64,000 nt of DNA from Minisyncoccota bacterium. Lineage in GTDB: Bacteria > Patescibacteriota > Minisyncoccia > UBA6257 > JAGOQP01. Location of the stretch: positions 6,136 to 70,135 of the forward strand of contig JBAZTS010000004.1 of assembly GCA_041661795.1 (NCBI GenBank), in the 5' to 3' direction. Positions within the stretch are counted from its first letter, which is position 1, and each line of letters begins with the position of its first letter. The position numbers were made by a program, and so were the translations under genes. Positions 1 through 64,000 of the stretch are shown here, piece by piece. The notes beneath the pieces are model-generated. The model searched no databases. It saw only the letters and a program-made list of their open reading frames with translations, and was not told the DNA's origin.

Positions 1-3
1 CGT

Positions 4-936
4 GTGGCTATTGCTCCTTCAGAATTTGGAGAGGTCGTAGTTATGCGTCTTTTGGATCCTGATGCTATTAATTTAACTCTACAAGATCTGGGATTTAGAG
101 ACGATGATTTAAAAATAGTTGAAGAGCAACTTAATAAACCATACGGGATGGCACTTAATACTGGTCCTACCGGTTCTGGAAAAACAACAACTCTCTACGC
201 GTTTCTAAGACACAAAATTAGTTCAGAAATAAAAATTATTACAATTGAAGATCCTATTGAATATCATCTGAAAGGAATAGAGCAGACACAGGTTAATAAT
301 GAAGCGGGCTATTCATTCGCTTCTGGACTCAGGTCTCTTATGAGACAGGACCCAGACGTTATTCTGGTTGGTGAAATAAGAGACAAAGAAACGGCTGAGA
401 TCGCCGTGCAGGCGGCTTTAACGGGTCATTTGGTGTTCTCTACGGTTCATGCTAACGAATCGGCCTCTGCTGTTCCTCGTCTTGTGGATTTGGGGGTTAA
501 AGCGGCTAGCTTAGCTCCGGCCTTAAATCTTCTAATCGCCCAGAGATTAGTTAGGCGTCTTTGTAAGTTCTGTAAAGTAAAAGAAAAAACCATCAACAAT
601 GAACTTTGGGAAATGATAAAAAAATATGTGGAAGCAATGCCCGCAAGAGTTGATAAGGAAAAGTATTTAAAAAATATTGAGATTTATAAACCAGCCAGTT
701 GTGATAAATGCAACAACACCGGTTATAAGGGAAGAGTCGGTATATATGAACTTTTAGTAATCAATGAAAAAATTCAAGAATTGATTATGAAAGAAGCCGG
801 GCAATTGGAAATAGAAAAAGAAATAAAAAGCACTGATTTTGTTTCTATGAAACAAGATGGAGTTTTAAAGTTAATTTCTGGATTAACGACATTAGAAGAA
901 ATAGAAGACGTAGCTGGAAAAGTTGAGTGGATTTAA
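4..936 (+). CDS. Type II/IV secretion-system ATPase (PilB/GspE family), C-terminal part; 5' end lies outside the window
   Basis: Walker A 'GPTGSGKTTT'. Conserved GspE/PilB core, Asp/His boxes and a C-terminal Cys4 'CDKC..C' Zn motif. The ORF runs to the window start. Confidence 0.85.
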   Translation: MAIAPSEFGEVVVMRLLDPDAINLTLQDLGFRDDDLKIVEEQLNKPYGMALNTGPTGSGKTTTLYAFLRHKISSEIKIITIEDPIEYHLKGIEQTQVNNEAGYSFASGLRSLMRQDPDVILVGEIRDKETAEIAVQAALTGHLVFSTVHANESASAVPRLVDLGVKAASLAPALNLLIAQRLVRRLCKFCKVKEKTINNELWEMIKKYVEAMPARVDKEKYLKNIEIYKPASCDKCNNTGYKGRVGIYELLVINEKIQELIMKEAGQLEIEKEIKSTDFVSMKQDGVLKLISGLTTLEEIEDVAGKVEWI

Positions 937-991
937 AGCCTATTAATTCCAATTATTCCATCATTTTATTATTTAATTGTTATATTGCGTT

Positions 992-1029
992 ATTATGTCC
1001 GATGTAGCGATCGTTACATCGGACATAAT
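992..1029. repeat. 38-nt near-perfect palindrome (ATTATGTCCGATGTAGCGATCGTTACATCGGACATAAT) just upstream of ORF 1054..1656
   Basis: Read directly. Self-complementary except for one G/A position. It is partnered by an inverted, related palindrome at 1685..1722. Confidence 0.8.
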
Positions 1030-1053
1030 AAAGAAAGCAGTTGATAATTTAAT

Positions 1054-1656
1054 TTGTTTAATTATATAACGACCATGAAAGGGGATAAAACTTTAGAAGT
1101 TCTTGAATTATTAGAGGGAGGATTTGAATTTTTCGGAGCTTTTGTCGAGGCCTTTCTCTCGGCAGGTTATGGAGCTTCCTCAAGTAGATTAGATTATGAG
1201 CACAATAAGGCGCTTGACAGAAGATCCGAAGAAAAACAGAAATTGGAAGAACGCAGACGTTTACACAGTTTGATTTATAAACTCAAAAAAGAAGGGTTAA
1301 TAACTTCCGCAAAAAAGAAAGAAAGCATTCCGTTTCTTACAAAAAAAGGAATTGCAAGTTTAAAAATCTTAAGAAAAAAGAAATCAAACAGTTTACCTGT
1401 TCCAGATTACAAAACAAACAAGTCAAACGACATCACAATTGTCACTTTTGATGTACCCGAAAAAGAAAAAAGAAAGAGGTATTGGCTTAGAGTGGCTTTG
1501 AAAAATATGGATTTTTATATGATTCAAAAAAGTGTTTGGTTTGGGAAGGTAGGACTTCCGGAAAGTTTCATAGAAGACGTTAGAAGAATAAACGTACTTG
1601 GCTATTTGGAAATATTCAAAGTCACTAAATCGGGAACGTTAAGAAAAATCACTTAA
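1054..1656 (+). CDS. Hypothetical wHTH-like protein with a C-terminal Cas2/VapD-like (PaaX-C-like) segment
   Basis: The C-terminal 'ITIVTFDVPEKEKRKRYWLRVALKNMDFYMIQKSVWFGK' resembles the Cas2-type beta-alpha-beta core (VTYDV..RR..V.K.L...G.RVQ.SVF). The N-terminus is basic and HTH-like. No CRISPR array is nearby. Confidence 0.4.
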   Translation: MFNYITTMKGDKTLEVLELLEGGFEFFGAFVEAFLSAGYGASSSRLDYEHNKALDRRSEEKQKLEERRRLHSLIYKLKKEGLITSAKKKESIPFLTKKGIASLKILRKKKSNSLPVPDYKTNKSNDITIVTFDVPEKEKRKRYWLRVALKNMDFYMIQKSVWFGKVGLPESFIEDVRRINVLGYLEIFKVTKSGTLRKIT

Positions 1657-1684
1657 CCGATTAAGAGCTGATTAGAAATTGTCC

Positions 1685-1722
1685 ATTATGTCCTACGTAA
1701 CGATCGCTACGTAGGACATAAT
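1685..1722. repeat. 38-nt near-perfect palindrome (ATTATGTCCTACGTAACGATCGCTACGTAGGACATAAT) downstream of ORF 1054..1656
   Basis: Read directly. It shares the ATTATGTCC/GGACATAAT ends and the CGATCG centre with 992..1029. Its core is the reverse complement of the first palindrome's core. Confidence 0.8.
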
Positions 1723-1809
1723 GAAATATTTAGATTATTTATAGAAAAGAAAGCGCCACGTTGGATGTCCGTGGCGGGAGGGTGCGGGGTGTAGGCGCGG
1801 CGAGGGACG

Positions 1810-2091
1810 CTAGTCGTCGTCTTCGTCGATGTCGAGATCGGCGAGAGCGTTCTTTCTGGCGCTGGATGTGGAGGATGACGGCTGGTTCCTGAACCTTGGG
1901 CTCGCATTGAACCAGATTATGAAACCCATGTCACTCAACACCAGGATCGTCATGAGGGCGGCCCAGATTCTTTCGATGTTGGTGGGAACGTCTCCCTTGC
2001 TGTCGGCGTATGCCGACACCCAAAGGAGCAGTCCCAACATCATCATAGTCAAGATCCCCAGATTCAGAAGGCCCACTTTCATCTTAGTCAT
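1810..2091 (-). CDS. Small membrane protein (93 aa, two TM segments, acidic C-terminus) in a GC-rich segment
   Basis: Hydrophobic ORF with an upstream GGAGA ribosome-binding site inside a duplicated motif 'TCTCCCGCGATGAGCTC'. A downstream hairpin plus T-run terminator sits at about 1750-1785 on the minus strand. GC content is much higher than the flanks. Confidence 0.5.
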   Translation of the reverse strand: MTKMKVGLLNLGILTMMMLGLLLWVSAYADSKGDVPTNIERIWAALMTILVLSDMGFIIWFNASPRFRNQPSSSTSSARKNALADLDIDEDDD

Positions 2092-2143
2092 TTTCTTCTC
2101 TTCTTTTCTCCCGCGATGAGCTCACGGGGGGCTTGTTTTACGT

Positions 2144-2338
2144 CTATGACCGGGGGGCGATTTGGGCGATGATGTATAGGAGGGAAACTAAGAAAATCAC
2201 CATTCCCGAGAAGAACAGAACCTCAAGGAACAGTGACCTTACCTGTCCACTCTTGTCGAAGAACGGGTGGAGCACCAAAAGAAATGGTGAGAGGAAGAGG
2301 ATAATTCCCACTATCATGAAAACCTGAGCGGTGTGCAT
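2144..2338 (-). CDS. Small membrane protein (64 aa, two TM segments), first gene of a GC-rich two-gene operon
   Basis: Hydrophobic ORF. The same 'GAGCTCATCGCGGGAGA' upstream motif as the downstream gene. GC-rich. Confidence 0.5.
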   Translation of the reverse strand: MHTAQVFMIVGIILFLSPFLLVLHPFFDKSGQVRSLFLEVLFFSGMVIFLVSLLYIIAQIAPRS

Positions 2339-2403
2339 CTCTATCTCTTTCTCCCGCGATGAGCTCGCGAGTAGCTCTACGTACTGCGTTTATTTATATA
2401 GAA

Positions 2404-2555
2404 ATCGCCTGATTCTGTGGACAACTGTGTGGGTGTAATCTCTGCGATCAGGCAGAGACATATAGAATTCTTCAGAGGAGAAGAATAGCCGGAGCCGTTC
2501 TTTCCTTGGCGTAGAAAAATTCCAAAAGTGTGTCCACAGGATCAGGCGATCCTGT
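2404..2555. promoter_or_regulatory. Inverted repeats ATCGCCTGAT(T/C)CTGTGGACA (2404-2428 and 2531-2555) plus palindrome TCTCTGCGATCAGGCAGAGA (about 2441-2462), upstream of the minus-strand small-protein operon
   Basis: Read directly; candidate operator sites. Confidence 0.4.
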
Positions 2556-2657
2556 TTTATTTAAAAATTACTTTTAGGATGATAGCATATTATCAGCAAG
2601 ATGTCAAGTTGGCGATTTATTCGTTGGTATGTGTTATAATAGCCGTACAAACAAATC

Positions 2658-3659
2658 ATGTCAAGACCCATAAAACACAGGTTATCAAGCCGTCTTTCTC
2701 CAGAGGAAAAGAGCATAGATTCGGCTCTAAGGCCTCTTTCTTGGGACCAATATATAGGCCAGGAAAGGATAAAAAACAATCTTTGGACAATGATGGAGGC
2801 CGCTAAAAAAAGAAACGAATCAATTGAACATTTGTTATTCTATGGTCAGGCAGGCTTGGGAAAAACTACCTTAGCCAACATAGTTGCCAAAGAAATGGGA
2901 TGTTCCATAAGAACTACCTCAGGACCGGTTATTGAAAAATCGGGGGACTTGGCGGCCATTCTTTCCTCTTTGGAACAAGGAGACGTTCTTTTTATAGACG
3001 AAGCTCATCGCATCAACAAAAGCATAGAAGAAATGCTTTATCCGGCCATGGAATCAAAAAAACTTCATCTGATTATAGGAAAAGGTCCATCAGCCAGAAT
3101 GATGACTATTGACCTTCCAGATTTTACATTAATTGCCGCTACCACCAGATTAAATCTTCTATCATCTCCCTTAAGATCAAGATTTGGGGCCGTTATAAAA
3201 TTGGATTATTATGAACATAAAGACATTAAAAAAATTATAGAAAGATCCGCTTCCATATTAAAAATAAAAATAAACAAAGAAGCGGTGGAAGTTATCGCTT
3301 CGGCCGCAAGATTTACTCCAAGAATTGCCAATCGTCTTTTAAAAAGAGTCCGAGACACTGCTCAGGTACAAAACAAAGATATTATAGACGGGGAAATAGC
3401 TAAAAAAACTTTGGAAATGTTTGAAATAGATTTTTTGGGTCTAGAAGAATATGACAGACGTCTTTTAAAAACTGTTATAGAAAAATTTAACGGAGGACCA
3501 GTGGGACTTTCCAGCTTGGCGGCGGCTTTAGGGGAAGACAAGGGCGCCATAGAAGATGTTTATGAGCCCTATCTTATAAAAATGGGTCTTTTACAGAGAA
3601 CTTCTTCAGGGAGAGTTGTTAGTCAACTTGCCAGAGAACACTTAGAGAGTAGTGGGTAG
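2658..3659 (+). CDS. ruvB: Holliday junction branch-migration helicase RuvB
   Basis: AAA+ Walker A 'GQAGLGKTTLA', Walker B 'LFIDEAHR', sensor and winged-helix C-terminus typical of RuvB. Confidence 0.9.
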   Translation: MSRPIKHRLSSRLSPEEKSIDSALRPLSWDQYIGQERIKNNLWTMMEAAKKRNESIEHLLFYGQAGLGKTTLANIVAKEMGCSIRTTSGPVIEKSGDLAAILSSLEQGDVLFIDEAHRINKSIEEMLYPAMESKKLHLIIGKGPSARMMTIDLPDFTLIAATTRLNLLSSPLRSRFGAVIKLDYYEHKDIKKIIERSASILKIKINKEAVEVIASAARFTPRIANRLLKRVRDTAQVQNKDIIDGEIAKKTLEMFEIDFLGLEEYDRRLLKTVIEKFNGGPVGLSSLAAALGEDKGAIEDVYEPYLIKMGLLQRTSSGRVVSQLAREHLESSG

Positions 3660-3854
3660 TAGCATTTTAATTAAGTAAGAATTATTGTTTCTTGAACCCG
3701 CTTCGCTTTGACCAGCGACTCGCTCGCTTGTCCTCATCGTTTTGCTGTCCGCTCTTAGCGGACAGACCATGCCAAAACGATTCCGGGGGTTCTACAAAAC
3801 AACAATTCTCACTTAAGTAGCTAACTATAATAATGGTTCAAGAAAATGTTTTTC

Positions 3855-3930
3855 TGACCGCCCGGAAGCCGGCTGGGCTGAGGTAGAGGGATTTTTCAGC
3901 AGAAAAATACCCGGGTCTGAAAAATAGTTT
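3855..3930 (+). repeat. Roughly 75-nt intergenic repeat element (CCGCCCGGAAGCCGGCTGGGCTGAGGTAGAGGGATTTTTCAGCAGAAAAATACCCGGGTC); an inverted copy lies at 63575..63650
   Basis: About 85% identity to the reverse complement of 63575-63650. It is embedded in a region with TTTCTTGAACC / GGTTCAAGAAA inverted repeats (3693, 3838, 3924). Confidence 0.7.
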
Positions 3931-3952
3931 CTTGAACCAAGATAACCGAAGT

Positions 3953-5494
3953 TTAAATCAGATGGTTCAATAAGCTTTGGCCGGACATATCGTCCGGTTT
4001 TTTTATTTCCATTAACTCTAAAATCGTGGGAGCTACGTCGGCCAACATTCCTATGGTGATTTTTTCCTTTTCTTTTATATTAAATTGATCTTGGGGTTTT
4101 TGGAAAATTTTTCCAACTAAATATATCGGAACCGGACTTGGGTCGTGTTTGGTTTCCGGCTCACCCGTTACAGGATTAAACAATCTTTCTACGTTACCAT
4201 GGTCGCTAGTGATAATCACAATTGTATCTTTAGCTAAAGACGATTGGATAATCTTTCCTATCTGCTCGTCTATTATCTCCACCGCTTTTAATGATGCCTG
4301 ATAATTTCCCGTATGAGCTATCATGTCGGGATTAGCAAAATTAACCAATATAAAACTAAAAACTCCTTCTTCTATTGCTTGTATGGTCCTTGTAGTGATA
4401 GCAGGAGCCATCATTTGCGGGTCGTCTTCCTGGCGGGGAATCATTTTGGACGGGATTAAAATACGGTATTCGTTTTCAAAAGGTTTGTCGTCTAAACCGT
4501 TAAAAAAGAAAGTAACATGGGCGTATTTTTGGGTCTCGGCTATTCTCAATTGACTGGCTCCGTTATCCGCTAAAATTTTTCCTAAAGGATTTTTGACTAT
4601 CTGTGGAGGAAAGGCGGTGGGGATTTTATAGTCCTCTCTTATTTGTGTCATTGAGGCGACAAAAATATTTTCAAATTTGTTGGTTTGGAAATAAGCAAAA
4701 TCAGGATTAACAAAAGCCTCGGATATTTGTCTTAAGCGATCTTCTCTAAAATTAAAAAAGAATATAGAGTCATTATTTTCCACCGATCTTTTTTGGGACT
4801 CAATGATTACCGGCATAACAAATTCGTCATTTAGATTTTTGTCGTAAGTTTTTTGGATATGACTTTTTATTCCATCTTCTTTTATAATCTGAGCTTTTCC
4901 GGTTATCGCATCGTAAGTTCTGGCGGTTAAATCCCAGTGCTTGTCTCTATCCATAGCATAATATCTTCCTGAGACGCTTGCGATTTTTTCCTGGGGAAGC
5001 TTGGATATTAACGAAAAAGAAGAGTAAGGAGCGCTGTCTCTTCCGTCAGTAAAAACATGTATAAAATAACCCACCCCTTCTTTTTGGGCTATTTCCATTA
5101 AGGCGGTCAGATGTTCCATAGATGAATGGATATTGGCTTCTCCTATTAATCCCACAAAATGAATGCGAGATTTATTTTTTTTGGCGTGATTAACTGCCGC
5201 AAGCACCGTTTCGTTTTTAAAAAAACTTCTATCTCTTACCGCTAAACTTATTCTGGGAAAATGTTGGTAGATTATTTTTCCGGCCCCCATGGTCAAATGG
5301 CCAACTTCACTGTTTCCTTCTTCCCCCCAAGGAAGACCAACGGCAATGCCGGATGCTTGCAAAGCGCCTGATGGGAAATTATTTTTTATGTATTCTATGT
5401 TTTTGGGTTTGGCGACGTATATTGGGTTTGATTGATTTTCTTGTCCAATGCCCCATCCGTCCAAAACCACTAAAACAACAGGTTTTCTAGCCAT
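3953..5494 (-). CDS. gpmI: 2,3-bisphosphoglycerate-independent phosphoglycerate mutase
   Basis: Full-length iPGM similarity (MARKPVVLVVLDGWG..., metal-binding Ser/His/Asp motifs). The likely start is the internal Met at about 5494, not the ORF-track start at 5560. Confidence 0.88.
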   Translation of the reverse strand: MARKPVVLVVLDGWGIGQENQSNPIYVAKPKNIEYIKNNFPSGALQASGIAVGLPWGEEGNSEVGHLTMGAGKIIYQHFPRISLAVRDRSFFKNETVLAAVNHAKKNKSRIHFVGLIGEANIHSSMEHLTALMEIAQKEGVGYFIHVFTDGRDSAPYSSFSLISKLPQEKIASVSGRYYAMDRDKHWDLTARTYDAITGKAQIIKEDGIKSHIQKTYDKNLNDEFVMPVIIESQKRSVENNDSIFFFNFREDRLRQISEAFVNPDFAYFQTNKFENIFVASMTQIREDYKIPTAFPPQIVKNPLGKILADNGASQLRIAETQKYAHVTFFFNGLDDKPFENEYRILIPSKMIPRQEDDPQMMAPAITTRTIQAIEEGVFSFILVNFANPDMIAHTGNYQASLKAVEIIDEQIGKIIQSSLAKDTIVIITSDHGNVERLFNPVTGEPETKHDPSPVPIYLVGKIFQKPQDQFNIKEKEKITIGMLADVAPTILELMEIKKPDDMSGQSLLNHLI

Positions 5495-5641
5495 TGCATC
5501 AATGATAATACAAAACCAGTTGACTGTAAAAGAACAAAGGACTATTATAAACTTGTTCAATTTTAAATTTAATTATTTTTCAGATGAATTCTTTAACAAA
5601 TCAATTGAATATCCCAAGGAAGAATCTGAAGATTTTCTACC

Positions 5642-7168
5642 ATGGAAAACAATTTAGTCGCCTACTTGATAGGCGCGCTGGTTTTTGGTGTGGTTGCGGG
5701 TTATTTTGTCCGTCACTTTTTGGTTTCTCGTCAATCGGCTTCAATCGAGCAGACAACTAAAAGACAGCTTGAAGAAAGCAGGTCAAAGGCCAATGAAATA
5801 GTATTGGAGGCGCAAGAAAAGTCCGCCGGTATTTTGGATGAAATAAAAAAGGAAGAAAAAGAAAGAAAAGTTCAGTTGGATAAGGTTGAAGAAAGATTAA
5901 TGAGGAAAGAAGAATCCTTGGAAAAGGAATCTTCGGATATAAGAGAAAAAGAAAAATCGGTTGTTGTTGATATAGAAAAGATAAATCAGGCCAAATCTTA
6001 TATAGAACAATTAAAAAAAGATCTTTCTTTGCAATTGGAAAAAATTGCCGGCTTGAGCTCTCAAGAGGCAAAAGATTTACTTCTAAAAGAAGTTTCTCAA
6101 AAATATAGGCAAGATATTACCGACTATGTTGGGAAAATGATGAAGGAAAGAAGAGAGGAGATAGAAAAAAAATCCATAGAAATTTTGGCAACTGCCATGC
6201 AAAGATACAGTCGTTCTTCGGCTGCCGAGCTTACAACTACAGCAGTGCCTCTGCCCGATGAAGAATTTAAAGGAAAAATAATAGGAAAAGAAGGAAGAAA
6301 CATAAGAGCTTTTGAAAGATTAACCGGAGTTGAATTAATTATTGACGAAACCCCGGACAGTATTGTAATTTCTTCTTTTGACCCAGTCAGAAGAGAGGTG
6401 GCCAAAAGCGCTTTGGAAAAATTAATAAAAGATGGAAGAATTCAACCGGCCAAGATAGAAGAAAAAGTGGAAGAGGCCACTCAAGAAATTGCCAAGAAAA
6501 TAATGGAAGCCGGAGAAGCGGCCGCTTACGAGGTTGGAGTTTATGATTTACCCAAAGAAATCGTTCAACTTCTTGGACGACTTGCCTATCGTACCAGTTA
6601 TGGTCAAAACGTTTTAAGACATTCGGTAGAAGTTACTCATTTTGCCGGAATGTTAGCCGAAGAGCTTGGTCTTAATGCTGAAATAGCCAAAAGGGGAGCG
6701 CTTTTGCATGACATAGGAAAGTCAATTGACCATGAAGTTCCAGGAAGCCATGTGGATATAGGAAGAAAGATACTCAAAAAATACAATATTGATGAAAGGG
6801 TGATAAATGCCATGGAAGCTCACCATGAGGAGTATCCTTACGCTATTCCCGAGGCCTACGTCGTCTCTACTGCAGACGCTATCTCAGCGGCAAGACCTGG
6901 GGCTAGAAGAGATACCTTGGAAAATTACCTTAAACGCCTGGGGGAATTGGAGCAAATTGCTTCCAGTTTTGAAGGAGTTAAGAATTCATACGCCATTTCG
7001 GCCGGAAGAGAGCTGAGAATATTTGTTGTTCCTGAGAAAATAGACGATTTTGGGGCTTTGGAATTAGCCAGATCAATAGCCAAGAAGGTAGAATCGGAAT
7101 TAAAGTATCCTGGGGAGATAAGAGTAGTGGTAATCAGGGAAACCAGAGCGGTAGAGTATGCTCGCTAA
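5642..7168 (+). CDS. rny: Ribonuclease Y
   Basis: N-terminal TM helix, coiled coil, KH domain (GKIIGKEGRNIRAFE) and HD domain (LLHDIGK...). Confidence 0.9.
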   Translation: MENNLVAYLIGALVFGVVAGYFVRHFLVSRQSASIEQTTKRQLEESRSKANEIVLEAQEKSAGILDEIKKEEKERKVQLDKVEERLMRKEESLEKESSDIREKEKSVVVDIEKINQAKSYIEQLKKDLSLQLEKIAGLSSQEAKDLLLKEVSQKYRQDITDYVGKMMKERREEIEKKSIEILATAMQRYSRSSAAELTTTAVPLPDEEFKGKIIGKEGRNIRAFERLTGVELIIDETPDSIVISSFDPVRREVAKSALEKLIKDGRIQPAKIEEKVEEATQEIAKKIMEAGEAAAYEVGVYDLPKEIVQLLGRLAYRTSYGQNVLRHSVEVTHFAGMLAEELGLNAEIAKRGALLHDIGKSIDHEVPGSHVDIGRKILKKYNIDERVINAMEAHHEEYPYAIPEAYVVSTADAISAARPGARRDTLENYLKRLGELEQIASSFEGVKNSYAISAGRELRIFVVPEKIDDFGALELARSIAKKVESELKYPGEIRVVVIRETRAVEYAR

Positions 7169-7294
7169 TTATTGGCTTGATTGCTTGTCTTTTATCTAGT
7201 GCTTATATATAATTATTAGAGTCATTTAAGTCCGCCGGTTTTGAGGGCGGGAAAACAAAGGTCGGGAATTGTTTACAAGATTTTATTTAATAAT

Positions 7295-7570
7295 ATGAAA
7301 AAACCAGAATTAATTGAGGCAGTTATGAAAGTTGCCGGAATAGAAGTAAAAAAGCAGGCAACTATGGCTGTGGAGGCGGTTTTTGATACTATCGCCAAAA
7401 CATTAGGCAAGGGAGAGGAAGTATCCGTTCCTGGATTTGGAGTTTTTAAAATTTCCAAAAGAGCCGCCAGAGAAGGAATTAATCCTCGAACCGGAGAAAA
7501 GATTCATATCTCTGCTTCAACCAAACCGAAATTCAGAGCCGCAAAAGCCCTCAAAGAAGCGGTTTTATAG
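7295..7570 (+). CDS. hup: DNA-binding protein HU
   Basis: HU/IHF signature (MKKPELIEAV..., 'GFGVFKISKRAAREGINPRTGEKIHI'). Start taken at the internal Met. A rho-independent terminator follows. Confidence 0.88.
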   Translation: MKKPELIEAVMKVAGIEVKKQATMAVEAVFDTIAKTLGKGEEVSVPGFGVFKISKRAAREGINPRTGEKIHISASTKPKFRAAKALKEAVL

Positions 7571-7589
7571 ATTAAAGTTGATGGAAAAT

Positions 7590-7625
7590 AAAAACCCTCT
7601 TACTTTTATAAGAGGGTTTTTGATT
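7590..7625 (+). terminator. Rho-independent terminator (AAAAACCCTCTTACTTTTATAAGAGGGTTTTTGATTT)
   Basis: GC stem-loop plus U-run downstream of hup. It likely also serves the convergent minus-strand gene. Confidence 0.7.
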
Positions 7626-7632
7626 TAATCTT

Positions 7633-8553
7633 TTATTTTATTAAATTCTTTGCGTTCAAACTCATTTTTATAAAAACATCGTAAGCCAACATTATTTTTT
7701 CAAATGATTGGGATATAATATTTTCAATATATTTTGAAGCTCTTTCTTGTATAACCTCTTCTTCTCCGTTGGATGGCATAAATTTATTATTTTTGTCCAA
7801 TTCATTTTTTAAATTTTTAAAAAAACTTTCTACCGACAAATCTCTAATCGGCGCATAAACGTTAAATATTATTTCCTTGGATTTGTCATTAAGTTGGTGT
7901 CCGTCTTCTATGTATCCCGAGGCCTGATCCAAAAGATTTTTAAGAGCCGGATTTTTAGTAAGTTTTTTGGAGTAGATTTTATTTATATCAATGCTCACTT
8001 TTTCCAATCTTTGGTCAGCCAGTTCTAAAATTTCTGAGATATTAAAAACGGCTATTACATTGTTTAATTTATAAAGAAAAGCGTCTATTTCCAGCGTCTT
8101 TTTGGTCTCTATGTTTTTGGCCATTTCTTTTAAATCCTCTATGGATATTTGGTCGTTGTTGTCTATCTTACTAATCTGGTCTTTATAAAAAACTGAGAAT
8201 TCATCTAATGTTTTGATGAATTTTTCCCTTATTTTTGTCCAATCATCGGTCTGGGGAAAAGAAATCATCTCCAGCTTTTCCTTGGAATCTTCTACTTGTC
8301 CCAAAGAAAGATCAATTACACTTTTAACTATTTTTATTCTTAAATCTGTCTCAGATTTTACTTTGTCTTCATCTGAAATTTTACTATCGTCTTTTATAGT
8401 AAAGAGTTTTTCCACGTCTTCTTTTGTCTGAGAGAGTTTCTCTTCTGTTTCCAGGTCTCCCGCTAAAACATTTTGGAAATTAAAAATAAAAATGCTTGTT
8501 ATTAAAACAAGAAAGGCGAGCGATTTTATTTTTTTATTATTTAAGAATTCCAT
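7633..8553 (-). CDS. Hypothetical secreted coiled-coil protein (signal peptide)
   Basis: N-terminal signal or anchor. Last gene of the sigma factor/anti-sigma/secreted-protein operon. Same three-gene layout as the 13472-15469 module, whose sigma factor is a clear paralog. Confidence 0.5.
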   Translation of the reverse strand: MEFLNNKKIKSLAFLVLITSIFIFNFQNVLAGDLETEEKLSQTKEDVEKLFTIKDDSKISDEDKVKSETDLRIKIVKSVIDLSLGQVEDSKEKLEMISFPQTDDWTKIREKFIKTLDEFSVFYKDQISKIDNNDQISIEDLKEMAKNIETKKTLEIDAFLYKLNNVIAVFNISEILELADQRLEKVSIDINKIYSKKLTKNPALKNLLDQASGYIEDGHQLNDKSKEIIFNVYAPIRDLSVESFFKNLKNELDKNNKFMPSNGEEEVIQERASKYIENIISQSFEKIMLAYDVFIKMSLNAKNLIK

Positions 8554-8555
8554 TT

Positions 8556-9086
8556 TTATTGAGAAAGCGCTTTAATAATTGAATTTAAATCGCTATTCAT
8601 TGTGGTTGAATCTAGATCTCCCGATTGGATAACTTTTGTTTCTTTATCAAGTATGGTCTGGTTTAAGTGGTTGAATTGATCTTTTGACACCTGGTCTAAA
8701 ACCTTTAAACTTTCCGCTGATGTTTTTTGAAAATGATCCAATTGGGATATCTGAATATTTATATTAGAATTGACGATCTCAGCTTCGGCTACCACTTTCT
8801 TTTCATTTAATCCCGGCAGAAACAAAGGGGAAAGTTCTCTAGTGGCATAATAAACCGAAACTAAAATCACCAAACTTCCAAGAACAAAAGAAATGGCTCT
8901 TGGGGCGTAGGTGAAGTAATTTAATATGGAAAAGGAACCATTGCCGATGCTAACGGCTAAATTTCCCTCCTCGTTATGAATTTGTTGACTCTGAAGAACC
9001 AATCTTTTTGAAGAAGCCGAAAAATCATTCTTTGGATGAATGTTTTTAAAACTTCCTAGTATAGATTTTAATCTTTTGGTTTCCAT
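8556..9086 (-). CDS. Putative anti-sigma factor (single-pass membrane protein)
   Basis: Single TM segment. The start overlaps the stop of the ECF sigma gene. Position equivalent to 14034..14687. Confidence 0.45.
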   Translation of the reverse strand: METKRLKSILGSFKNIHPKNDFSASSKRLVLQSQQIHNEEGNLAVSIGNGSFSILNYFTYAPRAISFVLGSLVILVSVYYATRELSPLFLPGLNEKKVVAEAEIVNSNINIQISQLDHFQKTSAESLKVLDQVSKDQFNHLNQTILDKETKVIQSGDLDSTTMNSDLNSIIKALSQ

Positions 9087-9658
9087 TGGTTGTCTTGGTT
9101 ATTTTCCTTTTTACCTATCATTTTCTTTAATTTTCTTATGGCTCTAAATTGAAGAACTCTGATGGCGCCTTGATTTTTTCCTATGATTTTAGATATTTCT
9201 TCGTAGGAAAGTTCTTCAACAAATCTTAAAATTATTATTTCTTGTTGGTCTGGAGTTAGCTTAGAAAGCGACTGATAGACCACCTCTATTTCCATTTTTT
9301 TGATGGTTTCTTCTCCTGCCTTCTCTTCAACTACTACCTCTTCCGTAACCTTTTCTATGTCAATTAGGTTCTTTTTGGTTCGGTAATGGTCTATAACCTT
9401 ATTTCTGGCTATTCTATAAAGCCAGCTGGATATAGGTAGTCCCTGATCCTTGAAAGAGTTTATATTTTGCCAAGCGCTTAAGAAAACTTGGTGGGTAAGG
9501 TCCTCAGCTTCCTCACGGTGGCCTACTTTAAGATAGATAAACCGGAAAATTCCTGGTTGATATCTGTCATATAGAAGGCCAAAAGCCGGGGCCTCACCCA
9601 TAATGGCTCTTTCAGCCAGGTCTTTCTCATTTTCTTTTTTAGAAAGCCCATCTAACAT
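9068..9658 (-). CDS. ECF-type RNA polymerase sigma factor
   Basis: Sigma-70 region 2 (FLSAWQNINSF..., 'YRIARNKVIDHYR') and region 4 HTH (LSYEEISKIIGKNQGAIRVLQFRAIRKLKK). Confidence 0.85.
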   Translation of the reverse strand: MLDGLSKKENEKDLAERAIMGEAPAFGLLYDRYQPGIFRFIYLKVGHREEAEDLTHQVFLSAWQNINSFKDQGLPISSWLYRIARNKVIDHYRTKKNLIDIEKVTEEVVVEEKAGEETIKKMEIEVVYQSLSKLTPDQQEIIILRFVEELSYEEISKIIGKNQGAIRVLQFRAIRKLKKMIGKKENNQDNQWKPKD

Positions 9659-9836
9659 ATATAACGAAAAATTAGTGATTTAGTTTCAAAAAAGCTCCTT
9701 TTTGGAGCATACGGCAATTATACACTACTTTTGGCCAACACCAAAGCAAATTTTTATTTTGTTATGTTAAATTCTTATTATATTTTGTATAATAAAACTA
9801 TGCATTCAGAATCTGACAATAAAACAAATCTTCCTT

Positions 9837-9847
9837 GGGGGGGGGGG
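9837..9847 (+). repeat. Homopolymeric G11 tract inside the 5' end of the pilin reading frame
   Basis: Read directly. With 11 Gs, the ATG at 9800 terminates at TAA 9867 and the pilin body is out of frame. With 10 Gs, ATG 9800 reads through into the FTLVELLVVIG prepilin motif. Confidence 0.85.
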
Positions 9848-9914
9848 ATTCCATGTATCCGAAAATAAATCATTTACTCTTGTAGAGTTATTAGTCGTCA
9901 TCGGAATTCTTGCT

Positions 9915-11108
9915 GTGTTAACAACCGCAGTCGTTATTATCCTCAATCCTTCTGATTATCTTGCTCAAGCCAGGGACTCTCGTAGAATGCAAGACCTCTC
10001 CCTCCTCAATAATTCCCTCCAAAACCTAGAAGCCATAGATCCTACTATATCCTTTGGAACATCTCTTACTGTCTATGTATCTATACCAGATGATGCTTCT
10101 TCTACCTGTGGAACCTTAGGATTACCTGCTCTTCCAGCTACCTATACATACAATTGTGTCTCAACAGCTAATCTCACTAAAACCAATGGTACTGGTTGGG
10201 TTCCTGTCAACTTTACTACTCAATCTATTGTTCAATTATCTGCTCTTCCCATAGATCCTACTAATACTCCTACAGATGGACTTTATTATACATATATCCC
10301 TGGAGGTTCCTATGAACTCAACACCATCTTAGAATCCAACAAATACAGATTATCAGGAGATAAAGACAGAACTTCTTCTGATGGAGGTGACTCCTTCGCT
10401 GTCTATGAAATAGGTACCAACAAGACCCTTAACCCCATCAAGGATTCTGGTCTTGTGGGATATTGGAAGTTTGATGGAGGAACATCAGGGTCTATATCTA
10501 ATAATCAGACAACTGGATTTGAAGATTTCTCAAGTAATAACAACGGTGGGACAGCTAAAAACACTAATGGCACAGGTATGTCTTGGGCTCAAGGGAAGGT
10601 AGGAGGAGCTGTTTCATTTGACGGTGCGGATGATTATGTGAATCTTGGGAGTCTTGATAATCTTTCAGGAAATAGCGAAACAGTATCTTTTTGGCAGAAT
10701 GCCTATTCGAGAAATGATTTCGGAAGCTCTGTTGATAGCTCTCTCGGAGGAAGTGAAGCTACAATCAGATTTAATATTGGTTATTATTATTCGGTATCTC
10801 CTCATTTCTCGGTGTTTATTGGCAATGGAAGCTCTGCTCAATCATTTAGTTTTTACAACACAATTCCACTAGGTACTTGGGAACACTATATTGTCGTTTT
10901 GGATGGCAGTAATTTAAAAGTGTTTTTGAATGGAACGCAACTTAGTTCAACAGAAAATGTTGCGATAACCTTGGCGCAGGGAATTTACGGAATTGCCAAG
11001 GGATCTGGCGGAGCTGGTTTTTTTAATGGTCTTATCGACGATGTTCGTATCTACGATCGCGCCCTCTCCGTATCAGAAATAAAAGCTATTTATAATGCCA
11101 CTAAGTAG
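9915..11108 (+). CDS. Type IV pilin-like protein with a C-terminal concanavalin A-like lectin (LamG) domain; the N-terminal prepilin segment (from ATG 9800) is frameshifted by the G11 tract
   Basis: Upstream in-frame sequence encodes 'KSFTLVELLVVIGILAVLTTAVV' (class III signal and N-terminal pilin helix). The C-terminus carries a LamG-like segment (GLVGYWKFDGG...GKVGGAVSFDGADDYV...IDDVRIYDRALSVSEI). The track ORF begins at GTG 9915. Confidence 0.75.
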   Translation: MLTTAVVIILNPSDYLAQARDSRRMQDLSLLNNSLQNLEAIDPTISFGTSLTVYVSIPDDASSTCGTLGLPALPATYTYNCVSTANLTKTNGTGWVPVNFTTQSIVQLSALPIDPTNTPTDGLYYTYIPGGSYELNTILESNKYRLSGDKDRTSSDGGDSFAVYEIGTNKTLNPIKDSGLVGYWKFDGGTSGSISNNQTTGFEDFSSNNNGGTAKNTNGTGMSWAQGKVGGAVSFDGADDYVNLGSLDNLSGNSETVSFWQNAYSRNDFGSSVDSSLGGSEATIRFNIGYYYSVSPHFSVFIGNGSSAQSFSFYNTIPLGTWEHYIVVLDGSNLKVFLNGTQLSSTENVAITLAQGIYGIAKGSGGAGFFNGLIDDVRIYDRALSVSEIKAIYNATK

Positions 11109-11191
11109 AACCAAAAGATTTTGATTCCGCTCTATTTCTTTCGCACCCTCTTATATAGCATATATGCTATATAAGACACTATTCAATCCAG

Positions 11192-12478
11192 TTGATTTTG
11201 TTGTCATTTACCCATATCATCTTAATATCCATGAAAGTGTTTTTAAAAGTAACCTTGTCGGCACTCTCTCTTATTCTTGCGGGGGGATTTTTTTATTTTT
11301 TTGGAAGCGTTGGTTTAGATGTTGTTAAAAATTCAAAGGAAAATTATAACCAAGATTTCGTAATGACTCTTGGCGCCAGCATTTTTGAGGCCATTAAAGA
11401 AAAATCCATTAGCCAGATGAACTACTGTTCCAAAGAGGCGTCCTTTTTTACTCCTGATGACAAAAAATTCTGTTTTAATATTCCTAAACAAAACGCTTTT
11501 CGTCTTTTTGAAATAAATTTAACCGATAATCGAATACTGTTTTATGAAAACGGTCTTTTGTCCAAAATTTTCCCTATTGCCTATCAATCTCCTTATGGCA
11601 AGTGGTTTCAGACACCAACGGGATATTTTCAAATAGGGGTTAAGAAACCAAAGTTTATGTCTTCTATCACTGATGTTTTTATGGAAAATGCGGTCCAATT
11701 CTACGAGGACTTTTTTATACACGGAATTCCTTATTTTCCCGACGGAACTAAGGTTTCCAGCCAGTTTTCCGGGGGCTGTATAAGATTAGAAGATAACGTT
11801 GCTAAAGATTTTTTTAATCTGGCTCAAAAAGGAGACACGGTTGTTTCCTATCTGACATTAGAAAACCTTTCTTTAAAGAACGACTTTGCCTCTCCTGTTG
11901 ATAAAGACGATTTTTGGATACGACAAAGATTTAATTCTCCTCTTAGAAACAATTGGTATTATTTTAAAGACAAAAGAGATAATTACGTTCAACATACCGG
12001 ATTAGATTTGTCTCCTCTTCCAAGTTCAAAAAAATTAAATGTTTACGCCATAGCCGATGGTCAAATTAATAGATTAATAAAAAACGGATTAAGTGATTCA
12101 GGGTTGGGGAATACGATTATTATTGAACACCAAAAAGATGGGAATATATTTTATTCTCTTTATGGGCATTTGAATAAAATAGAAGAAGAATTAACTGTGG
12201 GAAAAACCATAAATGCCGGTGATAAAATTGGAGCAGTTGGTAACACGGGTTATGGATGTAATTTCTGGAAAATAGGCAAAGACGGTTGTTCTTCTGGCGA
12301 TCAGGACGATGTCCATCTTCATTTGGAAATAAAAGATTCTCCGGTTTTGTTTTCCCCAAAAGAAGATGATTGCTGGGCTGACCAAGCTGCTACAAAAAAA
12401 TGCGTTGGTTATACGTCAGAAGACCCTTCCAAGTTTGGCTATCAAGACCCACTGCTTTTAATTTTTCAGAATCAATAA
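11192..12478 (+). CDS. Bifunctional L,D-transpeptidase (YkuD) / M23-family peptidoglycan endopeptidase
   Basis: N-terminal TM helix. L,D-transpeptidase catalytic motif 'HG..YF..G...S.GCIRL' (SQFSGGCIRLED). C-terminal M23 motifs (HTGLDL..., GNTGY, 'HLHLEI'). Confidence 0.75.
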   Translation: MILLSFTHIILISMKVFLKVTLSALSLILAGGFFYFFGSVGLDVVKNSKENYNQDFVMTLGASIFEAIKEKSISQMNYCSKEASFFTPDDKKFCFNIPKQNAFRLFEINLTDNRILFYENGLLSKIFPIAYQSPYGKWFQTPTGYFQIGVKKPKFMSSITDVFMENAVQFYEDFFIHGIPYFPDGTKVSSQFSGGCIRLEDNVAKDFFNLAQKGDTVVSYLTLENLSLKNDFASPVDKDDFWIRQRFNSPLRNNWYYFKDKRDNYVQHTGLDLSPLPSSKKLNVYAIADGQINRLIKNGLSDSGLGNTIIIEHQKDGNIFYSLYGHLNKIEEELTVGKTINAGDKIGAVGNTGYGCNFWKIGKDGCSSGDQDDVHLHLEIKDSPVLFSPKEDDCWADQAATKKCVGYTSEDPSKFGYQDPLLLIFQNQ

Positions 12479-12479
12479 A

Positions 12480-13418
12480 ATGTTTCTCCAAAAATTTTTT
12501 AAAAAAGATATTATTCTTTTTGCCGTTGTTTTTATCCTAGTGGGGATTGGTTTTTATTTTTGGACAGATTTAGACAAAAAAACTCCCGATTTTAATGATT
12601 TTCAAGCCCAACCGGTTTTTTCAAAAAGAACTATAATTGCTACCGATCCGATTATTTTTTATATAGCCAAATCTCTGTCTTTAAATATAAACAATCTTGA
12701 TATTTTATTAATTTATTATGATGAGCTGGGAGTAGATTCGTTTTGGAAAAAAATCAAAGAAGAAAAAAATATAAGTAAAAATCCCACCTTTATATTTTTT
12801 AATACCCCTTATGATAATTGGGTAAAAGAGGTGTATAAAAAAGAAGAGGGAGTTATTCTGGTTAATTTTGAGGACTCTATTAAAGAAGACCCGCTTTTTT
12901 TGGGAGAACAACAGGAGGATCTTAATTTGGGAGAATATTTTTTTATGTCTCTTAGGGGAGGCATGGTGGTTATCCAAACAATAGCTCATGCTCTTGGGGG
13001 GGCCGATCCTGTTAATAAAGAATTTTACATAAACAATGCCTATGATCAGATAGTTAAACTTCAAGACGTTTATAAACAATCTCGTGACCAGATAGCCAAA
13101 TCTTCGGAATCAAAAATTCTTTACGAAAAGAAATGGAAAAGATTTTTTTCTGACTTGGGGGATAATTTTACAAACAATTTTGATATCTCTGACTCTAAAT
13201 ATTCTTTTGTCTATCTAAAAAATATAATTACAACTAAAAAAATAAAAGCAATTGCCGTTGATCAGGATTTTCCGGTGGACGATTTTAAGAAATTTTTAGA
13301 GGAAAACTTTTTAAAAGTTAAAGTTGTTGTTTTAAAAAACTCTCTTTCTTTGGGGGACGATTACTTGCAAATTAACATTGATAATCTATCATCTGTCATC
13401 GGAGCGCTTCTAAACTAA
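12480..13418 (+). CDS. Hypothetical membrane-anchored protein
   Basis: N-terminal TM helix; no recognisable domain. Confidence 0.4.
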   Translation: MFLQKFFKKDIILFAVVFILVGIGFYFWTDLDKKTPDFNDFQAQPVFSKRTIIATDPIIFYIAKSLSLNINNLDILLIYYDELGVDSFWKKIKEEKNISKNPTFIFFNTPYDNWVKEVYKKEEGVILVNFEDSIKEDPLFLGEQQEDLNLGEYFFMSLRGGMVVIQTIAHALGGADPVNKEFYINNAYDQIVKLQDVYKQSRDQIAKSSESKILYEKKWKRFFSDLGDNFTNNFDISDSKYSFVYLKNIITTKKIKAIAVDQDFPVDDFKKFLEENFLKVKVVVLKNSLSLGDDYLQINIDNLSSVIGALLN

Positions 13419-13471
13419 ATTGTATAAGTTATAATTATAGTAAGCCACGTAAGTGCTCACGTAACGTCATT

Positions 13472-14041
13472 ATGATTAGAACAAGAAAAGAAAAGTTAGA
13501 AAGTTTTGAACAAACCGTCGCAAAAGCGGGAAGGTTAGACGAGGACTCTTTTGCTTTAATATACCAACAGTGCGTTTCGCCTCTTTATAGGTTCTTTTAT
13601 ATACGAGTCAAAAATAAGGCGATTTCAGAGGATCTTACCCAATTGGTTTTTTTAAAGGCCTGGGGAAACATTAAAGATTTGGATAATATAGAAAATATTA
13701 CCGCTTGGCTTTTTACCGTGGCCAGAAACACATTAATTGACCACTGGAGAAAGAAAAAAGACATAAGTGTTGGCGACCTATCTTTTTTGGAGGAAAAGGG
13801 CGGTAGCTCTGATTCTTCTGGCGAGATAGATATAATAAAATCTATGGGGGAAATTGAGTTGGTTTTAGACAAATTAAATGATGAGCAGAGGGAAGTTGTC
13901 ACTCTAAAATTTTTTGATGGGCGTTCCAACAAGGAAATAGAAAAAATCATGAGAAAATCTTCTACTTCTATAAGGTCGCTTCAATACAGAGCCATGCTTA
14001 ACTTGAGAGATATTTTAAATAAGGACAATAAAAATGAATAA
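13472..14041 (+). CDS. ECF-type RNA polymerase sigma factor (paralog of 9068..9658)
   Basis: Region 2 (FLKAWGNIKDL, 'FTVARNTLIDHWR') and region 4 (EVVTLKFFDGRSNKEIEKIMRKSSTSIRSLQYRAMLNLR). Confidence 0.85.
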   Translation: MIRTRKEKLESFEQTVAKAGRLDEDSFALIYQQCVSPLYRFFYIRVKNKAISEDLTQLVFLKAWGNIKDLDNIENITAWLFTVARNTLIDHWRKKKDISVGDLSFLEEKGGSSDSSGEIDIIKSMGEIELVLDKLNDEQREVVTLKFFDGRSNKEIEKIMRKSSTSIRSLQYRAMLNLRDILNKDNKNE

Positions 14042-14687
14042 TCCTAAAGAAATAAAAAGATTAAAAGAAATTTTGGAAAAATCCAAAGATATTAACAATG
14101 GAGACGTTGTTAACTTTTTAAAACAGGAAGAGGAAACAGAATTAGCCAATTTTCTTGAAAAGATTGATTATACCGGAAAGAAAATTGAACCCGAGCGTCT
14201 TTTGACTATAAAAATTTTAGATAATTTAAAATCACAAAAAATGTCTCCAAGGGGCGACCTTAGAGCCAGCTCTTTTATCAACAAAATTCGTCTCCAGCTT
14301 CACATGCCAAACATTCTTAAAGCAGGCATACCTTTGGCTTTGGCGGTTTTGGTGGGAATAGTGATTTTTGCCGATCCATTCACGTCTGAGAACTATCAGG
14401 TTGAGGAGTTGAAAAATTTAGGGAAAGATGAGACAATGATACAAGATTTGTCTTCCGATATAAACAAGTATTTTCAAGAAGAAAGTAAGCTTTTGGCTGT
14501 AGATGAGGGGCTATCCGCAGCTAGCTCAGCTGGAAAACTAGCTGCTCCAGAGGTCCTAAGTATGTCTTTTGATGTCGATTCTATTGATCTGGAAGCCGCC
14601 CAGGTCTCAATTGATTCTGATCTGGCTAACTTCTTTGAACAAGAAAGTGAGTTTTATCAGATGGATTCAACTTTAGCTAATTTCTAA
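14034..14687 (+). CDS. Putative anti-sigma factor (single TM)
   Basis: Overlaps the sigma gene stop. One TM helix (AGIPLALAVLVGIVIFA). Position equivalent to 8556..9086. Confidence 0.45.
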   Translation: MNNPKEIKRLKEILEKSKDINNGDVVNFLKQEEETELANFLEKIDYTGKKIEPERLLTIKILDNLKSQKMSPRGDLRASSFINKIRLQLHMPNILKAGIPLALAVLVGIVIFADPFTSENYQVEELKNLGKDETMIQDLSSDINKYFQEESKLLAVDEGLSAASSAGKLAAPEVLSMSFDVDSIDLEAAQVSIDSDLANFFEQESEFYQMDSTLANF

Positions 14688-14689
14688 TT

Positions 14690-15469
14690 ATGGATACCAT
14701 AAACAAAACTACAAAAAATTATATTATCGCTATTACGGTCCTATTATCTTTAGGTCTATTTTCGGGTGTCTCTTTGGCGGCTACTTCGCAAGAAAATGAA
14801 TTCTCCAGATCATTTAATAGATTTTTGGAAGAAAAGGAGAGTTTTCGAAAATCAAAATCGGATCAATCGGGACTAATCGAAAGAGCTAAATCATTTCTTT
14901 TGGTCACGATAGAGGTTTTAGAAAAAAGATCTTTACAAATTCAAGACAGGATAAGTTTGAAAATAGATGTTTATCAGGACCTTGGGCCATATATGTCGGA
15001 AGAGATTAAATCAAATCTTATCAAGCTTAATGAGCTAAAAGAATCGGTTTCTAATTCAAATAATTTGGAGGAATTAAGAAATATATCTTCTCAACTCATT
15101 TCTTATAGGCAGGATGACGAAAAAAATCTAAAAAAGCTTATCTTGCTGGCTCACATCTCAAGATTTGAGGATACTATTATAAAAACATCTCAAAATCGTT
15201 TGGAAGTCATTAATCAAAAGTTGTTATTAATAAAAAATTCAAGAAAGAATATTTTGGCTTTGGAGAAATTATCAGAACAGGCCGAACAACAAATAGCCGA
15301 TGTCCAAAAAACGATTGATATTTTAAAAACAAATATTTCTCAGGAATTAATCAGTTTATCCGATATTTCTCAAATACAAAAACAGTTGATTTCAATAACC
15401 GAAAGAGTAAAAGACATCTATAAAATATTCAAGCAGATTGCCGTAGATGGTAATCAGTTGCTTTACTAA
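14690..15469 (+). CDS. Hypothetical secreted coiled-coil protein
   Basis: N-terminal anchor or signal peptide. Third gene of the sigma/anti-sigma module. Confidence 0.45.
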   Translation: MDTINKTTKNYIIAITVLLSLGLFSGVSLAATSQENEFSRSFNRFLEEKESFRKSKSDQSGLIERAKSFLLVTIEVLEKRSLQIQDRISLKIDVYQDLGPYMSEEIKSNLIKLNELKESVSNSNNLEELRNISSQLISYRQDDEKNLKKLILLAHISRFEDTIIKTSQNRLEVINQKLLLIKNSRKNILALEKLSEQAEQQIADVQKTIDILKTNISQELISLSDISQIQKQLISITERVKDIYKIFKQIAVDGNQLLY

Positions 15470-15542
15470 TTTTTTACAAACGGGAACGTCTTCTCGGGTT
15501 GTGTTTTTGTGGTTGGCAAAAATCTAGTCCCAAGCCCTGATA

Positions 15543-15968
15543 TTAGAAAATATCAATTAGATAAAGATAAAAAACAGAATATATTAAAACCAATGGGATA
15601 TAGATTATATATAAAACACGCTTTAGTTTGTGGACTGTCATGATGGACTTTGTTACATATCCCCAAGTTTCCAAAAAAACGTAAATTAATATTAAACCAA
15701 TGTACAGCCACATATTTTCAATTTGCCATAATATTATAAATCCCAAAGTTTCTGACACTATGTCTAGTACTTCATTAGTTGAGGTTTCATTGGCACTGGC
15801 TACAAGTTCAATTATTTCCCAAATGATAAAAATAGCTAAGGCGTATATCAGACCAATAACAAAGCTAATCCCAAGCGTTTTAAAAATAACAGCCAATGAG
15901 GCGCCAAATAAAAAATGGTTAATTGACCAAGTATCTACGTACCTTCTTTCTATCCAAACTTTATTCAT
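15543..15968 (-). CDS. Hypothetical polytopic membrane protein
   Basis: Multiple TM helices. The start is taken at the internal Met (MNKVWIERRY...) because the ORF-track N-terminus overlaps tRNA-Gly. Confidence 0.5.
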   Translation of the reverse strand: MNKVWIERRYVDTWSINHFLFGASLAVIFKTLGISFVIGLIYALAIFIIWEIIELVASANETSTNEVLDIVSETLGFIILWQIENMWLYIGLILIYVFLETWGYVTKSIMTVHKLKRVLYIIYIPLVLIYSVFYLYLIDIF

Positions 15969-15973
15969 GTGTG

Positions 15974-16045
15974 AGCGGGCGAGGAGAATCGAACTCCCGT
16001 CTCTTCCTTGGCAAGGAAATATAATAGCCATTATACGACGCCCGC
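15974..16045 (-). tRNA. tRNA-Gly (anticodon GCC)
   Basis: Cloverleaf read from the reverse complement: acceptor GCGGGCG/CGCCCGC, anticodon loop TTGCCAA, T-loop TTCGATT. No encoded CCA. Confidence 0.75.
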
Positions 16046-16084
16046 ATCTTTATTAACTTTACACTTTCTATTTTGTGCTTTCCA

Positions 16085-16215
16085 CTAATCTTGTCCGCCC
16101 GAAAGGAATCTCACATCGTCCGCTCAGGGCGGACTCTTTCAAAACCCTCGGTTTTGAATAATTTCCTACACAGAGGACTAAGCGTCCTCCGACCCACCTC
16201 TATTCGAATCCATTG
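16085..16215. repeat. Copy A of a roughly 130-nt conserved three-hairpin element located 3' of a tRNA (between tRNA-Lys and tRNA-Gly)
   Basis: About 90% identical to 46806-46935. Hairpins GTCCGC-TCAGG-GCGGAC, TTCAAAACC-CTC-GGTTTTGAA and GAGGAC-TAAGC-GTCCTC. The third hairpin shows compensatory substitutions between the two copies. It begins with TGTCCGCCC..GGAATC, mimicking the tRNA-Lys 3' end (TGTCCGCCC..GGATTC) about 170 nt away. Confidence 0.7.
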
Positions 16216-16257
16216 GGAACGGCATAATTTTAAATTACGATGTAATTCAAAATTTTG

Positions 16258-16330
16258 TCCGCCCACCAGGATTCGAACCTGGGACCTTCTCCTTAAGAGG
16301 GAGCAGCTCTACCAGCTGAGCTATGGGCGG
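16258..16330 (-). tRNA. tRNA-Lys (anticodon CTT)
   Basis: Cloverleaf from the reverse complement: D-arm GCTCAGCTGGTAGAGC, anticodon loop CTCTTAA, T-loop TTCGAAT. Confidence 0.75.
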
Positions 16331-16378
16331 ATAAAGACAATATAAAATATAACAACTCAAAAATCAAAGTTATTTCTG

Positions 16379-16873
16379 TTAGTTACGGACATTTTTGTTT
16401 ATATAACTAGGCACTACCCCCAGATCAAAGTATTTATTTTTTAGTTGTTTAGGTAGGGTTGAGAACTTTACTATTATCTTTCTACAGTTTTTAGATCCGC
16501 ATTGGCACTTCATTTTCCAATCGTCATCATTGGCGAGAATTGTGGAGTAATCTATTGTTATTTCTTTCCTTGGTTTGATATTTTTAATAGCCTTAATAAA
16601 TAGTTTTCTTCCGATTTTTATTACTCCAGCGTTTGGAGAACACGAATGATTTAGATAATCGCCCAATTCCCCTTGAGGGCTTATATAATATTTTCTACTA
16701 AATCTGAATGTATTGTCACAAGTTCTTTTATCAACTTCGTAGATCTTTTTAATCGTTATTAATTTTCCTATAATTTCAAATATTATTTTCCCATCTTCTG
16801 ATTTTCTTTTAGAAAATAAACCAAGCCCGTTTTTTGATTTTCTCACTGCAACGTTTGAATTTTCTAGCAACAT
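16379..16873 (-). CDS. SET-domain protein (putative lysine methyltransferase)
   Basis: 'GDYLNHSCSPN' SET motif and a Cys-rich post-SET segment (CQCGSKNC). Start taken at the internal Met; the ORF-track N-terminus overlaps tRNA-Arg. Confidence 0.7.
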   Translation of the reverse strand: MLLENSNVAVRKSKNGLGLFSKRKSEDGKIIFEIIGKLITIKKIYEVDKRTCDNTFRFSRKYYISPQGELGDYLNHSCSPNAGVIKIGRKLFIKAIKNIKPRKEITIDYSTILANDDDWKMKCQCGSKNCRKIIVKFSTLPKQLKNKYFDLGVVPSYINKNVRN

Positions 16874-16882
16874 AATATTTTG

Positions 16883-16956
16883 CGCGCCTCGCAGGAGTCG
16901 AACCCGCAACCCCCTGCTTCGAAGGCAGGTGCTCTATCCAGTTGAGCTAGAGGCGC
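16883..16956 (-). tRNA. tRNA-Arg (anticodon TCG)
   Basis: Cloverleaf from the reverse complement: GCGCCTC acceptor, D-loop AACTGGATA, anticodon loop CTTCGAA, T-loop TTCGACT. Confidence 0.75.
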
Positions 16957-16990
16957 TTTGTCTAATATCTAAATCTATAATAGAATAGAT

Positions 16991-18448
16991 TTGATGACGA
17001 AAACAAGTATCCCTAAAGAAATTATAGAAATTGCTAAAAAGCTTGAGAAAGCTGATTTTGATGCGTACTTGGTTGGCGGATGTGTTAGGGATGTTTTACT
17101 AGGACGGGATCCCAAGGATTGGGACATTACTACAAGCGCTAAACCAGAACAAATACAAAAATTATTTCCAGACAGCGTTTATGAAAATAATTTTGGCACT
17201 GTGGGAGTAAAAACAAGATCTAAAAATGAAACTCTCAAAATTGTGGAAATAACCACATTCAGAAAAGATATTAGCTACAGTGACGGCAGGCATCCAGATA
17301 AAATCGTTTTTGCCAAAACTGTAGAAGAGGACTTAGCCCGTCGTGATTTTACGGTTAATGCCATGGCGCTATCGCTTAAGTCTAAGCTTGTTGATATATT
17401 TGGTGGCCAAATTGATTTATCTAATAAGCTTATAAAAGCCGTTGGAAGTCCTGATGACAGATTTGGAGAAGACGCCTTAAGGATGCTAAGAGCCGTCAGA
17501 TTTTCCGCGCAACTTGATTTTCAGATAGAACAAAAAACTTTGGATTCAATAATCAAAAATTCCCATCTCTTAAAAAACATATCCAAAGAAAGAATCAGAG
17601 ATGAATTTCAAAAAATGATAATGACTCCAAGAGCCGCCTGGGCCGTTCAGATTCTTTCCAATTTAAAACTTCTTAAATTTATTATTCCGGAACTTGAAGA
17701 GGGCATTAATGTGGGACAAAATAAACATCATATCTATACAGTTTGGGAACATAATTTAAGGGCCTTAGATTACGCGGTTTCAAAAAATTATTCTCTTGAA
17801 ATACGACTGGGGTCCTTGCTTCATGATGTTGGAAAACCCAGAAGTAAATCCGGAGATGGTCCCAATTCAACTTTTTATCAACACGAATATATAGGAGCGA
17901 CGATGACTAAAAAGATATTAGAGAACCTAAAATTTCCCAAAGATGTGATTAATGACGTGACTTTACTTGTAAGGTGTCATCTTTTTTACTACAACGTGGG
18001 AGAAGTGAGTGCTGCCGGTGTCAGGAGATTTATCTCAAGAGTTGGGGAAGAATACATAGACGACATTTTAAAAATCAGAGAAGCCGACAGAATTGGCTCT
18101 GGGGTCCCTAAGGCATTCCCTTATCGTTTGCGTCACTTAAAATTTATGATAGAGAAAGTAAAACATGATCCGGTTTCTCCCAAAAACTTGAAAATCAACG
18201 GCAATGATCTGATAAAAAAATTATCTTTAAAACCCGGTCCACGCATCGGTCATATATTAAATTCTCTTTTGGAAGAAATCATAGAGGATCCCAAGAAAAA
18301 CATTAAATCTAATTTGGAAAAGAGAGCCAAAGCGTTGAACAAACTTTCCGACAAAGAGCTGTTAAAACTTAGAGAAAAAGCCGAAAAAGTTAAAGAAGAA
18401 TTTGAAACCGGCATAGAAGCCGAAATGAAAAAGAAACATAAGGTTTAA
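16991..18448 (+). CDS. cca: CCA-adding enzyme / poly(A) polymerase family with HD domain
   Basis: Nucleotidyltransferase motif 'GGCVRD..LG' with DxD, tRNA-NT head and HD motif (LLHDVGKP). Confidence 0.85.
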   Translation: MMTKTSIPKEIIEIAKKLEKADFDAYLVGGCVRDVLLGRDPKDWDITTSAKPEQIQKLFPDSVYENNFGTVGVKTRSKNETLKIVEITTFRKDISYSDGRHPDKIVFAKTVEEDLARRDFTVNAMALSLKSKLVDIFGGQIDLSNKLIKAVGSPDDRFGEDALRMLRAVRFSAQLDFQIEQKTLDSIIKNSHLLKNISKERIRDEFQKMIMTPRAAWAVQILSNLKLLKFIIPELEEGINVGQNKHHIYTVWEHNLRALDYAVSKNYSLEIRLGSLLHDVGKPRSKSGDGPNSTFYQHEYIGATMTKKILENLKFPKDVINDVTLLVRCHLFYYNVGEVSAAGVRRFISRVGEEYIDDILKIREADRIGSGVPKAFPYRLRHLKFMIEKVKHDPVSPKNLKINGNDLIKKLSLKPGPRIGHILNSLLEEIIEDPKKNIKSNLEKRAKALNKLSDKELLKLREKAEKVKEEFETGIEAEMKKKHKV

Positions 18449-18452
18449 TCTA

Positions 18453-19265
18453 ATGATAGGATTTTTTGACTCGGGGCTTGGGGGATTGACCGTTTTAAAA
18501 GAGGCGGTTAAACTAATGCCTCAATATTCGTATGCTTATCTTGGCGACAATGCCAGAACTCCTTATGGATCCCACAGTCATGAAGTTATTTATAGATTTA
18601 CACGTCAAGGTGTTTCTTGTCTATTCAAAAAAGGAGCCGAGCTTGTTATTTTGGCTTGCAACACTACTTCGGCAGTGGCTCTAAGAAGAATTCAGCAGGA
18701 ATTTCTCCCAAAATATTTTCCCACCAAAAGAGTTTTGGGAATTATTATTCCTACTGCCGAAGAAATTGTTAATCTGACAAAAACTAAAGAAGTGGGAATT
18801 TTTGGAACCGAAGCAACTGTTTATTCTTTCTCTTATCCCAAAGAAATAACCAAGATTGATGACTCTATTAAAGTTCATCAACAAGCATGCCCGTTACTAG
18901 TTCCAATTATTGAAGCCGGAGAATTGGAATGGGAAGGATTAGAGTTGGCTGTTAAAAAATATATAAAGGAACTTTTTGGAAAAACGGAAAAAATTGATTC
19001 GGTTATTCTTGGTTGTACCCACTATTCTCTGATAGAGGGTATTTTCAGAAAAAATATTGATAAAAAAATTGAAATAATTTCGCAGGGTAAAATTATCGCC
19101 AAAAAATTGGAAAATTATTTATCTCGCCACCCGGAAATAGAGACAACCATAAAGAGGAGCGAGGAGAGAAAGTTTTTTAGCACGGAAAACTCTTTTAGAA
19201 CCAATAATTTATTTAAACTTTTTTGGGGTAGCACAGTTGAGGTTAGTAAAGTTAATTTGATTTAG
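18453..19265 (+). CDS. murI: Glutamate racemase
   Basis: MIGFFDSGLGGLTVL N-terminus; 'LACNTTSA' and 'GCTHYS' catalytic Cys motifs. Confidence 0.88.
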   Translation: MIGFFDSGLGGLTVLKEAVKLMPQYSYAYLGDNARTPYGSHSHEVIYRFTRQGVSCLFKKGAELVILACNTTSAVALRRIQQEFLPKYFPTKRVLGIIIPTAEEIVNLTKTKEVGIFGTEATVYSFSYPKEITKIDDSIKVHQQACPLLVPIIEAGELEWEGLELAVKKYIKELFGKTEKIDSVILGCTHYSLIEGIFRKNIDKKIEIISQGKIIAKKLENYLSRHPEIETTIKRSEERKFFSTENSFRTNNLFKLFWGSTVEVSKVNLI

Positions 19266-19422
19266 GTGTTTTTTGGTTATTCTACTGGAAATTGGAATTG
19301 TTTTCTGATACTCTTTTTGTAGGCATCTGTGTGGGTGCCAAAATGTGTCTTTTTTTGAATAAATAAGTCCGATACTTGCTATCGGAGTGACTTTTATAGC
19401 CCACACTTCGCCCAAGGGTTTT

Positions 19423-19493
19423 CGGGACGTAGTATACCGGTAGTACGTGCGCTTCGGGTGCGTAAAGACCGGGTTCGATTCCCGGCGTCCCGA
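19423..19493 (+). tRNA. tRNA, probably Pro (anticodon CGG). The anticodon-arm register is ambiguous; alternative registers give TCG (Arg) or TTC (Glu).
   Basis: Acceptor CGGGACG/CGTCCCG and T-arm CCGGG-TTCGATT-CCCGG are clear. The anticodon loop is read as TTCGGGT. Confidence 0.55.
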
Positions 19494-19515
19494 CGAACGA
19501 CAAAATCTTTTTAAA

Positions 19516-20538
19516 ATGAATTCCAAACATCCATTTTTCATAATTTTTCTTCTTTTGGTCTTTTTGGTTCTGGCTTTTTTTATAACTCTCCCTTATTTCA
19601 ACGCTATTTTTTTGGCATCGGCTTTGGCTATAGTTTTTTGGCCTATGCATAAAAGAATATTAAAATTTATTGGACTAAACGGAGTCGCCTCATTTTTGTC
19701 GGTTATGGTTGTTCTTCTTATTGTTCTTATTCCTTTATCCGGAATAGGAACTTTAATTTTTAAAGAAGCCAGCCAACTTTATTATTCTGTTTCACAAGGA
19801 GCTGAATTTACTCAGATAAATTCTTTTATTTCATATCTGGAAAAAGAATTAAATATTATCAGTCAAGGTTCAATACAAGCCGCCGATGTTCAAGAATATT
19901 TTTCAAAAGCTCTTTCTTGGATAGTCGGAAATTTGGGTTCTGTTTTTTCTGGACTGGCCGGAGGACTGGTTAGTTTTCTTTTTTCTATTTTCATTCTCTT
20001 CTATCTTTTTAAAGACGGAGACAAATTGAATAAGTTTATTTCAGACAACAGTCCTCTGGAAGAAAAATATACCGGAGCGTTGTTTGCCAGAATAAAAACA
20101 TCGGTATCCTCCGTTATTAAAGGTTCCTTGATTGTCGCTTTAGTGCAAGGAATTGTCAGTGGAATCGGATTTTGGATTTTTGGAGTTCCTAACCCGGCTC
20201 TTTGGGGAGGATTTGCCGCCGTGGCCGCTCTAGTGCCTACACTGGGAACGTCTTTAGTAATGCTTCCTATGATTTTATTTCTTTTGTTTACCGGTTCTAT
20301 TCCTAACGCTTTTGGGCTTCTATTATGGGGATTTTTGGCTGTTAGTTTTATAGATAATCTTTTGGGACCAAAACTAATGAGCAAAGGAGCCCATCTTCAT
20401 CCATTAGTAGTTCTTTTTGGAGTTTTAGGAGGTGTGGGAATATTTGGTCCGATTGGATTTATAATCGGTCCCGTTATCTTAAGTATTCTTTTTGCTCTTT
20501 TGGATATTTATGCGGAAATAGTCAAAACTAGCTCATAG
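19516..20538 (+). CDS. AI-2E family transporter (PerM/YhhT, UPF0118)
   Basis: Eight-TM topology and conserved AI-2E family pattern. Start taken at the internal Met after the tRNA. Confidence 0.7.
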   Translation: MNSKHPFFIIFLLLVFLVLAFFITLPYFNAIFLASALAIVFWPMHKRILKFIGLNGVASFLSVMVVLLIVLIPLSGIGTLIFKEASQLYYSVSQGAEFTQINSFISYLEKELNIISQGSIQAADVQEYFSKALSWIVGNLGSVFSGLAGGLVSFLFSIFILFYLFKDGDKLNKFISDNSPLEEKYTGALFARIKTSVSSVIKGSLIVALVQGIVSGIGFWIFGVPNPALWGGFAAVAALVPTLGTSLVMLPMILFLLFTGSIPNAFGLLLWGFLAVSFIDNLLGPKLMSKGAHLHPLVVLFGVLGGVGIFGPIGFIIGPVILSILFALLDIYAEIVKTSS

Positions 20539-20557
20539 AGAATAGCGTATAGCGCTT

Positions 20558-20881
20558 ATGATAAACTACGAACAATTTAAACAGGTTGATTTAAAAGTTG
20601 CCAAAGTTTTGTTGGCAGAGAGGGTTGAGGGGTCTGAAAAACTCATCAAACTTCAAATTTCTTTAGGCGAGGAAGAAAGGCAAATTATTGCCGGTATTGG
20701 ATTAAAATATCAGCCGGAAGATTTAGTTGGAAAGAATATAATTATTGTTGCCAATCTTGAATCGCGGATATTGATGGGTCTTGAAAGCCAAGGAATGCTT
20801 TTGGCTGCCTCTAACGAAAATGAGGGACCGATTCTCTTGACTATTATGGAAGACATTGCTTCTGGAAGCGAAATTAGATAA
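20558..20881 (+). CDS. tRNA-binding protein (CsaA/Trbp111-like EMAP/Myf domain)
   Basis: 'VDLKVAKVL..E.VEGSEKL.KLQI..GEE.RQI.AGI' is a typical OB-fold tRNA-binding domain. Confidence 0.75.
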   Translation: MINYEQFKQVDLKVAKVLLAERVEGSEKLIKLQISLGEEERQIIAGIGLKYQPEDLVGKNIIIVANLESRILMGLESQGMLLAASNENEGPILLTIMEDIASGSEIR

Positions 20882-20883
20882 AT

Positions 20884-21570
20884 ATGAAAATTACTATTTT
20901 TTCTGAAAAAAACACTGAAGAAATAAAATTATTTTTGGGAAACGGTTTTGAGTTTGTAGAAGAAAATCCAGAAATTGTTTTGGTGCAGGGCGGTGACGGA
21001 ATGCTTTTGAAATCAGAAATTGCTTTCCCAGAAATACCAAAGCTTCTTATTAAAGGTAGTCAAATTTGCAAACTTTGTTCTCCTATAGACAACGAAAAAA
21101 TATTGGAGAAATTTAAAAACAATTCCTATTCTATTGAGGAATTTATGAAACTGGAGGCAAGAGTTGAAGGAAAAGATTCTTTAATTGGTATAAACGACAT
21201 TACCGTTCACAATGCCGACGCAAGACACGCTATCAGATACAAAGTTTATATAAACCAAAAATCCGTTGTAAACGGGAACGAAATTATCGGAGATGGAATT
21301 GTTGTAGCCACTCCCTTGGGTTCCACTGGTTATTACCGAAGCATTACCGACAGTTTCTTTGAAGTAGGAATGGGATTGGCTTTTAACAACAGCACTGAGC
21401 AATCTGACCACATGGTTTTAAAAGAGAATGCGGTCATAGAATTAGAAATAACACGAGGCCCAGCTTTGGTTTACGCGGACAATAATCCTAACAGCATAAC
21501 TTTGGAAAACGGAGCAAAAGTTGTAGTATCAAAATCAGACAAGAAAGCCAAGATTATTAGGATAATATAA
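20884..21570 (+). CDS. nadK: NAD kinase
   Basis: 'GGDGM' ATP-NAD kinase motif and the 'ATP..GSTGY' C-terminal motif. Short N-terminus. Confidence 0.7.
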   Translation: MKITIFSEKNTEEIKLFLGNGFEFVEENPEIVLVQGGDGMLLKSEIAFPEIPKLLIKGSQICKLCSPIDNEKILEKFKNNSYSIEEFMKLEARVEGKDSLIGINDITVHNADARHAIRYKVYINQKSVVNGNEIIGDGIVVATPLGSTGYYRSITDSFFEVGMGLAFNNSTEQSDHMVLKENAVIELEITRGPALVYADNNPNSITLENGAKVVVSKSDKKAKIIRII

Positions 21571-21593
21571 GTCATTCGTCCCGCAGAATTTAC

Positions 21594-21667
21594 GGGGGTG
21601 TAGTTAAGTGGTATAACGGGTCATTCGCATTGACCAAGCCGGGGTTCGATTCCCCGCACCTCCACCA
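21594..21667 (+). tRNA. tRNA-Ala (anticodon CGC), CCA encoded
   Basis: GGGGGTG acceptor with G3:U70, anticodon loop TTCGCAT, T-loop TTCGATT, 3' ACCA. Confidence 0.75.
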
Positions 21668-21730
21668 AAGAACAAGTTAACAATTGTTAACCGTTGACAA
21701 GTCGGTTAACCAATATTATCCTTATAGAAT

Positions 21731-21985
21731 ATGGACAAAAAGATGTTTTCTACAAGCGAAGTTGCAAAACTTCTAGGAATTAGCCGGATAGCCGTGTTTA
21801 AAAAAGTTAAATCAGGTGAAATTAAAGCCCAGAGAATCGGCCGAAGTTTTGTTATAGATAAAAATGATCTTCCGTCTATTTTGGGAAAATCTCTAACCAA
21901 AAGCAAGAAACAGCTTATTGAAAGAGCTGTTAAAAAAACGGTTGATGAATATAGGGAAACATTAAAAATGTTAGGGCAAGAATGA
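21731..21985 (+). CDS. Excisionase-family HTH DNA-binding protein (putative antitoxin or regulator of the downstream Doc)
   Basis: HTH_17-like 'STSEVAKLLGISRIAVFKKVKSGEIKAQRIG'. Four-nt overlap with the Doc gene. Confidence 0.6.
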   Translation: MDKKMFSTSEVAKLLGISRIAVFKKVKSGEIKAQRIGRSFVIDKNDLPSILGKSLTKSKKQLIERAVKKTVDEYRETLKMLGQE

Positions 21986-22404
21986 AATCTTTAGACGTTA
22001 CTGAGGTTGAATACATTACTTATCGTCTGGCTAAGGAGTTGATGAAATGGAATGAGCCGATTCCGGATTTTAGCTCGCGTTTTTCCAATGTGCTTGAAAG
22101 TTGTTTGGCGGTTCCATTTCAATCTTTTGCTAAAAAAACTTTTTACAAAGGACTAGTTGAAAAATCAGCCATCCTTTTCTATTTAATGGTAAAGAATCAT
22201 CCATTCCAGAATGGTAATAAAAGAATTGCCATGGCGACTCTTTTATATTTTTTGTTTAAAAACAAAAAATGGCTTAAAGTTGACGAAAAAGAATTCTATA
22301 ACTTTGCCAGATGGATAGCGGAAAGTAATCCGAAGTTAAAAGAGGAGACAGTTAAAGCTATTCAAAAATTCCTAAAAACATATATTATTAATCTAAATAA
22401 TTAA
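21982..22404 (+). CDS. Doc/Fic-family toxin (death-on-curing)
   Basis: Fic/Doc motif 'HPFQNGNKR'. Confidence 0.75.
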   Translation: MKSLDVTEVEYITYRLAKELMKWNEPIPDFSSRFSNVLESCLAVPFQSFAKKTFYKGLVEKSAILFYLMVKNHPFQNGNKRIAMATLLYFLFKNKKWLKVDEKEFYNFARWIAESNPKLKEETVKAIQKFLKTYIINLNN

Positions 22405-22418
22405 CCAAATTTATAAAT

Positions 22419-22790
22419 ATGATATTTAGAAAACCAGAACAATTTGGTCAACAGGAAGAATCCCCAATTATTGAGCTACCGGATGATCAGGAATTAAGGC
22501 AAGTACTTGAAAATAAGCTGGCTGAATACAACGAGCGCCTCAAGAAAAATCCCTACCTTTCTCCAGAATCACCCGAGATATTGGACACCAAACATAAAAT
22601 TGCCGTCCTGGAAAAACTTCTTAAAGATGGGAGTGTTAACACCTATAATTTTTCCAAAGAGCTTTCCGAAGCTAGAGATTTTGTTTTTGATGCTAGTTTT
22701 TTTAACAATGCTTGTGCTGTTATAGAGGATTATGTAAAAACCGGCGGAAGACGGACTAGAGGAGGCACTGGCTTAAACAAATCAAACTAA
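22419..22790 (+). CDS. Hypothetical protein
   Basis: ORF with a ribosome-binding site context; no recognisable domain. Confidence 0.35.
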   Translation: MIFRKPEQFGQQEESPIIELPDDQELRQVLENKLAEYNERLKKNPYLSPESPEILDTKHKIAVLEKLLKDGSVNTYNFSKELSEARDFVFDASFFNNACAVIEDYVKTGGRRTRGGTGLNKSN

Positions 22791-22799
22791 AATATATCC

Positions 22800-23654
22800 A
22801 TGTCTAAAAATATTTTAATAATTATTCTGGCGGTTATTGTGGTGGGAGGAGGCGCCTATTTTATAATTAGTAATTTTTCCAATCCCTCAAACCAAGACCA
22901 AATCCAAAACCAAGCGGATGATTTTAACAAAATTGAAACTGCCGCTAAAAATTCGGCATATGTTATAGAAAGAGATTCTTTTGATTTACAGAACGGTTCT
23001 TCCAGTCAACCCTCGGGAACCGAGACAAAAGTTTTTAACGTGACATCTGGAGATATAAATCAGGACGGTAAAGCCGATGCTGTTGTTATTTTATTTCAAA
23101 ATTCTGGAGGAACCGGGACTTTCTTTTACGTTTCGGCTATAACAAATTCCAAAAATGCCTATCAACCGGCCGCTAATTCTGTATTTTTAGGTGACAGAAT
23201 TTCTCCTCAAACAGTTGAAATAAAGCAAGGACAAATAATCGTAAATTATGCCGATAGATATCCCTGGGAATCGTATGCGGCTACTCCAAGTGTCGGTAAA
23301 TCAAAATATCTCACATTTGAAAACGGACTTCTTAAAGAAAAAGAATTACCAAAACTTTCTTTAGATGAAGCCAGAAGATTGATTTTAGATAAATATTATA
23401 AGGATTGTTTACCTGTCGATTGTCCAACCAGTGTTAATGTTGATGTTTCGGATGGAGTTGATGGTGTTTGGTATGTTCAGGCGATTTTCAATGGTGTTAA
23501 AGATGATTCTGTTGATTCTCAAAAAAAGATTCATTCCGTTAATCTTGTTTCCGCTCCAAGTGAAACTTGGGCTTTGGGACAGGTATTAGTTAGTCAACAA
23601 AGATGTCAGCAAGGGAGAGGGCATCAGGAATTTTCAGAAGAACTGTGTTTATAG
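22800..23654 (+). CDS. Hypothetical membrane-anchored protein
   Basis: N-terminal TM anchor. The C-terminus extends into the GC-rich segment. Confidence 0.45.
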   Translation: MSKNILIIILAVIVVGGGAYFIISNFSNPSNQDQIQNQADDFNKIETAAKNSAYVIERDSFDLQNGSSSQPSGTETKVFNVTSGDINQDGKADAVVILFQNSGGTGTFFYVSAITNSKNAYQPAANSVFLGDRISPQTVEIKQGQIIVNYADRYPWESYAATPSVGKSKYLTFENGLLKEKELPKLSLDEARRLILDKYYKDCLPVDCPTSVNVDVSDGVDGVWYVQAIFNGVKDDSVDSQKKIHSVNLVSAPSETWALGQVLVSQQRCQQGRGHQEFSEELCL

Positions 23655-24576
23655 TGCTATCCCGGTTGACTTTTGTATGGTTCCGTAATAGTATAAAGAC
23701 AGCTCGTTTGAACTCAAAACGTGGAGTCCTGGGGGACACGCGACCGAAAACGGCTTGCGCTCCATCGGTGGCGCTATATAAAATAACCGATTCTGTGTCG
23801 TGTGGGCGAGGAAGTACACCTGCACACGACATGCCGCGGAGGTCGTAATCTCCGCTGGTCCGATTGACGGCACGTGTTGCCGTCGAAATAGTGGCTCTAT
23901 GCTACTGGAAGTTGTTACCACTCTTGTGGTAACGGAGGCGGTACCCACTCCGCTCTCCATTCCAAAAGGGGACGCCAAGCGCTCCCCGTAGGCATCGACG
24001 CCAGAAACAGATACATCGGATCGTGTAACACTTGATCAGTTCGCGTGCCCCCAGGCTCCCGTCAACACAGCACCACCCACCCCGCCCTCGAGGGTGGTTT
24101 CTTTTTATATAACTATATAACTTGACAAAATATTTAATGTATGATAACATGTGCACATGTGCAAACTGCAGATCCCGCACAACGACGGGATTGGTGCACG
24201 AGCACAGCATAGGGCGCAGGGATGAAGACCCTGTCTGCCTAAGCTAAGCTGTGCTCTTACCAAAGCAGGACCGCACGGGTCCAAAAAGAGCCCACCCAGA
24301 GTGGACTCAAGGGAACGAAGGCCTTGCCCGTTAGAGCCCAAATCAACTACAAGGGAACAACTCTGATTGACAATCGCTTTCCATCCCAAACCAAGAAGAG
24401 GATAGGCTTGAAGGTTTAATGTCATCTCAAACTCCTCACATTAGTGTTTACACTAATGTGACACAAAGTTTGACGAAGACAACCTCTCTCAAGCCACCTC
24501 AAAAATTTAAAGGTCGGCTACCTTTTCAAATAGCCACTGCACTCCTCGGTCTCTCTATGAGACCACTCGATCCTAA

Positions 24577-24606
24577 GGGACGCCCCGCGCGTCCCTTTCG
24601 CTTTTT
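24577..24606 (+). terminator. Rho-independent terminator (GGGACGC-CCCGC-GCGTCCC + TTTCGCTTTTT) closing the GC-rich non-coding island
   Basis: Perfect 7-bp GC stem followed by a U-run on the plus strand. Confidence 0.7.
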
Positions 24607-24651
24607 ATACAGTTTTGATTTTGTGGAGGCAAAGGAATAGAATTACAATAT

Positions 24652-25047
24652 ATGAACACATACAACTGGTATCAAACATTAATCAAACCCTCCTGGTCTC
24701 CGCCTTCATGGCTTTTCGGACCGGTTTGGACTTTTCTCTACGTTATTATCGCCGCTACCTTCGGCACGGTCTTCTACAAAGCTTTTACCGGAAAATTGCC
24801 CTGGCTTGTTGCCCTCCCCTTTATTCTCAATCTCATTTTTAATCTTGCTTTTACTCCTCTCCAGTTTGGACTTAAGAATAATTTTCTGGCGGCGGTTGAT
24901 ATTCTACTTGTTCTCGGGACTCTGGTTTGGGCATTAGTTGTTATTTATCCTTATGCCAAATGGATTACTTTTGCCAATCTTCCCTATCTTCTTTGGGTTT
25001 TATTTGCCACTGTTTTACAATTAACCATCACCTATCTAAACTGGTAG
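24652..25047 (+). CDS. tspO: TspO/MBR family tryptophan-rich sensory protein
   Basis: 'KPSWSPPSWLFGPVWTFLY' hallmark; five TM helices. Confidence 0.85.
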   Translation: MNTYNWYQTLIKPSWSPPSWLFGPVWTFLYVIIAATFGTVFYKAFTGKLPWLVALPFILNLIFNLAFTPLQFGLKNNFLAAVDILLVLGTLVWALVVIYPYAKWITFANLPYLLWVLFATVLQLTITYLNW

Positions 25048-25067
25048 GGAGATTATAAAATAAAAAT

Positions 25068-25376
25068 ATGGATCCAAAAGAAAACCTCAGGTCACCGGAA
25101 AAAATAAATCCTGTTATTGCTTCCAGTACGGAAGAGGCGAAAAGGATGAAGGAAGAAGGAGTTGATACGATCATCTTTAGACCCGATCAGTATGAAGTTA
25201 TTGTTTTTACTAAAAATCCAGATGTTGTGGAAAATATAATTGAAGGAAGTAATTGGAACTCTGGAGAAAACACTCCTGATGAGAAGGGATATTACGAATA
25301 TGTCTACACTCGACTTAATGAGAGTCAGTTGGTAGAACATTTAAAAGATCCATCAAAATTCCGAGGGGAGAATTAG
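25068..25376 (+). CDS. Hypothetical protein
   Basis: ORF only. Confidence 0.35.
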   Translation: MDPKENLRSPEKINPVIASSTEEAKRMKEEGVDTIIFRPDQYEVIVFTKNPDVVENIIEGSNWNSGENTPDEKGYYEYVYTRLNESQLVEHLKDPSKFRGEN

Positions 25377-25391
25377 TTTTGAAATAAAACC

Positions 25392-25805
25392 ATGGATTTT
25401 TTACCGATTATACCGGAATTTTATATATCTGATATCAAAAAAAGTTTAGAGTTCTATGTAGACGCTCTTGGGTTTAAAATTGAGTATAGGAGGGAAAATC
25501 CCAATTTCGTATTTTTGTCTTATCAGGGAAGTCAGCTAATGATTCAAGAATTGCGCGAAGGAGAGAAAGAAAGAGAAAAATTGGAATATCCATTTGGGAG
25601 GGGAATCAATTTTCAGATTAATACCGATAATATTTCCGCGATTGTTGATTCTTTGAAAAAACACAACTATCCTTTAAAAAAAGAGGCGGAGGATAATTGG
25701 TATAAAAAAGACGATACTGTGTATGGATGTCGAGAGGTATTAGTTTTAGATCCGGATGGCTATCTGCTTAGATTTTCAGAAAACATCGGACAAAAAGATA
25801 TTTAA
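25392..25805 (+). CDS. VOC-family (glyoxalase/bleomycin-resistance fold) protein
   Basis: 'FYVDALGFKIEY..' beta-alpha-beta-beta-beta module pattern. Confidence 0.65.
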   Translation: MDFLPIIPEFYISDIKKSLEFYVDALGFKIEYRRENPNFVFLSYQGSQLMIQELREGEKEREKLEYPFGRGINFQINTDNISAIVDSLKKHNYPLKKEAEDNWYKKDDTVYGCREVLVLDPDGYLLRFSENIGQKDI

Positions 25806-25809
25806 TCAA

Positions 25810-26265
25810 ATGGAAACTTGTATTTTTTGTAAAATAGTAAAAGGGGAAGTGCCGTGCCACAAGATTTGGGAGGATGAAAAGCACTTGGCTTTTTTGTCCA
25901 TATTTCCAAACACCGAGGGGTTCTCTGTGGTGATAACCAAAGAACATAATCCCAGTTACGCTTTTGATAATTCTGACGCAACTTTATCGGAACTGGTGCT
26001 GGCGGCCAAAAAGGTGGGAAAACTAATTGACCAAAAACTTCCTGACGTTGGCAGAACTGGAATGATTTTTGAAGGATTTGGAGTGGACCATTTACACGCT
26101 AAATTGTTTCCCATGCACGGAACTGAAAACATTAAAGAATGGAAACCGATAAAATCCAACGTGGATAAATACTTTGAAAAATACGAGGGATATATCTCCT
26201 CACATGATTATAAACGAGCCGATGACGAAAAACTGACCCAACTAGCCAAAAAGATAAGAGAGTAG
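25810..26265 (+). CDS. HIT-family (histidine triad) protein
   Basis: N-terminal 'CIFCKIVKGE.P...W.DE..LAFL' HIT-family pattern. Confidence 0.7.
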   Translation: METCIFCKIVKGEVPCHKIWEDEKHLAFLSIFPNTEGFSVVITKEHNPSYAFDNSDATLSELVLAAKKVGKLIDQKLPDVGRTGMIFEGFGVDHLHAKLFPMHGTENIKEWKPIKSNVDKYFEKYEGYISSHDYKRADDEKLTQLAKKIRE

Positions 26266-26311
26266 TAACCTGAGTATTATAAATCCCTCCCAAAATTTAA
26301 GTTGGGAAAAT

Positions 26312-26974
26312 ATGAAAATAAAAGATTTGCCAAAAGTTGATAGACCACGAGAAAAACTTATCAAGTACGGACCTGATAAATTAAACAACTCAGAACTTTT
26401 GGCAATCCTACTTGGTACGGGAACGAAAGGAACAAATGTAGTCGAGCTTGCTAATAAAATTCTTAAAAAATTCAGTGGTGATTATCTAGCCAAAGCGCAA
26501 TTTAAAGAGCTAAAAAACACATTTGGTCTGGGTAGTGCCAAAGCCTGCGAGATCGTCGCTTGTTTTGAGCTGGGTCGCAGGTTATTAAAGGGCAAGAAAT
26601 CAGTTTTGATTCTTTCTCCACAGGAAGTTTGGCACGAGTTAAGAGATATTAGAAACAACAAAAAGGAACATTTTGTTGTTTTTTATTTGGATACCAGAAA
26701 TCAAGAGATAAAAAGAAAGATAATTTCTATCGGTACTTTAAACGCCAATCTTGTCCATCCAAGGGAGGTTTTTGAGCCGGCAGTTAAGTACTCAGCCGCT
26801 CAAATCATTGTTGCTCACAATCATCCCTCCGGAGACACGGATCCTTCTCAGGAAGACATGGATATAACTAAACGCCTTGTCGAAACCGGTAAAATTCTTG
26901 ATATAGAAGTCTTGGATCATGTTATTGTTTCAAAAACTGGTTATTTTAGTTTTAAAGAAAAGAAGTTGATTTGA
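26312..26974 (+). CDS. radC: RadC-like JAB-domain protein
   Basis: HhH N-terminus and JAMM motif 'HNHPSG..PS..D'. Confidence 0.85.
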   Translation: MKIKDLPKVDRPREKLIKYGPDKLNNSELLAILLGTGTKGTNVVELANKILKKFSGDYLAKAQFKELKNTFGLGSAKACEIVACFELGRRLLKGKKSVLILSPQEVWHELRDIRNNKKEHFVVFYLDTRNQEIKRKIISIGTLNANLVHPREVFEPAVKYSAAQIIVAHNHPSGDTDPSQEDMDITKRLVETGKILDIEVLDHVIVSKTGYFSFKEKKLI

Positions 26975-27021
26975 GTTGGTGCGGGGTTGACATTGGGTTT
27001 GGTGTACACTATTATGTACAT

Positions 27022-27393
27022 ATGGACAAAAAAACAACGCTTTCCATATCGGAAGCAAGAAAAAAAATATTTGAAATAACCGAGGATGTTCAAAAACCGG
27101 GTACTAGTTACACCCTTACCGAAAGAGGTCGCCCCAAGGCCGTAATTATGTCTGTTGATGAACATGAATCTTGGGCCGAAACTCTGGAAGTTATAAAAGA
27201 TTTTCCTGATCTTAAAAAAGACGTTGCCGAAACTAAAAAAGCTGTCAGAATCGGAAGCTATAGAAAGTGGACGGCTCTTGAAGATCTCTTGAGAAAAGAG
27301 GGTTTTGTCGTGGCCGATAAATCGCCAAAAAAATATGGAGTATCAATTGAAAATAAAACCGGGGGTAGAAAAAGAAATAGAAAAACTTTCTAA
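27022..27393 (+). CDS. Phd/YefM-family antitoxin
   Basis: 'TLSISEARKKIFEIT...RPKAVIMSVDEHESWAETLEV' matches the YefM fold pattern. Start taken at the internal Met. Confidence 0.7.
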   Translation: MDKKTTLSISEARKKIFEITEDVQKPGTSYTLTERGRPKAVIMSVDEHESWAETLEVIKDFPDLKKDVAETKKAVRIGSYRKWTALEDLLRKEGFVVADKSPKKYGVSIENKTGGRKRNRKTF

Positions 27394-27592
27394 AAAAGAG
27401 TACCAGAGAATACTTTTGGCTTTTACGGCCATTGCCTCTGATCCATTCATCGGCAAAAAATTGGAGGGGGAATATGCCGAATGCTATTCCTACCGCGTCT
27501 GGCCCTATCGGATAATCTACCAGATTCTAAAAAAACAGCTTGTTGTGCTTGTTATCAAAGTCGGCCACCGCCAAGGAGTTTATAAAAAATGA
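27335..27592 (+). CDS. RelE/ParE-family toxin
   Basis: 'YRIIYQI..KQLVVLVIKVGHRQ' RelE/ParE C-terminal signature. The gene overlaps the antitoxin 3' end in another frame. Confidence 0.7.
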   Translation: MEYQLKIKPGVEKEIEKLSKKEYQRILLAFTAIASDPFIGKKLEGEYAECYSYRVWPYRIIYQILKKQLVVLVIKVGHRQGVYKK

Positions 27593-27778
27593 AAAAGGGC
27601 CATCGTCCTAACGGTCGACGCCCTCCTTAGATACTGTAAATACAGTATAACCCATATTTTATCTAAATCAATGAATTTGTGGATAACTCTAAAGTCATTG
27701 AATTCCCACTAAAAAGGGCATAGAATTGCATAAAATGCCACAAAATAAGAGGAAATTTGAATAAATTTATACATAACA

Positions 27779-30139
27779 ATGCCAGATTTTTCAAAAAAAG
27801 AACTTTCCGAACAAGATATTTGCTCAAAATATATCCTACCAGCTATTGTTAACGCCGGTTGGGATTTACAGAAGCAAATTCGCGAACAATACAGTTTTAC
27901 GGCTGGTCGCATTACTGTGCGCGGGAAGACTGTTTTTCGCGGAGAACAAAAACGTGTTGATTTTATTCTTTATCATCGGGGTCATCTCCCGCTCGCAATT
28001 ATTGAGGCAAAAGACAACGCTCATTCGGTTGGTGAAGGAATGCAACAGGCTTTGGGATATGCAGAAGCCCTTGATGTTCCATTTGTGTACAGCTCCAATG
28101 GAAACGCTTTTTTGGAGCATGACCGTATCACAAAAACAGACGCTGTTGAACGAGAACTTAAGCTAAGTGAATTTCCTTCGCCAGAGACGCTTTATAATCG
28201 TTATATAAAGGCCAAAAATATTATCCCCGCACAGGAGCAGATAATTATTCAAGATTATTACCATGAAATAGATGGAAAGTCACCACGCTATTTTCAGCAG
28301 GTGGCCATAAATCGCGCCACAGAAGAAATCGCCAAAGGTAAAAATCGTCTTCTGCTCGTAATGGCAACTGGTACCGGTAAAACTTACACCGCTTTCCAAA
28401 TTATCTGGCGTCTTTGGAAAGCCGGAGTAAAAAAACGCATTCTCTTTTTGGTTGATAGAAATATTTTGGCTGATCAGCCTATCATGAATGACTTTAGACA
28501 CTTTGGCGACAAGATGACGAAAATTCAACACCGTCAAGTTGATAAAGCTTACGAAGTTTATCTAGGACTTTATCAGGGTTTAACCGGTCTAGAAGAAGAA
28601 AAAAATATTTTTAAACAATTCTCTCCTGATTTTTTTGATTTGATAATCGTTGACGAATGTCACCGAGGGAGTGCTCGCGAAGATACTGCCTGGCGTGAGA
28701 TTCTGGAATATTATAAAAACGCCACTCAAATCGGTTTGACTGCCACTCCAAAAGAAACCGCCGACATTTCAACTCAAACTTATTTTGGCGAACCGGTATA
28801 CACTTACTCGCTCAGACAAGGCATTGAAGATGGTTTTCTGGCTCCTTATAAAGTCATTAGGGTTACGTTGGATAGAGATGCTGAAGGTTATCGTCCTACG
28901 GTTGGGGAGATTGATAAATATGATAATCCGATACCAGATAAAATTTTTAGTCAAAGTGATTTTGATCGCAAAATAGTACTGGAAGAACGTACCAAAGTCG
29001 TAGCCGAAAAAATCACTCAGTATCTCAAAGCTACTGATCGGATGCAAAAAGCGATTGTATTTTGTGTAGACACCGAACATGCCGATCGCATGCGTCAAGA
29101 ACTCGTAAACACAAACTCCGATCTTGTTAGTGATCATCCTAATTACATCGTTCGTATAACCGGTAACGATGAATATGGAGTAAAGGAACTTGATAGATTT
29201 ATCAATCCGGAAAGTCCTTATCCAGTCATTGCTACTACCTCAAAATTATTGACTACCGGAGTTGATACACAGACCGTTCGCCTTATTGTTATAGACCAAA
29301 ACATCAATTCAATGATTGAGTTTAAGCAAATCATTGGTCGCGGCACACGTGTGCGTGAAGATTATGGCAAGATGTTTTTTACCATTATGGATTTCCGGGG
29401 AGCTACGGAGTTATTTGCCGATCCTAAATTTGATGGTGACCCAGTTGTTATTTATCAAGCTAAAGAAAAAGGACCAATTATTGACCCCAACGAAGATGAA
29501 AAGGGAATTATTATAGAAGACAGACCAATTATTGATTATGATGTTTCAAGACCAAGAACTGGAATGGTTCATGACGAGCCTAAAAAATATTATCCCCAAG
29601 GCGTAGAAGTAAAAGTTATTAATGAGAGAGTCCAATATATGGATGAACATGGCAAACTTATCACTCAATCGCTTAAAGACTATACTAAACACAATATTTT
29701 AAAAGAATACGCTTCGCTGGATGATTTTTTAACCGCCTGGACGAAAGCCGAACAAAAAGATGCAATTTTAAACGAATTGGAGTCGCGTGGAGTATTTTTC
29801 CAAGAATTATCAGATGAAGTTGGTAAAGATTTAGATCCTTTTGATCTCGTTTGTCATGTCGCCTGGGGTAAAAAACCTCTTACGCGTCATCAGAGAGCAG
29901 AAAAAGCTCGTAAGGATGATTATTTTGCAAAATACAAAGGTAAGGCGCGTCAAGTTATAGATGCTCTTTTAATAAAATATGCCGACCAAGGCATTACTGC
30001 TATTGATGACATCGGCGATCTTCAAGTCCCGCCCCTTAACGAATTTGGAACTCCTGTCGAAATTGTAGATATTATCTTTGGTGGTCGGGAGAAATATTTA
30101 GAAGTTATTCAGGAAGTTCAGCAAGCTCTTTACTCTTAA
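27779..30139 (+). CDS. hsdR: Type I restriction enzyme R subunit
   Basis: N-terminal PD-(D/E)xK nuclease region, SF2 helicase motifs (MATGTGKT, DECHR, TATPKET), HsdR C-terminal domain. Confidence 0.9.
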   Translation: MPDFSKKELSEQDICSKYILPAIVNAGWDLQKQIREQYSFTAGRITVRGKTVFRGEQKRVDFILYHRGHLPLAIIEAKDNAHSVGEGMQQALGYAEALDVPFVYSSNGNAFLEHDRITKTDAVERELKLSEFPSPETLYNRYIKAKNIIPAQEQIIIQDYYHEIDGKSPRYFQQVAINRATEEIAKGKNRLLLVMATGTGKTYTAFQIIWRLWKAGVKKRILFLVDRNILADQPIMNDFRHFGDKMTKIQHRQVDKAYEVYLGLYQGLTGLEEEKNIFKQFSPDFFDLIIVDECHRGSAREDTAWREILEYYKNATQIGLTATPKETADISTQTYFGEPVYTYSLRQGIEDGFLAPYKVIRVTLDRDAEGYRPTVGEIDKYDNPIPDKIFSQSDFDRKIVLEERTKVVAEKITQYLKATDRMQKAIVFCVDTEHADRMRQELVNTNSDLVSDHPNYIVRITGNDEYGVKELDRFINPESPYPVIATTSKLLTTGVDTQTVRLIVIDQNINSMIEFKQIIGRGTRVREDYGKMFFTIMDFRGATELFADPKFDGDPVVIYQAKEKGPIIDPNEDEKGIIIEDRPIIDYDVSRPRTGMVHDEPKKYYPQGVEVKVINERVQYMDEHGKLITQSLKDYTKHNILKEYASLDDFLTAWTKAEQKDAILNELESRGVFFQELSDEVGKDLDPFDLVCHVAWGKKPLTRHQRAEKARKDDYFAKYKGKARQVIDALLIKYADQGITAIDDIGDLQVPPLNEFGTPVEIVDIIFGGREKYLEVIQEVQQALYS

Positions 30140-30149
30140 TTAAAATTGT

Positions 30150-31580
30150 ATGTCTGAAATCCAATCTATAATAAAAAACATCCAGAATATAATGCGCCAA
30201 GACGCAGGTGTTGATGGCGATGCCCAACGGCTCTCTCAGCTTGTTTGGATGTTGTTTTTGAAAATATTTGACGATCAGGAAAAAGAGAGGGAACTTATAA
30301 ATCCCAAGTATAAATCTCCGATTCCACAGGATCTTCGTTGGCGTAATTGGGCAAGCAATCCAGAAGGGACAACCGGCGATAAATTGCTTGATTTTGTAAA
30401 TAACACTCTTTTTAAACGTCTCAAAGATTTATCTTTTGACGAAAGCGAAGACCCGCGCGGTTTTATAGTCCGCGAAGTATTTGCCGATAGTTATAACTAT
30501 ATGAAGTCCGGAACGCTTATTCGTCAGGTTATCAATAAAATCAACGAAATTAATTTCAATAAAGCCGACGACCGCCACGCTTTTAACGATTTATACGAAC
30601 ATCTGCTAAAAGAGCTTCAGAGTGCCGGAAATGCGGGGGAATACTACACGCCTCGCCCTCTCACACGTTTCATCGTGGAAATGGTAAATCCTAAACTCGG
30701 CGAATCCGTGTTGGACCCAGCTTGTGGCACGGGGGGATTTTTAATTGATACTATTGAATATATAAGAAAAAATGAGATAAAAAATCAATCAGATGAAAGA
30801 AAATTACAAAACCAGATTCACGGAGTGGAACTTAAACCGTTACCACATTTGCTTGCTATAACCAATATGATTTTACACGGCGTGGATACTCCAAAACATC
30901 TTCGTTGTGGCGATATGCTCTCTCAACCTCTTCGTGAATACGGTCCCAAAGACAGAGTGGATGTAATCGTAGCCAATCCTCCATTTGGTGGAGCGGTAAA
31001 AGACGGAGTGGAAAAAAACTTTCCTGCCGAGTTTCGTACCAAAGAGACCGCTGATTTATTTTTAGTTTTATTTATACATCTCCTTAAACCTAACGGCCGA
31101 GCCGGAATTATTTTACCTGACGGGTCTCTTTTTGGAGAAGGCGTAAAGACTGCTATTAAGAAAAAACTACTTGAAGAATGTAATGTTCACACCATCATCC
31201 GCTTATCCCAAGGAGTTTTTAACCCATATGCCGGAGTAAATACCAATCTTATATTTTTCACCAAAGGCGAACCCACAAAAGAGATTTGGTATTATCAGCT
31301 TCCGCTTCCGGATGGAATGAAACAATACACAAAAAATCGTGGTATAACTCATGAAGAGTTTAATGTTGTCCGCAAATGGTGGGGAAGCCGTAAGTCAAAT
31401 GGAAATTCCTGGAAGGTCTCCATAAAAGAAATTCAGGAAAGAAATTATAATTTAGACTTTAAAAATCCAAACGGCAATGCAAAAACTAACCACAAGGATC
31501 CAAGGGAAGTTTTAGGGGAGATTAAGGAGAAAGAAAAAGAAATAACCAAAATACTGGGAGAAATTGATAGACAAATATAA
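30150..31580 (+). CDS. hsdM: Type I restriction-modification N6-adenine methyltransferase subunit
   Basis: HsdM N-domain; SAM motif 'DPACGTGGFL'; 'NPPFG' catalytic motif. Confidence 0.9.
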   Translation: MSEIQSIIKNIQNIMRQDAGVDGDAQRLSQLVWMLFLKIFDDQEKERELINPKYKSPIPQDLRWRNWASNPEGTTGDKLLDFVNNTLFKRLKDLSFDESEDPRGFIVREVFADSYNYMKSGTLIRQVINKINEINFNKADDRHAFNDLYEHLLKELQSAGNAGEYYTPRPLTRFIVEMVNPKLGESVLDPACGTGGFLIDTIEYIRKNEIKNQSDERKLQNQIHGVELKPLPHLLAITNMILHGVDTPKHLRCGDMLSQPLREYGPKDRVDVIVANPPFGGAVKDGVEKNFPAEFRTKETADLFLVLFIHLLKPNGRAGIILPDGSLFGEGVKTAIKKKLLEECNVHTIIRLSQGVFNPYAGVNTNLIFFTKGEPTKEIWYYQLPLPDGMKQYTKNRGITHEEFNVVRKWWGSRKSNGNSWKVSIKEIQERNYNLDFKNPNGNAKTNHKDPREVLGEIKEKEKEITKILGEIDRQI

Positions 31581-31866
31581 CAGTCGCCATAAGGAGGCTG
31601 TTTTTTTGACAAGTCCGATTCTCTTGATTATACTTATTGGTAGTGTGAGTATGCGTCAACCATATGGAAGATTTAGAAAAAGGCAAAGTTTCTTAAGTCT
31701 TCTGTTTTATTGGCTTATTCTAAGGGTCTTTCAGATAATATCTAAATCTTCTAAATCATAACCAGAATATAGTTGACATAGGTTAACGCTTGATATATAC
31801 TGAAAACGTCGCAAATACACCACTTTTGTATCTTAGTAAGTAGCTTTGTTATAATTAATCAACAAT

Positions 31867-32229
31867 ATGAAAAATTCAAAAAAAGGTAGAGTCATTCAAG
31901 TTGTTCAGGAAATTCAGGTTCTTTTAGAAGAACTAAAGAAACTTTTTTCCATTAATGATGTGCGAGTCAAAGGTTCTTTAGGAAAAGGTCAAATTACTAA
32001 TTATTCCGGGGCCTCAGGAGGAATAAGAATGCTTTTAGATGACAATTATTTTAAAGAGACTAGATCTCTTTCGGAAGTTACCATGAGATTAAAACAAGAA
32101 GGGTTTAATTATTCGAAAAATACTGTTTCGATGGCTTTATTGAGGGCTGTTCAGGCCAGATTCCTTGTAAGACTCCCAGCAGAGGGACATAAAGGCCGAG
32201 AAAGATGGGTATATGTAATTAGAAAATAA
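31867..32229 (+). CDS. Small winged-helix protein, paralog 1 of 4 in a tandem array
   Basis: Shares the pattern 'SG.SGG.R.L...NFFK..R...[DE]V......Y.......V.MAL.R.......V......KGR.[WY].Y' with ORFs 32236 and 32797. A TTGACA/TATATA promoter lies at about 31776-31810. Confidence 0.5.
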   Translation: MKNSKKGRVIQVVQEIQVLLEELKKLFSINDVRVKGSLGKGQITNYSGASGGIRMLLDDNYFKETRSLSEVTMRLKQEGFNYSKNTVSMALLRAVQARFLVRLPAEGHKGRERWVYVIRK

Positions 32230-32235
32230 CTAGCT

Positions 32236-32568
32236 ATGAAAAATCAACAAGACTACGATTTGGTTATTAAAAGGTTAAATCGCCTTGAAAAATATGTCTT
32301 CAGAAATAAAGACGAGCAGACATTAGAAGACAAAAAAGACAGAAAATCAGATTTTTCTGGCCCAACAGGAGGATTACGATTTTTAGTTTTGCGTAATTTT
32401 TTTAAAACCAAGAGGAAATTTTCAGATATTAGAGCTGAACTCGAGAAAAATAGTTATCATTATAGTCCCCAAGCTGTAGACATGGGGCTTAAAAGGTTAT
32501 CAAAATTAAAAGGTCCTCTCGTTGCATTAAAACAAAAAGGGAAAAAATTTTATGGCGAAAGAAAGTAA
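32236..32568 (+). CDS. Small winged-helix protein, paralog 2
   Basis: Paralogous to 31867 and 32797. Confidence 0.5.
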   Translation: MKNQQDYDLVIKRLNRLEKYVFRNKDEQTLEDKKDRKSDFSGPTGGLRFLVLRNFFKTKRKFSDIRAELEKNSYHYSPQAVDMGLKRLSKLKGPLVALKQKGKKFYGERK

Positions 32569-32785
32569 TCTGAGAAAGAAAAAACAAAATACCAGTGTTG
32601 CTGAGAGACTTATAAAAGTTATTAATAAGCAACCAAGGACCGCAGAAGAATTCAGAAAAGAAATCAAAGACAAGCTTGGTCATAACGAAAAACCGGAAGA
32701 CATTAGGGTAAATTTACTTTATCTCTTAAGAAGGGAAAAGATTAAGCGGAAGAAAGAAGGCAGCGTTTATAAATATTATATTTAA
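32552..32785 (+). CDS. Small basic winged-helix-like protein, paralog 3 (shorter)
   Basis: Basic, with an HTH/wing-like C-terminus (RVNLLYLLRREKIKRKKEGSVYKYYI). It overlaps the previous gene's end. Confidence 0.4.
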   Translation: MAKESNLRKKKQNTSVAERLIKVINKQPRTAEEFRKEIKDKLGHNEKPEDIRVNLLYLLRREKIKRKKEGSVYKYYI

Positions 32786-32796
32786 TTTTTAAATCT

Positions 32797-33126
32797 ATGA
32801 GTCATAAAGAAATTAAACAAATATTCAAACGACTTGAAAGGATAGAGAAAAGAATTTTTAGCAAAAGCATTGCACCTAACCAGAACAAGAAAGAATTAAA
32901 AACTAACGGTAATACCAGTTTATCAAGCTTAATTTTAAAGCTTCGTAATAGTGGTTTTTTTAAGCAACCGCAAAGTGCAAACGATGTTTATAAAAAACTT
33001 TCGCCGACTTATTCTTGCAAAATTAATAGAGTCAACATGGCGTTGAAAAGATTAAGAGAGAGGAAAAAGTTAAGAATAGCAGATAAGATTATTAAAGGGA
33101 GAAAAATTTTAACTTATGTCTGGTAA
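32797..33126 (+). CDS. Small winged-helix protein, paralog 4
   Basis: Paralogous to 31867 and 32236. Confidence 0.5.
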   Translation: MSHKEIKQIFKRLERIEKRIFSKSIAPNQNKKELKTNGNTSLSSLILKLRNSGFFKQPQSANDVYKKLSPTYSCKINRVNMALKRLRERKKLRIADKIIKGRKILTYVW

Positions 33127-33898
33127 ACCATTAACTAGCGAAACTAAAATAAGGTCAATTCTCGAACAAAAATTCGAGAAAGTTCATATTGGTGCAATTT
33201 TAAAACATTTTATTGCCGCAAAGAAAAAATATCAAGAAAGCGACTGGGAAAGTTCAATTTTTAAATCCAGTAAGTTTGTAGAAGCCACAACAAAAGCACT
33301 TATGAGGTTTTGCGGAAAAGCTCTACCAAAAATAAGAGATTTTCATGCTGGTAATTTTTTGCGCAAATTAGAACAAGAATCTGTTACTATTGACGACACT
33401 GTCAGGATCGTAATTCCTAAGGGTTGTCTTTTCATTTATGAAATAGCGAGCAACCGTGGGGCTCGCCACGATTCTGATGGAATAGATCCGAATGAAATTG
33501 ATGCGGGCGCTACTAATATAATTATCTCTTGGGTTCTTGGTGAATTAGTCAGGTTTGCAAGCAAGAGGGACAAAAACCCAGAAGAGGCACGCGATTTAGT
33601 AGATGCAATTACAGGCAAAACCTATCCATTTTTTGAGGAAATCGAGGACAGACTTTATATAAATATTAATGGACTGAGTGCTGAAAAAATAGCTACTCTT
33701 ATTCTTTACGGTCGCTATCCTCGTAGAACAAGTAAAGATTTTTTGTGTGAATTAGTTGAGAGACATGGATTTTCCGCGAAAAATGCAAAAATGGCATTTA
33801 AACGTACAAAATACTTATGTGATATTAATAAAAAAGGATTGAAATTAAGAGGTTTGGGTAGGCAGAAAGCAGAGAAAATCTTGGATCAGAGTAGATGA
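33116..33898 (+). CDS. Hypothetical protein embedded in the hsd locus (candidate defence/Abi-like; function unknown)
   Basis: 260-aa soluble protein with no confident domain match. Contains 'NRGARHDSDG'. It lies between hsdM and hsdS. Confidence 0.4.
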   Translation: MSGKPLTSETKIRSILEQKFEKVHIGAILKHFIAAKKKYQESDWESSIFKSSKFVEATTKALMRFCGKALPKIRDFHAGNFLRKLEQESVTIDDTVRIVIPKGCLFIYEIASNRGARHDSDGIDPNEIDAGATNIIISWVLGELVRFASKRDKNPEEARDLVDAITGKTYPFFEEIEDRLYININGLSAEKIATLILYGRYPRRTSKDFLCELVERHGFSAKNAKMAFKRTKYLCDINKKGLKLRGLGRQKAEKILDQSR

Positions 33899-33941
33899 TT
33901 TATGAAAACTAACTGGCTAATAAAAAGATAGTAGGAATATA

Positions 33942-34415
33942 ATGCACAAAACAGAAAAACTAGGAAAAATCTCAAGTATTTCACCCAAACAGATGGTCAG
34001 CGTTTTTTTGAACAATTCTCCCGTACATGCAAAAACAATAATAGAAAAACACTATATCGGGTTATGGATAAAAGCTTCAGGAATTATAGAAAGCGTAGAT
34101 TTAATGTTGGACTATGTTACGTTCAATTTTCATAATAAGGATGGCACCTATTTGTCCACAAACTTTTTTAAACCTGTCGATAGCGAAACTTCCCAACTAA
34201 AAGTTAAAGATCAAATAAGTTTAATTGGAAAAGTATTTAATGTTGGAGATGGTATTGTGGTTTTAGACAATTGTGTGTTAACAACCAAAGACGAAATAAA
34301 CGATTCAATTAATAAAGAATCCAATTCAAACTGGTGGGAGAAAACTTGGGTGCAAATCATAATGCTTTTAGGTGCGATAGCGGGAATTATAGGACTTTAT
34401 TCTTTATTTAGATGA
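33942..34415 (+). CDS. Hypothetical protein with a C-terminal TM anchor, embedded in the hsd locus
   Basis: 157 aa with a C-terminal hydrophobic helix. The stop overlaps the hsdS start. Confidence 0.4.
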   Translation: MHKTEKLGKISSISPKQMVSVFLNNSPVHAKTIIEKHYIGLWIKASGIIESVDLMLDYVTFNFHNKDGTYLSTNFFKPVDSETSQLKVKDQISLIGKVFNVGDGIVVLDNCVLTTKDEINDSINKESNSNWWEKTWVQIIMLLGAIAGIIGLYSLFR

Positions 34416-35557
34416 AAACTTATCAAACAAAAAAACTCGGAGAGGCGTTGGATTACGAACAACCTGGAGAATATATTGTGAACTCTAAGGATTACAGCGA
34501 CAACTATAAAATTCCGGTTTTGACAGCCGGCAAAACTTTTATTTTGGGTAATACAAATGAGAAAGAAAATATTTTCCCGATTGATAAATTACCGGTGATC
34601 ATTTTTGATGATTTTACCACTGCTATAAAATTTGTTGATTTTCCCTTTAAGGTAAAATCTTCAGCAATGAAGATTTTACATGCTAAGAAAAATGTAGCAG
34701 ATATTAAATATTTGTTTTATTTGATGCAAACCATAGAAATCAATCACGCAACACATAAACGATATTGGATATCAGAATATTCTCAAATAAAAATCTCCCT
34801 TCCGCCTCTCGCTGAACAAAAAAAGATTGTTGCTAAGTTAGAAAAAGTATTGGGTAAAATTAAAGAAGCTAAAAAATTACGCTCCGAGGCAGAAGAGACC
34901 ACTAAAAACCTTATTCCCGCCGAACTACACAAAATTTTTGAAGAGGGCAAAAAGAAAGGTTGGGAAGAAAAAAAACTTGGAGATGAAACTATTTTAAAAA
35001 TGACGAGCGGAGGAACGCCAAGTCGATCAAATATAGATTTTTATAATGGTGGTATTCTTTGGCTAAAGTCGGGGGAACTTGAAAACAATGTGGATATTAT
35101 AGATTCAGAAGAAAAAATCTCTGAAGATGCGATAAAAAAAAGTAGTGCAAAAGTTTTTCCGAAAGGAACAGTTTTGTTTGCCATGTATGGCGCAACGGCT
35201 GGTAAATTAGGAATACTCGGTATTGATGCAAGTACTAACCAAGCAGTTGCCGGAATGATTCCTGTCGCAGAAAAGCTGAATAATAAATTTCTCTACTATT
35301 TTTTACTTAAGCAACGCGAGGAAATTATTTCTCAAGCATGGGGAGGGGCACAGCCAAATTTAAGCCAAGCAATTATAAAAGAATTTAAAATTTCACTCCC
35401 ATCTCTCCCCGAGCAAAAAAAGATTGTTGTGCGGTTGGATTTGCTATCTGAAAAAATCAAAAAACTACAAGATTACCAAAAATCCACTAAATCTGACATG
35501 GCATCGCTTGAACAATCAATTCTATCATCCGCCTTCTCCGGCAAATTAGATAAATAA
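34412..35557 (+). CDS. hsdS: Type I restriction-modification specificity subunit
   Basis: Two target-recognition domains, each followed by the conserved 'SLP(P/S)L.EQKKIV..L' coiled-coil repeat. Confidence 0.88.
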   Translation: MKTYQTKKLGEALDYEQPGEYIVNSKDYSDNYKIPVLTAGKTFILGNTNEKENIFPIDKLPVIIFDDFTTAIKFVDFPFKVKSSAMKILHAKKNVADIKYLFYLMQTIEINHATHKRYWISEYSQIKISLPPLAEQKKIVAKLEKVLGKIKEAKKLRSEAEETTKNLIPAELHKIFEEGKKKGWEEKKLGDETILKMTSGGTPSRSNIDFYNGGILWLKSGELENNVDIIDSEEKISEDAIKKSSAKVFPKGTVLFAMYGATAGKLGILGIDASTNQAVAGMIPVAEKLNNKFLYYFLLKQREEIISQAWGGAQPNLSQAIIKEFKISLPSLPEQKKIVVRLDLLSEKIKKLQDYQKSTKSDMASLEQSILSSAFSGKLDK

Positions 35558-35581
35558 GTAGAAAGTTATTATAATTATTTT

Positions 35582-36055
35582 ATGACCAATTTTGAATTTT
35601 CACGAGAGTTGATAAAAGGGAAAATCGCTGAGGTTGTTTTTGAGCAGATGTTTAGAGAATCCGGGAAGTGGACAATTTTGCGTTCCGGTTATGAGTATAC
35701 ACTTCCAGAACTAGCCCAGTATCAACATTTAGCAGAGGTAAAAGCGGTTATGAAAAACATTCGCAATGCTCCGGATTTCATTTTAATATCACAAGACAAA
35801 AAGGAAGTTCATTTGGTGGAAGTTAAGTATCGTACCCATAAACAGTCAGGAGATTTAAAGAGAATATCTCAAGACGTTTTAGAATTTTGGAATCCGTGTT
35901 GGTTATTCATTGCTTCTCCAGACGGATTTTTCTTTGAGCCGTGCCACACTGTTGTTAATAATAGTGGGAAAATAAAAGCTCTCTATTCAACTTGGGTAAG
36001 TGATAATACTCAGAAAGAATATCTAAAACTCCTTAACGAATTTGAGAAAAAATAA
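35582..36055 (+). CDS. Hypothetical PD-(D/E)xK nuclease-fold protein
   Basis: 'APDFILIS...EVHLVEVKYR' fits a D...(D/E)xK restriction-endonuclease-like core. It sits immediately after hsdS. Confidence 0.4.
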   Translation: MTNFEFSRELIKGKIAEVVFEQMFRESGKWTILRSGYEYTLPELAQYQHLAEVKAVMKNIRNAPDFILISQDKKEVHLVEVKYRTHKQSGDLKRISQDVLEFWNPCWLFIASPDGFFFEPCHTVVNNSGKIKALYSTWVSDNTQKEYLKLLNEFEKK

Positions 36056-36137
36056 CCCCTATGTCAAAAAATTTGGATTGGCAAGATGGGAGTGTTTTTT
36101 GGTTGCATTTCTACAAAATACTTTGTAGTTTTGGTAT

Positions 36138-36863
36138 ATGGATAATCCGAAAATCTTAATTGGAACTCCTACTTATTCGGGAAAGTTTTATTGTCTCTCA
36201 GAATGGGTAGAAAATATAAAGAAGATTAACTATCCCAATTTTGACGTTCTTTTGGTTGATAACTCCAAAGATGATGAATATAAAAAGAGGATTGAATCTT
36301 TGGGAATAAATTGTGTTAAATCCCCGCATTATGAGGGAAATCCAGTAAAAAGTTTATGTGAAGCAAGAAAGGTGTTTTTTGATAAAGCTCTTGAGGGTGG
36401 GTACGATTATGCCTTTAGTATAGAACAGGATCTTTTCCCGCCAGCAGATATTATACAAAAACTTCTTAAGTCCGATAAAAAAATTATCGGAACTACCTAT
36501 CTAGTTGGTCAACTTATGGATGAAAAAATAAGGAGAAAAAAAGATTGGCTGACATCATTTGCCGATTTGGAGAAAGAAATAATATTACCTGATGGCAATA
36601 AGGCCATGTATTGGATGACTCTTTCGGAAATAAAAAATAGAGGAGTGTTTCGGGTCAAGAGTTGTGCTTTTGGATGCACGCTTATTGCTCGCGATGTATT
36701 AGAAAAAATAAAACCAAGAGTGATTGAAGGATTAAGAAGATTTGATGATTACTATTTTTTTGAAGATTGTTTTAAAGAGGGCATAGAGGTTTATGGAGAT
36801 TCAGATATTTTAGTAGACCATTATCCTAGTTTAGGCGGGGGAAGTGGCTGGATTACACTTTGA
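36138..36863 (+). CDS. Glycosyltransferase family 2-like protein
   Basis: 'LIGTPTY...DVLLVDNSKDD' Rossmann-like GT-A N-terminus. Confidence 0.5.
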   Translation: MDNPKILIGTPTYSGKFYCLSEWVENIKKINYPNFDVLLVDNSKDDEYKKRIESLGINCVKSPHYEGNPVKSLCEARKVFFDKALEGGYDYAFSIEQDLFPPADIIQKLLKSDKKIIGTTYLVGQLMDEKIRRKKDWLTSFADLEKEIILPDGNKAMYWMTLSEIKNRGVFRVKSCAFGCTLIARDVLEKIKPRVIEGLRRFDDYYFFEDCFKEGIEVYGDSDILVDHYPSLGGGSGWITL

Positions 36864-36881
36864 TTTCTTTCTATAAAATGA

Positions 36882-36917
36882 GCACGGCTCGGATGTTTCC
36901 ATCCGAGCCGGTAGTGC
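36882..36917. terminator. Hairpin GCACGGCTCGGA-TGTTTCCA-TCCGAGCCGGT, left boundary of the GC-rich/cassette island (a related copy at 42498..42527)
   Basis: Read directly; it follows the minus-strand GC-rich ORF 36944..37372. Confidence 0.6.
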
Positions 36918-36943
36918 TTTAGGCGTGTGCTTGTTGCGGGGAG

Positions 36944-37372
36944 CTAGAGTTCGTGAGCCCAGGGGGCCCAGATGATCATGGTGGCGTCGTCGATCGTCGG
37001 TTGCTCGTCTGGCGGTCTGGGGGGGATCGCGACGACGACGTTGCCCTCCCTGATGCCCAGTTCGGTAGCGGTTGAATCGAGTTCGGTTCTCAACGACGTC
37101 CAGAAAAAGTCGTTGAGAGTCCGAAACTGACGCCGGTTCCGCTGGATTTTGATGTATGACCGCCTGAAGAAGGAGGCACCACCAAGCGATGCGGTTTCCG
37201 CCGTCAAGCTTTCGATTTCGGCGACGATGAAGCTCATGACCCTCAGGATGGTGGCGAGGTAATCGGGGATTTTACCGATCACCTTCTCACCCTCCTTGAC
37301 GGGGGGAAGCCCGTCGCTCGCCGGGGTTTGTCCGGCCTTTTCCACTAACTCGTCTAACCATGGAATCTGCAT
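36944..37372 (-). CDS. Hypothetical GC-rich protein (142 aa)
   Basis: AAGGAG ribosome-binding site upstream of the ATG. Composition unlike the host backbone. Terminator hairpin downstream. Confidence 0.5.
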   Translation of the reverse strand: MQIPWLDELVEKAGQTPASDGLPPVKEGEKVIGKIPDYLATILRVMSFIVAEIESLTAETASLGGASFFRRSYIKIQRNRRQFRTLNDFFWTSLRTELDSTATELGIREGNVVVAIPPRPPDEQPTIDDATMIIWAPWAHEL

Positions 37373-37441
37373 CGTCCGCTCCTTTCAAAAGTATTTATGT
37401 ATTAACAGAAATTGAAGAAGTTGTCAATAAGATATAACCCA

Positions 37442-37472
37442 GTGTTTTTTGTTTTGGTGTAGGTGATATAAT
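37442..37472 (+). promoter_or_regulatory. Conserved promoter GTGTTTTTTGTTTTGGTGTAGGTGATATAAT (copy 1 of 3), extended -10 TGnTATAAT, ending 6 nt before the ATG
   Basis: Identical or near-identical copies at 39371..39401 and 40558..40588, each 6-8 nt upstream of a start codon (leaderless-type). Confidence 0.65.
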
Positions 37473-37478
37473 AAAAAC

Positions 37479-37712
37479 ATGAGAAAGGAGCCAAAAAAAC
37501 AAAACATTGTCATCTATCAAACTAAAACCGGAGCAATTGAGCTTCGCGGTGATTATTGCAAAAAAACTATTTGGGCAAATCGTATGCAGATGGCCAAGAT
37601 ATTTGGTGTAAATCCTCAAGCAATTTCTAAACATATTCAAAATATCTATCAAGAAAAAGAGTTACAAAGAAAACCAACTAGTTCCATTTTAGAACTAATT
37701 CAAAATGGATAA
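37479..37712 (+). CDS. RhuM/Fic-associated N-terminal DNA-binding-domain-like protein (77 aa, probably a fragment)
   Basis: 'IVIYQTKTGAIELRGDYCKKTIWANRMQMAKIFGVNPQAISKHIQNIY' resembles the N-terminus of RhuM-family proteins. Confidence 0.5.
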   Translation: MRKEPKKQNIVIYQTKTGAIELRGDYCKKTIWANRMQMAKIFGVNPQAISKHIQNIYQEKELQRKPTSSILELIQNG

Positions 37713-37913
37713 TAGTTAATGTAATTATAGATAATCGTTAAACTTTGCCTATCTTTATTTTATATTTACATACATAGATTTTAGATATATCTGAGGGAGT
37801 ATGTGCAAATTTTGCACACAGTATAATACTGTAACTAATTCTTATACCTATCCAACCCACCTACACCAAAAATATGCTTAAGGACCAAATGGCCGAAACG
37901 ATTATCACCAAAT

Positions 37914-37947
37914 AACATCCTTACAAACTCCAGTTTGTAAGGATGTT
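37914..37947. repeat. Perfect palindrome AACATCCTTACAAACTCCAGTTTGTAAGGATGTT (cassette-boundary hairpin)
   Basis: Read directly. It shares the CAAACTCCAGTTTG core with hairpins at 38961 and 39328. Confidence 0.75.
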
Positions 37948-38090
37948 ATTTTACGGCCCAACTTCCCAGTAGTAATCTTTGCTTTACCGCTTGGGAATTG
38001 GGACAGGTAGATTCTTATTATATTTTGACTTCTAAATTGACTAAGTGGTTAAATTGTGTTATCCAATAAGTAGAACTCAAGGAGGAAAGT

Positions 38091-38303
38091 ATGAAGATGG
38101 AGAAGATGACCGATCGGAAACTGGGGCGGAAGGCGATGAAAATTCGCCTGATCGCCGAGACCGAGGAGGAGATGTCACTCCTCACCGAGATCACCTCTCA
38201 GTTGTTAGGAAGGTGGCCGGTTCTAGGAGACAAACTGAAGGATGAGAAGGTTTTCCAGCTTGACGTCACTCTCCGCAAGATGTGGTCAGCTGTTCTCGGC
38301 TGA
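38091..38303 (+). CDS. Hypothetical small GC-rich protein (70 aa), first gene of a three-gene GC-rich module
   Basis: AGGAGGA ribosome-binding site. A TTGACTTCT -35-like element upstream, similar to the other GC-rich modules. Confidence 0.45.
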   Translation: MKMEKMTDRKLGRKAMKIRLIAETEEEMSLLTEITSQLLGRWPVLGDKLKDEKVFQLDVTLRKMWSAVLG

Positions 38304-38350
38304 CGCGAAGCGCTTGCTTAACTTGCTGTATGAACTGAAAGGAGACAGAG

Positions 38351-38617
38351 ATGTGCGGACCACAGTTGGGAATCCCGCTCAACGACCAGACCCTCGCTGA
38401 GATGTCCCAGGAGGAGAGGAACTTCTGGCTGGACTTCCTGGAAGAGGCCTCTGATGTCATCGAGAAAATGGCGGATGAAGAGGCCACTCAGCCATTCACT
38501 CCGCCGGCCTCGCTTCTGTCCAAGTACAACATGGCGGTGGCACGCTATGATGGGCGTGCTTACTGCCAGATCCTCCAACTGGAGGAGATCTTCAACTTCC
38601 ACCAGACCCAGACCTAA
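38351..38617 (+). CDS. Hypothetical small acidic GC-rich protein (88 aa)
   Basis: AAGGAG ribosome-binding site 7 nt upstream. Confidence 0.45.
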   Translation: MCGPQLGIPLNDQTLAEMSQEERNFWLDFLEEASDVIEKMADEEATQPFTPPASLLSKYNMAVARYDGRAYCQILQLEEIFNFHQTQT

Positions 38618-38628
38618 CAAGGAAGGAG

Positions 38629-38826
38629 ATGCCGATGTTTTCAAACAAGAAGTGTCCGAAGTGCGAGAAGTCGTACACGATCCTAGCGACCACGATCTAC
38701 AACGTCCAGTGGTGCTTCTCCCACGGAGAAGCACCCGTCTTCCTGGACAGGACGCTCTGTTGTGGAGCACCTGTCGGGAACTTTCGGGGAGGAGACCCCT
38801 CTTCGACGCTGGTGACCAGCACCTGA
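38629..38826 (+). CDS. Small Cys-rich protein (CPKC...YNVQW...RTLCCGAP), paralog of 42236..42424
   Basis: Clear amino-acid similarity to ORF 42236 (KKCPKCEKSYTILATTIYNVQWCFSHGEAPVFLDRTLCCGAPV vs KEKCPKCGQTCGMAITVYNIQWVRENGERPVYLSRTLCCGSPM). Ribosome-binding site present. Confidence 0.6.
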   Translation: MPMFSNKKCPKCEKSYTILATTIYNVQWCFSHGEAPVFLDRTLCCGAPVGNFRGGDPSSTLVTST

Positions 38827-38960
38827 TCAACTCTCCAACTACTTAAGTACAACCAGGGCAGTTTCACTGCCTCGACCGCCGCGGCCAACCCCCGCGGCGG
38901 ATCTTTTTTATAAAGAAATATAATTTTGATTTTCATCGCTAATCTTGGCCTATCTTTTCC

Positions 38961-39000
38961 ACATAACATATCAACAAACTGGAGTTTGTTGATATGTTAT
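38961..39000. repeat. Perfect palindrome CATAACATATCAACAAACTGGAGTTTGTTGATATGTTATG (cassette-boundary hairpin)
   Basis: Read directly. Same stem as 39328..39365, with the loop inverted. Confidence 0.75.
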
Positions 39001-39026
39001 GTGTGGGGATGTATAATATACAGAAT

Positions 39027-39311
39027 ATGGAAAAGCTAAAAACCGCCGAACAAATGGAGAGGCATCTTAAAGGAATGGCCAATCATTACCGGATTGAAAT
39101 TTTACTTCTTTTAGATTCCAGCGACGGCATAACTCTTGACGCTATTATAAAAGCAATGGATGCTGACCCAAGAACAATAGGGGAACACGCTAGACGTCTC
39201 TACAATGCCGGCTTGGTTGATAAAAAATATAGGGGCAGATTTATGGAGTATAAACTCTCTCCCTATGGGAAAAAATTTGTTTCTTTTTTAAAATCTTTTC
39301 AGCGTGTCTAA
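39027..39311 (+). CDS. ArsR/SmtB-family winged-helix transcriptional regulator
   Basis: 'MANHYRIEILLLLDSSDGITLDAIIKAM' HTH_20 pattern. Start chosen at the internal Met after the hairpin. Confidence 0.6.
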   Translation: MEKLKTAEQMERHLKGMANHYRIEILLLLDSSDGITLDAIIKAMDADPRTIGEHARRLYNAGLVDKKYRGRFMEYKLSPYGKKFVSFLKSFQRV

Positions 39312-39327
39312 TTTAAATTCTTTAATT

Positions 39328-39365
39328 ACAACATATCAACAAACTCCAGTTTGTTGATATGTTGT
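39328..39365. repeat. Perfect palindrome ACAACATATCAACAAACTCCAGTTTGTTGATATGTTGT
   Basis: Read directly. Confidence 0.75.
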
Positions 39366-39370
39366 TTTGG

Positions 39371-39401
39371 GTGTTTTTTGTTTTGGTGTAAGTGATATAA
39401 T
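39371..39401 (+). promoter_or_regulatory. Conserved promoter GTGTTTTTTGTTTTGGTGTAAGTGATATAAT (copy 2)
   Basis: One-nt variant of the 37442 and 40558 copies; it ends 8 nt before the GNAT ATG. Confidence 0.65.
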
Positions 39402-39409
39402 TAGTTTAA

Positions 39410-39871
39410 ATGAAAATAAAAATTAGGAAAGCAAAATTAGAGGAGCTAAAAAAGATTGTTAATGTAACCAGTAAAGCATTTGACGATCCGTTTGATCCTA
39501 AGGGCTACATAAGGAAAGACAAAGAGTATTATAAAGATTTAGTAGCGCCGTTTAAAGATAAAAAATTTGGTATTTTTGTTGCGGTCTATAACGATAAAAT
39601 AATAGGAGTTCAGCGATTTGAATTTATAAAAAACAATATAAATCTATTTCGGCTTGGTGTGTTAAAGTCATTTAGAAACAAAGGCGTGGCTCCGGCTTTG
39701 ATAAAAAGAACCGAATCCGAAGGTAAAAAGAAAAACTGCAAGAAGATAACTCTGATGTGTATTGAAGAAAAGGGATTGACTCCTTACTATAAAAAAATTG
39801 GTTTTAGGGTGGATAAGATAAAGAAGCATCGAGATCATCACGATGTTTTTATGTCTAAGTCCATAAACTAA
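39410..39871 (+). CDS. GNAT-family N-acetyltransferase
   Basis: 'IGVQRFEF...FRLGVLKSFRNKGVAPALIKR' acetyl-CoA-binding motif A (R/Q-x-x-G-x-G/A). Confidence 0.7.
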   Translation: MKIKIRKAKLEELKKIVNVTSKAFDDPFDPKGYIRKDKEYYKDLVAPFKDKKFGIFVAVYNDKIIGVQRFEFIKNNINLFRLGVLKSFRNKGVAPALIKRTESEGKKKNCKKITLMCIEEKGLTPYYKKIGFRVDKIKKHRDHHDVFMSKSIN

Positions 39872-39895
39872 TCTGCCTTCTCCTAAAAAGTTTTT

Positions 39896-40038
39896 GAGTG
39901 TTTTTTGGTTTAAGTTGACTTCTGTGATTTATGTGATATAACTATGGCAGAATTGTAGTCAATCGAAGTTTTGCACCAAACTGTCTGTGAACAGAAGGGG
40001 CGGTGTAAAACACTGCTCTTTCACAAGAAAAGGAGAAA
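39896..40038 (+). promoter_or_regulatory. Promoter (TTGACT ... TGTGATATAAC) plus conserved roughly 100-nt 5' leader of GC-rich module 1; homologous to 41903..42033
   Basis: About 75-80% identity to the leader at 41903-42033, including 'AATCGAAGTT(T/C)TGCAC' and 'CTGCTCTTTCACAAGAAAAGG(A/G)GA'. Alternative pairings GTGAACAG/CTGCTCTTTCAC and GAAAGAGC/GCTCTTTC preserve a hairpin. Confidence 0.55.
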
Positions 40039-40411
40039 TATGTCTCAGGCAAAGTGTAGTTCTTGCCAACGCGTTTTCGAACCGTCTGTCTCGTTCGACT
40101 TCTACCCGAAGCCGACTCCGAAGGATCCAGACGCCGGTTTGTGCGAGAGCTGTCTCATGAGAGGGATCTTCCAGGAGACGGCGCGCGACCCGGTCCCGGT
40201 TCCCAACGGACACGAGACGAGCGTCTGCAAGAAGGGACAGGGAGAACTGACCTGTAGCTTTTTGGGTCTCTCTTCCAGGGACGGGCACCTCGTCTACGAG
40301 TGCCTGAAGGGAAGCTCCTTGGAATCGGCCATCAGAGGGCGGCTTCGGGAGGGCTCCATGAAGTCCAAGGGGGACAACTGCTCCGGACCCCCCGACTTCC
40401 GGGCCAACTGA
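40039..40411 (+). CDS. Cys-rich protein (124 aa), apparently a fusion of domains homologous to ORFs 42034 and 42236
   Basis: The N-terminus 'CSSCQRV..YP..P.DPDAGLCESC' resembles 42034 'CDVCCYRR..YPVDP...C'. The C-terminus 'CKKGQGELTCSF..' resembles 42236 'CPKCGQTCGM'. Ribosome-binding site AAGGAG. Confidence 0.5.
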
Positions 40412-40557
40412 CCATCTCTCTCACAAAGCACAACCAGGCAGAACAAAACTGCCACTTGACCGCCACGGCTCACCCCGTGGCGTTCTGCTTTTGTAAAAAT
40501 ATTTTTTGGTTTCTCTTATTTTCTAATTCGTACGAATAGGTAAATAGAAAAATTGGG

Positions 40558-40588
40558 GTGTTTTTTGTTTTGGTGTAGGTGATATAAT
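40558..40588 (+). promoter_or_regulatory. Conserved promoter GTGTTTTTTGTTTTGGTGTAGGTGATATAAT (copy 3)
   Basis: Identical to 37442..37472; it ends 6 nt before the NYN-gene ATG. Confidence 0.65.
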
Positions 40589-40594
40589 ATAAAT

Positions 40595-41095
40595 ATGAGA
40601 ATAGAAGGAAATAATTGTGCCTATATTGATGGAGCTAACTTGCACAATGGTGTTGCCAGCTTAGGTTGGAATCTTGATTATAAAAAATTTAGAGTATGGT
40701 TATCGGAAAAATATTCAATAAAAAACGCCTATATTTTTATAGGACTCATTTCTAAGTACAAAGAACTTTATAAATATTTACAGGAGTGCGGATTTACTCT
40801 TATTTTTAAAGAGGTGATTTATGATGGAAACGGTAAGCCAAAAGGAAATTGTGACGCTGATTTAGTTTTACAATCTACTCGCGATGCTTATGAAAACAAA
40901 TTTGATAGATCAATTATTGTTACAAGCGATGGAGATTACGCTGGATTAGTAAAATTTCTTCAAGAAAAACAAAAGTTATTAGTCATTCTATCTCCCAACA
41001 ATCAGGAAAGGTGCTCGATTCTTCTTAAAAGAACTGGCGTCAAAATAGCTTACATAAATGACCAGCGTTCTATATTGGGGACTTCTGTAAAATAA
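40595..41095 (+). CDS. NYN-domain (LabA-like) putative ribonuclease
   Basis: 'AYIDGANL...D.ADL.L..........SDGDYAGLVKFL' NYN/DUF88 pattern. Confidence 0.65.
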   Translation: MRIEGNNCAYIDGANLHNGVASLGWNLDYKKFRVWLSEKYSIKNAYIFIGLISKYKELYKYLQECGFTLIFKEVIYDGNGKPKGNCDADLVLQSTRDAYENKFDRSIIVTSDGDYAGLVKFLQEKQKLLVILSPNNQERCSILLKRTGVKIAYINDQRSILGTSVK

Positions 41096-41292
41096 AAAAG
41101 CCCCCAACGAAGACAGAACTTCGCAAGGGTCTTTTTCGTAGTGATGTTATATATATATCACACTTGTACAATAAAATCAATCTTCTGTGGATAACTTAAA
41201 AACCAACCTTATTCTTTAAAAAACGCTGTTATATCTTTGACGATATCTTTGGTTGATTATATAATGAACGTAATACTATTAAATAAAATAAA

Positions 41293-41841
41293 ATGGATCC
41301 AGAAAATAATGTAGAAAATATTGTTTCGTCGGTTGGCGGTAAGAAAAAATTAATAATTATTGGAGTTATTGTTCTGGCGGTTATTGTTGTTGGGTATTTG
41401 ATTAATGGTTTTGTCGGCAGAACTGCGGGAGATAAATTGGCCGAAAACATTCTTGAAAATCAACTTGGAGGAAATGTGGATATAGATTCAAGTGACGGTT
41501 CCGTTTCTATAGTAACAGACCAGGGAACTTTTACTTCCGGAGATTCAGCCAAGTGGCCATCGGATATGCCAAGCGATGTTCCAAAATTTACCAAAGGCAA
41601 AATAACGGTAGCCGGGTCTTCTCTGACGGGAGGCACTGGCTGGCAAGTGATGTATGAAGGCGTTAATAAGGGAGATTTTGACGCTTATCACAACACTCTT
41701 AAATCCGCGGGATGGACTGACATCGGAACATTTAGCGCTGATATAAATATTATTCAGATGAGTAAGGGTGAAAATAGTTTGATGATGGCTATTGACGCTC
41801 AAAGCAAAGCATTCACTCTGACGGTTTATACTGGAGAATAA
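41293..41841 (+). CDS. Hypothetical membrane-anchored protein
   Basis: N-terminal TM helix. A strong terminator follows (41851-41882 AAAACAGGGCTCTTGGAGCCCTGTTTTTTTT). Confidence 0.45.
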   Translation: MDPENNVENIVSSVGGKKKLIIIGVIVLAVIVVGYLINGFVGRTAGDKLAENILENQLGGNVDIDSSDGSVSIVTDQGTFTSGDSAKWPSDMPSDVPKFTKGKITVAGSSLTGGTGWQVMYEGVNKGDFDAYHNTLKSAGWTDIGTFSADINIIQMSKGENSLMMAIDAQSKAFTLTVYTGE

Positions 41842-41902
41842 TTTATTGTCTCAAAACAGGGCTCTTGGAGCCCTGTTTTTTTTACATAAAAATGTTTGTT
41901 GT

Positions 41903-42033
41903 TATTTTGACATCTGTGACTTATGTGGTACAACTTGAGCAAGATTGTAATCAATCGAAGTTCTGCACTAAACGCTGTTTATCGAAAGAGCGGTGCGGGA
42001 CTTGCTCTTTCACAAGAAAAGGGAGGAAAGAAA
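41903..42033 (+). promoter_or_regulatory. Promoter (TTGACA ... TGGTACAAC) plus conserved 5' leader of GC-rich module 2
   Basis: Homologous to 39896..40038. Confidence 0.55.
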
Positions 42034-42219
42034 ATGCTTCCAGCATGTGACGTGTGTTGTTACCGAAGAGATATCTGGCGTATTTACCCCGTTGATCCTC
42101 GGAAACAAAAGTTGTCTCACAATCGCTATGCCTGCGATCTTCACAAGAGCGAAGTGATCTCGCGGGTGAAGTCCAGTACTGCGTGGCCCAACTTCGAGGT
42201 GATCGTCGAGAAGATCTGA
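42034..42219 (+). CDS. Small Cys-rich zinc-ribbon-like protein (61 aa)
   Basis: GGGAGG ribosome-binding site; 'CDVCC...C..H' pattern. Homologous to the N-terminal half of 40039..40411. Confidence 0.5.
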   Translation: MLPACDVCCYRRDIWRIYPVDPRKQKLSHNRYACDLHKSEVISRVKSSTAWPNFEVIVEKI

Positions 42220-42235
42220 AGGAAAGGAGAAACAA

Positions 42236-42424
42236 ATGCCGAAGAAGGAGAAGTGTCCCAAGTGCGGGCAAACGTGTGGGATGGCCATCACGGTCTATAA
42301 CATCCAATGGGTGCGTGAGAACGGGGAGCGTCCGGTGTATCTTTCCCGGACGCTCTGCTGCGGCTCACCGATGAGGGGATTCTGGGGAGAGAATTTCCCC
42401 CTGGTGCCGGGATCCAGCCCCTAG
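42236..42424 (+). CDS. Small Cys-rich protein (CPKC...YNIQW...RTLCCGSP), paralog of 38629..38826
   Basis: AAGGAG ribosome-binding site; paralogy as above. Confidence 0.6.
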   Translation: MPKKEKCPKCGQTCGMAITVYNIQWVRENGERPVYLSRTLCCGSPMRGFWGENFPLVPGSSP

Positions 42425-42497
42425 TTCTTTCGCTGTCGTACATTACCGGTCAGGCATCTCGCCTGACCGGTTTCGCTTCAAAAACTCACCCAAAATA

Positions 42498-42527
42498 AAG
42501 CACGGCTCGGAAAATCCGAGCCGGTGA
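42498..42527. terminator. Hairpin GCACGGCTCGGA-AAA-TCCGAGCCGGTG, right boundary of the GC-rich modules (a related copy at 36882..36917)
   Basis: Read directly. Confidence 0.6.
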
Positions 42528-42626
42528 TATTGTTGATGTGTTAATGTGGTTTGTGAGTTGTGCTTTCTATGTTACAATCAATGTCCCGGTCGAGTGATTA
42601 TTTCTAATTTTGTTTAAAAATATTTT

Positions 42627-42821
42627 ATGAAAACAATTTCATGTAAAGATATGGGAGTAGAGTGTGATTTTTCCGCTCAGGCCGAAACAGCCGAAGAAGC
42701 AGTAAAGTCCTTAAAAGAACATGCTGCTCAAGTTCACGCCGATAAGGTTGCCGAAATGTCGGCCACTATGTCAGACGAACAAATGACAAGCGAGATGATG
42801 TCCAAAGTTAAGGATATGTAA
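42627..42821 (+). CDS. DUF1059-family small protein
   Basis: 'MKTISCKDMGVECDF' matches the DUF1059 N-terminal signature. A terminator follows at 42828-42865. Confidence 0.6.
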   Translation: MKTISCKDMGVECDFSAQAETAEEAVKSLKEHAAQVHADKVAEMSATMSDEQMTSEMMSKVKDM

Positions 42822-42888
42822 TTTCAAAAACCGTCCCGATTTGTCGGGGCGGTTTTTTGTTTGGATTGGAATATTGTAAGATGTATCT

Positions 42889-43221
42889 ATGAATAACAAT
42901 CTTACTCAAAAAAAGTGTCTGCCTTGCGAGGGAGGAGTCCCTCCTCTGGATAAAACCCAAATGGAAGAGCTTATTAAAGAAACCCCCGGCTGGGAGATCA
43001 CAGAAGAAGGGAAAAAAATAAAGAGAGAGTTTAAATTCAAGGATTTTAAAGAAACGATAGTATTTGTAAACAAAGTGGCAGAGTTGGCAGAAAGTGAAGG
43101 GCATCATCCTGATATCCATATTTTTTACAGCCGTTTGGAACTGGAATTATGGACGCATATGATTGGAGGACTCTCGGAAAACGATTTTATTTTGGCAGCC
43201 AAGATTAACGCTTTGCTATAA
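42889..43221 (+). CDS. phhB: Pterin-4a-carbinolamine dehydratase (PCD/DCoH)
   Basis: 'E.GHHPD' active-site motif and overall PCD pattern (WEI.EEG..I.REFKFKDF). Confidence 0.8.
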   Translation: MNNNLTQKKCLPCEGGVPPLDKTQMEELIKETPGWEITEEGKKIKREFKFKDFKETIVFVNKVAELAESEGHHPDIHIFYSRLELELWTHMIGGLSENDFILAAKINALL

Positions 43222-43282
43222 ATTATTTTTTGATATAATTAAATCAGTTCGCTAAATCTTCTGCGAACCAAAAGGAGGCAGT

Positions 43283-43426
43283 ATGCCAGTTTGGTGTAAT
43301 AAGCACAACAAGGAGGTGAAGAAGAAGGACAGGGCGCGATGCTACAGGTTGGGGTGCTCGTGGCTGTCGTTCATCTTGCGACGAAAGAGCAGGAGAATCA
43401 GTCGGAGTAGCAGAAGGTAAGCACAT
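43283..43426 (+). CDS. Small Arg/Lys-rich GC-rich ORF (47 aa), tentative
   Basis: AAGGAGG ribosome-binding site 6 nt upstream; GC-rich. A hairpin terminator (AGGCCTGCGT-TTGGGG-ACGCAGGCCT) follows at about 43460-43490. Confidence 0.3.
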
Positions 43427-43549
43427 CTCGTCTCGCGGGTAACACCGTCGGGACGTCAGTAAGGCCTGCGTTTGGGGACGCAGGCCTTGTAAAATATACA
43501 CTTGCGTGAGCGAGTGATTTTTGTTATAATATAAATAAGGAGGTGTGAG

Positions 43550-43756
43550 ATGGATCAGGTGCTGGTTTCTTTATTGGCCGTAACGGTCATCGGTCTTCTT
43601 GCGGCTATCTGTTACGTCGTCTCTCTATTTATTAAGGGGAGATCAGACAAGAACAAAAAAATCAACAAAGAAATTACTGACTCCCTCTGCAAGTGGTCCC
43701 ACCAGGATATCGGAAAGCCGCCCGATGATCTCTGGAGTAAGCCGCCGGGAAAATGA
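43550..43756 (+). CDS. Small membrane protein (68 aa)
   Basis: GGAGG ribosome-binding site; one TM helix. A terminator follows at 43790-43832 (CGTCCGCGGGA...TCCCGCGGACG TTTTCGTTT). Confidence 0.45.
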   Translation: MDQVLVSLLAVTVIGLLAAICYVVSLFIKGRSDKNKKINKEITDSLCKWSHQDIGKPPDDLWSKPPGK

Positions 43757-43860
43757 GGTACACCATAATACTACGCACACGTTCGCTATACCGTCCGCGG
43801 GAGCAATTGGGCTTCCCGCGGACGTTTTCGTTTAAGAAAAGATTGATATATAATTTATCC

Positions 43861-44064
43861 ATGGAAATCATCGGAGGAATTGGAGTTTTAATAATCGCTC
43901 TGGCTATTTGGATAAAAAAAGAAGGAGTCCAAGATATTTTATTTATTATCGGTGGAGCGTTTCTTTTGGCATACAGTGTTTATTTAAACAACATCATTTT
44001 TATAGTTCTTCAGTGTATTTTTATCATCTCGTCTTTTCTGGAAATTGTTTCAAAAAAGAAATAA
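43861..44064 (+). CDS. Small membrane protein (67 aa, two TM)
   Basis: Hydrophobic ORF starting at the internal Met MEIIGG. Confidence 0.4.
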   Translation: MEIIGGIGVLIIALAIWIKKEGVQDILFIIGGAFLLAYSVYLNNIIFIVLQCIFIISSFLEIVSKKK

Positions 44065-44129
44065 TAGCCACTTTTTTTATTCGGTTATTTTTTGTATAAT
44101 TAATTTAATTATTATTTATTATTAATTTT

Positions 44130-45290
44130 ATGAATAAGAAATTATTTTCTTTAGTTCTGTTGGTTATTGGTTTGGTTTGTCTCCCTCTCTTTTCACAAGC
44201 GCTTACTTTTAAAGGGGGCGAGTCATATTATCTTTCTCAAGGAGATAAAGTTGCAGGTGATTTATATCTTGGGGCTTCATCGGCGACAATCGCAGGAGAA
44301 GTTAACGGCGATTTATTTATCGGAGGCGGTTCGGTGTTTATTTCCGGTCCTATAAAACAAGATTTAACAGTTGCCGGAGGTTCGATTAATTTAAACGGAG
44401 CAATAGGAGACGACATCAGAGCGGCAGGAGGAAATATTGTTATTGGCGGAAATGTAGGGGGTGATTTACTCATTTTTGGAGGACAGGTTCATCTCGCTCC
44501 CGGGGCAGTTGTAAAAGGGGAAGCTCTTATATATGGAGGAATGGTAACGATTGATGGAAAAATTATGGGAGATGTAAAAATCAGAGGAGGTCAGGTGGTT
44601 GTTAACGGATGGTTGCTTGGAAAGAATTCAGATATTGCCGTTCAAAAAAGTTTGATTTTAGGTTCATCTGCCAGAGTTGAGGGAAATTTAACATATAAAG
44701 CTCCACAGGAAGCTCAAATAGACTCACTGGCGATCATTATTGGGGAAACAAAATTTGAAAAAATCGAGGGTGGGACAAAATATTCCAATCCCATGGGAAG
44801 TTGGTGGAAAAAAGCGGTTGGAGTTTTGTGGGGAATTAAACTGGCCATGACTTTACTGGTAGTTCTTTTGGCGGTTTGGATTTTCCCAAAGCATGTTCAA
44901 AATTATGTTAGTTATGCCAAAGGAAATTTTTGGAAAGAGGTCTTGAGAGGATTTCTCTTTTTGGTTGTTGTCCCGATAGCCGTTATTCTTTCGTTCATAA
45001 CTGTTATTGGAATTCCAGTGGGAGGATTGCTTTTGGTTTCTTATGTTCTTTCTCTATTTGTTGCTTTTGGAGTTATAGCTTCTTTGGTTCTGGGATCTTT
45101 GGTCTGGCAGTGGTTTTCTTCGGATAAAAAACTTGAAGTTACCTGGAAGCAGGCGATTGTTGGGGTAATTCTATTAAATGTCTTAGGATTTATTCCTTTT
45201 GTGGGATGGATTGCTGTCTTTATCTTTTCCCTAGTTTCACTGGGGGTGGTGTTTCATTCTTGGCAGGACAAAGTTTGGACACAGAGATAA
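44130..45290 (+). CDS. Bactofilin-like / polymer-forming beta-helix repeat protein with a C-terminal membrane domain
   Basis: Signal peptide. Repeated 'G(D/G)L...GG.V.I.G.I.GDL' left-handed beta-helix repeats. About four C-terminal TM helices. Confidence 0.5.
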   Translation: MNKKLFSLVLLVIGLVCLPLFSQALTFKGGESYYLSQGDKVAGDLYLGASSATIAGEVNGDLFIGGGSVFISGPIKQDLTVAGGSINLNGAIGDDIRAAGGNIVIGGNVGGDLLIFGGQVHLAPGAVVKGEALIYGGMVTIDGKIMGDVKIRGGQVVVNGWLLGKNSDIAVQKSLILGSSARVEGNLTYKAPQEAQIDSLAIIIGETKFEKIEGGTKYSNPMGSWWKKAVGVLWGIKLAMTLLVVLLAVWIFPKHVQNYVSYAKGNFWKEVLRGFLFLVVVPIAVILSFITVIGIPVGGLLLVSYVLSLFVAFGVIASLVLGSLVWQWFSSDKKLEVTWKQAIVGVILLNVLGFIPFVGWIAVFIFSLVSLGVVFHSWQDKVWTQR

Positions 45291-45335
45291 TTTAATTTTA
45301 TTGCCAAGGTTGTCTGTTTTTGTTATCTTTGCCTT

Positions 45336-46535
45336 ATGATTTCTTTTAAAAAGTTATTTTTAACAGCGATTTTTTTACTGGGATTATTTTTTATATCCAA
45401 TATTTCGCTGGCTCAGGAAAATAAAACGACTCTCTACTTTTTCTGGGGAGACGGATGTCCGCATTGCGCTGATGAGGAAGTTTTTTTAGAAAAGCTTAAA
45501 GCCAAATACTCAAACTTAGAAGTAAAAGATTTTGAAGTTTGGTTTAATTCGGATAATCAGAAGATTTTAAAGAAAACGGCAGAAATATTAAACGCAAAAG
45601 TTGGAGGAGTTCCTTTTACTGTTGTTGGTGATTGGTACAAAGTTGGTTATACAAATGACCAGACGAGTGGTAAAGAGATAGAAGACAAAGTGAAAGAATG
45701 TTTGGTAAATTCATGTCTTGACCCGCTGACTTCTTTAATTAAACCTCAAGAAAAACCGGATATTGATGATAAAAAAAATTCCGTTGTCCCAGATTCAATA
45801 ACATTTCCTCTGATTGGCGAAATCAAGACGAAGAATCTGTCTTTGCCGTTACTAACCGCGGTTTTTGGATTGGTAGACGGATTTAATCCATGCGCCATGT
45901 GGGCTCTGGTTTTTCTTATTGGGCTTCTTTTAGAAATAAAAAACAGAACTCGTATGTGGGTTTTGGGAACAACTTTTATAGCAATCTCGGGAATTGTTTA
46001 CTTTATATTTATGGCAGCTTGGTTAAATCTTCTTATTTTTATCGGATTTATTTTCTGGGTGAGGTTAATAATTGGACTGGTAGCCGTTGGAGGGGGGGCG
46101 TGGAGTTTGAAAGAATATTTCACAAAGCCGAATCTGGTTTGTGTAGTTGAAGAGTCGGATAAAAAGAAAAACTTTTTTGAGAAACTAAAAGGAATTGTTA
46201 AAAAAGAAAATTTCTGGCTGGCTCTTGGAGGAATAATTTTATTGGGGGCTTCGGTCAACTTGATTGAGTTAATGTGTTCTGCCGGACTTCCGGCCGTTTA
46301 TACCCAGATTTTATCTTTGAGCGAACTCTCTTCCGTTTCTTATTATCTCTACTTGTTGCTTTATATATTTTTCTATATGCTGGACGACATTGTTGTCTTT
46401 GTAATTGCCATGACAACATTACGATTAACAGGATTTTCGGGAAAATACGCCCGCTGGTCTCGCTTAATTGGAGGAGCGATCATGTTGATTTTGGGAATAC
46501 TTTTGATTTTCAAACCGGGTTGGTTGATGTTCTAA
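45336..46535 (+). CDS. Thioredoxin-like domain fused to a CcdA/DsbD-type transmembrane thiol-disulfide transfer domain
   Basis: N-terminal 'GDGCPHCADEE' CxxC thioredoxin fold. TM domain with 'NPCAMWAL' and 'MCSAGLP' Cys motifs typical of CcdA/DsbD-beta. Confidence 0.65.
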   Translation: MISFKKLFLTAIFLLGLFFISNISLAQENKTTLYFFWGDGCPHCADEEVFLEKLKAKYSNLEVKDFEVWFNSDNQKILKKTAEILNAKVGGVPFTVVGDWYKVGYTNDQTSGKEIEDKVKECLVNSCLDPLTSLIKPQEKPDIDDKKNSVVPDSITFPLIGEIKTKNLSLPLLTAVFGLVDGFNPCAMWALVFLIGLLLEIKNRTRMWVLGTTFIAISGIVYFIFMAAWLNLLIFIGFIFWVRLIIGLVAVGGGAWSLKEYFTKPNLVCVVEESDKKKNFFEKLKGIVKKENFWLALGGIILLGASVNLIELMCSAGLPAVYTQILSLSELSSVSYYLYLLLYIFFYMLDDIVVFVIAMTTLRLTGFSGKYARWSRLIGGAIMLILGILLIFKPGWLMF

Positions 46536-46537
46536 AT

Positions 46538-46816
46538 TTAGCTACAGAATATAACAATATAGACGCCAATCATTATAGCGTTGAACCAAATGCAATCTCG
46601 CGAATAGATTTCGCTTGGTTGTTTTTTATAAACCGTAATTGTAGAAGTTATTAGAGGAGGTAAATGAACCAATAAGACAACCAAAACAATTATTAATTTC
46701 AAATCAATTTCTGTTAAATATCCTAAAATAATTAAAAAGAAACCAGCGCTACAAAGAAACCATATTGCATGGTTTGCGTTTCTAAAGATTCTTTTTTTAA
46801 CTAACCATTCAATCAT
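46538..46816 (-). CDS. Hypothetical small membrane protein (92 aa)
   Basis: Two to three TM helices. The start abuts the end of repeat copy B. Confidence 0.4.
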   Translation of the reverse strand: MIEWLVKKRIFRNANHAIWFLCSAGFFLIILGYLTEIDLKLIIVLVVLLVHLPPLITSTITVYKKQPSEIYSRDCIWFNAIMIGVYIVIFCS

Positions 46817-46935
46817 TGTGAGCGGGTAAGGGGAATCTCACGTCGTCCGCTCAAGGCGGACTCTTTCAAAACCCTCGGTTTTGAATAATTTCCTACACGG
46901 AAGATTAAGCATCTCCCGACCCCTCTCTATTCGAT
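46806..46935. repeat. Copy B of the roughly 130-nt tRNA-associated three-hairpin element (3' of tRNA-Trp)
   Basis: About 90% identical to 16085-16215. It begins with TGAGCGGGTAAGGGGAATC, an exact 19-nt duplicate of the tRNA-Trp 3' end located 180 nt away. A bidirectional hairpin plus T-run (46940-46980) separates it from tRNA-Trp. Confidence 0.7.
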
Positions 46936-46985
46936 TCCATTCCACTCATAAAAAATATCCCGGCGATGCGGAATATTTTTTTATG

Positions 46986-47056
46986 AGCGGGTAAGGGGAA
47001 TCGAACCCCTGGCGCCAGTTTGGAAAACTGGGGTATTACCACTATACGATACCCGC
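46986..47056 (-). tRNA. tRNA-Trp (anticodon CCA)
   Basis: Cloverleaf from the reverse complement: GCGGGTA acceptor, anticodon loop TTCCAAA, T-loop TTCGATT. Confidence 0.75.
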
Positions 47057-47131
47057 AACCAATTAACCTATAACAAGGATAAAATAACACGCCAACTTGA
47101 TTTTTTCAACATTTTTGGGGTAAGCTTGATT

Positions 47132-47185
47132 TACCCCCACACTAATTGTGGGGTAGGATTAACTCTCACAATTAGTGTGGGGGTA
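47132..47185. promoter_or_regulatory. Long inverted repeat TACCCCCACACTAATTGTGGGGTA-(9 nt)-CTCACAATTAGTGTGGGGGTA upstream of ORF 47197
   Basis: Read directly. The TACCCC...GGGGTA half-sites resemble the CsoR operator at 47959. Confidence 0.45.
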
Positions 47186-47196
47186 TACCAAAAGAT

Positions 47197-47808
47197 ATGA
47201 TAAAAGATTGGTTTTCAAGAATTTCTAAAAGAACCAAATGGGTAATAGCAACAATAATTCTTATATTTGTTGTCGCTTTTTTGATGTTTGTTTTTTCTCC
47301 TCTTTCCAAAGCATCAATTCCACCCGCTTTTAGTCAGGCCAGACAAGAGGGGTCAATATACGCTAAGGAAATAGCCGTGGCCACTAATGAAATCGCGGTA
47401 AACCTCAATGGCATTGGCGAGTTAAAAGACAGAAATGAAAAATCAAAAATATTTGATTTGGTTATCGCTCAAATACAAAAAAATAATCAAACAAAGGAAA
47501 AAGCTCTTCTTCTCACCGAACAATTAAGGAAAATGACCAGTGCTCTTCCGGATGTTACTCCTGAAAAAGCCGGACAGGTAGCTTTGGAAGCACTAACTTC
47601 AGAAACAGTTTTGGTGCAAAAACTAATTAATTACAGCGACCTTCTAAACCAGCTTTTGAATTCAATTAAAGATAAACTGGCAAGTGGTGACAATAATTAC
47701 GATAGCGTCAATAAAATTATTGACAACATCAACAAAGAAACGAGTGAAATAAACAAACTCAACGAAGAGTTTTCACAAAAGATGGATAAGTTTGACGGGT
47801 ATTTTTAG
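47197..47808 (+). CDS. Hypothetical membrane-anchored coiled-coil protein
   Basis: N-terminal TM helix; no recognisable domain. Confidence 0.4.
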   Translation: MIKDWFSRISKRTKWVIATIILIFVVAFLMFVFSPLSKASIPPAFSQARQEGSIYAKEIAVATNEIAVNLNGIGELKDRNEKSKIFDLVIAQIQKNNQTKEKALLLTEQLRKMTSALPDVTPEKAGQVALEALTSETVLVQKLINYSDLLNQLLNSIKDKLASGDNNYDSVNKIIDNINKETSEINKLNEEFSQKMDKFDGYF

Positions 47809-47839
47809 GGGCTAAATCCGACCATGAAGATTTTGTTTA

Positions 47840-47910
47840 GGGCCTATAGTTAAGTGGTAGAACACCTCATTTGCAATGAGGAGACGGCAGTTCAATTCTG
47901 CCTAGGTCCA
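47840..47910 (+). tRNA. tRNA-Ala (anticodon TGC)
   Basis: GGGCCTA acceptor with G3:U70; anticodon loop TTTGCAA; T-loop TTCAATT. Confidence 0.75.
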
Positions 47911-47958
47911 CAGGATAGAAAACTCTCTAACGGGAGTTTTTTGATTGACATTTGACAT

Positions 47959-47976
47959 ATACCCCCGGGGGGGTAT
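47959..47976 (+). promoter_or_regulatory. CsoR-type operator ATACCCCCGGGGGGGTAT, overlapping the -10 (TATAAT 47974-47979) of a TTGACA promoter
   Basis: It matches the known CsoR operator architecture (TACCC-N-GGGTA, e.g. B. subtilis copZA ATACCCTACGGGGGTAT). It lies directly upstream of the csoR-like gene. Confidence 0.7.
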
Positions 47977-47977
47977 A

Positions 47978-48256
47978 ATGGAAATCATGAAAAAAACCAC
48001 AAACAAAAGTCGGCTTATCCAACGATTAAAAATTATTGAAGGTCAGGTCAGAGGTCTTCAAGAAATGGTTGAAAAAGGAGTTTATTGTATTGATATTATT
48101 ACCCAAACTTCGGCGGTAAAGCAGGGGCTTTCTAATGTGGAGGATATTCTTGTGGAGAGTCACTTAAACAGTTGCATTATCAATCAGATAAAATCGGGGC
48201 AAACCGACAAAGCCCAAAAAGAAATTCTCAAGGTTTATAAATTAAAAAGGAAATAA
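47978..48256 (+). CDS. csoR: CsoR/RcnR-family copper-sensing repressor
   Basis: DUF156 pattern 'RL.RIEGQVRGL..MVE....C.D...Q..AV...L'. Start taken at the internal Met; the transcript is leaderless or nearly so. Confidence 0.75.
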   Translation: MEIMKKTTNKSRLIQRLKIIEGQVRGLQEMVEKGVYCIDIITQTSAVKQGLSNVEDILVESHLNSCIINQIKSGQTDKAQKEILKVYKLKRK

Positions 48257-48263
48257 TATTTTT

Positions 48264-48743
48264 ATGAAAAATACGTATATTTTAGGCGTGTTGGCGATAG
48301 TTTTAATAGGAGTTGGAATTTATTTTTCTTCTTCCGGTCCGGTTGCCAATAGTCAGGGGAAATTAGAAACATCTCATCTTACCTATGATTTTGGACAAGT
48401 GATAATGAATGCCGGAAATGTTGAACATAAGTTTGTTTTGCAAAATAATAGTTCAGAGCCGATAACCGTCGGTGAAATTTCAACTTCTTGTATGTGTACT
48501 ACGGTTTTTATGGAGTATGATGGTAAAAGTGACGGGCCGTTTGGAATGAGCGGGCATGATATAAAAAGAACGGCTGGCATTACAATAGAGCCGGGAAAGT
48601 CGGCTGATTTAAAAGTTGTTTTTGACCCGGCGGCTCATGGACCATCCGGAACAGGATTTATCCAGAGAAATATTTATATCAACACTAATTCAATTGCTCA
48701 ACCTCAAGTCGTTTTCGAAATTAGTGGTACAGTAAATCTTTAA
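48264..48743 (+). CDS. DUF1573-domain membrane-anchored protein
   Basis: 'YDFGQV..G...HKFVL.N....P..V....TSCMCT' is the DUF1573 signature. Confidence 0.55.
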   Translation: MKNTYILGVLAIVLIGVGIYFSSSGPVANSQGKLETSHLTYDFGQVIMNAGNVEHKFVLQNNSSEPITVGEISTSCMCTTVFMEYDGKSDGPFGMSGHDIKRTAGITIEPGKSADLKVVFDPAAHGPSGTGFIQRNIYINTNSIAQPQVVFEISGTVNL

Positions 48744-48770
48744 CATTAAATAACTTTAGTACTTAATAAA

Positions 48771-49670
48771 ATGAAGGACAAAATTATTACTTTCTTGGGA
48801 GGCGCTGTTTTGGCGATAGTGGCAATTATCGGAGTTGCCTATTTAGGGTCTGATTACAAAAAAGAAACAATTAATTCAAAGGATCTTAATACTGGTAAAA
48901 ACGATTCTCATGTCCAAACATCTAATGACTACAATTTTAAAACGGGGCTCAAATTGGACCAATTTCCCAAGAATCTAGTTGAAAATGGGATTGTTGATTT
49001 AGAAAAATATCGTCAATTGGCAGGTGAGATGCCCGCAGAAGAAAGTCAGATTTTGGAATCCAACAATAGTAAGGAAGAAATAATTATTAATCAGAATAAT
49101 AATCAATTTTTTCTTAATCTTTTTTGGGGCTTAGGTTTGGCGCAAGAAAATAAATATCTTGTTGAATTAAGGTCTTACAAAGACCAAAACCAGCTAGATG
49201 GGCTAGCGTCAACAGGAGGATGGAATATCGCTAACGGTTCCGCTTCCGACCATTTTTCCATGCATAATTTTCTTAATTTGACCGACGAACAACAAAAGAA
49301 AGTGGCTGATATAGCTTCCACTATTTATCGTCCTTGTTGCGGCAACAGCGCCCGTTTTGCTGATTGCAATCATGGGATGGCAATGCTGGGGGTTTTGTCT
49401 TTGGGAGTATCTCAGGGACTTTCAGATGATCAGCTCTATAACTTAGCTCTTAAATTTAATTCTGTCTGGTTTCCCGATCAATATAGCCAGATGGCGCAGT
49501 ATTTTAAAGTTTTTGAAAAGAAGGAAACAAACCAAGTTGACCCTAAAATAGTTCTTTCGGCTAAATTCTCCAGTGGTCAGGGATTTTCTCAAAATATTGA
49601 GAAACCATTAGCAACTTTAAATAATCCTTCGGCAGGTCCTCAATCCGGTGGAGGCAGCTGTTCGCTTTAA
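48771..49670 (+). CDS. Hypothetical secreted or anchored protein with a C-terminal Cys cluster (CCGNSARFADCNHG)
   Basis: ORF with an N-terminal TM helix. Confidence 0.4.
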   Translation: MKDKIITFLGGAVLAIVAIIGVAYLGSDYKKETINSKDLNTGKNDSHVQTSNDYNFKTGLKLDQFPKNLVENGIVDLEKYRQLAGEMPAEESQILESNNSKEEIIINQNNNQFFLNLFWGLGLAQENKYLVELRSYKDQNQLDGLASTGGWNIANGSASDHFSMHNFLNLTDEQQKKVADIASTIYRPCCGNSARFADCNHGMAMLGVLSLGVSQGLSDDQLYNLALKFNSVWFPDQYSQMAQYFKVFEKKETNQVDPKIVLSAKFSSGQGFSQNIEKPLATLNNPSAGPQSGGGSCSL

Positions 49671-50403
49671 AATTATGTTTATTATTTCCATTCTGGGTTC
49701 ATTTCTAGGTGGCATGGCGGCTCTTTTTGCTCCTTGTTGCGTTACCATACTCTTTCCTCTTTATCTGGGAACTATTTTTAAACAAACATCTCGTGTTTTG
49801 CTAATGACGGCGATTTTTGGTTTGGGAATTGCCGCGGTTTTACTACCAATTAGTTTGGGAGTCAGTTTCTTGGCTGAGTTTTTTCACAACTATCATCGTG
49901 AATTTTACATTTTCGGAGGAATAATGCTTCTTTTGGTGGGATTAACTTTGGCGTTTAAAATTAAAATGCCTATGCCTCGCTTCAAACAGCCAGAAATCTC
50001 TCAACAGGATGGCAAGATAGGTTTAGCTGGCGCTTTTGGACTGGGAATTTTTTCGGGAATTGCCAGCGCCTGCTGCGCTCCAGTGCTTGCTGGTAGTTTA
50101 ACTTTAGCTGTTATCTCGGGAACTTTTCTGAAAGCGTTTATAGTTAGTATGTTTTATGTTTTAGGAATGGTTGTCCCTTTATTTGTCTTGGCTTTTTTCT
50201 GGAAAAAGCTAAAATTCTCCGACTTAAAAATTTTTGAAGGCGGAAAATTGAAAATTATCGCTGGAGTCGTATTTGCCTTAGTGGGTATTATGATTTTTTA
50301 TCTGGGAATCACCGGTAATCAGTGGTGGGCTCCGGAGTGGCAGGTCGGATTTTCTGATTGGTTAAAGAATATCAGTCAGGGCGTGGTGAACATTTTTAGA
50401 TAA
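49648..50403 (+). CDS. CcdA/DsbD_2-like polytopic membrane protein with paired Cys motifs (APCC, ACCAP)
   Basis: Six TM helices with intramembrane CC pairs. Confidence 0.45.
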   Translation: MEAAVRFKIMFIISILGSFLGGMAALFAPCCVTILFPLYLGTIFKQTSRVLLMTAIFGLGIAAVLLPISLGVSFLAEFFHNYHREFYIFGGIMLLLVGLTLAFKIKMPMPRFKQPEISQQDGKIGLAGAFGLGIFSGIASACCAPVLAGSLTLAVISGTFLKAFIVSMFYVLGMVVPLFVLAFFWKKLKFSDLKIFEGGKLKIIAGVVFALVGIMIFYLGITGNQWWAPEWQVGFSDWLKNISQGVVNIFR

Positions 50404-50443
50404 TTAAAAAGGTCGCTTTCGTTATAAGTTTTTATTAATCAAT

Positions 50444-50731
50444 ATGGAAAATCATTCTTGCCAAATTCACAAAAACGGTTTTGCCAGAGCGGCGGCTTTA
50501 GTGATGGGAGGAATTTACGCTTTGTGCGCTATTTTTGTGGCTCTCTGGCCTGGGTTGGGATTAAAACTTTTTGGGTATCTGACTCATTTAGTCAATCTGA
50601 ACACCGCCGCCAAGGTTACCCTGGGAGGTTTTATTATTGGGCTTCTTGAGGTTTTGGTTTATACCTATGTTGTTGCTTGGCTGATTGCCTGGTTACACAA
50701 TAGGTTTTGCGGTCCTAAACACTCCGCTTAA
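50444..50731 (+). CDS. Hypothetical small membrane protein
   Basis: Two to three TM helices. Confidence 0.35.
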   Translation: MENHSCQIHKNGFARAAALVMGGIYALCAIFVALWPGLGLKLFGYLTHLVNLNTAAKVTLGGFIIGLLEVLVYTYVVAWLIAWLHNRFCGPKHSA

Positions 50732-50737
50732 TCATAC

Positions 50738-51193
50738 ATGAACGGAATAAATATTAGAAAATCTGTTTTTTTGGCAACACTGGCCTTTTTAATGCTTCTG
50801 GCTATCTATTTTTCCGTTCTCACCCTGGTTTCTGGTTCTGAATATTCCCGAGGACAGTTTAGCAGATATTGGTATTTTGTTTTGCTTTTGGCTTTGGGGT
50901 TTGGAGTTCAAATCGGTTTATATTCCTACCTAAAAAATTTTATTAAATACTCCAGAGCCGAAAGCGGAACCGTGGCGGTCTTAGGAACAACTTCAACCGT
51001 TTCAATGATTTCTTGCTGTTCCCACTATCTTGCCAATATTCTGCCGATTATCGGAACTAGCGGTATTGCAGCTTTTGCCGGGGTTTATCAGGTTGAGCTA
51101 TTCTGGTTGGGCATATTGTTAAATTTAGTCGGAATCGCTTTTATTTCTCTGCGGTTGAACAAAGTTCTAAAGGTTCATTTAAAAACAACATGA
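50738..51193 (+). CDS. Hypothetical membrane protein
   Basis: Four TM helices. Confidence 0.35.
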   Translation: MNGINIRKSVFLATLAFLMLLAIYFSVLTLVSGSEYSRGQFSRYWYFVLLLALGFGVQIGLYSYLKNFIKYSRAESGTVAVLGTTSTVSMISCCSHYLANILPIIGTSGIAAFAGVYQVELFWLGILLNLVGIAFISLRLNKVLKVHLKTT

Positions 51194-51630
51194 AGAAGAT
51201 CCCTATAATCATATTTTTTTTGTTGCTGGCCGCCGCTCTTACCTTTTTTGTTTTTGATTTTAAACCGGAAAGTCAGTCAGATATTCAGACGAAAGAAAAT
51301 GAGACAATTATTCTAGATTCTCAAACTGAATCTGCGGGAGATGTTCAAGTAAGCGCAACGCCAATAATCAATGAATATTTAAAATTTGAGATGGTTTTTG
51401 ACACTCACTCGGGAGATTTGAATTATGATTTGGTTTCTATTTCACAACTAAAAGATAAAGATGAAAATATTTATCAGCCCTTGGCTTGGGAAGGTGATAA
51501 ACCGGGAGGTCATCATAGGGAGGGAACCTTGAATTTTGGCCCAAGTTCAGATATTTCAATGTTACCCGTCATAATTTTAGAAATTAACGGCATTAGAGAG
51601 GAAAATTTAATTTTTAAATGGGATTTATAA
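51190..51630 (+). CDS. Hypothetical secreted protein
   Basis: Signal peptide; overlaps the previous gene's stop. Confidence 0.35.
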   Translation: MKKIPIIIFFLLLAAALTFFVFDFKPESQSDIQTKENETIILDSQTESAGDVQVSATPIINEYLKFEMVFDTHSGDLNYDLVSISQLKDKDENIYQPLAWEGDKPGGHHREGTLNFGPSSDISMLPVIILEINGIREENLIFKWDL

Positions 51631-51807
51631 AAACATGAACTGTTGCGGACATAAACATAATAATAACCACTCTAATCACAATAACGGAGACAAAACCGAT
51701 GATTCTAATCAGTCCATATCAATACTTCGCTGGTTGCATTGGGGAATGATGGGAATGCTAATTTTATATATTTTAAGTAAATTTTTTAAAATATTTTAAT
51801 TGTATTT

Positions 51808-54060
51808 ATGAAAAAGATTTTTAAAGTAAAGGGGATGGATTGCGCTTCTTGCGCAACTACCATAGAAAAAGCAGTTGGAAAAATTGAAGGTGTTAAAAAC
51901 GCTTCGGTTAACTTTGCTGCCGATAAACTTTTTGTTGAATGCGATAATGAAATTGATGACCAGAAAATTATTGGCGCAGTTGTTGATGTTGGATATAAAG
52001 CAATGAGTGATAATCACCATCAACATCAAGAAGAGCACGACCACTCCAAAATGGAAAGCGATGCGGAATTTAATACTCTTAAGAAAAAATTGTGGCTTGG
52101 AGTTGTTATTTCTTTAATTGTTTTGTTTTTGAGTTTTGGAGGGGGACTAAAATCTTTTATTCCCGAAAAACTAACTCTTTTTATTCTTTTGGTACTATCA
52201 ACGCCAATTGAATTTTGGGTTGGGAAACAGTTTTGGAGAGGAATGTTCTATGAATTTAAAAACCTAAAGCCGGGAATGGATAGCTTGGTGGCTTTGGGAA
52301 CTGGTGCTGCTTATTTTTTTAGCGCTATAATTGTTGTTGCTAATATCATTCCGGAGTTTAGTAACTCATTCATAGCTAAATTTGAGTCATATTTTGACGT
52401 GGCTGTTGTCGTTACCACGTTTATTATTTTAGGAAAATATCTTGAAGCCAGAGCCAAAGGGTCGGCATCGGAAGCTATAAAAAAACTTTTAAAACTTCAA
52501 GCCACCATTGCTCATCACATTGATGAACAAGAAAATGTCCACGACATTGATATTAATCAAGTCAAAGTTGGTGACATTCTTTTGGTCAAACAAGGAGAAA
52601 AAGTTCCGGTTGATGGGATTATTATAGAAGGGCAAGTTTCTTTAGATGAATCCATGGTTACGGGGGAATCGTTGCCGGTTGATAAAAAATCAGGAGATAA
52701 AATTATCGGAGCTACTATAAACAAGAGCGGAGTTTTTAAAATGAAAGCGGAGAAAGTAGGCAGTGAAACGTTTCTTTCTCAAATTGTTAGAATCGTTCAA
52801 GAAGCTCAGGCCTCAAAAGCGCCGATACAAAAATTAGCCGATAAAATTACTCAAATTTTCGTTCCTATTGTTTTAGCCATTTCAGTTGTAACTTTTGTTG
52901 TCTGGTTTTTTGTCGGTCCTGATCCAAAATTATCTTATGCTCTTGTTAACGCCGTTGCTGTTCTGATAGTAGCTTGCCCATGCGCTTTGGGGTTAGCTAC
53001 TCCCATTGCGGTTATCACGGGAACTGGAAAGGGAGCGGAAAATGGAATTATTATAAGAAATGCTCAAGGCCTAGAAGTTGCTGGAAAAACTCATACCGTA
53101 GTTTTGGATAAAACCGGAACTATTACAGAAGGTAAGCCATCAGTAACTGACATAATAGTGAAGAGCGGAGAACGTATAACGGAAAGCGTGGAAATTTTAA
53201 GAATTGCCGCTAGCTTGGGAGCTAACACTACTCACCCTTTGGATAAGGCGGTTACTGATAAAGCCAAACAGGAAAATATTTCTCTGGCGGCGGTAGAAAA
53301 TTTTGAAGCGGTGACAGGAAAAGGAATACAAGGAACGATAGATGGTAGGAAATATTTATTTGGAAACAAAAAACTGATTGAAGAATTTGGGGTTGTCATT
53401 TCCAAAGAAACTGAAGATAAAATTGATGATTTAAATAATCAGGGTAAAACAGCTTTAATTTTGGGAGACGAAAAATCAGTTGTGGGAATTATTGGAATAG
53501 CTGATACCCTAAAAGATACAGCCGCAGAAACTATTAAGAAATTAAAAGGGATGGGGATAGACGTTTGGATGATAACGGGAGACAGCCAAAAAACCGCTCA
53601 AGCCATTGCTAAAAAAGTTGATATAGAAAATGTTTTGGCTTCGGTTCTGCCTGAACAGAAATCAGAAAAAATAAAAGAAATGCAACGCAATAACAAAGTG
53701 GTAGCTATGGTGGGAGATGGAATAAATGATGCGCCGGCCTTAACACAAGCGGATGTTGGAATAGCTATAGGTACGGGAACCGACATTGCTATTGAATCGG
53801 CGGGGATTACATTGGTATCTGGAGATCCATCCGGAATTTATAAAGCGATTTTATTGTCGCGCAAGACACTATCTAACATAAAACAGAATCTTTTCTGGGC
53901 TTATGCTTACAATATAATTCTTATTCCAGTAGCCGGCGGAGTTTTATATCTATTTGGGGGGCCTCTTCTAAATCCGATTTTAGCTGGAGTAGCAATGGCC
54001 TTCTCTTCTTTATCGGTTGTGCTAAACTCATTGCGCTTAAAAAATATTAAGTTGAGTTAA
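51808..54060 (+). CDS. copA: Copper-translocating P1B-type ATPase
   Basis: N-terminal HMA 'GMDCASCATTIEKAV'; TM 'CPC' motif; DKTGT phosphorylation site; GDGINDAP hinge. Confidence 0.9.
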   Translation: MKKIFKVKGMDCASCATTIEKAVGKIEGVKNASVNFAADKLFVECDNEIDDQKIIGAVVDVGYKAMSDNHHQHQEEHDHSKMESDAEFNTLKKKLWLGVVISLIVLFLSFGGGLKSFIPEKLTLFILLVLSTPIEFWVGKQFWRGMFYEFKNLKPGMDSLVALGTGAAYFFSAIIVVANIIPEFSNSFIAKFESYFDVAVVVTTFIILGKYLEARAKGSASEAIKKLLKLQATIAHHIDEQENVHDIDINQVKVGDILLVKQGEKVPVDGIIIEGQVSLDESMVTGESLPVDKKSGDKIIGATINKSGVFKMKAEKVGSETFLSQIVRIVQEAQASKAPIQKLADKITQIFVPIVLAISVVTFVVWFFVGPDPKLSYALVNAVAVLIVACPCALGLATPIAVITGTGKGAENGIIIRNAQGLEVAGKTHTVVLDKTGTITEGKPSVTDIIVKSGERITESVEILRIAASLGANTTHPLDKAVTDKAKQENISLAAVENFEAVTGKGIQGTIDGRKYLFGNKKLIEEFGVVISKETEDKIDDLNNQGKTALILGDEKSVVGIIGIADTLKDTAAETIKKLKGMGIDVWMITGDSQKTAQAIAKKVDIENVLASVLPEQKSEKIKEMQRNNKVVAMVGDGINDAPALTQADVGIAIGTGTDIAIESAGITLVSGDPSGIYKAILLSRKTLSNIKQNLFWAYAYNIILIPVAGGVLYLFGGPLLNPILAGVAMAFSSLSVVLNSLRLKNIKLS

Positions 54061-54100
54061 AAATAGTTGTATTAATTAAAATAAATTAAATCAAAAAATT

Positions 54101-54730
54101 ATGAAAAAAGAAATTATTATATCAGGTTTAGTCGGCGCGTTTATCGGTATTCTCGTCCTCTTATTTTTCTTTGGAACATGGGGTTGGAACTTTAGAGGAT
54201 GGAATTCAATGATGGGCGGGGATAATAACAACCGCCAAGGAGGCATGATGGGAGACATAAGTCGTTATTTTATTGAGCAAATGATTCCGCACCACGATGA
54301 TGCGATTATCATGGCAGAAATCGCATTCACGAAAGCAGAACATTCAGAAATTAAACAACTCGCAGAAGATATTAAACGAACACAGAGTGAAGAAAATGCA
54401 ATGATGCGCGAATGGTACAAAACATGGTATGGAACAAACGTCTCGGATATTGGTTCTGCGGTTGGACATGGTATGGGAGGGGGAATGATGAACAACGGAA
54501 TGATGGGAAGTGCCACGGATGTTAACACTCTTAAAATTGCAAAACTGTTTGATAAAGAATTTATTGAACAAATGATCCCACATCATCAGATGGCGGTTAT
54601 GATGGCGAATATGGCGTTGAACAGCTCTGATCGTTCCGAAATTAAACAACTTGCCAAAAACATTATTTCCGCACAAACAAAAGAAATCGAAAGTATGCGT
54701 ACTTGGTACAGTTTGTGGTATGTAAATTAA
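54101..54730 (+). CDS. DUF305-domain protein (copper-resistance associated)
   Basis: Two repeats of 'FIEQMIPHH..A..MA'; N-terminal TM helix. Confidence 0.7.
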   Translation: MKKEIIISGLVGAFIGILVLLFFFGTWGWNFRGWNSMMGGDNNNRQGGMMGDISRYFIEQMIPHHDDAIIMAEIAFTKAEHSEIKQLAEDIKRTQSEENAMMREWYKTWYGTNVSDIGSAVGHGMGGGMMNNGMMGSATDVNTLKIAKLFDKEFIEQMIPHHQMAVMMANMALNSSDRSEIKQLAKNIISAQTKEIESMRTWYSLWYVN

Positions 54731-54838
54731 TTTACCTCTATTCTTGGGGGCTATCCGCAAAATAGGTCCTGACTTTTTCAAGTAAGCATCACAGTTTTAC
54801 AAAAATAAAAACACCCTATATGGGTGCTTTTATTTTCG

Positions 54839-55155
54839 TGGAGATGGCGAGAGTTGAACTCGCGTCTAAGATAGTCGTTTTAAAATTACTACATGCTTAG
54901 TTCTTGAGACAAGCTCAAAAGCGGTTTTGCTTTCTATTTTTTCCCCATATCCTACAGAAAGCTACTTGGATATGAGTACTCCTCATATATAACACCGGAT
55001 AATCTCCTATGAGGTGTCAGAGTCCGATGCCTACCTTACGCGAAAGCGAAGGCGGGAGCCAAGTTTTTGTTGGCGTTTATGTTGTTGCCAGTTAGCGGCA
55101 TGGCAGCCGGCATGCAATTTTAAAAGTGCGTATCTTATCGAAGCCCAGCATCCCC
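54839..55155 (-). ncRNA. ssrA: tmRNA (SsrA)
   Basis: Minus-strand 5' GGGGATGCTGGGCTTCGAT... and 3' ...GACGCGAGTTCAACTCTCGCCATCTCCA, giving a tRNA-Ala-like acceptor with G3:U70. Candidate tag reading frame GCC AAC AAA AAC TTG GCT CCC GCC TTC GCT TTC GCG TAA (ANKNLAPAFAFA). Located 5 nt downstream of smpB. Confidence 0.8.
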
Positions 55156-55160
55156 AAAAA

Positions 55161-55601
55161 CTATCTTTTTATACTTCTTCTTATTTCTCTTTCCACTTCT
55201 CTTTTCTTAATAACCTCTCTTTTGTCTTTACCTTCTCTTCCCTTGGTTATGGCAACTTCAACTTTGATGTTGTTGTTCTTATTATAAACACGGAAAGGAA
55301 TAATTGTCAATCCTTTATCCCGGGATTTGCCTATCAACATTTTTATCTGTTCTTTGTGCAACAAAAGACGTCTGGGTCTGTCTTTCTCGTAATTTGGAGG
55401 AGTGTTTTTCTCTTGGAAGGGGGCTATTGAGCACCCTAAAAGCCAGACCTCGTTGTTATAGACCTTAACATATGACCCTGCCAGGGAAATCTTTCCGGCT
55501 CTTATGGCTTTAACCTCAAACCCTAGAAGCTGTATTCCAGCTTCAAGTTTATCCAGGATTTCAAAATTAAAACCGGCTTTTTTATTGACTATTGTTTCCA
55601 T
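55161..55601 (-). CDS. smpB: SsrA-binding protein SmpB
   Basis: 'GIQL.G.EVK..R.GK.SL..SYV', the KDRPRRLLLHK and C-terminal basic tail are typical of SmpB. Confidence 0.85.
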   Translation of the reverse strand: METIVNKKAGFNFEILDKLEAGIQLLGFEVKAIRAGKISLAGSYVKVYNNEVWLLGCSIAPFQEKNTPPNYEKDRPRRLLLHKEQIKMLIGKSRDKGLTIIPFRVYNKNNNIKVEVAITKGREGKDKREVIKKREVEREIRRSIKR

Positions 55602-55667
55602 TGCCTATAAATATTACCATTTTTTTGGTCTTATGGTATAATAGGAGAAATTAAAAATAAATATAAT

Positions 55668-58013
55668 ATGAAAAACTTTAAAATTCTCTTTTCGGTTTTG
55701 TTGTTTGTTTTGTCTATTTCAATGGTCGGAAGTATTAACAATGTCCAAGCTCAAACAGCCGCAACTTTAACGGTTGTGCCATCGTCAATATCTACCCCCA
55801 CAAATGGATTTTATAAATTTAAAGCCATGTACGACCCTGACGGCGCCTCTGGAGTCGAGACACCAAGAGACGTTACTATGCAGTCAACATGGGCATCTGC
55901 CAATCCGGCCTATGTGAATGCTCATTCGGTAATGAAAGGGACTTTCGTTTCTCAAAATTGTATCGGAAACAATCAAGATGTTACCGTTTACGCCTTCTAT
56001 AACAGTATAAGTGGTTTGGCTTTAACCAGGTCTTCTTGCAAATCAGCGGGTTCAAGTTTAGGTCAGGGAACTTTAACAATAAGTGCCAGATTTGGAATTT
56101 TAGATACTTTATCAGGAAGTTTGACTTCTTCAAGAAATCTTACTCAAGAAGAAAAAGATCAGGTGATATTAAAACTTTATAATAGAGAAAGCGTTCTTTT
56201 TAACACTCTTGTTAAAGCCGATTTAAGATTAGATCAGGCAACGTCTTTGGATGTTTTCCCAACATCGGGAGGCGGATCGGGTGATTATTCCGTTTCTTCA
56301 GTTGGTCTTCCTTTAGGATGGGGACTTGCCAAGTCATATTCTTGTCAGGTTACCGTTGGTCAGAGTAAAACATGCCAGATAGGTCTTTTTAAAGACAGGG
56401 TTGATCATACTAGTGACTATAGTGTTGATATGACGGAAGGTCCGGCGGCAATCTTGCCTTCTTTTTCCACTAATCTTGTTCAAGCGCAATTTCAGAAAAC
56501 AGTTCTGGATACTTCTGGAAAAATTATGGACATGAAAATGGTCAAGGTCTCCGGCAAGCAAATTCTTTTGGTTATGGCCAGTGTTTCCGGGGGAGTAAGT
56601 GTTTATTCTTATGATGCAACCGATCCGGGAAATCCGTCTTTGCTTCAGGAAAATAAAATAGGTTCTTATGTTAATTATGGCAATAGTAAATTAATTGTTT
56701 TAGATGATTATCCTTATGTTCTTATATCGCAATTAGTTAGACAGCCAAATCCGAACTATCAAGGAGTTGATTATTGGACTTACACGGGACAAATTGATTC
56801 AAGTGGTAAATTAACCCAAATATCTATCACAAGATTTGCCAAAGATTATCAGGAAAGTCAGGCGGGATTTAATGATAATTCTCCGCAAGCGCTATTTGCG
56901 CTTGGGGGAAAAACTTATTTGGTCACTTCGGACTATTATACTCTCAAGTTTTTTGACGTTACCAGTTCAACGGACCACAACGATGCCAAGATGGTTTCCC
57001 AGTACAATTCGGAAGGTGTCCAATTGGCGCTACAAAGAGGGTCTCCTTGGAATCCCGTAAAAGTGGTTAAGTTTAGTAATAAGGTTTATATCGTGGCTAA
57101 CATGGCCTCGACCGATTCGGGATGGTTCCACGCCAACGCCGTTGATTTTATGTTTGTGGTTGACGTTTCAAATATCGCTAATCCTGTTCTGGTTTTCGCT
57201 CCGCCGAGAGTTTCGTCGCTCTTTAACCATGATTGGCAGTTGAATGCGATGGAAAAAAAATATATTAATCGCGATAACCCTCATTCTGGTAATGTTACCC
57301 TGTTCGACAATGTTTTATCTAAGGCAGTTCATTTTTACAGTCCAAGACAAGAACTTGCCGGAAATCATGCCAATATCTATCAAACTCAAGATGCAAGTGA
57401 AGTTTTACCCAAAATCAGAGTAAGAGATGTTTTGGCCGGTTATTCTGTCGTCGAAGGAAGCAATTTTGTGCAGGAGATAACACAGTCAAGAGTTGTTGTC
57501 TGTGAACAAAGAGGAGCTAAGGGAGATGCCAATAGTTCAGGAAAGGATTGTGGAAGCGGTGTTTTGGGATCAACCGAGCCGGGTAGTTCTTCCGGATACA
57601 GGTTTCCTTATCAGTCAATTAATTTCGGAATTCCATTAGATATGGAAAATGGAGTTGTGGTTAGTTCCTCTGGTAAAGTTGCTCTTCTGACTTCCTCAGG
57701 AATATTATTTGCCGATACTTCTTTGGCTTTTGGAGGGGTAAATTCTATTGATGCAGTTCTGTATCAAAAGGACAGTAAAAACTTTTATGTATTTGTTTCA
57801 ACATCAAAAAATGTTAAATCAGTTAAACTATATTTTGATCAGGGAATAAATCCCCCAGGAACTATTCCTCCACCAGATGATGAGATAATTCCTCCTCCAC
57901 CATCGGATGAAAATCAAACCGGAGGAACGTTTAATCTTCCTTCTAATTTTACCACCAGCCCGTTTTCAATCAGAGGATTGATTAGGTTTATAGAAAAGCT
58001 TAAGGGACTTTAA
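55668..58013 (+). CDS. Large hypothetical secreted protein (781 aa) with a Pro-rich C-terminus
   Basis: Signal peptide; beta-rich; no recognisable catalytic motif. Confidence 0.45.
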   Translation: MKNFKILFSVLLFVLSISMVGSINNVQAQTAATLTVVPSSISTPTNGFYKFKAMYDPDGASGVETPRDVTMQSTWASANPAYVNAHSVMKGTFVSQNCIGNNQDVTVYAFYNSISGLALTRSSCKSAGSSLGQGTLTISARFGILDTLSGSLTSSRNLTQEEKDQVILKLYNRESVLFNTLVKADLRLDQATSLDVFPTSGGGSGDYSVSSVGLPLGWGLAKSYSCQVTVGQSKTCQIGLFKDRVDHTSDYSVDMTEGPAAILPSFSTNLVQAQFQKTVLDTSGKIMDMKMVKVSGKQILLVMASVSGGVSVYSYDATDPGNPSLLQENKIGSYVNYGNSKLIVLDDYPYVLISQLVRQPNPNYQGVDYWTYTGQIDSSGKLTQISITRFAKDYQESQAGFNDNSPQALFALGGKTYLVTSDYYTLKFFDVTSSTDHNDAKMVSQYNSEGVQLALQRGSPWNPVKVVKFSNKVYIVANMASTDSGWFHANAVDFMFVVDVSNIANPVLVFAPPRVSSLFNHDWQLNAMEKKYINRDNPHSGNVTLFDNVLSKAVHFYSPRQELAGNHANIYQTQDASEVLPKIRVRDVLAGYSVVEGSNFVQEITQSRVVVCEQRGAKGDANSSGKDCGSGVLGSTEPGSSSGYRFPYQSINFGIPLDMENGVVVSSSGKVALLTSSGILFADTSLAFGGVNSIDAVLYQKDSKNFYVFVSTSKNVKSVKLYFDQGINPPGTIPPPDDEIIPPPPSDENQTGGTFNLPSNFTTSPFSIRGLIRFIEKLKGL

Positions 58014-58038
58014 GTTTTGACGTTGTCACACTTTAAAA

Positions 58039-61000
58039 ATGCTTAGAAATTTAAAATCTTTTAACCCTTCGGAAATAGAAGAGAAGATACTCCAATTTTG
58101 GAAGGAAAAGAATATATTTGAAAAAACTTTAATTCCTAAAAAAGGAAAGAAGAAAAAACTTTTCAATTTTTGGGAAGGTCCGCCCACAGCCAATGGCAGG
58201 CCGGGCATTCACCATGTTATCGCAAGGTCCTTTAAGGATGTTGTTTTGAGATACAAAACAATGGCGGGTTTTACCGTTCCAAGACGTGGTGGATGGGATA
58301 CTCACGGGCTTCCGGTTGAACTTCAAACAGAAAAGCAACTTGGGCTTGCCTCTAAAAAAGATATAGAAAAATATGGGGTAGCCCAGTTTAACCAAAAATG
58401 TAAAGAATCGGTCTGGATATACAAAAGTGAATGGGAAAAATTCACTGAGCGCATAGCTTATTGGCTTGATTTGAAAAACGCTTATGTAACATACAAGAAT
58501 AGATACATAGAAACACTCTGGTGGATAATTTCGCAGTTTTGGAAAAAGGGTTTGATGTATCAGGGATACAAAATTGTTAACTGGTGTACCAGATGCGGGA
58601 CATCTCTTTCTTCCCATGAAGTTGCTCAGGGGTATAAAGAAGTTACTGAAAATTCGGTTTATATAAAATTTAAACTAAATAAAGGACAGAAAATTAAAAA
58701 TATCGCGACCGATGATAAAACATTTGTTCTTTCTTGGACGACTACACCATGGACTTTACCGGGCAATGTAGCTTTGGCTGTTGGGGAAAAGATAAATTAT
58801 TCTCTTGTGGAAGATTCTCAAACAAAGGAAAAATATATAATCGCTTCTGAACTTAAAAATTCTGTTTTGAAAGGAGAAAATTTAAAAGATTTGGTAAATT
58901 TTACCGGAAAAGATTTAATGGGACTTTCTTATAAACCTCTTTTTGACATTGCTACTTTAAAATCCAATACTTCCTATAAAATTTATCCTGCTGATTTTGT
59001 AACGACCACCGACGGAACTGGAGTGGTTCATACCGCCGTGGTTTACGGAGAAGACGATTATAATTTAGGTAAAAAAATAGGTCTTCCAGAAGTTCATACG
59101 GTTGATGAAAACGGAAAATTTGTTTCTCAGGTAAAAGATCTTTCTGGGCTCTACGTTAAATCAAAAGAAGCGGAAGAGAAAATATTTGAACATCTAAAAA
59201 ACAATGGAAATTTTGTTTCCATTCTTCCGTATACTCATGAGTACCCCTTCTGTTGGAGGTGCGATTCACCTCTGCTTTACTATGCCAGAAGCGCCTGGTT
59301 TGTGGCGGTTAATAAAGTCAAAAAACAACTTATTGAAAACAATCAGAAAATAAATTGGGTGCCTTCCCATATCAAAGATGGCCGTTTTGGGGAGTGGCTC
59401 AAAGAAGTCAAAGATTGGAATTTTTCCCGAGAAAGATATTGGGGAACTCCTCTTCCTATATGGAAATGCGACAAGTGCGATAACCACAGAATAATTGAGA
59501 ATTTTAACCAACTCACGGAACTTCTGCCAAAAAGCTCCAATAGCTATATATTAATGAGGCATGGACAGTCCCAGGGCAATGTAAAAGGAATTTCCAACGG
59601 TAATCCAAAGGATAGAAATAAATTTAGTTTGACTCTTAAGGGCAACGTTGAAGCTCAAAAAAGCGCTCAAGCCATAAAAAAGAATGGCGGAGTGGATATA
59701 ATTATTTCTTCTGATTTTCAGAGAACGGCTCAAACAGCCAAAGTTGTTGCTGAAGTTTTGGGAGTAAAAAAAGTTATCTTTGATAAGCGCTTGAGAGAAA
59801 TAAATGTAGGCGTTTTTGATAATTCTCCTATAAATAATTATCACCTTTTCTTTTCTTCTTACGAAGAAAAATTTTTGAAAAATCCGCCCAAAGGGGAAAG
59901 TTTAAGAGATGTAGCCGCAAGAGTGTATTCTCTGATAAAAGAAATTGAAAAAAAATATAAAAATAAAAAGATTTTAATTGTCAGTCATGAATATACATTA
60001 TGGATGGCTTCGGGAGTTATCAATGGTTATGATCAGGACGAAATGATAAGAGAAAAAGAAAAAAGAGGAGATGACTATTTAGGAACGGCTCAATGGGAAA
60101 AAATTAATTTCAAAAATGTTCCAAGAGACAAGGAAGGTTTTTGTGATTATCACAAGCCACACATAGACGCGGTTTCTTTTCCTTGCGATAAATGCAAAGG
60201 GAAAATGACAAGAGTTAAAGAAGTAGCCGATGTTTGGTTTGATGCCGGGTCAATGCCGTTTGCTCAAGACCATTTTCCGTTTAACAAAAACATTACTTTT
60301 CCGGCTGACTATATTTCCGAAGCCGTAGATCAGACCAGGGGGTGGTTTTATACTCTTTTGGCTGTATCAACTTTATTAGGGTTAAAGGGTTGTTATAAAA
60401 ATGTTATTTGCTTGGGACACATTAGGGATAAAAACGGTCAGAAAATGTCTAAGTCGCGAGGTAATGTTATTGACCCTTGGTTGATGATAAACAAATACGG
60501 AGCCGATGCATTGAGGTGGTATCTTTTTAACGTTAATGCTCCCGGAGAACCAAAAAACTTTGACGAGGAAGAATTGGCCAAAACTTTAAGAAAAACAATT
60601 TTAGTTATATATAACTCTTTTGTATTTTTAGAAACTTACGGAAAAAAAGGAGTGGATATCGGTCTCGCTTTAAAGTCCCCAAATGTCTTGGATAAATGGA
60701 TAGTAGAAAGAGTTTTTCAACTTTCCGATTCTGTAAGAAAGAATATGGATGCTTACGACATTATTAAATCTGGACAAAACATAGAACAGTTTATAGATGA
60801 TCTTTCCCGCTGGTATATAAGGAGGTCCAGAAGACGACTTCAGAAGCCAGAAGAAAAGTTATCAAATAAAAATAATGATTATCAAAATGCTTCAGCTACT
60901 CTGGCCTACGCTCTTTTATCTCTTTCCAAAATCATGGCTCCCTTTGTTCCGTTCTTTTCCGAAGCACTTTATCAATCGTTAAAGAAAGAGACCAAGTTTG

Positions 61001-61581
61001 ATTCAAAAGAATCAGTTCATCTGGAAGAATGGCCTAATTTAGGGGAAAGAGGAAAGGGGAAAGGGGAAAGCAAAAATCTGACTGAAGAGATGGAAGAGAT
61101 AAGAAAAATAGCATCACTGGTTTTGGCAAAAAGGTCAGAGCTGGGAATAAAAGTAAGACAGCCACTAGCTTTGCTTAGGGTAAAGGGTGCATGGTTTAGG
61201 GGTAAGGGAGATGAGGGGTTGTTGGAGATACTTAAAGATGAGGTGAATGTAAAAGAGGTTATTGTTGATAAAAAGTTAAAGAATGAATTTGAATTGGATA
61301 CAAATATTACTTCGGAACTTAAAAACGAAGGTATGATAAGAGAACTCACAAGAATAATCCAGGACTTAAGACAAAAATCTGGTTGTGTCCCTAAAAATAA
61401 GATATTTATTTGGATAGAAAGCGTGCCCGAGATAGAAAACTTTGTGAAAATTAATACAAAAGTCATCTCTCTGGAAGTTGGGGCTAAAAAAATTGAATTT
61501 GGCAAAAAAGACAAATTTGACGCCGAGGAGGAAACTAAAATTGACGGCCAAAAGATTTGGGTAGGAATTAAAAAAGCTTAG
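58039..61581 (+). CDS. ileS: Isoleucyl-tRNA synthetase with an inserted histidine-phosphatase (PGAM-like) domain
   Basis: HIGH 'PGIHHV' and 'KMSKS' motifs, the IleRS-type N-terminus (PPTANG...GWDTHGLPVE) and a Zn-binding C..C pair. About 230 aa between 'WKCDKCDNHR' and 'DYHKPHID' carry 'LMRHGQSQGN' (RHG motif) and 'LIVSHEYTL' of the histidine-phosphatase superfamily. Confidence 0.8.
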   Translation: MLRNLKSFNPSEIEEKILQFWKEKNIFEKTLIPKKGKKKKLFNFWEGPPTANGRPGIHHVIARSFKDVVLRYKTMAGFTVPRRGGWDTHGLPVELQTEKQLGLASKKDIEKYGVAQFNQKCKESVWIYKSEWEKFTERIAYWLDLKNAYVTYKNRYIETLWWIISQFWKKGLMYQGYKIVNWCTRCGTSLSSHEVAQGYKEVTENSVYIKFKLNKGQKIKNIATDDKTFVLSWTTTPWTLPGNVALAVGEKINYSLVEDSQTKEKYIIASELKNSVLKGENLKDLVNFTGKDLMGLSYKPLFDIATLKSNTSYKIYPADFVTTTDGTGVVHTAVVYGEDDYNLGKKIGLPEVHTVDENGKFVSQVKDLSGLYVKSKEAEEKIFEHLKNNGNFVSILPYTHEYPFCWRCDSPLLYYARSAWFVAVNKVKKQLIENNQKINWVPSHIKDGRFGEWLKEVKDWNFSRERYWGTPLPIWKCDKCDNHRIIENFNQLTELLPKSSNSYILMRHGQSQGNVKGISNGNPKDRNKFSLTLKGNVEAQKSAQAIKKNGGVDIIISSDFQRTAQTAKVVAEVLGVKKVIFDKRLREINVGVFDNSPINNYHLFFSSYEEKFLKNPPKGESLRDVAARVYSLIKEIEKKYKNKKILIVSHEYTLWMASGVINGYDQDEMIREKEKRGDDYLGTAQWEKINFKNVPRDKEGFCDYHKPHIDAVSFPCDKCKGKMTRVKEVADVWFDAGSMPFAQDHFPFNKNITFPADYISEAVDQTRGWFYTLLAVSTLLGLKGCYKNVICLGHIRDKNGQKMSKSRGNVIDPWLMINKYGADALRWYLFNVNAPGEPKNFDEEELAKTLRKTILVIYNSFVFLETYGKKGVDIGLALKSPNVLDKWIVERVFQLSDSVRKNMDAYDIIKSGQNIEQFIDDLSRWYIRRSRRRLQKPEEKLSNKNNDYQNASATLAYALLSLSKIMAPFVPFFSEALYQSLKKETKFDSKESVHLEEWPNLGERGKGKGESKNLTEEMEEIRKIASLVLAKRSELGIKVRQPLALLRVKGAWFRGKGDEGLLEILKDEVNVKEVIVDKKLKNEFELDTNITSELKNEGMIRELTRIIQDLRQKSGCVPKNKIFIWIESVPEIENFVKINTKVISLEVGAKKIEFGKKDKFDAEEETKIDGQKIWVGIKKA

Positions 61582-62916
61582 TTGTATTATTACCAAATAA
61601 TGGTGATTAAAAATTATAATCAGTTAGCTACCAATAAGCTTAGAAAAGACGCTCTTAACATTATAGAAAGCGCCTATGAGGCGATTGATATAGAATCTCT
61701 TACTAAAAAAAGAGTGAAGATAAAGAAGGGTTATTTATGTGTTTCGGACGCTTCTCGTAATGAAAGAGTAAATTTAAAAAAATTCAAAAGAATTTTTTTA
61801 ATAGGATTTGGCAAGGGCTCATCATTGGCAATAGCAACGTTGGCTGGAATATTTAAACCTTTGGGTTCTCGGTTTGTCGGAGGAATTTCTTTGGATGTAA
61901 AAAACTCCAACCCTAACCCCTCACCCCTAAACCCTAAAATTAAGTTTTTTAAAGGGACTCATCCAAAACCATCAATTACCAATGTGAGGACTACACAAAA
62001 GATTGTTGATTTAGTAAGAAGTGCCGGCCAAAACGATTTGGTTATTTATTTTATCGGTGGCGGAGGGTCGTCTTTGTTATGTGGGTCTTTGGGAGAACTT
62101 AACTCTTCAAAATTTGTCTTTGATCAGTTAACTCAAAAAGGGGCTTCTATAAAAGAATTAAACATAGTTAGAAAACATCTTTCTGAAGTTAAGGGTGGTG
62201 GACTAACCAAATTTACATATCCAGCCACTTCCGTTTCTTTGATTGTTTCTGATGTTTGTGGAAACGATTTTTCAACTATTGCTTCCGGGCCAACTGTTTT
62301 TGATAAAACTAAGATAGAGGATGCTATCGGAATTTTTAGAAAATATAATATATCTTTTAAAGGAGTTAATTTTATTGAAACTCCAAAAGACAAAAAATAT
62401 TTTACCAAATCAAAATATTTTCTTTTGGCGTGTAATCAAGATGCGGCTTTAGCAATGCTTGCTACCGCAAGAAAAATCAAATACACGGCCTCTATCTTAA
62501 GTTTGGCGGTAGAAAAAGAAGTCAGTCAAGTTTTTATTGAATCGTTAAAGAAGATAAAGAATGGAGAGGCGATTATTATGGCGGGAGAAACAACTGTCAA
62601 GATAAAAGGAAAGGGAAAAGGAGGAAGAAATCAGGAGGCCTGTCTTTTTGTGTTATCCAGAGCTCTTTCTAAAATGATAAATATAAAAGATATCTTGGTT
62701 TCCAGCTTTGCTTCGGACGGATTTGATAATACTCCGGTGGCCGGGGCCATAGTTGACCAAGAGTCATTGGAAAAAACAAAAAATCTTTCATTAAATCCAA
62801 AAAAATTCCTTTCTAAAAACGATTCATTTAGTTTTTTTAGAAAAACCCAAGATCAGATATACATCCAAAGGAAATCATTCAATGTTTCCGATTTAATGCT
62901 GATTATCAAGAAGTAG
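61582..62916 (+). CDS. Glycerate kinase (MOFRL family)
   Basis: 'LIGFGKGS' and 'GGGGSSL...(L)' motifs, 'MAGETTV' and the MOFRL C-terminal region. Confidence 0.7.
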   Translation: MYYYQIMVIKNYNQLATNKLRKDALNIIESAYEAIDIESLTKKRVKIKKGYLCVSDASRNERVNLKKFKRIFLIGFGKGSSLAIATLAGIFKPLGSRFVGGISLDVKNSNPNPSPLNPKIKFFKGTHPKPSITNVRTTQKIVDLVRSAGQNDLVIYFIGGGGSSLLCGSLGELNSSKFVFDQLTQKGASIKELNIVRKHLSEVKGGGLTKFTYPATSVSLIVSDVCGNDFSTIASGPTVFDKTKIEDAIGIFRKYNISFKGVNFIETPKDKKYFTKSKYFLLACNQDAALAMLATARKIKYTASILSLAVEKEVSQVFIESLKKIKNGEAIIMAGETTVKIKGKGKGGRNQEACLFVLSRALSKMINIKDILVSSFASDGFDNTPVAGAIVDQESLEKTKNLSLNPKKFLSKNDSFSFFRKTQDQIYIQRKSFNVSDLMLIIKK

Positions 62917-63000
62917 TATATAGGGATTGGTATTTGGTATATAGAATAGTCCTCTGATATAAATTTATTTCTATATACTATCTACCATATACTAAATGCT

Positions 63001-63540
63001 ATGATGTATATAAACGAACTCTCTCCTAACCCTGTCGGAAAAGACACGGAAGGAGAGTATATAAAAATTTATAATGATTCTGATGCCTTGATTTCACTTT
63101 CCGGATGGAGCATAAAAGATGTCTCTGGAAAAACTTTTGTAGTTTTGCAAAAATCCGTGCCAGCGCGCGGATTTTTGGTCTTGGATTATCAGACAACAAA
63201 AATTTCTCTTAATAATTCCGGAGACACGATTTATCTTTACGACCAGAATAAAAATTTAGTTGATAAGTTGGAGTATAGTCAAAATATTTCGGATGATGTT
63301 GTGGTAAAAAAGGATATTACCACAGGAAAAGTTTCTTTGAGCTCAGAATCTATAAAAAAAGAGATCATAGAAGTTGTGGAAGCACGCCCCAACACCAATT
63401 CCATTGGTGTTGGAGAACCGTTAACCACTCAAGTTATAAATGGTGACGGAATAGACAATTTAGTGTTTATAGGAATAGGGGTTTCTTTGGCTCTGGCAAT
63501 CGCTTTTTGGCTGGCGTTTAAGAAGGTTGTAGATAGTTAA
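63001..63540 (+). CDS. Lamin-tail-domain (LTD) protein with a C-terminal TM anchor
   Basis: 'INELSPNP.G.D.EGEYI.IYN......LSGW.I.D.SG' LTD signature; C-terminal hydrophobic helix. Confidence 0.7.
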   Translation: MMYINELSPNPVGKDTEGEYIKIYNDSDALISLSGWSIKDVSGKTFVVLQKSVPARGFLVLDYQTTKISLNNSGDTIYLYDQNKNLVDKLEYSQNISDDVVVKKDITTGKVSLSSESIKKEIIEVVEARPNTNSIGVGEPLTTQVINGDGIDNLVFIGIGVSLALAIAFWLAFKKVVDS

Positions 63541-63574
63541 ATTATTGTTTTATTTGGTTTTAAGAAAAGTTTTT

Positions 63575-63650
63575 GGGCACGGGTATTTTTCTGCTGAAAA
63601 ATCCCTCAAGCTCAGCCCGCCGGCTTCCGCACGGCCCAAAAACCTTCCTT
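63575..63650 (-). repeat. Inverted copy of the roughly 75-nt repeat found at 3855..3930
   Basis: The reverse complement aligns at about 85% identity: CCG..CGGAAGCCGGC.GGCTGAG.T.GAGGGATTTTTCAGCAGAAAAATACCCG. Confidence 0.7.
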
Positions 63651-63806
63651 AAAACCCATACTTGACTTTTGTCTTAATATTTGCTATAATCCAAGGACAA
63701 ACTGGAATAAGGTGACATTGGGTCATCTTGTCCAGACGCACATTAACAAGAAGTGAACATGTTGTGGAAGGTTTAGGAACCTTACCGCAACAGAAAGGGA
63801 AAGCTC

Positions 63807-64000
63807 ATGTCCAATCGTGAGACGGCCCAAGCGACACTGGGACAGGTGTGGGAACTGCTGGGGGATATTTTCAAGATCCTCGGCAAAAAGTTCTCAGGCC
63901 TCTCCCTCTCACAGGTCCAGCGGTTGATCAGCAACAAGAAGCAGCTGATCGACAGCTACTGGAAGGTGGCTCTCGATATTCTCGGTGAGGTCGAGGATGT
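63807..64000 (+). CDS. GC-rich hypothetical ORF, 5' part only (runs off the window)
   Basis: ATG 63807 with an AAAGGGAAAG ribosome-binding site. Composition like the other GC-rich modules. Not in the ORF track because it has no stop within the window. Confidence 0.35.
   Translation, partial: MSNRETAQATLGQVWELLGDIFKILGKKFSGLSLSQVQRLISNKKQLIDSYWKVALDILGEVED

What the first reader, a model, noticed from the sequence alone, without database searches (positions are those of the whole stretch)
31776..34415. Six extra genes wedged between hsdM and hsdS: a tandem array of four paralogous small winged-helix proteins plus two unknowns
The type I R-M operon (hsdR 27779, hsdM 30150, hsdS 34412) is interrupted by its own promoter-like element (TTGACA...TATATA around 31776-31810) and then six genes.

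- Four are tandem 77-120-aa paralogs with a shared winged-helix pattern: SG.SGG.R.L...NFFK...V.MAL.RL...KGR.[YW].Y.
- A 260-aa soluble protein follows, containing NRGARHDSDG.
- A 157-aa C-terminally anchored protein follows, its stop overlapping hsdS.

Type I loci are known to host embedded defence genes; prrC between hsdM and hsdS in type Ic systems is the classic case. A diversified array of four wHTH paralogs at this position is not a described arrangement. They could be controller or anti-restriction proteins, specificity-switching regulators, or components of an embedded abortive-infection system.
Basis: partly seen in the sequence, partly recalled or inferred. Interest (0 to 1): 0.65.

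Follow-up and report, generated by a model that had tools for sequence, protein, structure and literature searches.

The report
HEPN-like winged-helix cassette inside restriction operon
The six genes wedged into this type I restriction-modification operon are two separate pieces of cargo, an uncharacterised but widespread five-gene cassette (four small winged-helix proteins plus a HEPN-like protein) and a membrane-anchored gene tied to hsdS, and they sit in a slot that in sister operons holds known anti-phage genes, which makes the cassette a new candidate defence or toxin-antitoxin module.

Summary
hsdR, hsdM and hsdS are real, and six co-oriented genes lie between hsdM and hsdS, behind a terminator-like hairpin and two strong promoter-like sites.

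The six genes are not one unit.
- Genes 1-5 (31867-33898) form a conserved cassette of four diverged winged-helix paralogs plus a 260-aa protein. That protein has a HEPN-like N-domain, an invariant N-R-G-x-R-H-D signature and a C-terminal winged helix.
- Its family has about 900 clusters at 50% identity across many phyla. In 73 of 74 complete loci it is preceded by 1-4 small genes of the same families. Most loci have no R-M genes.
- In candidate-phyla-radiation (CPR) bacteria the cassette recurs between hsdM and hsdS, including in operons whose Hsd proteins are only about 30% identical to this window's.
- Gene 6 (OB-fold plus membrane anchor) is separate. Its homologs sit directly 5' of hsdS behind other, unrelated cargo.

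Sister hsd operons carry Shedu, AriA-like, AbiL, MazF and other cargo in this slot.

No Pfam, NCBIfam, PADLOC or PHROG family matches, and no phage or plasmid copies were found.

Most likely this is a self-contained conflict module: a HEPN-like effector controlled by winged-helix partners. The mechanism is inferred. Controller, anti-restriction and specificity-switching readings are not supported.

The parts
27779..30139 (+). hsdR (786 aa), restriction/translocase subunit of the host type I R-M operon
   Evidence: Pfam ResIII 8e-43, EcoEI_R_C 6e-32, HSDR_N.
30150..31580 (+). hsdM (476 aa), methyltransferase subunit
   Evidence: Pfam N6_Mtase 1e-74, HsdM_N 2e-14.
31579..31608 (+). Terminator-like hairpin plus U7 run directly after the hsdM stop codon
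   Evidence: RNA fold dG -12.2 kcal/mol, z -4.0, 0 of 200 shuffles fold as well. The simple terminator scan missed it because of one mismatch in the stem.
31606..31634 (+). Promoter-like site 1 (TTGACA-17-TATACT, 11/12)
   Evidence: It is a consensus match only; function was not shown.
31773..31801 (+).
   Evidence: It lies 66 nt upstream of the s1 ATG.
31867..32229 (+). s1 (120 aa): N-terminal helix, linker and winged helix; subfamily A2 of the 'AB' family
   Evidence: 53% identical to the Kazan ortholog L005_b and 34% to s2. Member of an AB family with 792 hits.
32236..32568 (+). s2 (110 aa): RLxRLEKxVF helix, linker and winged helix; subfamily B
   Evidence: AF2 winged helix at residues 43-108 with pLDDT above 90. 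Foldseek matches Fur, PadR and ArsR. Orthologs in L005, L006, L011 and L035 at 39-47% identity.
32552..32785 (+). s3 (77 aa): a bare, divergent winged-helix paralog (subfamily C) with no N-terminal helix; overlaps s2 by 17 nt
   Evidence: 68% identical to Kazan L005_d. hhalign AB against C gives probability 93%, E 3e-7. Weak NCBIfam BlaI hit, E 0.0065.
32797..33126 (+). s4 (109 aa): RLERIEKRIF helix, linker and winged helix; subfamily D, always directly upstream of the 260-aa gene in the CPR clade
   Evidence: A highly similar D-type ortholog is present in L156 and L155; the sequences are shown. 41% identical to L005_e. Overlaps the 260-aa gene by 11 nt.
33116..33898 (+). p260: HEPN-like all-helical N-domain (about residues 8-166) with invariant N113-R114-G115-x-R117-H118-D119, plus a C-terminal winged helix (173-259)
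   Evidence: AF2 pLDDT 88.4, pTM 0.75. Foldseek top hits are the HEPN proteins 1o3u, 1wol, 1ufb and 2hsb, plus AbiV (probability 0.96-1.0, E only 0.1-0.7). Pfam HEPN 20.0 bits, below the 22-bit cut-off. Invariant residues. The family has 924 clusters.
33902..33931 (+). Vestigial hsdS 5' leader (MKTNWLIKR*) left behind right after p260
   Evidence: Translation. It aligns with the true hsdS start that follows p260 in L156, and with the leaders in L155 and L012.
33942..34415 (+). p157: OB-fold (tRNA_anti-like) protein with a WWEKTWVQ motif and a C-terminal membrane anchor; separate hsdS-proximal cargo, not a core part of the cassette
   Evidence: Homologs carry PF12869. Homologs lie directly 5' of hsdS with a 4-nt overlap behind three other kinds of cargo. 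It is absent from the about 80 other cassette loci and from L155 and L156.
34412..35557 (+). hsdS (381 aa), specificity subunit; start overlaps the p157 stop (ATGA)
   Evidence: Pfam Methylase_S 2e-37 with two stretches. PADLOC Specificity_I 5e-56. Sequence.

Best explanation
Two layers of cargo occupy the hsdM-hsdS slot of a type I R-M operon in a Candidatus Paceibacterota (CPR) genome.

**Layer 1 (31867-33898)**
- This is a self-contained, horizontally moving five-gene operon with its own promoter. It encodes four diverged winged-helix paralogs followed by a HEPN-like-plus-winged-helix protein (p260). Three of the paralogs carry an N-terminal helix and a flexible basic linker.
- I infer that p260 is the effector, most likely an RNase of the HEPN kind.
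- I infer that the small proteins assemble with it through their N-terminal helices, hold it in check or target it, and probably repress the operon through their winged helices.
- Release of the effector on infection or on loss of the partners would arrest the cell. That is the logic of an abortive-infection or toxin-antitoxin module.

**Layer 2 (33942-34415)**
- This is an independent gene for an OB-fold, membrane-anchored protein. It sits at the 5' end of hsdS in several operons.

**Coupling to hsdS**
- Both layers carry copies of the hsdS 5' leader. This suggests that cargo enters and is swapped by recombination at that conserved sequence.
- Given the terminator-like hairpin after hsdM and the translational coupling, hsdS is probably transcribed from the cassette's promoter.

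**Shown versus inferred**
- Shown: gene content, conservation, folds, contexts and mosaic boundaries.
- Inferred: RNase activity, complex formation, regulation and a defence role.
For: **A conserved operon**
- p260 homologs were found in 80 genome loci from CPR, Acidobacteriota, Proteobacteria, Gemmatimonadota, Nitrospirota, Bdellovibrionota and other phyla.
- In 73 of 74 complete loci, 1-4 small genes of families AB, C, E or F lie immediately upstream on the same strand. The median intergenic gap is -4 nt.
- The window's order AB-AB-C-AB-p260 recurs in Kazan and Saccharibacteria genomes.

**Physical coupling**
- One locus (L079) encodes an E-p260 fusion of 388 aa.

**Effector**
- The p260 N-domain has a HEPN-like fold.
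- E56, K60, R114, G115, R117, H118, D119, D129, W139 and E143 are invariant in 76 of 76 full-length homologs.

**Accessory and mobile character**
- 88 matches were confirmed in a collection of 185,579 species genomes.
- Neighbouring genes are heterogeneous, and integrases, recombinases and transposases appear among them.
- L010 sits between an integrase and a MobA relaxase.

**Embedding**
- Cassettes whose p260 is 80% identical lie between hsdM and hsdS in operons whose HsdR, HsdM and HsdS are only about 30% identical to the window's.
- A 42%-identical variant is in the same slot in a Wildermuthbacteria genome.
- Sister operons carry known defence or toxin-antitoxin genes in that slot.
- This is the 'guilt-by-embedding' logic of bioRxiv 10.1101/2024.01.29.577857. 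HEPN genes embedded in R-M operons are an established theme (PMC3710099).

**p157 is separate**

**hsdS leader copies**
Against: - No experiment supports this, and none of the six proteins matches a tested defence or toxin family.
- The HEPN assignment is at fold level only. Foldseek E-values are 0.1-0.7, and Pfam HEPN scores below its cut-off.
- The signature is R-x3-H (or an adjacent R-H), not the canonical R-x4-6-H.
- Most cassette loci are not in obvious defence islands. Many neighbours are housekeeping genes.
- Two to four distinct partner proteins is unusual for a toxin-antitoxin pair and remains unexplained.
- Complex formation rests on one fusion and on operon structure.
Confidence: 0.55

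Rival explanations
1. The small winged-helix proteins are controller-type regulators of the R-M system. They set the timing or level of hsdS expression from the internal promoter, and p260 is an accessory to that regulation.
For: - A terminator-like hairpin follows hsdM, and the only strong promoter-like sites precede the cassette.
- hsdS is translationally coupled to the upstream cargo. In L156 it follows p260 directly.
- The cassette recurs in this slot in four CPR operons.
Against: - Only the window and one further genome locus (L008, duplicated as L032) among the 80 genome loci have the cassette inside an hsd operon. L071 has hsd genes about 4 kb away. Most loci have no R-M genes within 8 kb.
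- Known C-proteins are single Xre-type HTH proteins, not arrays of winged helices with a HEPN-like partner.
- The invariant catalytic-looking signature of p260 is not needed for a regulator.
Confidence: 0.1
2. The cassette is a non-catalytic nucleic-acid-binding or regulatory complex. The HEPN-like domain would be a ligand or nucleotide sensor, and the several winged helices would form a multi-subunit transcription or chromatin factor with no toxin or defence role.
For: - Every component carries a winged helix.
- The signature deviates from the canonical HEPN R-x4-6-H motif.
- Many loci lie among housekeeping genes.
- Some JGI records call AB members 'YheO-like regulator'.
Against: - The distribution is extremely sporadic: 88 matches in 185,579 species.
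- The cassette is mobile between unrelated hsd operons.
- It occupies a slot otherwise filled by defence or toxin-antitoxin cargo.
- It is associated with an integrase and a relaxase in L010.
- An invariant R/H/D/E constellation is typical of an active site.
Confidence: 0.2
3. The insert is phage- or plasmid-derived anti-restriction or counter-defence cargo that has landed in the R-M operon.
For: - G+C drops from about 0.40 in hsdR and hsdM to 0.30-0.33 across the insert and hsdS.
- The cassette's boundaries are mosaic.
Against: - There is no relative in IMG/VR viral contigs, in 50,697 phage records or in 72,556 plasmids.
- There is no PHROG match and no BFVD fold relative.
- An anti-restriction gene stably co-transcribed with hsdS would disable its host operon.
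Confidence: 0.03
4. The insert is part of an hsdS phase-variation or specificity-shuffling device.
For: hsdS-leader fragments are duplicated in the locus.
Against: - The window has only one hsdS.
- There are no long inverted repeats involving hsdS.
- No invertase or recombinase lies in or next to the locus.
- The duplicated pieces are about 30-nt 5' leaders in direct orientation, not target-recognition-domain cassettes.
Confidence: 0.02

Closest known systems
PrrC / EcoprrI (anticodon nuclease embedded in a type Ic R-M operon)
   Same: A HEPN-type protein encoded between type I hsd genes. It is cargo that is variable among related operons. The logic would be a second-line RNase next to an R-M system (PMC3710099; bioRxiv 10.1101/2024.01.29.577857).
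   Different: - p260 has no ABC-ATPase domain and carries a C-terminal winged helix instead.
- It comes with 1-4 small winged-helix partners.
- The cassette is mostly found without any R-M system.
- The signature is N-R-G-x-R-H-D, not R-x4-6-H.
Other HEPN genes embedded in R-M or defence operons (Abi2/AbiD/AbiF, ApeA, EC042_2821/DUF3644 = HEC-08, pEK499_p136, AbiV)
   Same: HEPN-fold proteins, sporadic and mobile, embedded in R-M loci. HEC-08 and AbiV have been shown to defend (PDB 9bj6 and 9bj7 appear).
   Different: - None of their Pfam models matches p260 or its distant homologs.
- Those are single-gene or two-gene systems.
- None is described with an array of winged-helix paralogs.
HEPN-MNT (HepT-MntA) toxin-antitoxin pairs
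   Same: A small HEPN-fold protein in a tight operon with partner gene(s). The closest solved folds (1o3u, 1wol, 1ufb, 2hsb) are minimal HEPN proteins of that class.
   Different: There is no nucleotidyltransferase partner. The partners here are winged-helix proteins, and p260 has an extra DNA-binding-type domain.
R-M controller (C) proteins
   Same: Small DNA-binding proteins encoded inside R-M operons, upstream of a gene whose expression they could gate.
   Different: C-proteins are single Xre-type HTH proteins tied to R-M systems. These are winged-helix paralogs in sets of 2-4 that travel with p260 and mostly lack any R-M neighbour.
PADLOC 'phage defence candidates' (PDCs) found by embedding
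   Same: The same discovery logic: unknown multi-gene cassettes inside type I R-M, BREX or DISARM loci.
   Different: No PDC model matches. The only hit is s2 against PDC-S19 at E 0.0076 over 40 residues, a winged-helix stretch. The cassette comes from uncultivated lineages absent from RefSeq-based surveys.

Membership tests
Type I restriction-modification operon (flanking genes) | HsdR helicase-nuclease, HsdM N6-adenine methyltransferase and HsdS with two target-recognition domains | tested here: met
   Pfam ResIII and EcoEI_R_C; N6_Mtase and HsdM_N; Methylase_S with two stretches. PADLOC Specificity_I 5e-56.
HEPN superfamily (p260 N-domain) | All-helical up-down bundle fold of HEPN | tested here: met
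HEPN superfamily (p260 N-domain) | Canonical R-x4-6-H catalytic motif after helix 3 | tested here: not met
   The invariant motif is N113-R114-G115-[AG]-R117-H118-D119. The spacing is R-x3-H, or R-H adjacent, and positions 108-113 hold no arginine. The position, right after the third long helix, fits HEPN, so this is a variant signature. I therefore call the domain HEPN-like and do not file it as a proven HEPN RNase.
HEPN superfamily (p260 N-domain) | Match to a curated HEPN sequence model above threshold | tested here: not met
   PF05168 scores 20.0 bits against a cut-off of 22, covering residues 31-78 only. No other HEPN family model matches, in distant homologs either. A profile search of PDB sequences found nothing.
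PrrC/RloC anticodon nucleases | N-terminal ABC-type ATPase (AAA_13) fused to a C-terminal HEPN domain | tested here: not met
   No P-loop or AAA domain in any of the six proteins. The architecture is HEPN-like domain plus winged helix.
PrrC/RloC anticodon nucleases | Gene embedded between type I hsd genes | tested here: met
   Window, L008, L155 and L156. Most family members are not embedded.
Winged helix-turn-helix (s1-s4) | H1-B1-H2-H3-B2-wing-B3 topology | tested here: met
   Tested directly for s2: AF2 residues 43-108 with pLDDT above 90 and Foldseek probability 0.96-1.0 to Fur, PadR, ArsR, BlaI and DsrD. s1 and s4 are covered by sequence homology to s2. s3 is covered by profile match only.
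R-M controller (C) proteins | Single Xre-type HTH protein dedicated to an R-M operon, acting at C-boxes | tested here: not met
   The fold is winged helix, not Xre. No HTH_3 or Control_protein model matches. The cassette mostly lacks R-M neighbours. C-box operators were not searched.
Type II toxin-antitoxin module | Toxin neutralised by a cognate antitoxin that also represses the operon | not testable with these tools
   Only the operon structure fits: tight coupling and DNA-binding-type partners. Toxicity and neutralisation need experiments.
Anti-phage defence system | Protection against phage on transfer to a naive host; enrichment in defence islands | tested here: inconclusive
   The embedding slot carries known defence cargo in sister operons. 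Four embedded instances are known. The immediate neighbours of the about 74 stand-alone loci are mostly housekeeping genes, with a few integrases, ResIII, N6_Mtase and AAA_21 proteins. No experiment exists.
tRNA_anti-like OB-fold (p157) | Match to PF12869 | tested here: inconclusive
   The window protein scores 13.2 bits against a cut-off of 23.5. Six homologs at 57-67% identity carry precomputed PF12869.

The most novel reading that the evidence does not exclude
The cassette is a new multi-subunit immune module. A set of interchangeable winged-helix subunits senses an invader or the state of the type I R-M complex and unleashes a variant HEPN nuclease. In CPR bacteria it is functionally wired to type I R-M as a PrrC-like second line: it supplies the hsdS promoter, carries the hsdS leader, and is exchanged between unrelated hsd operons by recombination at that leader. 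This would be a dedicated 'cargo-swapping' mechanism for the hsdM-hsdS slot.
Probability: 0.2. Interest if true: 0.75.

Novelty: new variant of a known kind. Interest (0 to 1): 0.58.

Why it matters
- **A family with no annotation.** It defines a sizeable protein family (about 900 clusters at 50% identity, many phyla) together with its obligate partners. The result is a concrete, testable candidate conflict system from uncultivated bacteria, including the small-genome CPR lineages whose defences are poorly known.
- **The slot as a cargo hotspot.** The hsdM-hsdS slot of one operon lineage holds Shedu, PARIS-like, AbiL, MazF and other cargo. This extends 'guilt-by-embedding' to metagenomic lineages.
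- **How cargo might get there.** Embedded genes repeatedly start with a copy of the hsdS 5' leader, which hints at recombination at that sequence.
- **A possible new control principle.** If the winged-helix array proves to be a modular sensor or regulator set for a nuclease, that would be a new way of controlling HEPN-type effectors.

Tried and rejected
**Family and sequence libraries**
- Pfam, NCBIfam, PADLOC and PHROGs scans of all six proteins gave nothing above threshold.
- A profile search of PDB sequences with the p260 family found nothing.
- A Pfam scan of ten distant p260 homologs, looking for a named HEPN family, found none.

**Structure searches**
- The BFVD viral fold search gave no credible hit.

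**Origin**
- I looked for the cassette on viruses, phages and plasmids and found none. I therefore rejected the anti-restriction or phage-origin reading.

**Repeats and switching**
- There are no DNA repeats indicating a recent tandem duplication, and no hsdS-derived inverted repeats.
- There is no second hsdS. I rejected the shufflon reading.

**Relationships between cassette components**
- The C-terminal winged helix of p260 shows no detectable sequence relationship to the small proteins.
- An apparent link between family E and p260 was an artefact of one fused ORF (L079) contaminating the profile.

**Partners and neighbours**
- I looked for a conserved downstream partner of p260 and found none. 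The downstream genes are heterogeneous: a SIR2-like protein, membrane proteins, a Vsr-like protein or housekeeping genes.
- p157 is not present in the other cassette loci or in sister hsd inserts.

**Literature**
- Two literature searches found no description of a HEPN plus winged-helix-array operon. This was not exhaustive.

**Off target**
- An Rfam scan of the GC-rich islets next to the locus found nothing.


Full report
**1.

The window comes from a Candidatus Paceibacterota (CPR/Patescibacteria) genome. That is the source name on the identical protein P0001, and the same locus is present in three metagenome contigs.

- hsdR (27779-30139), hsdM (30150-31580) and hsdS (34412-35557) are supported by strong Pfam and PADLOC matches.
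- A hairpin plus U7 follows the hsdM stop directly (dG -12.2 kcal/mol, z -4.0).
- The 287-nt spacer holds the only two 11/12 sigma-70-like sites in the 10 kb scanned, at 31606 and 31773.
- G+C falls from about 0.40 in hsdR and hsdM to 0.30-0.33 over the insert and hsdS.
- The stop of the last inserted gene overlaps the hsdS ATG as ATGA.

**2. The four small proteins are old winged-helix paralogs**

- s1 and s2 are 34% identical (E 2e-10). s2 and s4 are 35% identical (E 7e-6).
- s3 is related only at profile level (hhalign probability 93%, E 3e-7).
- No DNA-level repeats exist. Each paralog has its own orthologs in other genomes. The array is therefore ancient, not a local duplication.
- An AF2 model of s2 gives a low-confidence N-terminal helix, a disordered linker and a canonical winged helix at residues 43-108 with pLDDT above 90. 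Its nearest solved folds are Fur, PadR, ArsR/SmtB, BlaI/MecI, DsrD, LOTUS and ScpB domains.
- s2 and s4 share an N-terminal 'RLxRLEKxVF' helix with the 'E' family found elsewhere. This can be read directly from the sequences.

**3. The 260-aa protein**

- Its family was aligned from 42 homologs.
- The AF2 model is confident (pLDDT 88.4, pTM 0.75). It has an all-helical N-domain (about residues 8-166) and a C-terminal winged helix (173-259).
- The best Foldseek matches of the N-domain are minimal HEPN proteins (1o3u, 1wol, 1ufb, 2hsb) and the HEPN RNase AbiV. Probabilities are high but E-values are weak (0.1-0.7).
- Pfam HEPN scores 20.0 bits, below its 22-bit cut-off.
- In 76 full-length homologs from many phyla, E56, K60, R114, G115, R117, H118, D119, D129, W139 and E143 are invariant.
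- The signature N-R-G-[AG]-R-H-D sits where HEPN proteins carry R-x4-6-H, but the R-to-H spacing is 3. I therefore call the domain HEPN-like with a variant signature, and treat RNase activity as an inference.

**4. Genes 1-5 are a conserved, self-contained cassette**

- A search of 5.8 billion proteins found 74 p260 homologs. An exhaustive profile search found 924 clusters at 50% identity with E at or below 1e-3, and 640 at or below 1e-10. Nearly all are 250-270 aa long.
- A scan of one genome per species returned 88 confirmed matches, of which 80 loci were kept. They come from CPR, Acidobacteriota (the majority), Alpha- and Gammaproteobacteria, Gemmatimonadota, Nitrospirota, Bdellovibrionota, Omnitrophota and others.
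- I called ORFs in these loci and built HMMs of the small proteins. In 73 of 74 complete loci the p260 gene is immediately preceded, on the same strand, by 1-4 small genes of families AB (which includes s1, s2 and s4), C (s3), E or F. Two genes (37 loci) or three (27 loci) are typical. Four genes, as in this window, occur in 5 loci. The median gap is -4 nt.
- The commonest orders are AB-E-p260 and AB-AB-E-p260. The window's AB-AB-C-AB-p260 order recurs in a Kazan genome, and a shorter form occurs in Saccharibacteria.
- One locus (L079) encodes E fused to p260, which hints at physical association.
- The AB family alone has 792 hits and no Pfam domain.
- The gene downstream of p260 is not conserved. 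Examples are a SIR2-like protein, membrane proteins, a Vsr-like protein, another AB copy or housekeeping genes after a long gap.
- Flanking genes are heterogeneous. Integrases, recombinases and transposases appear among the immediate neighbours. One locus lies between an integrase and a MobA relaxase.
- The family is absent from IMG/VR, from phage and plasmid records, from PHROGs and from BFVD.

**5. Relationship to type I R-M**

- Among the genome loci, only the window and the Wildermuthbacteria locus (p260 42% identical) have the cassette between hsdM and hsdS.
- The two closest relatives with usable contigs (p260 80% identical) are also between hsdM and hsdS. Their HsdR, HsdM and HsdS are only about 30% identical to the window's.
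- Their hsd genes are 66-83% identical to those of the Wildermuthbacteria operon, which holds a different cassette variant, F-E-p260.
- The same cassette therefore occupies the same slot of unrelated type I operons, and related operons hold different variants. In CPR bacteria the association with this slot is recurrent. Elsewhere the cassette stands alone.
- The set of upstream paralogs differs even among the 80%-identical cassettes: A2-B-C-D here, A-C-D in L156 and A-A2-D in L155. The D paralog (s4) and p260 stay fixed.
- DNA homology with L156 starts at s3 and ends about 28 nt past the p260 stop (82.6% over 1353 nt). The promoter region, s1 and s2 have no DNA counterpart there.

**6. The slot is a cargo hotspot**

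- Of 59 metagenome loci with HsdM 25-88% identical to the window's, 18 have hsdS directly after hsdM. Another 19 carry 0.35-3.7 kb of unrelated genes. None carries this cassette.
- Nearly all operons with HsdM at or above 65% identity have an insert.
- The 52 proteins scanned (48 insert proteins plus four from the p157-homolog loci L092 and L094) include Shedu SduA (2), AriA-like ATPases (3), an AAA_13/PDC-S06 protein, PD-Lambda-3, AbiL, Ppl, DUF3800 (4), PRiA4_ORF3 (3), SocA/Panacea, PemK/MazF, NYN, WYL and SNase.
- This is the 'guilt-by-embedding' situation described for type I R-M, BREX and DISARM (bioRxiv 10.1101/2024.01.29.577857). HEPN genes embedded in R-M operons are a known theme (PMC3710099).

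**7. Gene 6 (p157) is a separate piece of cargo**

- Its homologs (51-76% identical) carry the tRNA_anti-like OB-fold model PF12869 and a conserved WWEKTWVQ motif followed by a membrane anchor.
- They lie directly 5' of hsdS with a 4-nt overlap behind three other kinds of cargo: an AAA_15/21 ATPase (L094), an ImmA-like protein plus DUF4411 pair (L157), and two unknown proteins of 109 and 123 aa (L160).
- p157 is absent from all other cassette loci, including L155 and L156.

**8. A trace of how cargo gets in**

- Right after the p260 stop the window has 'ATGAAAACTAACTGGCTAATAAAAAGATAG', which translates to MKTNWLIKR*.
- This aligns with the real hsdS start that follows p260 in L156. It also aligns with the start of the 258-aa gene that follows p260 in L155, and with a remnant in L012, which has no hsd genes.
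- The p157 family also begins with this HsdS-like peptide (MTWPTKKLG...).
- Across the hsd loci, an HsdS-leader motif occurs in the first 25 residues of 13 of 38 HsdS proteins and 7 of 65 ORFs between hsdM and hsdS. It occurs in only 3 of 1440 other ORFs, two of which are a p157 homolog and a truncated hsdS.
- Cargo genes thus repeatedly carry a copy of the hsdS 5' end. This fits entry or exchange by recombination at that conserved sequence. The reading is an inference.

**9. What it most likely does**

- The cassette is sporadic, mobile and tightly operonic. It ends in a protein with an invariant active-site-like constellation on a HEPN-like fold, and in CPR bacteria it sits in a slot reserved for defence or toxin-antitoxin cargo.
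- The best-supported model is a conflict module. p260 is the effector, probably an RNase. The small helix-linker-winged-helix proteins bind it, restrain or direct it, and probably autoregulate the promoter.
- Whether it acts as an abortive-infection defence, as an addiction module or as both cannot be decided here.
- Given the hairpin after hsdM and the translational coupling, hsdS in this window probably depends on the cassette's promoter. This leaves room for functional wiring to the R-M system of the PrrC kind.

**10. Verdict**

- The arrangement is not described in any library searched. By kind, it is a new variant of HEPN-type cargo embedded in R-M operons.
- Confidence is high for the anatomy and the comparative picture, and moderate to low for the mechanism.

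Noticed in passing
window 33902-33931; L156 5817-5841; L155 7787-7847; L012 about 8790-8830: A 9-codon vestigial hsdS start (MKTNWLIKR*) sits right after the p260 stop. The same leader is the real hsdS start in L156, begins a 258-aa cargo gene in L155, and survives as a remnant in L012, which has no hsd genes.
   Followed up: yes
hsd loci L092-L154 (for example L099 6564, L101 3666, L104 7590 and 8500, L109 4528, L120 9548, L143 2517): Genes embedded between hsdM and hsdS often begin with an HsdS-like N-terminal peptide (WPTKKLG). The motif is found in 7 of 65 embedded ORFs against 3 of 1440 other ORFs. This suggests that cargo is captured or exchanged by recombination at the conserved hsdS 5' end.
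   Followed up: partly
window 33942-34415; L094 952-1458; L157 1477-1950; L160 2864-3346: The p157 family (OB-fold plus C-terminal membrane anchor) always lies directly 5' of hsdS with a 4-nt overlap, behind four different kinds of cargo. Its own role (R-M accessory or effector) is unknown.
   Followed up: partly
window 27587-27649 and L012 10208-10270: A 63-nt non-coding element between the ParE-like gene and hsdR is 90% identical to a stretch about 1.4 kb downstream of the cassette in an unrelated contig. This is unexplained.
   Followed up: no
window 26971-27592: A Phd/YefM-ParE toxin-antitoxin pair (Pfam 2e-13 and 9e-11) and a RadC gene lie directly upstream of hsdR. RadC also precedes the hsd operon in L155, there together with a GmrSD type IV enzyme.
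   Followed up: partly
window 35582-36055: A 157-aa protein directly after hsdS has only weak nuclease-type matches (TnsA-like N, NERD, VRR-NUC and YraN; E 0.02-0.05). It may be a PD-(D/E)xK nuclease attached to the locus.
   Followed up: no
window 36900-37400 and 38000-38950: Two islets of 50-55% G+C lie in a genome of about 35% G+C. They hold small ORFs, one of them a 142-aa minus-strand gene with a strong terminator. No Rfam family matches. This is probably recently acquired DNA next to the R-M locus.
   Followed up: partly
L005 8891-10114 (Kazan): Downstream of the Kazan copy of the cassette lie a SIR2-like protein (PF13289, E 1e-4, below cut-off) and then an Eco57I-like methylase and a Tsp45I-type restriction enzyme. 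This is another defence-type neighbourhood.
   Followed up: partly
L079 7554-8720: A single 388-aa ORF fuses the E-family small protein (residues 2-141) to p260 (144-388). It is either a natural fusion or an assembly frameshift.
   Followed up: partly
L105 10394-10807: In a sister hsd operon (HsdM 73% identical) the insert includes a 137-aa protein that matches the F-family profile and has the same LEKRL...LEKIF N-terminal helix, but no p260 gene. It may be a relative of the small-protein families working with a different partner.
   Followed up: no

Follow-up and report, generated by a model that had tools for sequence, protein, structure and literature searches.

Alternating GC-rich and host-like gene units downstream of a type I R-M locus in a Paceibacterota bacterium

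An island of about 7 kb on the chromosome of an uncultured Paceibacterota (CPR) bacterium, located downstream of a type I R-M locus, alternates five GC-rich modules (A to E) with host-like genes, and the two kinds of unit carry distinct expression signals. Comparison with a related strain supports the view that the gene content of the island is variable, and that the variable units are single genes placed behind shared promoter or hairpin joints. The reading that we favor, with somewhat better than even confidence, is a strain-variable accessory or defence island made of self-contained mono- or short-cistronic units of two kinds, whose turnover involves recombination at the joints. The window analyzed here is a stretch of 64 kb, and its relevant features are as follows (SD, Shine-Dalgarno site; GC3, GC at third codon positions):

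36034..36104 (+): conserved junction made up of the upstream gene's last six codons (NEFEKK) with stop codon, some 45 nt, and T-rich motif GAGTGTTTTTTGGTT
36138..36863 (+): weak glycosyltransferase-2-like gene (Pfam Glycos_transf_2, 16.6 bits, below cut-off)
36882..36912 (−): GCACGGCTCGGA hairpin, copy 1, with T-run; module A terminator (−25.2 kcal/mol, z = −6.4)
36944..37372 (−): module A, GC-rich ORFan of 142 aa (GC3 0.74; SD AGGAG 6 nt upstream)
37399..37427 (−): module A promoter-like site (TTGACA, 17 nt, TAATAC), read from the sequence and conserved in strain L007
37442..37472 (+): 31-nt promoter, copy 1, with extended −10 TGaTATAAT, 6 nt before the ATG
37479..37712 (+): RhuM-N / PDC-S05-like protein, 77 aa (PADLOC PDC-S05, E = 3.9e-23), absent from L007
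37910-37951 (+): palindrome, copy 1, the terminal part of a repeat of about 100 nt (37851..37951); z = −8.4
38025..38905 (+): module B, with promoter-like TTGACT, three SD-led ORFs (38091-38303, 38351-38617, 38635-38826; GC3 0.72-0.76) and a GC-rich terminator (38876-38900)
38960..39003 (−): palindrome, copy 2, flipped, overlapping the −35 of the regulator promoter
38989-39017 (+): regulator promoter, TTGATA-17-TATAAT
39027..39311 (+): winged-helix (ArsR/MarR-like) regulator
39328-39365 (+): palindrome, copy 3, followed by promoter copy 2 to form a composite joint
39371..39401 (+): 31-nt promoter, copy 2, part of the composite joint 39328..39401
39410..39871 (+): GNAT acetyltransferase (Pfam Acetyltransf_10, E = 1.3e-12)
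39896..39910 (+): T-rich junction motif directly 5' of the module C promoter, identical in L007
39915..40492 (+): module C, with promoter TTGACT-16-TATAAC (39915-39942), conserved leader of about 90 nt (39950-40039) and terminator (40461-40482)
40040-40411 (+): module C ORF, 123 aa, Cys-rich (GC3 0.76)
40558..40588 (+): 31-nt promoter, copy 3, from the repeat search
40595..41095 (+): NYN-domain nuclease (Pfam NYN, E = 2.6e-13; PADLOC NYN match)
41293..41841 (+): 182-aa protein with an N-terminal hydrophobic segment, without family match
41907..42472 (+): module D, with promoter TTGACA-16-TACAAC, a leader paralogous to that of module C, ORFs 42034-42219 and 42236-42424, and terminator 42446-42472
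42500..42526 (−): GCACGGCTCGGA hairpin, copy 2, terminator-like, without a gene to terminate
43283..43489 (+): module E, with a 45-aa Arg/Lys/Cys-rich SD-led ORF (43283-43420; GC3 0.74; SD GGAGG) and a hairpin (43462-43489)
43550..43756 (+): SD-led membrane peptide of 68 aa (GC3 0.57, intermediate GC; SD GGAGG)

Composition, expression signals and repeated joints

The compositional mosaic described in the initial annotation is borne out by windowed GC and by the GC3 contrast. Against a mean of 37.6% GC in the window, five segments reach 50-55% (36811-37426, 38055-38942, 39985-40531, 42036-42558 and 43241-43532), with 200-nt peaks of 0.55-0.62. GC3 values are 0.60-0.76 in module ORFs and 0.24-0.40 in neighboring host-like genes. 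Translation signals follow the same division: strong SD sites precede all nine module ORFs, compared with 2 of 48 host ORFs (Fisher p = 6e-9). The membrane peptide at 43550..43756 is a possible sixth module. The mosaic is not, however, a trait of the island only. While five modules are found there, GC-rich promoter-to-terminator units also occur at 1678-2392, 23659-24606 and from 63660 onwards, and hence GC-rich modules are not island-specific.

Host-composition genes use other signals. The 31-nt promoter GTGTTTTTTGTTTTGGTGTAGGTGATATAAT, found at 37442, 39371 and 40558 with 0-1 mismatch (0 expected in 100 shuffles), ends 6, 8 and 6 nt before the respective ATG, as had been noticed initially. 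Because copy 1 leaves only 6 nt, a leaderless mRNA is implied, and the host-composition cassettes look leaderless in general. The palindrome core CAAACTCCAGTTTG occurs at 37924 (+), 38975 (−) and 39340 (+), with 0.06 copies expected, always within perfect palindromes, and the arms of these three (18-21 nt) are longer than those of any other perfect hairpin in the window (RNA folding z-scores, −6.0 to −8.4). Owing to its A- and T-tracts, the repeat at 37851..37951 is read as a bidirectional terminator. The earlier proposal that palindromes with a common core separate the units thus holds for their perfection and kinship but not for their distribution, as they are present at only three junctions out of roughly ten boundaries.

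The GCACGGCTCGGA hairpin, with copies at 36882 and 42500, had been proposed to bracket the GC-rich part of the island. This view had to be abandoned: both copies score as intrinsic terminators on the minus strand, and module E lies beyond them. The copy at 36882 is kept in L007, while that at 42500..42526 may be a relic, as no gene on the minus strand is there for termination. Neither the 31-nt promoter nor the palindrome family nor the GCACGGCTCGGA hairpin has copies outside the island within the 64-kb window, a census that covers 64 kb of genome, so that the 31-nt promoter or the T-rich motif could be common elsewhere in it.

Gene content in a related strain

The comparison rests on one divergent relative, L007 (the same as L008), and breakpoint statistics consequently amount to a handful of junctions. 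Nucleotide identity between the window and this relative is 91% in hsdM, 83% in hsdS, 88% in module A and 94% in the GNAT gene (93.8%, with a dN/dS of 0.16). Between these shared genes, L007 carries DUF4268, DUF4349 and NERD genes together with genes of 260 and 158 aa; the window has instead a 157-aa gene, the glycosyltransferase-like gene, the RhuM-N gene, module B and the regulator. The initial annotation had named conservation of the same genes in the same order as the observation contrary to its proposal; synteny in L007 differs.

The edges of homology coincide with the joints. Homology blocks stop at 36100, just past the T-rich motif, and at 37475, the start codon that follows promoter copy 1; another edge is 39408, the GNAT start codon, and a block begins at 36869, 13 nt before the terminator hairpin of module A. 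The 67-nt junction at 36034-36100 is 95.5% identical to L007 2611-2677 although the flanking genes are different, and the proteins encoded upstream have only NEFEKK in common. A third L007 gene has a similar terminal sequence with 3 mismatches. The element of promoter copy 1 stands before different genes in L007, the composite of palindrome and promoter also precedes its NERD gene, and two more copies of the 100-nt repeat are found there with compensated stem changes. L007 also contains a palindrome and a truncated promoter without a gene behind, which looks like an emptied slot.

Several genes have a defence flavor: the PDC-S05/RhuM-N-like protein and the NYN nuclease in the island, and the NERD and DUF4268 genes in L007. 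A type I R-M system adjoins the island, and ParE/Phd and RadC are encoded upstream. Location beside defence genes is therefore confirmed as regards R-M, but the PD-(D/E)xK label given to the 35582-36055 protein is not, since no Pfam or PADLOC match was obtained. Any role of the island in defence is one that we infer. Two other labels fall short of the Pfam cut-offs. The glycosyltransferase assignment of 36138..36863, a gene without L007 counterpart by BLASTN, has a Pfam match under the cut-off; the ArsR regulator does give winged-helix matches, but MarR, HTH_20 and HTH_5 are all below cut-off. The latter gene, which most likely starts at 39027, also has a Csa3-like wHTH match in PADLOC and is missing from the part of L007 that is visible.

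Nature of the GC-rich modules

The GC-rich modules are real genes, as indicated by module A and by conservation of the module C family. The sole relative of the module A protein is P0005 (86% identity), and a dN/dS of 0.25 against L007 reveals purifying selection. Judged by its dS (0.31, compared with 0.25 for GNAT), module A is as old as the strain split and so is not a very recent arrival. Module B is absent from L007. The module C protein is a member of a conserved, unnamed zinc-ribbon family of about 50 proteins restricted to CPR. Its relatives occupy unrelated, non-syntenic chromosomal sites in a patchy manner, with IS481, AbiEii or housekeeping genes as neighbors, and their GC exceeds that of the host locus in about half of the loci examined. 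Module C forms a separate unitig of 824 nt in a k = 141 assembly and overlaps each flanking contig by exactly 141 nt, which implies branching of the graph at 39958/39959 and at 40500/40501 among strains that are otherwise identical. The alternative allele was not recovered at this branch.

Two kinds of kinship suspected initially were substantiated. The third ORF of module B and the second of module D are paralogous (50% identity over 52 aa, E = 1e-18), and the promoter plus leader is common to modules C and D (76-81% identity over 72-135 nt); the module C leader is also shared with a Wolfebacteria locus. By hhalign, the first ORF of module D shows no relation to the module C family. No homologues of modules A, B and D were found beyond this species, nor of B2 and B3 beyond themselves; GC-rich genes gave no PADLOC, PHROG or Pfam matches, so that a defence function is not supported for any of them. 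The search for a donor yielded no viral, plasmid or phage matches, and a metagenome scan with the module promoter retrieved the same strain only. Our preferred reading is that the modules are moron-like units gained by horizontal transfer, a foreign origin that we infer. In this reading, each has a canonical −35/−10 promoter, a 5' UTR, a strong SD, between one and three small ORFs and, at its end, a GC-rich terminator, and the modules probably came from a GC-richer, SD-using gene pool in circulation among CPR bacteria or among mobile elements that they carry.

Alternative explanations and known analogues

An unlikely alternative is that the GC-rich units are native, specially regulated genes or ncRNAs rather than mobile cassettes, with composition and SD sites kept by selection and repeats that are the standard signals of the lineage. 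For example, only a subset of ribosomes, those with exposed anti-SD, might translate them, as is the case for the bS21-lacking ribosomes of Flavobacteria. The units at 1.7, 23.7 and 63.7 kb lie among housekeeping genes, and two of them, scanned for SD-led GC3-rich ORFs, contain none and fold as strongly structured RNAs; they look non-coding. Both this and the host-like GC of some module C homologues (L016, L025, L028) would fit selection instead of transfer. Module A has kept its position and evolves under purifying selection. At most of the CPR loci examined, a gene of the module C family is led by an SD, and in one genome with a member of it (L016) rpsU has a strong SD while most neighbors lack one, a pattern that matches that of Bacteroidia (PMC9976891, PMC7797042). 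However, strains differ in gene content with breakpoints at joints; the module C family is patchy and non-syntenic, with host-like GC in several genomes (L016, L025, L028); and the confinement of modules A, B and D to one species is unusual for a conserved regulon.

We consider it improbable that the island is the degraded remnant of a single GC-rich element (prophage, plasmid or island fragment) split later by host-like insertions, with the two GCACGGCTCGGA hairpins as attL/attR-like repeats. These direct repeats do flank four of the five modules, which resemble each other in GC3 (about 0.75), in the use of SD sites and in having paralogous parts. Yet the hairpins are ordinary terminators, the pair does not enclose module E or the 68-aa ORF, integrase, replication and structural genes are lacking, as are PHROG matches, and similar modules exist far from the island. 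Furthermore, the interleaved units have their own repeated joints, which indicates turnover unit by unit.

Still less probable is an integron-like system in which the palindromes act as attC-like sites for a recombinase encoded elsewhere. Palindromes at unit boundaries, perfect pairing maintained through compensated changes and a flipped copy would fit. However, attC sites are imperfect hairpins with extrahelical bases, unlike the perfect hairpins found here; the cassettes have their own promoters, a palindrome is present at a minority of boundaries, and the A- and T-tracts suit bidirectional terminators. The integrase whose presence on the contig the initial annotation had contemplated was not found in the precomputed Pfam annotation (26.9-39.9 and 40.5-53.2 kb, up to 10 kb to each side) nor among about 40 further ORFs scanned. 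As neither integrase nor attC-like sites were detected, the island is not an integron. The mobile or defence cassette reading thus retains the strain-variable units and the defence-flavored genes, but not a recombinase.

An assembly chimera, in which reads from a GC-rich organism were mixed with those of an AT-rich genome, is highly implausible. Contigs of several assemblies do end at or near module boundaries, but independent contigs from ENA (MEGAHIT), Logan and JGI match the window at 100% identity in every overlap, and between them they cross the AT/GC junctions checked, so that the mosaic is not an artefact. Moreover, a diverged strain retains module A together with its flanks, and promoters and terminators coincide with module edges.

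Under the favored reading of unit-by-unit turnover, the near-identical extended −10 promoter would drive leaderless mRNAs from host-composition genes, and the long perfect palindromic terminators would insulate them. Recombination would occur at three kinds of joint (T-rich motif, 31-nt promoter and palindrome), presumably by ordinary homologous or homology-facilitated exchange with DNA taken up from relatives, with no need for a dedicated site-specific recombinase. The initial description of a cassette array of an undescribed kind is too strong, since precedents exist: Paceibacteria have been described as carrying genomic islands that include type I R-M systems (PMC12455944), and PeSLs, composite terminator-promoter repeats, mediate modular shuffling in T4-like phages (PMC2839356, PMC4122927). 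The latter are the closest analogue of the island joints, as PeSL promoter-terminator joints shuffle ORFans in those phages, and gene turnover in the island would proceed in a similar manner.

A compositional mosaic with repeated joints

Between 36.8 and 43.5 kb, five segments of 50-62% GC are separated by stretches of 25-40% GC, in a window whose mean GC content is 37.6%. The segments, with the modules that we recognize in them, are the following:

36811-37426: module A (36944-37372, minus strand)
38055-38942: module B (38025-38905)
39985-40531: module C (39915-40492)
42036-42558: module D (41907-42472)
43241-43532: module E (43283-43489)

Their ORFs are A (142 aa, minus strand), B1-B3, C, D1-D2, E and a 68-aa ORF. 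GC3 in these ORFs lies at 0.57-0.76 (0.60-0.76 in eight of the nine), against 0.24-0.40 in the interleaved and flanking genes, and it exceeds both GC1 and GC2, a pattern that fits coding in the proposed frames. This check of GC content and codon positions bears out the compositional mosaic described in the initial annotation. An assembly artefact was considered and rejected, as no mismatch separates the window from the overlapping ENA (MEGAHIT), Logan and JGI contigs (100% identity), which jointly span the junctions checked.

The repeats listed in that annotation (31-nt promoter, palindromes with their core, GCACGGCTCGGA hairpin) were all confirmed, and within the 64 kb these three are found in the island only. 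They are given here together with a further repeat that the annotation does not single out, the T-rich motif, and with an orphan terminator:

37442, 39371 and 40558: the 31-nt promoter, three copies (0 expected by chance in the window)
39328-39401: composite of palindrome and 31-nt promoter, found twice more in L007, the locus of a diverged relative strain
three unit boundaries: perfect palindromes containing the CAAACTCCAGTTTG core (three copies in the window, one of them flipped)
36090 and 39896: T-rich motif GAGTGTTTTTTGGTT standing alone; the same motif is also contained in the 31-nt promoter, as its 5' part
GCACGGCTCGGA hairpin: two copies in the window
42503-42523, minus strand: orphan terminator, with a weak minus-strand promoter-like site at 42647-42619 (window 42524-42650)

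The arms of the palindromes (18-21 nt) are 100% complementary, which makes them the longest perfect hairpins of the window, with folding z-scores of -6.0 to -8.4. These palindromes are present at no more than the three boundaries, and all copies of promoter and palindrome fall within 36.0-40.6 kb. Five of the six window matches to the T-rich motif lie in the island, where 0.46 would be expected. The GC-rich modules are also related to each other: B3 and D2 are paralogous (50% identity, E = 1e-18), and modules C and D have a promoter and leader in common (76-81% identity).

One boundary claim had to be abandoned. The two GCACGGCTCGGA hairpins had been taken as a pair that brackets the GC-rich part of the island; both are minus-strand terminators, and the second, which has no gene to terminate, is probably a relic. 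A speculative reading of the orphan terminator and the weak promoter-like site is an antisense RNA of ~100 nt opposite the promoter and 5' end of the DUF1059 gene. The palindromes may have a dual role, and one of them overlaps the -35 of the regulator gene. Their being operators of this ArsR-like regulator is less likely, however, because palindromes occur in L007 with no such gene in view.

Two classes of expression unit

In the RhuM-N/PDC-S05-like, wHTH regulator, GNAT and NYN genes, which form the AT-rich units, the -10 box ends 6-9 nt before the ATG and there is no Shine-Dalgarno (SD) site, an arrangement from which we infer that their mRNAs are probably leaderless. In the GC-rich modules, by contrast, a canonical -35/-10 promoter and a 5' UTR are predicted, together with intrinsic terminators that are themselves GC-rich. 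Of the island module ORFs, 9/9 are preceded by a strong, normally spaced SD (GGAG or GAGG), while host genes are SD-less nearly throughout the window (SD in 2 of 48 other ORFs; Fisher's exact test, p = 6e-9). In a second scan, AGGAG or GGAGG was sought ahead of a start codon that opens an ORF of at least 40 aa; outside the modules, the matches were all internal to longer ORFs. Each unit, AT-rich or GC-rich, has a promoter-like site of its own. Hence, composition, promoter type and the way in which translation starts all set the two classes apart. So sharp a dichotomy in translation signals is genuinely uncommon, and the presence of both classes within a few kb provides a testable handle on SD-dependent and SD-independent translation in CPR bacteria.

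In L016, a CPR locus that harbors a module C homologue, rpsU (bS21; 9340-9603) has a strong SD and is among the few SD-led genes there. Together with the scarcity of SD sites in the host, this resembles the anti-SD sequestration system of Bacteroidia (PMC9976891), whose ribosomes ignore SD sites unless bS21 is missing and in which rpsU is the SD-led exception (PMC7797042, PMC9976891). The analogy would lie in a gene complement that is mostly SD-less and a small set with strong SD sites; the phylum is different, however, and the SD-led set is made here of GC-rich ORFan modules. The Bacteroidia precedent and the rpsU of L016 also favor the main rival explanation, namely that the GC-rich SD-led units are native genes under special regulation. 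Similar GC-rich units do sit among housekeeping genes, and two of them look like structured RNAs of ~410-450 nt with no Rfam match.

Features observed elsewhere in the window are these:

23659-24606, plus strand: two adjacent GC-rich promoter-to-terminator units, ~410 and ~450 nt
1678-2392, minus strand: GC-rich module outside the island, with small hydrophobic ORFs at ~2144-2338 and 1803-2090
63660-64000, plus strand: GC-rich module; consensus promoter TTGACT-17-TATAAT, ~115-nt leader
16105-16214 and 46832-46941: 110-nt direct repeat (90% identity) near tRNA genes, at which Logan contigs end
58039-61581, plus strand: isoleucyl/class-I tRNA synthetase (1180 aa) with a histidine-phosphatase (His_Phos_1) domain between the halves of the catalytic domain

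The paired units at 23659-24606 hold no SD-led GC3-rich ORF and gave no Rfam match even at E <= 1; their folding z-scores are -6.8 and -8.7, and they are candidate novel structured ncRNAs. In the 1678-2392 module, which adjoins a Cas2/PaaX-like domain protein (1054-1656), the repeated motif TCTCCCGCGATGAGCTC precedes each ORF (2107-2129 and 2350-2369 on the plus strand). The ORF of the 63660 module starts at 63807, has a GC3 of 0.75 and runs past the end of the window; in two samples, the Logan contigs break off at ~63604, ~55 nt before this module.

The proteins of the island modules have few relatives. For module A the only one found is P0005, its counterpart in the relative strain (86% identity). 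The dN/dS between both is 0.25 and dS is 0.31 (0.16 and 0.25, respectively, for the GNAT gene); therefore, module A is a protein-coding gene under purifying selection, already there when the two strains split. Its structure model was too poor for searching (pLDDT 56.5). Homologue searches with A and B2 returned the query itself plus, for A, the 86% relative. A profile search with the B3/D2 pair against 1.84 billion representatives returned the pair and two junk repeat proteins. Homologues of A, B2 and B3/D2 beyond this species were thus not found in these searches. None of the GC-rich ORFs matched Pfam, PHROGs or PADLOC, and most island proteins, including all the GC-rich ones, are without a PADLOC match. 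D1 was considered as a paralogue of the module C protein and rejected (hhalign probability 0.1%).

The module C protein (40040-40411) is the exception, as it belongs to a family of ~50 proteins (44-61% identity) found only in Patescibacteria: Wolfebacteria, Colwellbacteria, Yanofskybacteria, Minisyncoccia, Saccharibacteria and Paceibacterota. An N-terminal zinc-ribbon-like domain (CxxC...CxxC) is followed by a C-terminal domain with invariant Cys residues and an invariant GDNCSGPPDF motif; in the short forms only the C-terminal domain is present. AlphaFold models the protein with confidence (pLDDT 81.5), and searches of Pfam, PHROG, PADLOC and PDB structures gave no match, structural neighbor or fold. 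The leader of modules C and D recurs upstream of a Wolfebacteria homologue (L012); across these three distinct sequences, too few for a structural claim, a 10-bp stem is kept with compensatory changes (one double, several single). A predicted leader hairpin also includes the SD. The leader had no Rfam match, and the first gene of module D is unrelated to the module C family. A new, unnamed and conserved CPR protein family with a conserved leader is genuinely uncommon, and a family so widespread in CPR offers a defined experimental target.

The sites occupied by the homologues in other genomes are mutually unrelated: the pth-lepB interval (L016), a position beside an IS481 transposase and ComEC (L031), and the vicinity of AbiEii (L012). 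Such a patchy, non-syntenic distribution speaks against native genes. A promoter, an SD and a terminator of its own were found at every homologue locus whose upstream sequence was inspected in detail. At L012, L020, L027, L030, L031 and in the window, the module C gene lies 8-22 GC points above its own locus (GC3 0.59-0.78); the homologues of L016, L025 and L028 have host-like GC. The fact that GC3 stays at ~0.75 across modules and hosts of differing GC is suggestive of a common pool of GC-rich genes that have ameliorated in some lineages.

Variable gene content between strains

The window belongs to a MAG of Candidatus Paceibacterota. Its only diverged relative to be recovered was L007 (L008, from a second sample, has the same sequence), and the breakpoint comparison is made with this one relative. 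A search of genome contigs with the flanking 386-aa protein gave no relatives.

Blocks shared between the window and L007 (nucleotide identity)
hsdM: 91%
hsdS: 83%
67-nt junction (36034-36100): 95.5%
module A and 31-nt promoter: 88%
GNAT and start of the module C promoter: 94%

Presence/absence variation among relatives had been anticipated in the initial annotation, and in this relative the blocks shared at 83-95.5% enclose different genes: DUF4268, DUF4349, NERD, a 260-aa PD40-like gene and a 158-aa weak GNAT-like gene in L007; a 157-aa gene, a GT-like gene, RhuM-N, module B and the regulator in the window. Homology ends at 36100 (after the T-rich motif), 37475 (the start codon after the 31-nt promoter) and 39408 (the GNAT start codon). 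In L007 the NERD gene is preceded by a palindrome and the 31-nt promoter, the 158-aa gene by the 31-nt promoter, and the 260-aa gene by a shortened version of it. A palindrome with a truncated promoter also abuts the module A terminator of L007, with no gene behind. The 67-nt junction covers the last six codons (NEFEKK and stop) of two otherwise unrelated proteins, and a third L007 gene has a similar 3' end (3 mismatches to the NEFEKK junction).

Just upstream of three palindrome copies there is a conserved stretch, M(A/S)ETI(I/V)(T/V)K-stop, that is either a mini-ORF or the remnant of a gene's 3' end:

window 37888-37915
L007 ~3490-3467, minus strand
L007 1745-1719, minus strand

Several differences among its copies are synonymous. 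Like the NEFEKK junction, this stretch may be what is left of the 3' end of a gene that was replaced.

The L007 contig ends within the module C promoter, and module C was examined in the assembly graph. In the k=141 ENA assembly it forms a unitig of its own (824 nt, 39818-40641) that overlaps both flanking contigs by exactly 141 nt. That this unitig was left unmerged would imply graph branches at 39958/39959 and 40500/40501, the left branch lying 13-16 nt past the -10 box and the right one at a TTTTTTGGTTT motif. Judging from these positions, it is precisely the transcribed part of module C that appears to vary among near-identical strains in the ENA sample. Deletion of the module between 11-nt TTTTTTGGTTT repeats was considered and discarded, as it does not match the left branch at 39958. 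Variation of module content between strains is a second argument against native genes.

Links to mobile elements and a donor of the GC-rich modules were also sought. No Phage_integrase, rve or recombinase Pfam domain is present in the precomputed annotation of 26.9-39.9 and 40.5-53.2 kb, and integrase/recombinase domains were not found in ~40 other window ORFs scanned. At gathering thresholds, Rfam matches in the whole window were tRNAs and tmRNA only, and when 36.8-43.9 kb was scanned by E-value, nothing but spurious hairpin matches came up. Against viral sequences, the module A and C proteins and the palindrome had no match, and a leader 20-mer had one chance match, located in an AT-rich gene of a phage; the module C protein was likewise without a tblastn match in phage and plasmid collections. 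Hence, no donor was found in the viral, phage and plasmid collections. A phage promoter, TTGACAcaTTTTGGTGTAGGTGATATAAT (IMG/VR; contigs L032, 14257-14277, and L033, 2209-2229), contains a 21-nt core of the island promoter; this match of one promoter in two contigs could be due to chance or to a distant link with phages of related hosts, and we judge it uninformative. A single metagenome scan with the module C/D promoter matched only a contig identical to the window. No PHROG structural matches were obtained in the window context and no phage genes were found flanking the modules; RuvB, RNase Y, IleRS, tRNAs and tmRNA mark the setting as chromosomal.

The best-supported interpretation is a strain-variable accessory and defence island in which single-gene units would be swapped by recombination at the repeated promoter/terminator joints, with moron-like GC-rich modules interleaved among the exchanged units. 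A bolder proposal, which we consider improbable, is that the GC-rich units might constitute a distinct class of mobile, self-contained CPR modules, each with a promoter, sometimes a structured leader, a strong SD, small Cys-rich or membrane ORFs and a terminator. Such modules would keep their own composition and translation 'dialect' in hosts whose genes are SD-less or leaderless and would need no dedicated recombinase to pass from one T-rich junction 'slot' to another; SD dependence could even tie their expression to a special ribosome state (e.g., an exposed anti-SD), giving a conditionally translated pool of accessory or defence genes.

Likeness to known systems

In Patescibacteria, horizontal transfer is known to be frequent, and genomic islands that carry type I R-M systems are on record (PMC12455944). 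The island described here is comparable, as it is a variable region beside hsdRMS and toxin-antitoxin genes that carries nuclease-type and candidate defence genes: ParE/Phd, RadC and the type I R-M system lie upstream, and defence-type matches include PDC-S05-like and NYN (PADLOC) in the window and NERD and DUF4268 in L007. To our knowledge, repeated promoter/terminator joints and interleaved GC-rich SD-led modules have not been described for R-M-adjacent islands of Patescibacteria. CPR bacteria have tiny genomes with few recognizable mobile elements, and gene gain and loss in them are poorly understood.

Phage morons are autonomous promoter-gene-terminator units of deviant base composition inserted between two prophage genes. 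Each GC-rich module likewise has its own promoter, small ORF(s) and terminator, and a composition far from that of its neighbors. Unlike morons, the modules lie outside any recognizable prophage, several are paralogous with a common, putatively structured leader, and they use an SD in a host whose genes are SD-less or leaderless.

Integrons employ the tyrosine recombinase IntI with attI; their attC sites are imperfect palindromes with extrahelical bases, and their promoterless cassettes are expressed from a common Pc. Mostly single-gene units, hairpin-forming repeats between them and strain-variable content are shared with integron arrays. However, IntI, attI and imperfect attC sites were not found in the island, the units carry their own promoters, and module A is on the opposite strand. 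The earlier view of a cassette island is partly supported. The island is not an integron, since no integrase was found in the annotated stretches (26.9-39.9 and 40.5-53.2 kb) and the ~40 other ORFs scanned, and the hairpins are perfect and limited to three boundaries.

The nearest described mechanism is the modular shuffling mediated by promoter-early stem-loops (PeSLs), repeated composites of a stem-loop and a sigma-70 promoter in T4-like phages (Arbiol et al. 2010, PMC2839356; Comeau et al. 2014, PMC4122927). PeSLs cluster upstream of ORFans in hyperplastic regions, and when one PeSL recombines with another, indels, replacements and mini-circles result (PMC2839356, PMC4122927). The island joints, as predicted from sequence, are also repeated combinations of a stable stem-loop terminator and a strong sigma-70-type promoter; they lie in a variable region, directly upstream of single small, ORFan or accessory genes, and the indel and replacement breakpoints at 36100, 37475 and 39408 coincide with them in the one close relative compared. 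Differences exist, however: the predicted promoter is of the extended -10 type and would produce leaderless mRNAs, the stems are long AT-rich perfect palindromes rather than polyG/polyC, and a T-rich motif is added at the junctions. As the island resides in a CPR chromosome beside an R-M system and not in a T4-like phage, we propose an analogy of mechanism and not membership of the PeSL family. The 'undescribed kind' of array put forward in the initial annotation is thereby reduced to a chromosomal variant of known elements: PeSL-like joints, morons and defence islands. If chromosomal shuffling of the PeSL type does occur, it would provide a simple, recombinase-free route for cassette turnover beside defence loci.

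Follow-up and report, generated by a model that had tools for sequence, protein, structure and literature searches.

The 31-nt sequence GTGTTTTTTGTTTTGGTGTAGGTGATATAAT occurs three times, always on the + strand and within 3.1 kb, in the 64-kb window (the whole stretch of DNA analysed here), and judging from motif content and spacing its copies most likely give leaderless mRNAs for three accessory genes. On balance we judge it probable that the 31-mer is a portable promoter module for the housekeeping sigma factor, which would yield leaderless mRNAs and would have spread by duplication or recombination within the island. The host is an ultrasmall member of Candidatus Paceibacterota (CPR) with 37.6% GC. 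Its type I restriction-modification system is followed by a hypervariable accessory/defence island, and it is there that the copies lie. Copy 1 (37442..37472, no mismatch) carries its -10 hexamer at 37467-37472 and is followed 6 nt on by an ATG at 37479. Copy 2 (39371..39401) has one mismatch (G21A), its hexamer at 39396-39401 and an ATG 8 nt on at 39410, while copy 3 (40558..40588, no mismatch) has the hexamer at 40583-40588 and the ATG 6 nt on at 40595. A motif search thus confirmed what the preliminary description had reported, that is, two exact copies and one with a single mismatch, each ending 6-8 nt before an ATG, with TATAAT-to-ATG distances of 6, 8 and 6 nt.

The 31-mer is restricted to the island and is not a generic promoter, a distinction for which a count beyond the locus had been proposed: no copy besides these three was found in window positions 1-64000 together with 4.2 kb more of the genome (68 kb in total). 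No further match at up to 3 mismatches was present in the window, an nhmmer profile search of the window found no diverged copies, and matches to the 31-mer occurred in none of 100 dinucleotide shuffles. The GTDB representative genomes (596 Gb) gave only chance-like 21-mer matches, and no copy was found in viral contigs. The 31-mer region has no dyad symmetry and no structure, its fold being no more stable than that of shuffled sequence (z = +0.8 to +1.0). Some small intergenic repeats, such as the Correia elements of Neisseria, carry a promoter or terminator with them, and the 31-mer resembles these as a short repeated intergenic sequence predicted to supply -10 activity and terminator function; unlike them, it is only 31 nt long and shows no terminal inverted repeats, target duplication or dispersal. 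Assignment to the MITE, REP or Correia type of repeat was rejected, as there is no hairpin within the 31-mer and its 3 copies in 3.1 kb have no counterpart elsewhere in the 68 kb.

In the 31-mer a T-rich 5′ half (GTGTTTTTTGTTTTGG) precedes an extended -10 element (TGATATAAT), and TGaTATAAT, a perfect match to TGnTATAAT, is present in all three copies. In the window TGnTATAAT was found 10 times against 3.4 expected, 9 of the 10 being on the + strand, which carries most of the genes. At none of the three copies does a -35 element matching 4 or more of 6 positions stand 16-18 bp from the -10 (the scanner calls no promoter there), and upstream of the three genes the same -35/-10 scanner found no other promoter on the + strand. 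The extended -10 promoter first proposed from the letters alone is borne out at the level of sequence, with no usable -35. Extended -10 (TGn) promoters and the Gram-positive '-16 region' (TRTGn) promoters are known classes; the 31-mer is like the former in having TGaTATAAT with no recognisable -35, and unlike the latter in that the long form reads GGTG and not TRTG. Beyond TGnTATAAT at least 16 further bases are conserved, which exceeds what promoter function alone would require.

A start site 7 nt downstream of the -10 would fall on or beside the A of the ATG, and the observed distances of 6, 8 and 6 nt lie within the spacing expected of leaderless promoters, in which the -10 ends about 5-9 nt before the start codon. 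We propose that the housekeeping sigma factor recognises the 31-mer as a portable promoter through its extended -10, with no -35, and that transcription would start at the A of the AUG or 1-2 nt before it, giving leaderless mRNAs from three independent single-gene units. Copy 1 could have a leader of about 30 nt if transcription began from a weaker TATAAC at about 37434.

All three ATGs are the earliest start available after a stop in the same frame; that stop is a TAA right before the ATG for copy 2 and, for copies 1 and 3, the TGA within TGATATAAT. None of the three is preceded by a Shine-Dalgarno core, just as had been claimed. Behind copy 1 lies a 77-aa ORF (37479..37712, + strand; GC3 0.24), a truncated N-terminal fragment of a RhuM/Fic/DOC-family protein, which has no Pfam or NCBIfam match and is 45% identical to the N-termini of annotated RhuM/Fic/DOC proteins (tblastn, E 1e-10). 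Copy 1 would drive only a truncated RhuM fragment, a point against the promoter module. Behind copies 2 and 3 lie, on the + strand, a GNAT acetyltransferase of 153 aa (39410..39871) and an NYN/LabA-like protein of 166 aa (40595..41095), both assigned by Pfam. The initial gene identities hold for GNAT and NYN, and 'RhuM-N-like' is right by homology, albeit for a truncated fragment. The NYN protein has more than 3000 homologues, the named ones belonging to Parcubacteria/Patescibacteria, and its start is backed by co-linear homologue N-termini (MRIEGNNCAY against MRPKENNFAY and MNNKSNNFAY). The GNAT start is backed by an orthologue (92% identical) in the sister strain L007, where the same ATG is used and the sequence before it differs.

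For each of the three genes a separate promoter is needed, no more than 100 nt away. Upstream of copy 1 is a divergent gene, so the 77-aa ORF needs a local promoter; this neighbour is a high-GC orphan of 142 aa, here called gene A (36944..37372, - strand, GC3 0.75), with its own TTGACA-17-TAATAC promoter (37399-37427, minus strand) and the Shine-Dalgarno sequence AAAGGAG. GNAT needs a local promoter because directly 5′ of copy 2, on the + strand, stands a perfect 38-nt palindrome (39327..39366) that forms a 17-bp hairpin of -22 kcal/mol and runs into the U-tract UUUUGGGUGUUUUUUG. The same holds for NYN, as a GC-rich intrinsic terminator (40461..40494, + strand), that of a high-GC cassette (cassette C), stands some 65 nt before copy 3. 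This bears on the view that the 31-mer is not a promoter at all and is a short selfish or duplicated intergenic repeat with a chance TATAAT, the genes being read from upstream and translated from AT-rich leaders that lack a Shine-Dalgarno site. Such a view would suit a genome whose native genes mostly lack Shine-Dalgarno sequences and are A/T-rich before the ATG. Yet copy 1 faces a divergent gene and hence has no upstream transcript to use, strong terminator-type hairpins precede copies 2 and 3, in 7 instances in two strains the full TGnTATAAT keeps a constant 6-8 nt to the ATG, and the 31-mer has neither inverted termini nor dispersed copies, so that we regard this view as very improbable.

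Similar initiation habits recur elsewhere in the window. Shine-Dalgarno cores were found upstream of only 3 of 54 native genes, and for ORFs of at least 60 aa the TATAAT-to-ATG spacing in the window peaks at 6-9 nt (8 cases, compared with about 0.35 per 1-nt bin elsewhere). Leaderless starts therefore look like a local habit, as far as spacing can tell. Among the cases at 6-9 nt is a csoR-like gene whose ATG comes 7 nt after the -10 of TTGACA-17-TATAAT, the spacer of which holds an operator-like palindrome. Base composition could in part account for a TATAAT near the ATG, as the genome is AT-rich and lacks Shine-Dalgarno sites. Promoters of leaderless mRNAs are known from Actinobacteria (Mycobacterium, Streptomyces), Deinococcus-Thermus and archaea. 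The three copies are like these in that the -10 ends about 6-8 nt before the AUG, that the AUG would be the transcript start and that there is no Shine-Dalgarno sequence. They differ in the host (Paceibacterota/CPR), in the near-exact repetition of a full 31-nt module before unrelated genes, and in carrying an extended -10 with a T-rich upstream half. The leaderless design itself is known; here it would occur in a lineage whose expression signals have hardly been studied. To our knowledge, next to nothing has been established on promoters, transcript boundaries or translation initiation in the Candidate Phyla Radiation, and the literature that we searched contained no paper tying leaderless mRNAs to Paceibacterota/CPR. 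The present case would be evidence that leaderless, Shine-Dalgarno-independent initiation is normal in at least the host lineage. Leaderless initiation affects start-codon calling in thousands of metagenome-assembled genomes, and a 31-bp promoter is compact and testable and could serve as a part for emerging CPR genetics.

The hairpin at 39327..39366 is probably the intrinsic terminator of an ArsR/SmtB-like winged-helix regulator of 94 aa (39027..39311, + strand, Pfam), a gene itself arranged as leaderless, and the U-rich tail of this terminator would be the 5′ half of copy 2. A stable hairpin followed by a U-rich tract is found at copy 2 and at two copies in L007 (-22 to -24 kcal/mol, tails UUUUGGGUGUUUUUUG); directly upstream of copies 1 and 3 this arrangement is absent, so the role of terminator tail cannot explain the conservation of the T-rich half there. 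As we picture it, GTGTTTTTTGTTTTGG abuts the preceding unit and, where it follows a long AU-rich hairpin, would double as the terminator U-tract; hairpin and 31-mer together would then form a compact terminator-promoter junction insulating neighbouring cassettes. Two relatives of this hairpin were found. One, with compensatory arm changes, follows a gene 3′-end remnant (...MAETIITK*) on the + strand at 37909..37949. The other is a perfect 44-bp palindrome (38960..39003, strand not applicable) with an inverted loop (GG versus CC), whose right arm supplies the -35 TTGATA of the ArsR-like promoter (TTGATA-17-TATAAT, ATG 9 nt after the -10), and this palindrome is likely an operator.

Control of the copies by this ArsR-like regulator, as initially suggested, is not supported, since its likely operator palindromes occur only near copy 2 and the ArsR-like gene itself and are absent at copies 1 and 3. 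Nor is control by the local ECF sigma factors, also put forward at first, supported: the two ECF-like genes (9068-9658 and 13472-14041) lie 23-28 kb away and the motif is of the housekeeping type. ECF promoters have a -35/-10 pair, e.g. GAAC...CGT, and usually stand beside sigma/anti-sigma genes, whereas TGnTATAAT is a signal of the housekeeping sigma factor. As an ECF-sigma promoter the 31-mer was rejected on its TGnTATAAT with a T-rich half and on the distance of the ECF genes. A broader proposal is that the 31-mer combines promoter and operator: a trans-acting regulator would bind outside the -10, at TTTTGGTGTAGG with its direct repeat GGTGTA/GGTGAT, and would control the island genes together as a small regulon. 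All 31 nt are kept across five long copies in the two strains, beyond the needs of an extended -10, as this proposal would expect. Concerted evolution accounts for the identity equally well, however, and the 31-mer has no dyad symmetry or structure, the sole nearby regulator goes with unrelated palindromes, and short variants that look functional lack the 8-nt middle. We consider the proposal unlikely.

The strain L007 co-occurs with the host strain, and both alleles of the island are found in the same assembly. In L007 an exact 31-mer stands 6 nt before a different GNAT-like gene and one with a single mismatch stands 8 nt before a NERD gene, directly after a hairpin; the -10-to-ATG spacings in this strain are 6, 8 and 6 nt. 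Positions 7805-7876 of L007 show the same arrangement of hairpin and 31-mer as copy 2, and a gene 3′-end remnant with a hairpin, as at 37909..37949, occurs twice in L007 and three times overall. Homology between the window and L007 stops 3 nt after copy 1 and restarts 2 nt before the GNAT ATG. The early idea of a cassette system or duplicated module thus gains support, the same 31-mer being placed before other genes and homology breaking at the module edges. Copy 1 and its orthologous copy are identical at 31 of 31 positions and the adjacent 69 nt of intergenic sequence hold 11 differences (0/31 versus 11/69, hypergeometric p = 0.013). Over the five long copies in the two strains there are 2 variant positions in 155 nt, against a divergence of 16% in the flanking spacer. 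Synonymous divergence of the flanking genes is about 0.13-0.2, and gene A is conserved with 21 synonymous and 22 non-synonymous codon differences. The near-identity of the copies would mean that the module was duplicated or recombined along with gene turnover, the whole 31 nt being either selected or homogenised. The locus shows concretely how a defence/accessory island may be assembled from insulated one-gene units, which vary from one co-occurring strain to the next.

The same breakpoints could be read the other way round, with the hairpin and 31-mer being primarily a crossover site for swaps of single-gene cassettes among co-occurring strains, in an integron-like array without a dedicated integrase, and promoter activity secondary. 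Where the window and L007 differ in structure, both ends of the difference fall on module edges, the remnants with hairpins are repeated three times, both island alleles are in one assembly, and contigs of independent assemblies break beside modules: a same-strain Logan contig (k = 31) starts inside copy 3 at 40560 and an ENA contig starts at 40501, 57 nt upstream of it. Merging of the two alleles in the assembly graph, however, accounts largely for these breaks, only two alleles make for thin breakpoint statistics, 31 nt is at the lower limit for homologous recombination, and the perfect hairpins resemble terminators and not attC sites. The 64 kb showed no recombinase, and no integrase/IntI was seen in precomputed Pfam results for the genes at 26.9-51 kb, in Pfam and NCBIfam searches of the island ORFs or in the other translations, which were read. 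A crossover site as primary function is hence quite doubtful, and the portable promoter module remains the preferred reading. The island does resemble integron arrays in its variable, mostly single-gene units, separated by hairpin-forming repeats and differing between close strains; unlike them it has no integrase or attI seen nearby. The palindromes of attC sites are imperfect and have extrahelical bases and RYYYAAC...GTTRRRY cores, in contrast to the perfect 17-21-bp stems found here, with U-tails and ends AAATAAC...GTTATTT, and integron cassettes are typically promoterless whereas every island unit has its own promoter. On these grounds an integron cassette array was rejected.

Variants of the promoter module also occur in the island. 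The high-GC cassettes carry a related module (repeat D3) at 39898..39945 on the + strand, with a second copy near 41890-41937; its 5′ end GTGTTTTTTG and 3′ end GTGATATAAC are the same as in the 31-mer, a -35 (TTGACT) is inserted between them, and at 39898..39945 a leader about 95 nt long follows, along with a Shine-Dalgarno site. A speculative and rather unlikely reading is that the island is a promoter-anchored cassette array, in which the junction of hairpin terminator and leaderless promoter would serve as both expression signal and short homology for swaps of single accessory or defence genes among co-occurring Paceibacterota strains, with no dedicated recombinase, interleaved with a second cassette class of GC3-rich foreign small ORFs having strong Shine-Dalgarno sites, the related promoter and a structured leader. 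If such a two-class array is true, one tiny genome runs two translation-initiation systems side by side. Shorter module variants in L007 have GTGTTTTTT and GTGATATAAT in common, and an extra invariant GTGTTTTTT core (36092..36100, + strand) after the NERD-C gene is orthologous to a short L007 promoter variant (GTGTTTTTTATTTGTGATATAAT-N6-ATG). We know of no described counterpart in extended -10/-16 promoters to such an invariant upstream GTGTTTTTT at variable spacing. Its distance to the -10 is 17, 25 or 38 nt depending on the variant, and the short and D3 variants read TGTGATATAAT/C, a match to TRTGn.

The 31-nt repeat GTGTTTTTTGTTTTGGTGTAGGTGATATAAT was found as an exact sequence at 37442-37472 (copy 1) and 40558-40588 (copy 3) and with one mismatch at 39371-39401 (copy 2), all on the + strand. 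No other match was obtained in the window at up to 3 mismatches, none in 100 shuffles, and a profile made from the five long copies added no diverged one in the rest of the window, so that the three copies of the preliminary description stand and the finding is real. The distance from the end of TATAAT to the ATG is 6, 8 and 6 nt for copies 1, 2 and 3, respectively, and the ATGs concerned (37479, 39410 and 40595) are the earliest possible starts in their respective frames. The downstream genes are unrelated, as had been claimed, and their identities were upheld. The GNAT acetyltransferase (39410) and the NYN/LabA-like protein (40595) were both assigned by Pfam. The 77-aa RhuM-N-like ORF (37479) had no profile match; its 45% identity (E 1e-10) is to the N-terminal part of proteins annotated as RhuM/Fic/DOC, of which it represents a truncated piece. 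It may be noted that the NYN start agrees with the N-termini of its homologues and that the GNAT start is identical in the sister-strain orthologue despite a different upstream sequence. A perfect extended -10 (TGATATAAT) forms the 3′ end of the repeat and no -35 exists at 16-18 bp, which is why our -35/-10 scanner did not call it; nor did the scanner propose a different + strand promoter for any of the three upstream regions. Over the window TGnTATAAT occurs 10 times against 3.4 expected, with 9 of the 10 on the + strand, the strand of most genes here. Each of the three genes requires a nearby promoter. The 106-nt spacer that holds copy 1 also serves a gene transcribed divergently, a 17-bp hairpin of -22 kcal/mol, U-rich at its tail, lies 5 nt before the start of copy 2, and a GC-rich terminator precedes copy 3 by about 65 nt. 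A start 7 nt past the -10 is predicted to coincide with the A of the start codon at copies 1 and 3 and to precede it by 1-2 nt at copy 2, positions that correspond to a leaderless-mRNA architecture. Judged from sequence, the repeat is best explained as a -35-independent extended -10 promoter yielding leaderless transcripts of single-gene cassettes, which may in part also provide the terminator tail of the unit before it and may have spread together with the turnover of genes in an island that varies between strains. The design itself is known (leaderless promoters, extended -10) and the lineage is new and poorly studied; unusual here are the exact 31-nt repetition and the modular junctions.

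TATAAT-to-ATG distances for ORFs of at least 60 aa in the whole window peak at 6-9 nt, where 8 cases fall, each of them on the + strand, as compared with some 0.35 per 1-nt bin at other distances. Besides the three copies, they include the NERD-C gene (35582), the ArsR-like gene (39027, TTGATA-17-TATAAT), a small membrane gene (43861) and a csoR-like gene (47987, TTGACA-17-TATAAT with the ATG 7 nt past the -10). The start of the last was also picked by an independent gene caller, and its promoter carries the palindrome ATACCCCCGGGGGGTAT within the -35/-10 spacer; the csoR/RicR-like repressor unit as a whole (47940-48256) has the look of a textbook case of autoregulation in a leaderless gene. 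Of the 54 native genes, only 3 have a Shine-Dalgarno core at 4-12 nt upstream, and therefore starts free of one are normal in this genome. Leaderless starts would thus seem to be a local habit in the window; in the literature searched, no paper connects Patescibacteria/CPR with leaderless mRNAs.

The possibility raised earlier that the 31-mer is a generic consensus promoter was not borne out, as there is no further copy in the window or in an additional 4.2 kb of this genome (contig L076, 99.96% identical), in the GTDB representatives or in viral contigs. The 21-nt core has 3 matches in the 596 Gb of GTDB representative genomes, all in Clostridia, which were dismissed as chance; the T-rich 5′ half is missing in each. 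On scanning JGI metagenomes, one true relative was found and the other four matches were unrelated. Over the 68 kb of this genome and the collections covered, the module is not a generic promoter. The JGI relative, L007, is a single JGI contig of 11.3 kb with a syntenic island whose common genes are 83-94% identical to those of the window (synonymous divergence about 0.13-0.2). Since one ENA assembly holds alleles of both types, and the JGI sample that is the source of L007 also has a contig 99.96% identical to the window, the two are co-occurring strains. In L007 a different GNAT-like gene has the exact 31-mer 6 nt upstream of its start, a version with one mismatch lies 8 nt before a NERD gene directly after a hairpin, and two shorter variants exist, GTGTTTTTTATTTGTGATATAAT-N6-ATG and GTGTTTTTTGGTTGTGATATAAG. 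Homology between window and L007 stops 3 nt past copy 1 and restarts 2 nt before the GNAT ATG; therefore, the genes between the modules are swapped and the modules stay put. At the orthologous position none of the 31 nt of the repeat is changed as opposed to 11 of 69 in the adjacent spacer (p = 0.013), and the 31-nt element as a whole is either constrained or homogenised. No third strain was available, because protein search gave GNAT relatives in the window and L007 only and the nearest homologue of the bactofilin-like neighbour of NYN is 38% identical, with none above this value. For the NYN/LabA-like protein (40595-41095), more than 3000 homologues exist, those with names being from Parcubacteria/Patescibacteria and the top 120 showing 73-83% identity; next to the 38% of its bactofilin-like neighbour, this suggests unusually strong constraint or frequent transfer. 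Co-travelling of the module with NYN was rejected, as the sequences upstream of NYN orthologues from other Parcubacteria are unrelated. Tandem or duplicate NYN copies are found in L014 and L015. In L014, from another Parcubacterium, a GC-rich upstream sequence of about 110 nt (5900-6000 and 6610-6709) is nearly identical before two tandem paralogues and reaches the ATG, ending in TAAGAT-N6-ATG, and the coding sequences diverge straight after the ATG; this pair shows independently that upstream modules can be repeated in these bacteria.

The sequence GTGTTTTTT is invariant in 9 of 9 related intergenic modules, which mostly end in GTGATATAAT or GTGATATAAC. Its role as a fixed-distance -35 substitute was ruled out, the spacing being 17, 25 or 38 nt. 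A promoter of the high-GC cassettes, the small-ORF units interleaved with the 31-mer-driven genes, keeps both ends of the 31-mer with a -35 inserted between them (39898-39945, and again near 41890) and drives a long leader; therefore, the promoter is the common element and not a device specific for leaderless genes. At copy 2 and at two L007 copies, an AU-rich hairpin of 17-19 bp comes immediately before the T-rich half. The hairpin arms vary by compensatory changes, and hairpin and T-rich half together would have the form of an intrinsic terminator with a U-tract that overlaps the next promoter. Cassettes E and F are packed likewise, with a hairpin or T-tract and then TGnTATAAT. Since copies 1 and 3 have no hairpin, the terminator-tail role is only partial. 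The 52 matches of the 16-nt hairpin core in viral contigs were taken as chance, none having an extended stem. The sequence before the hairpin at 37914 was considered as a small RNA and rejected; it is a coding 3′-end remnant (...MAETIITK-stop), conserved in L007 with synonymous changes. Such a remnant (...MAETI[IV][TV]K-stop) is kept three times right before the hairpin (window 37851-37912; L007 7740-7800 and 9537-9565), and in the window copy a stretch of 14 nt, 37858-37871 (CACCTACACCAAAA), matches part of the 31-mer in reverse complement, possibly by chance. Two different high-GC cassettes are preceded by a unit of promoter and 5′ leader, the latter about 95 nt long, whose two copies (39898-40040 and 41890-42036) are 81% identical. 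For this leader RNAalifold predicted a 10-bp helix, with one pair changed on both sides and four on one side, and no Rfam match was found; it may be a cis-regulatory element.

Common control had also been proposed, with the local ECF sigma factors and the ArsR regulator as candidates to check. For ECF sigma factors this was not supported, as the two ECF-like genes lie 23-28 kb from the repeat and the motif is not of ECF promoter type. For the ArsR-like regulator, perfect palindromes at 38960-39003 and 39327-39366 flank its gene as a 34-nt perfect inverted repeat, differing solely by inversion of the central dinucleotide (GG vs CC), and further members of this hairpin family, their arms altered by compensatory changes, are found at 37909-37949 and in two places in L007. 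The first palindrome overlaps the -35 of the gene's own promoter, an arrangement that is classical for an autorepressor. Of the three copies, only copy 2 has the second palindrome upstream of it; no such site accompanies copies 1 and 3, and the 31-mer is without dyad symmetry. Common ArsR-like control is therefore unsupported. Alternatively, a putative factor may bind positions 11-22 of the 31-mer.

The window is chromosomal (seven tRNAs and a tmRNA, GC 37.6%) and its proteins are named Candidatus Paceibacterota (Parcubacteria/CPR) at NCBI. The repeat is situated in an accessory/defence island. Upstream of this island lie the type I restriction-modification genes hsdR, hsdM and hsdS (27.8-35.6 kb), and the genes nearby include PhD/ParE, RadC, HEPN-like, NERD-like, GNAT, NYN and ArsR/SmtB-like ones. 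No integrase or transposase was seen in the 64 kb, the 7.4-kb island had no match in phage and plasmid collections, and Rfam (gathering and E-value thresholds) gave only chance miRNA-like hairpin matches on it. Short high-GC islands are present at 1679-2277, 23661-24418, 36813-37414, 38063-38940, 39987-40524, 42039-42555, 43243-43851 and 63711-64000, with 48-55% GC per whole segment and up to 62% in 200-nt windows inside (genome 37.6%). Those at 36.8-43.9 kb are small-ORF cassettes with GC3 of 0.57-0.78 vs 0.24-0.40 in native genes, strong Shine-Dalgarno sites in 10 of 11 ORFs (3 of 54 native), and their own promoters and GC-rich terminators. Their proteins are orphans, often Cys-rich or membrane, without viral, phage or plasmid relatives; the 142-aa and 123-aa proteins have none among viral contigs, and exhaustive phmmer with the former gave 15 weak matches only, none informatively named. 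The cassettes are not chimeric, because independent assemblies confirm the junctions, and are likely of foreign origin. Cassette C stands alone on an 824-nt contig (ENA ERZ27249449, 39818-40641) whose overlap with the contig on either side is exactly k = 141, and 40488 is the end of a Logan contig. This hints that the co-occurring strain has a different sequence between the common promoter and 40501. Two small high-GC ORFs of different cassettes at 38629-38826 and 42236-42424 share CPKC...YN[IV]QW...RTLCCG in translation and look like zinc-ribbon-like paralogues. The stretch of about 750 nt at 23661-24418 has no Rfam match even at E = 1 and little convincing coding potential except a 106-aa minus-strand ORF with a Shine-Dalgarno site. 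Lastly, a 110-nt repeat of 90% identity (16105-16214 and 46832-46941, minus strand) adjoins a tRNA-Gly gene in each case. It had no Rfam or ARAGORN call, one internal helix shows compensatory changes (GGAGGAC/GTCCTC vs GGAGAT/ATCTTC), and it may be an unannotated structured RNA.
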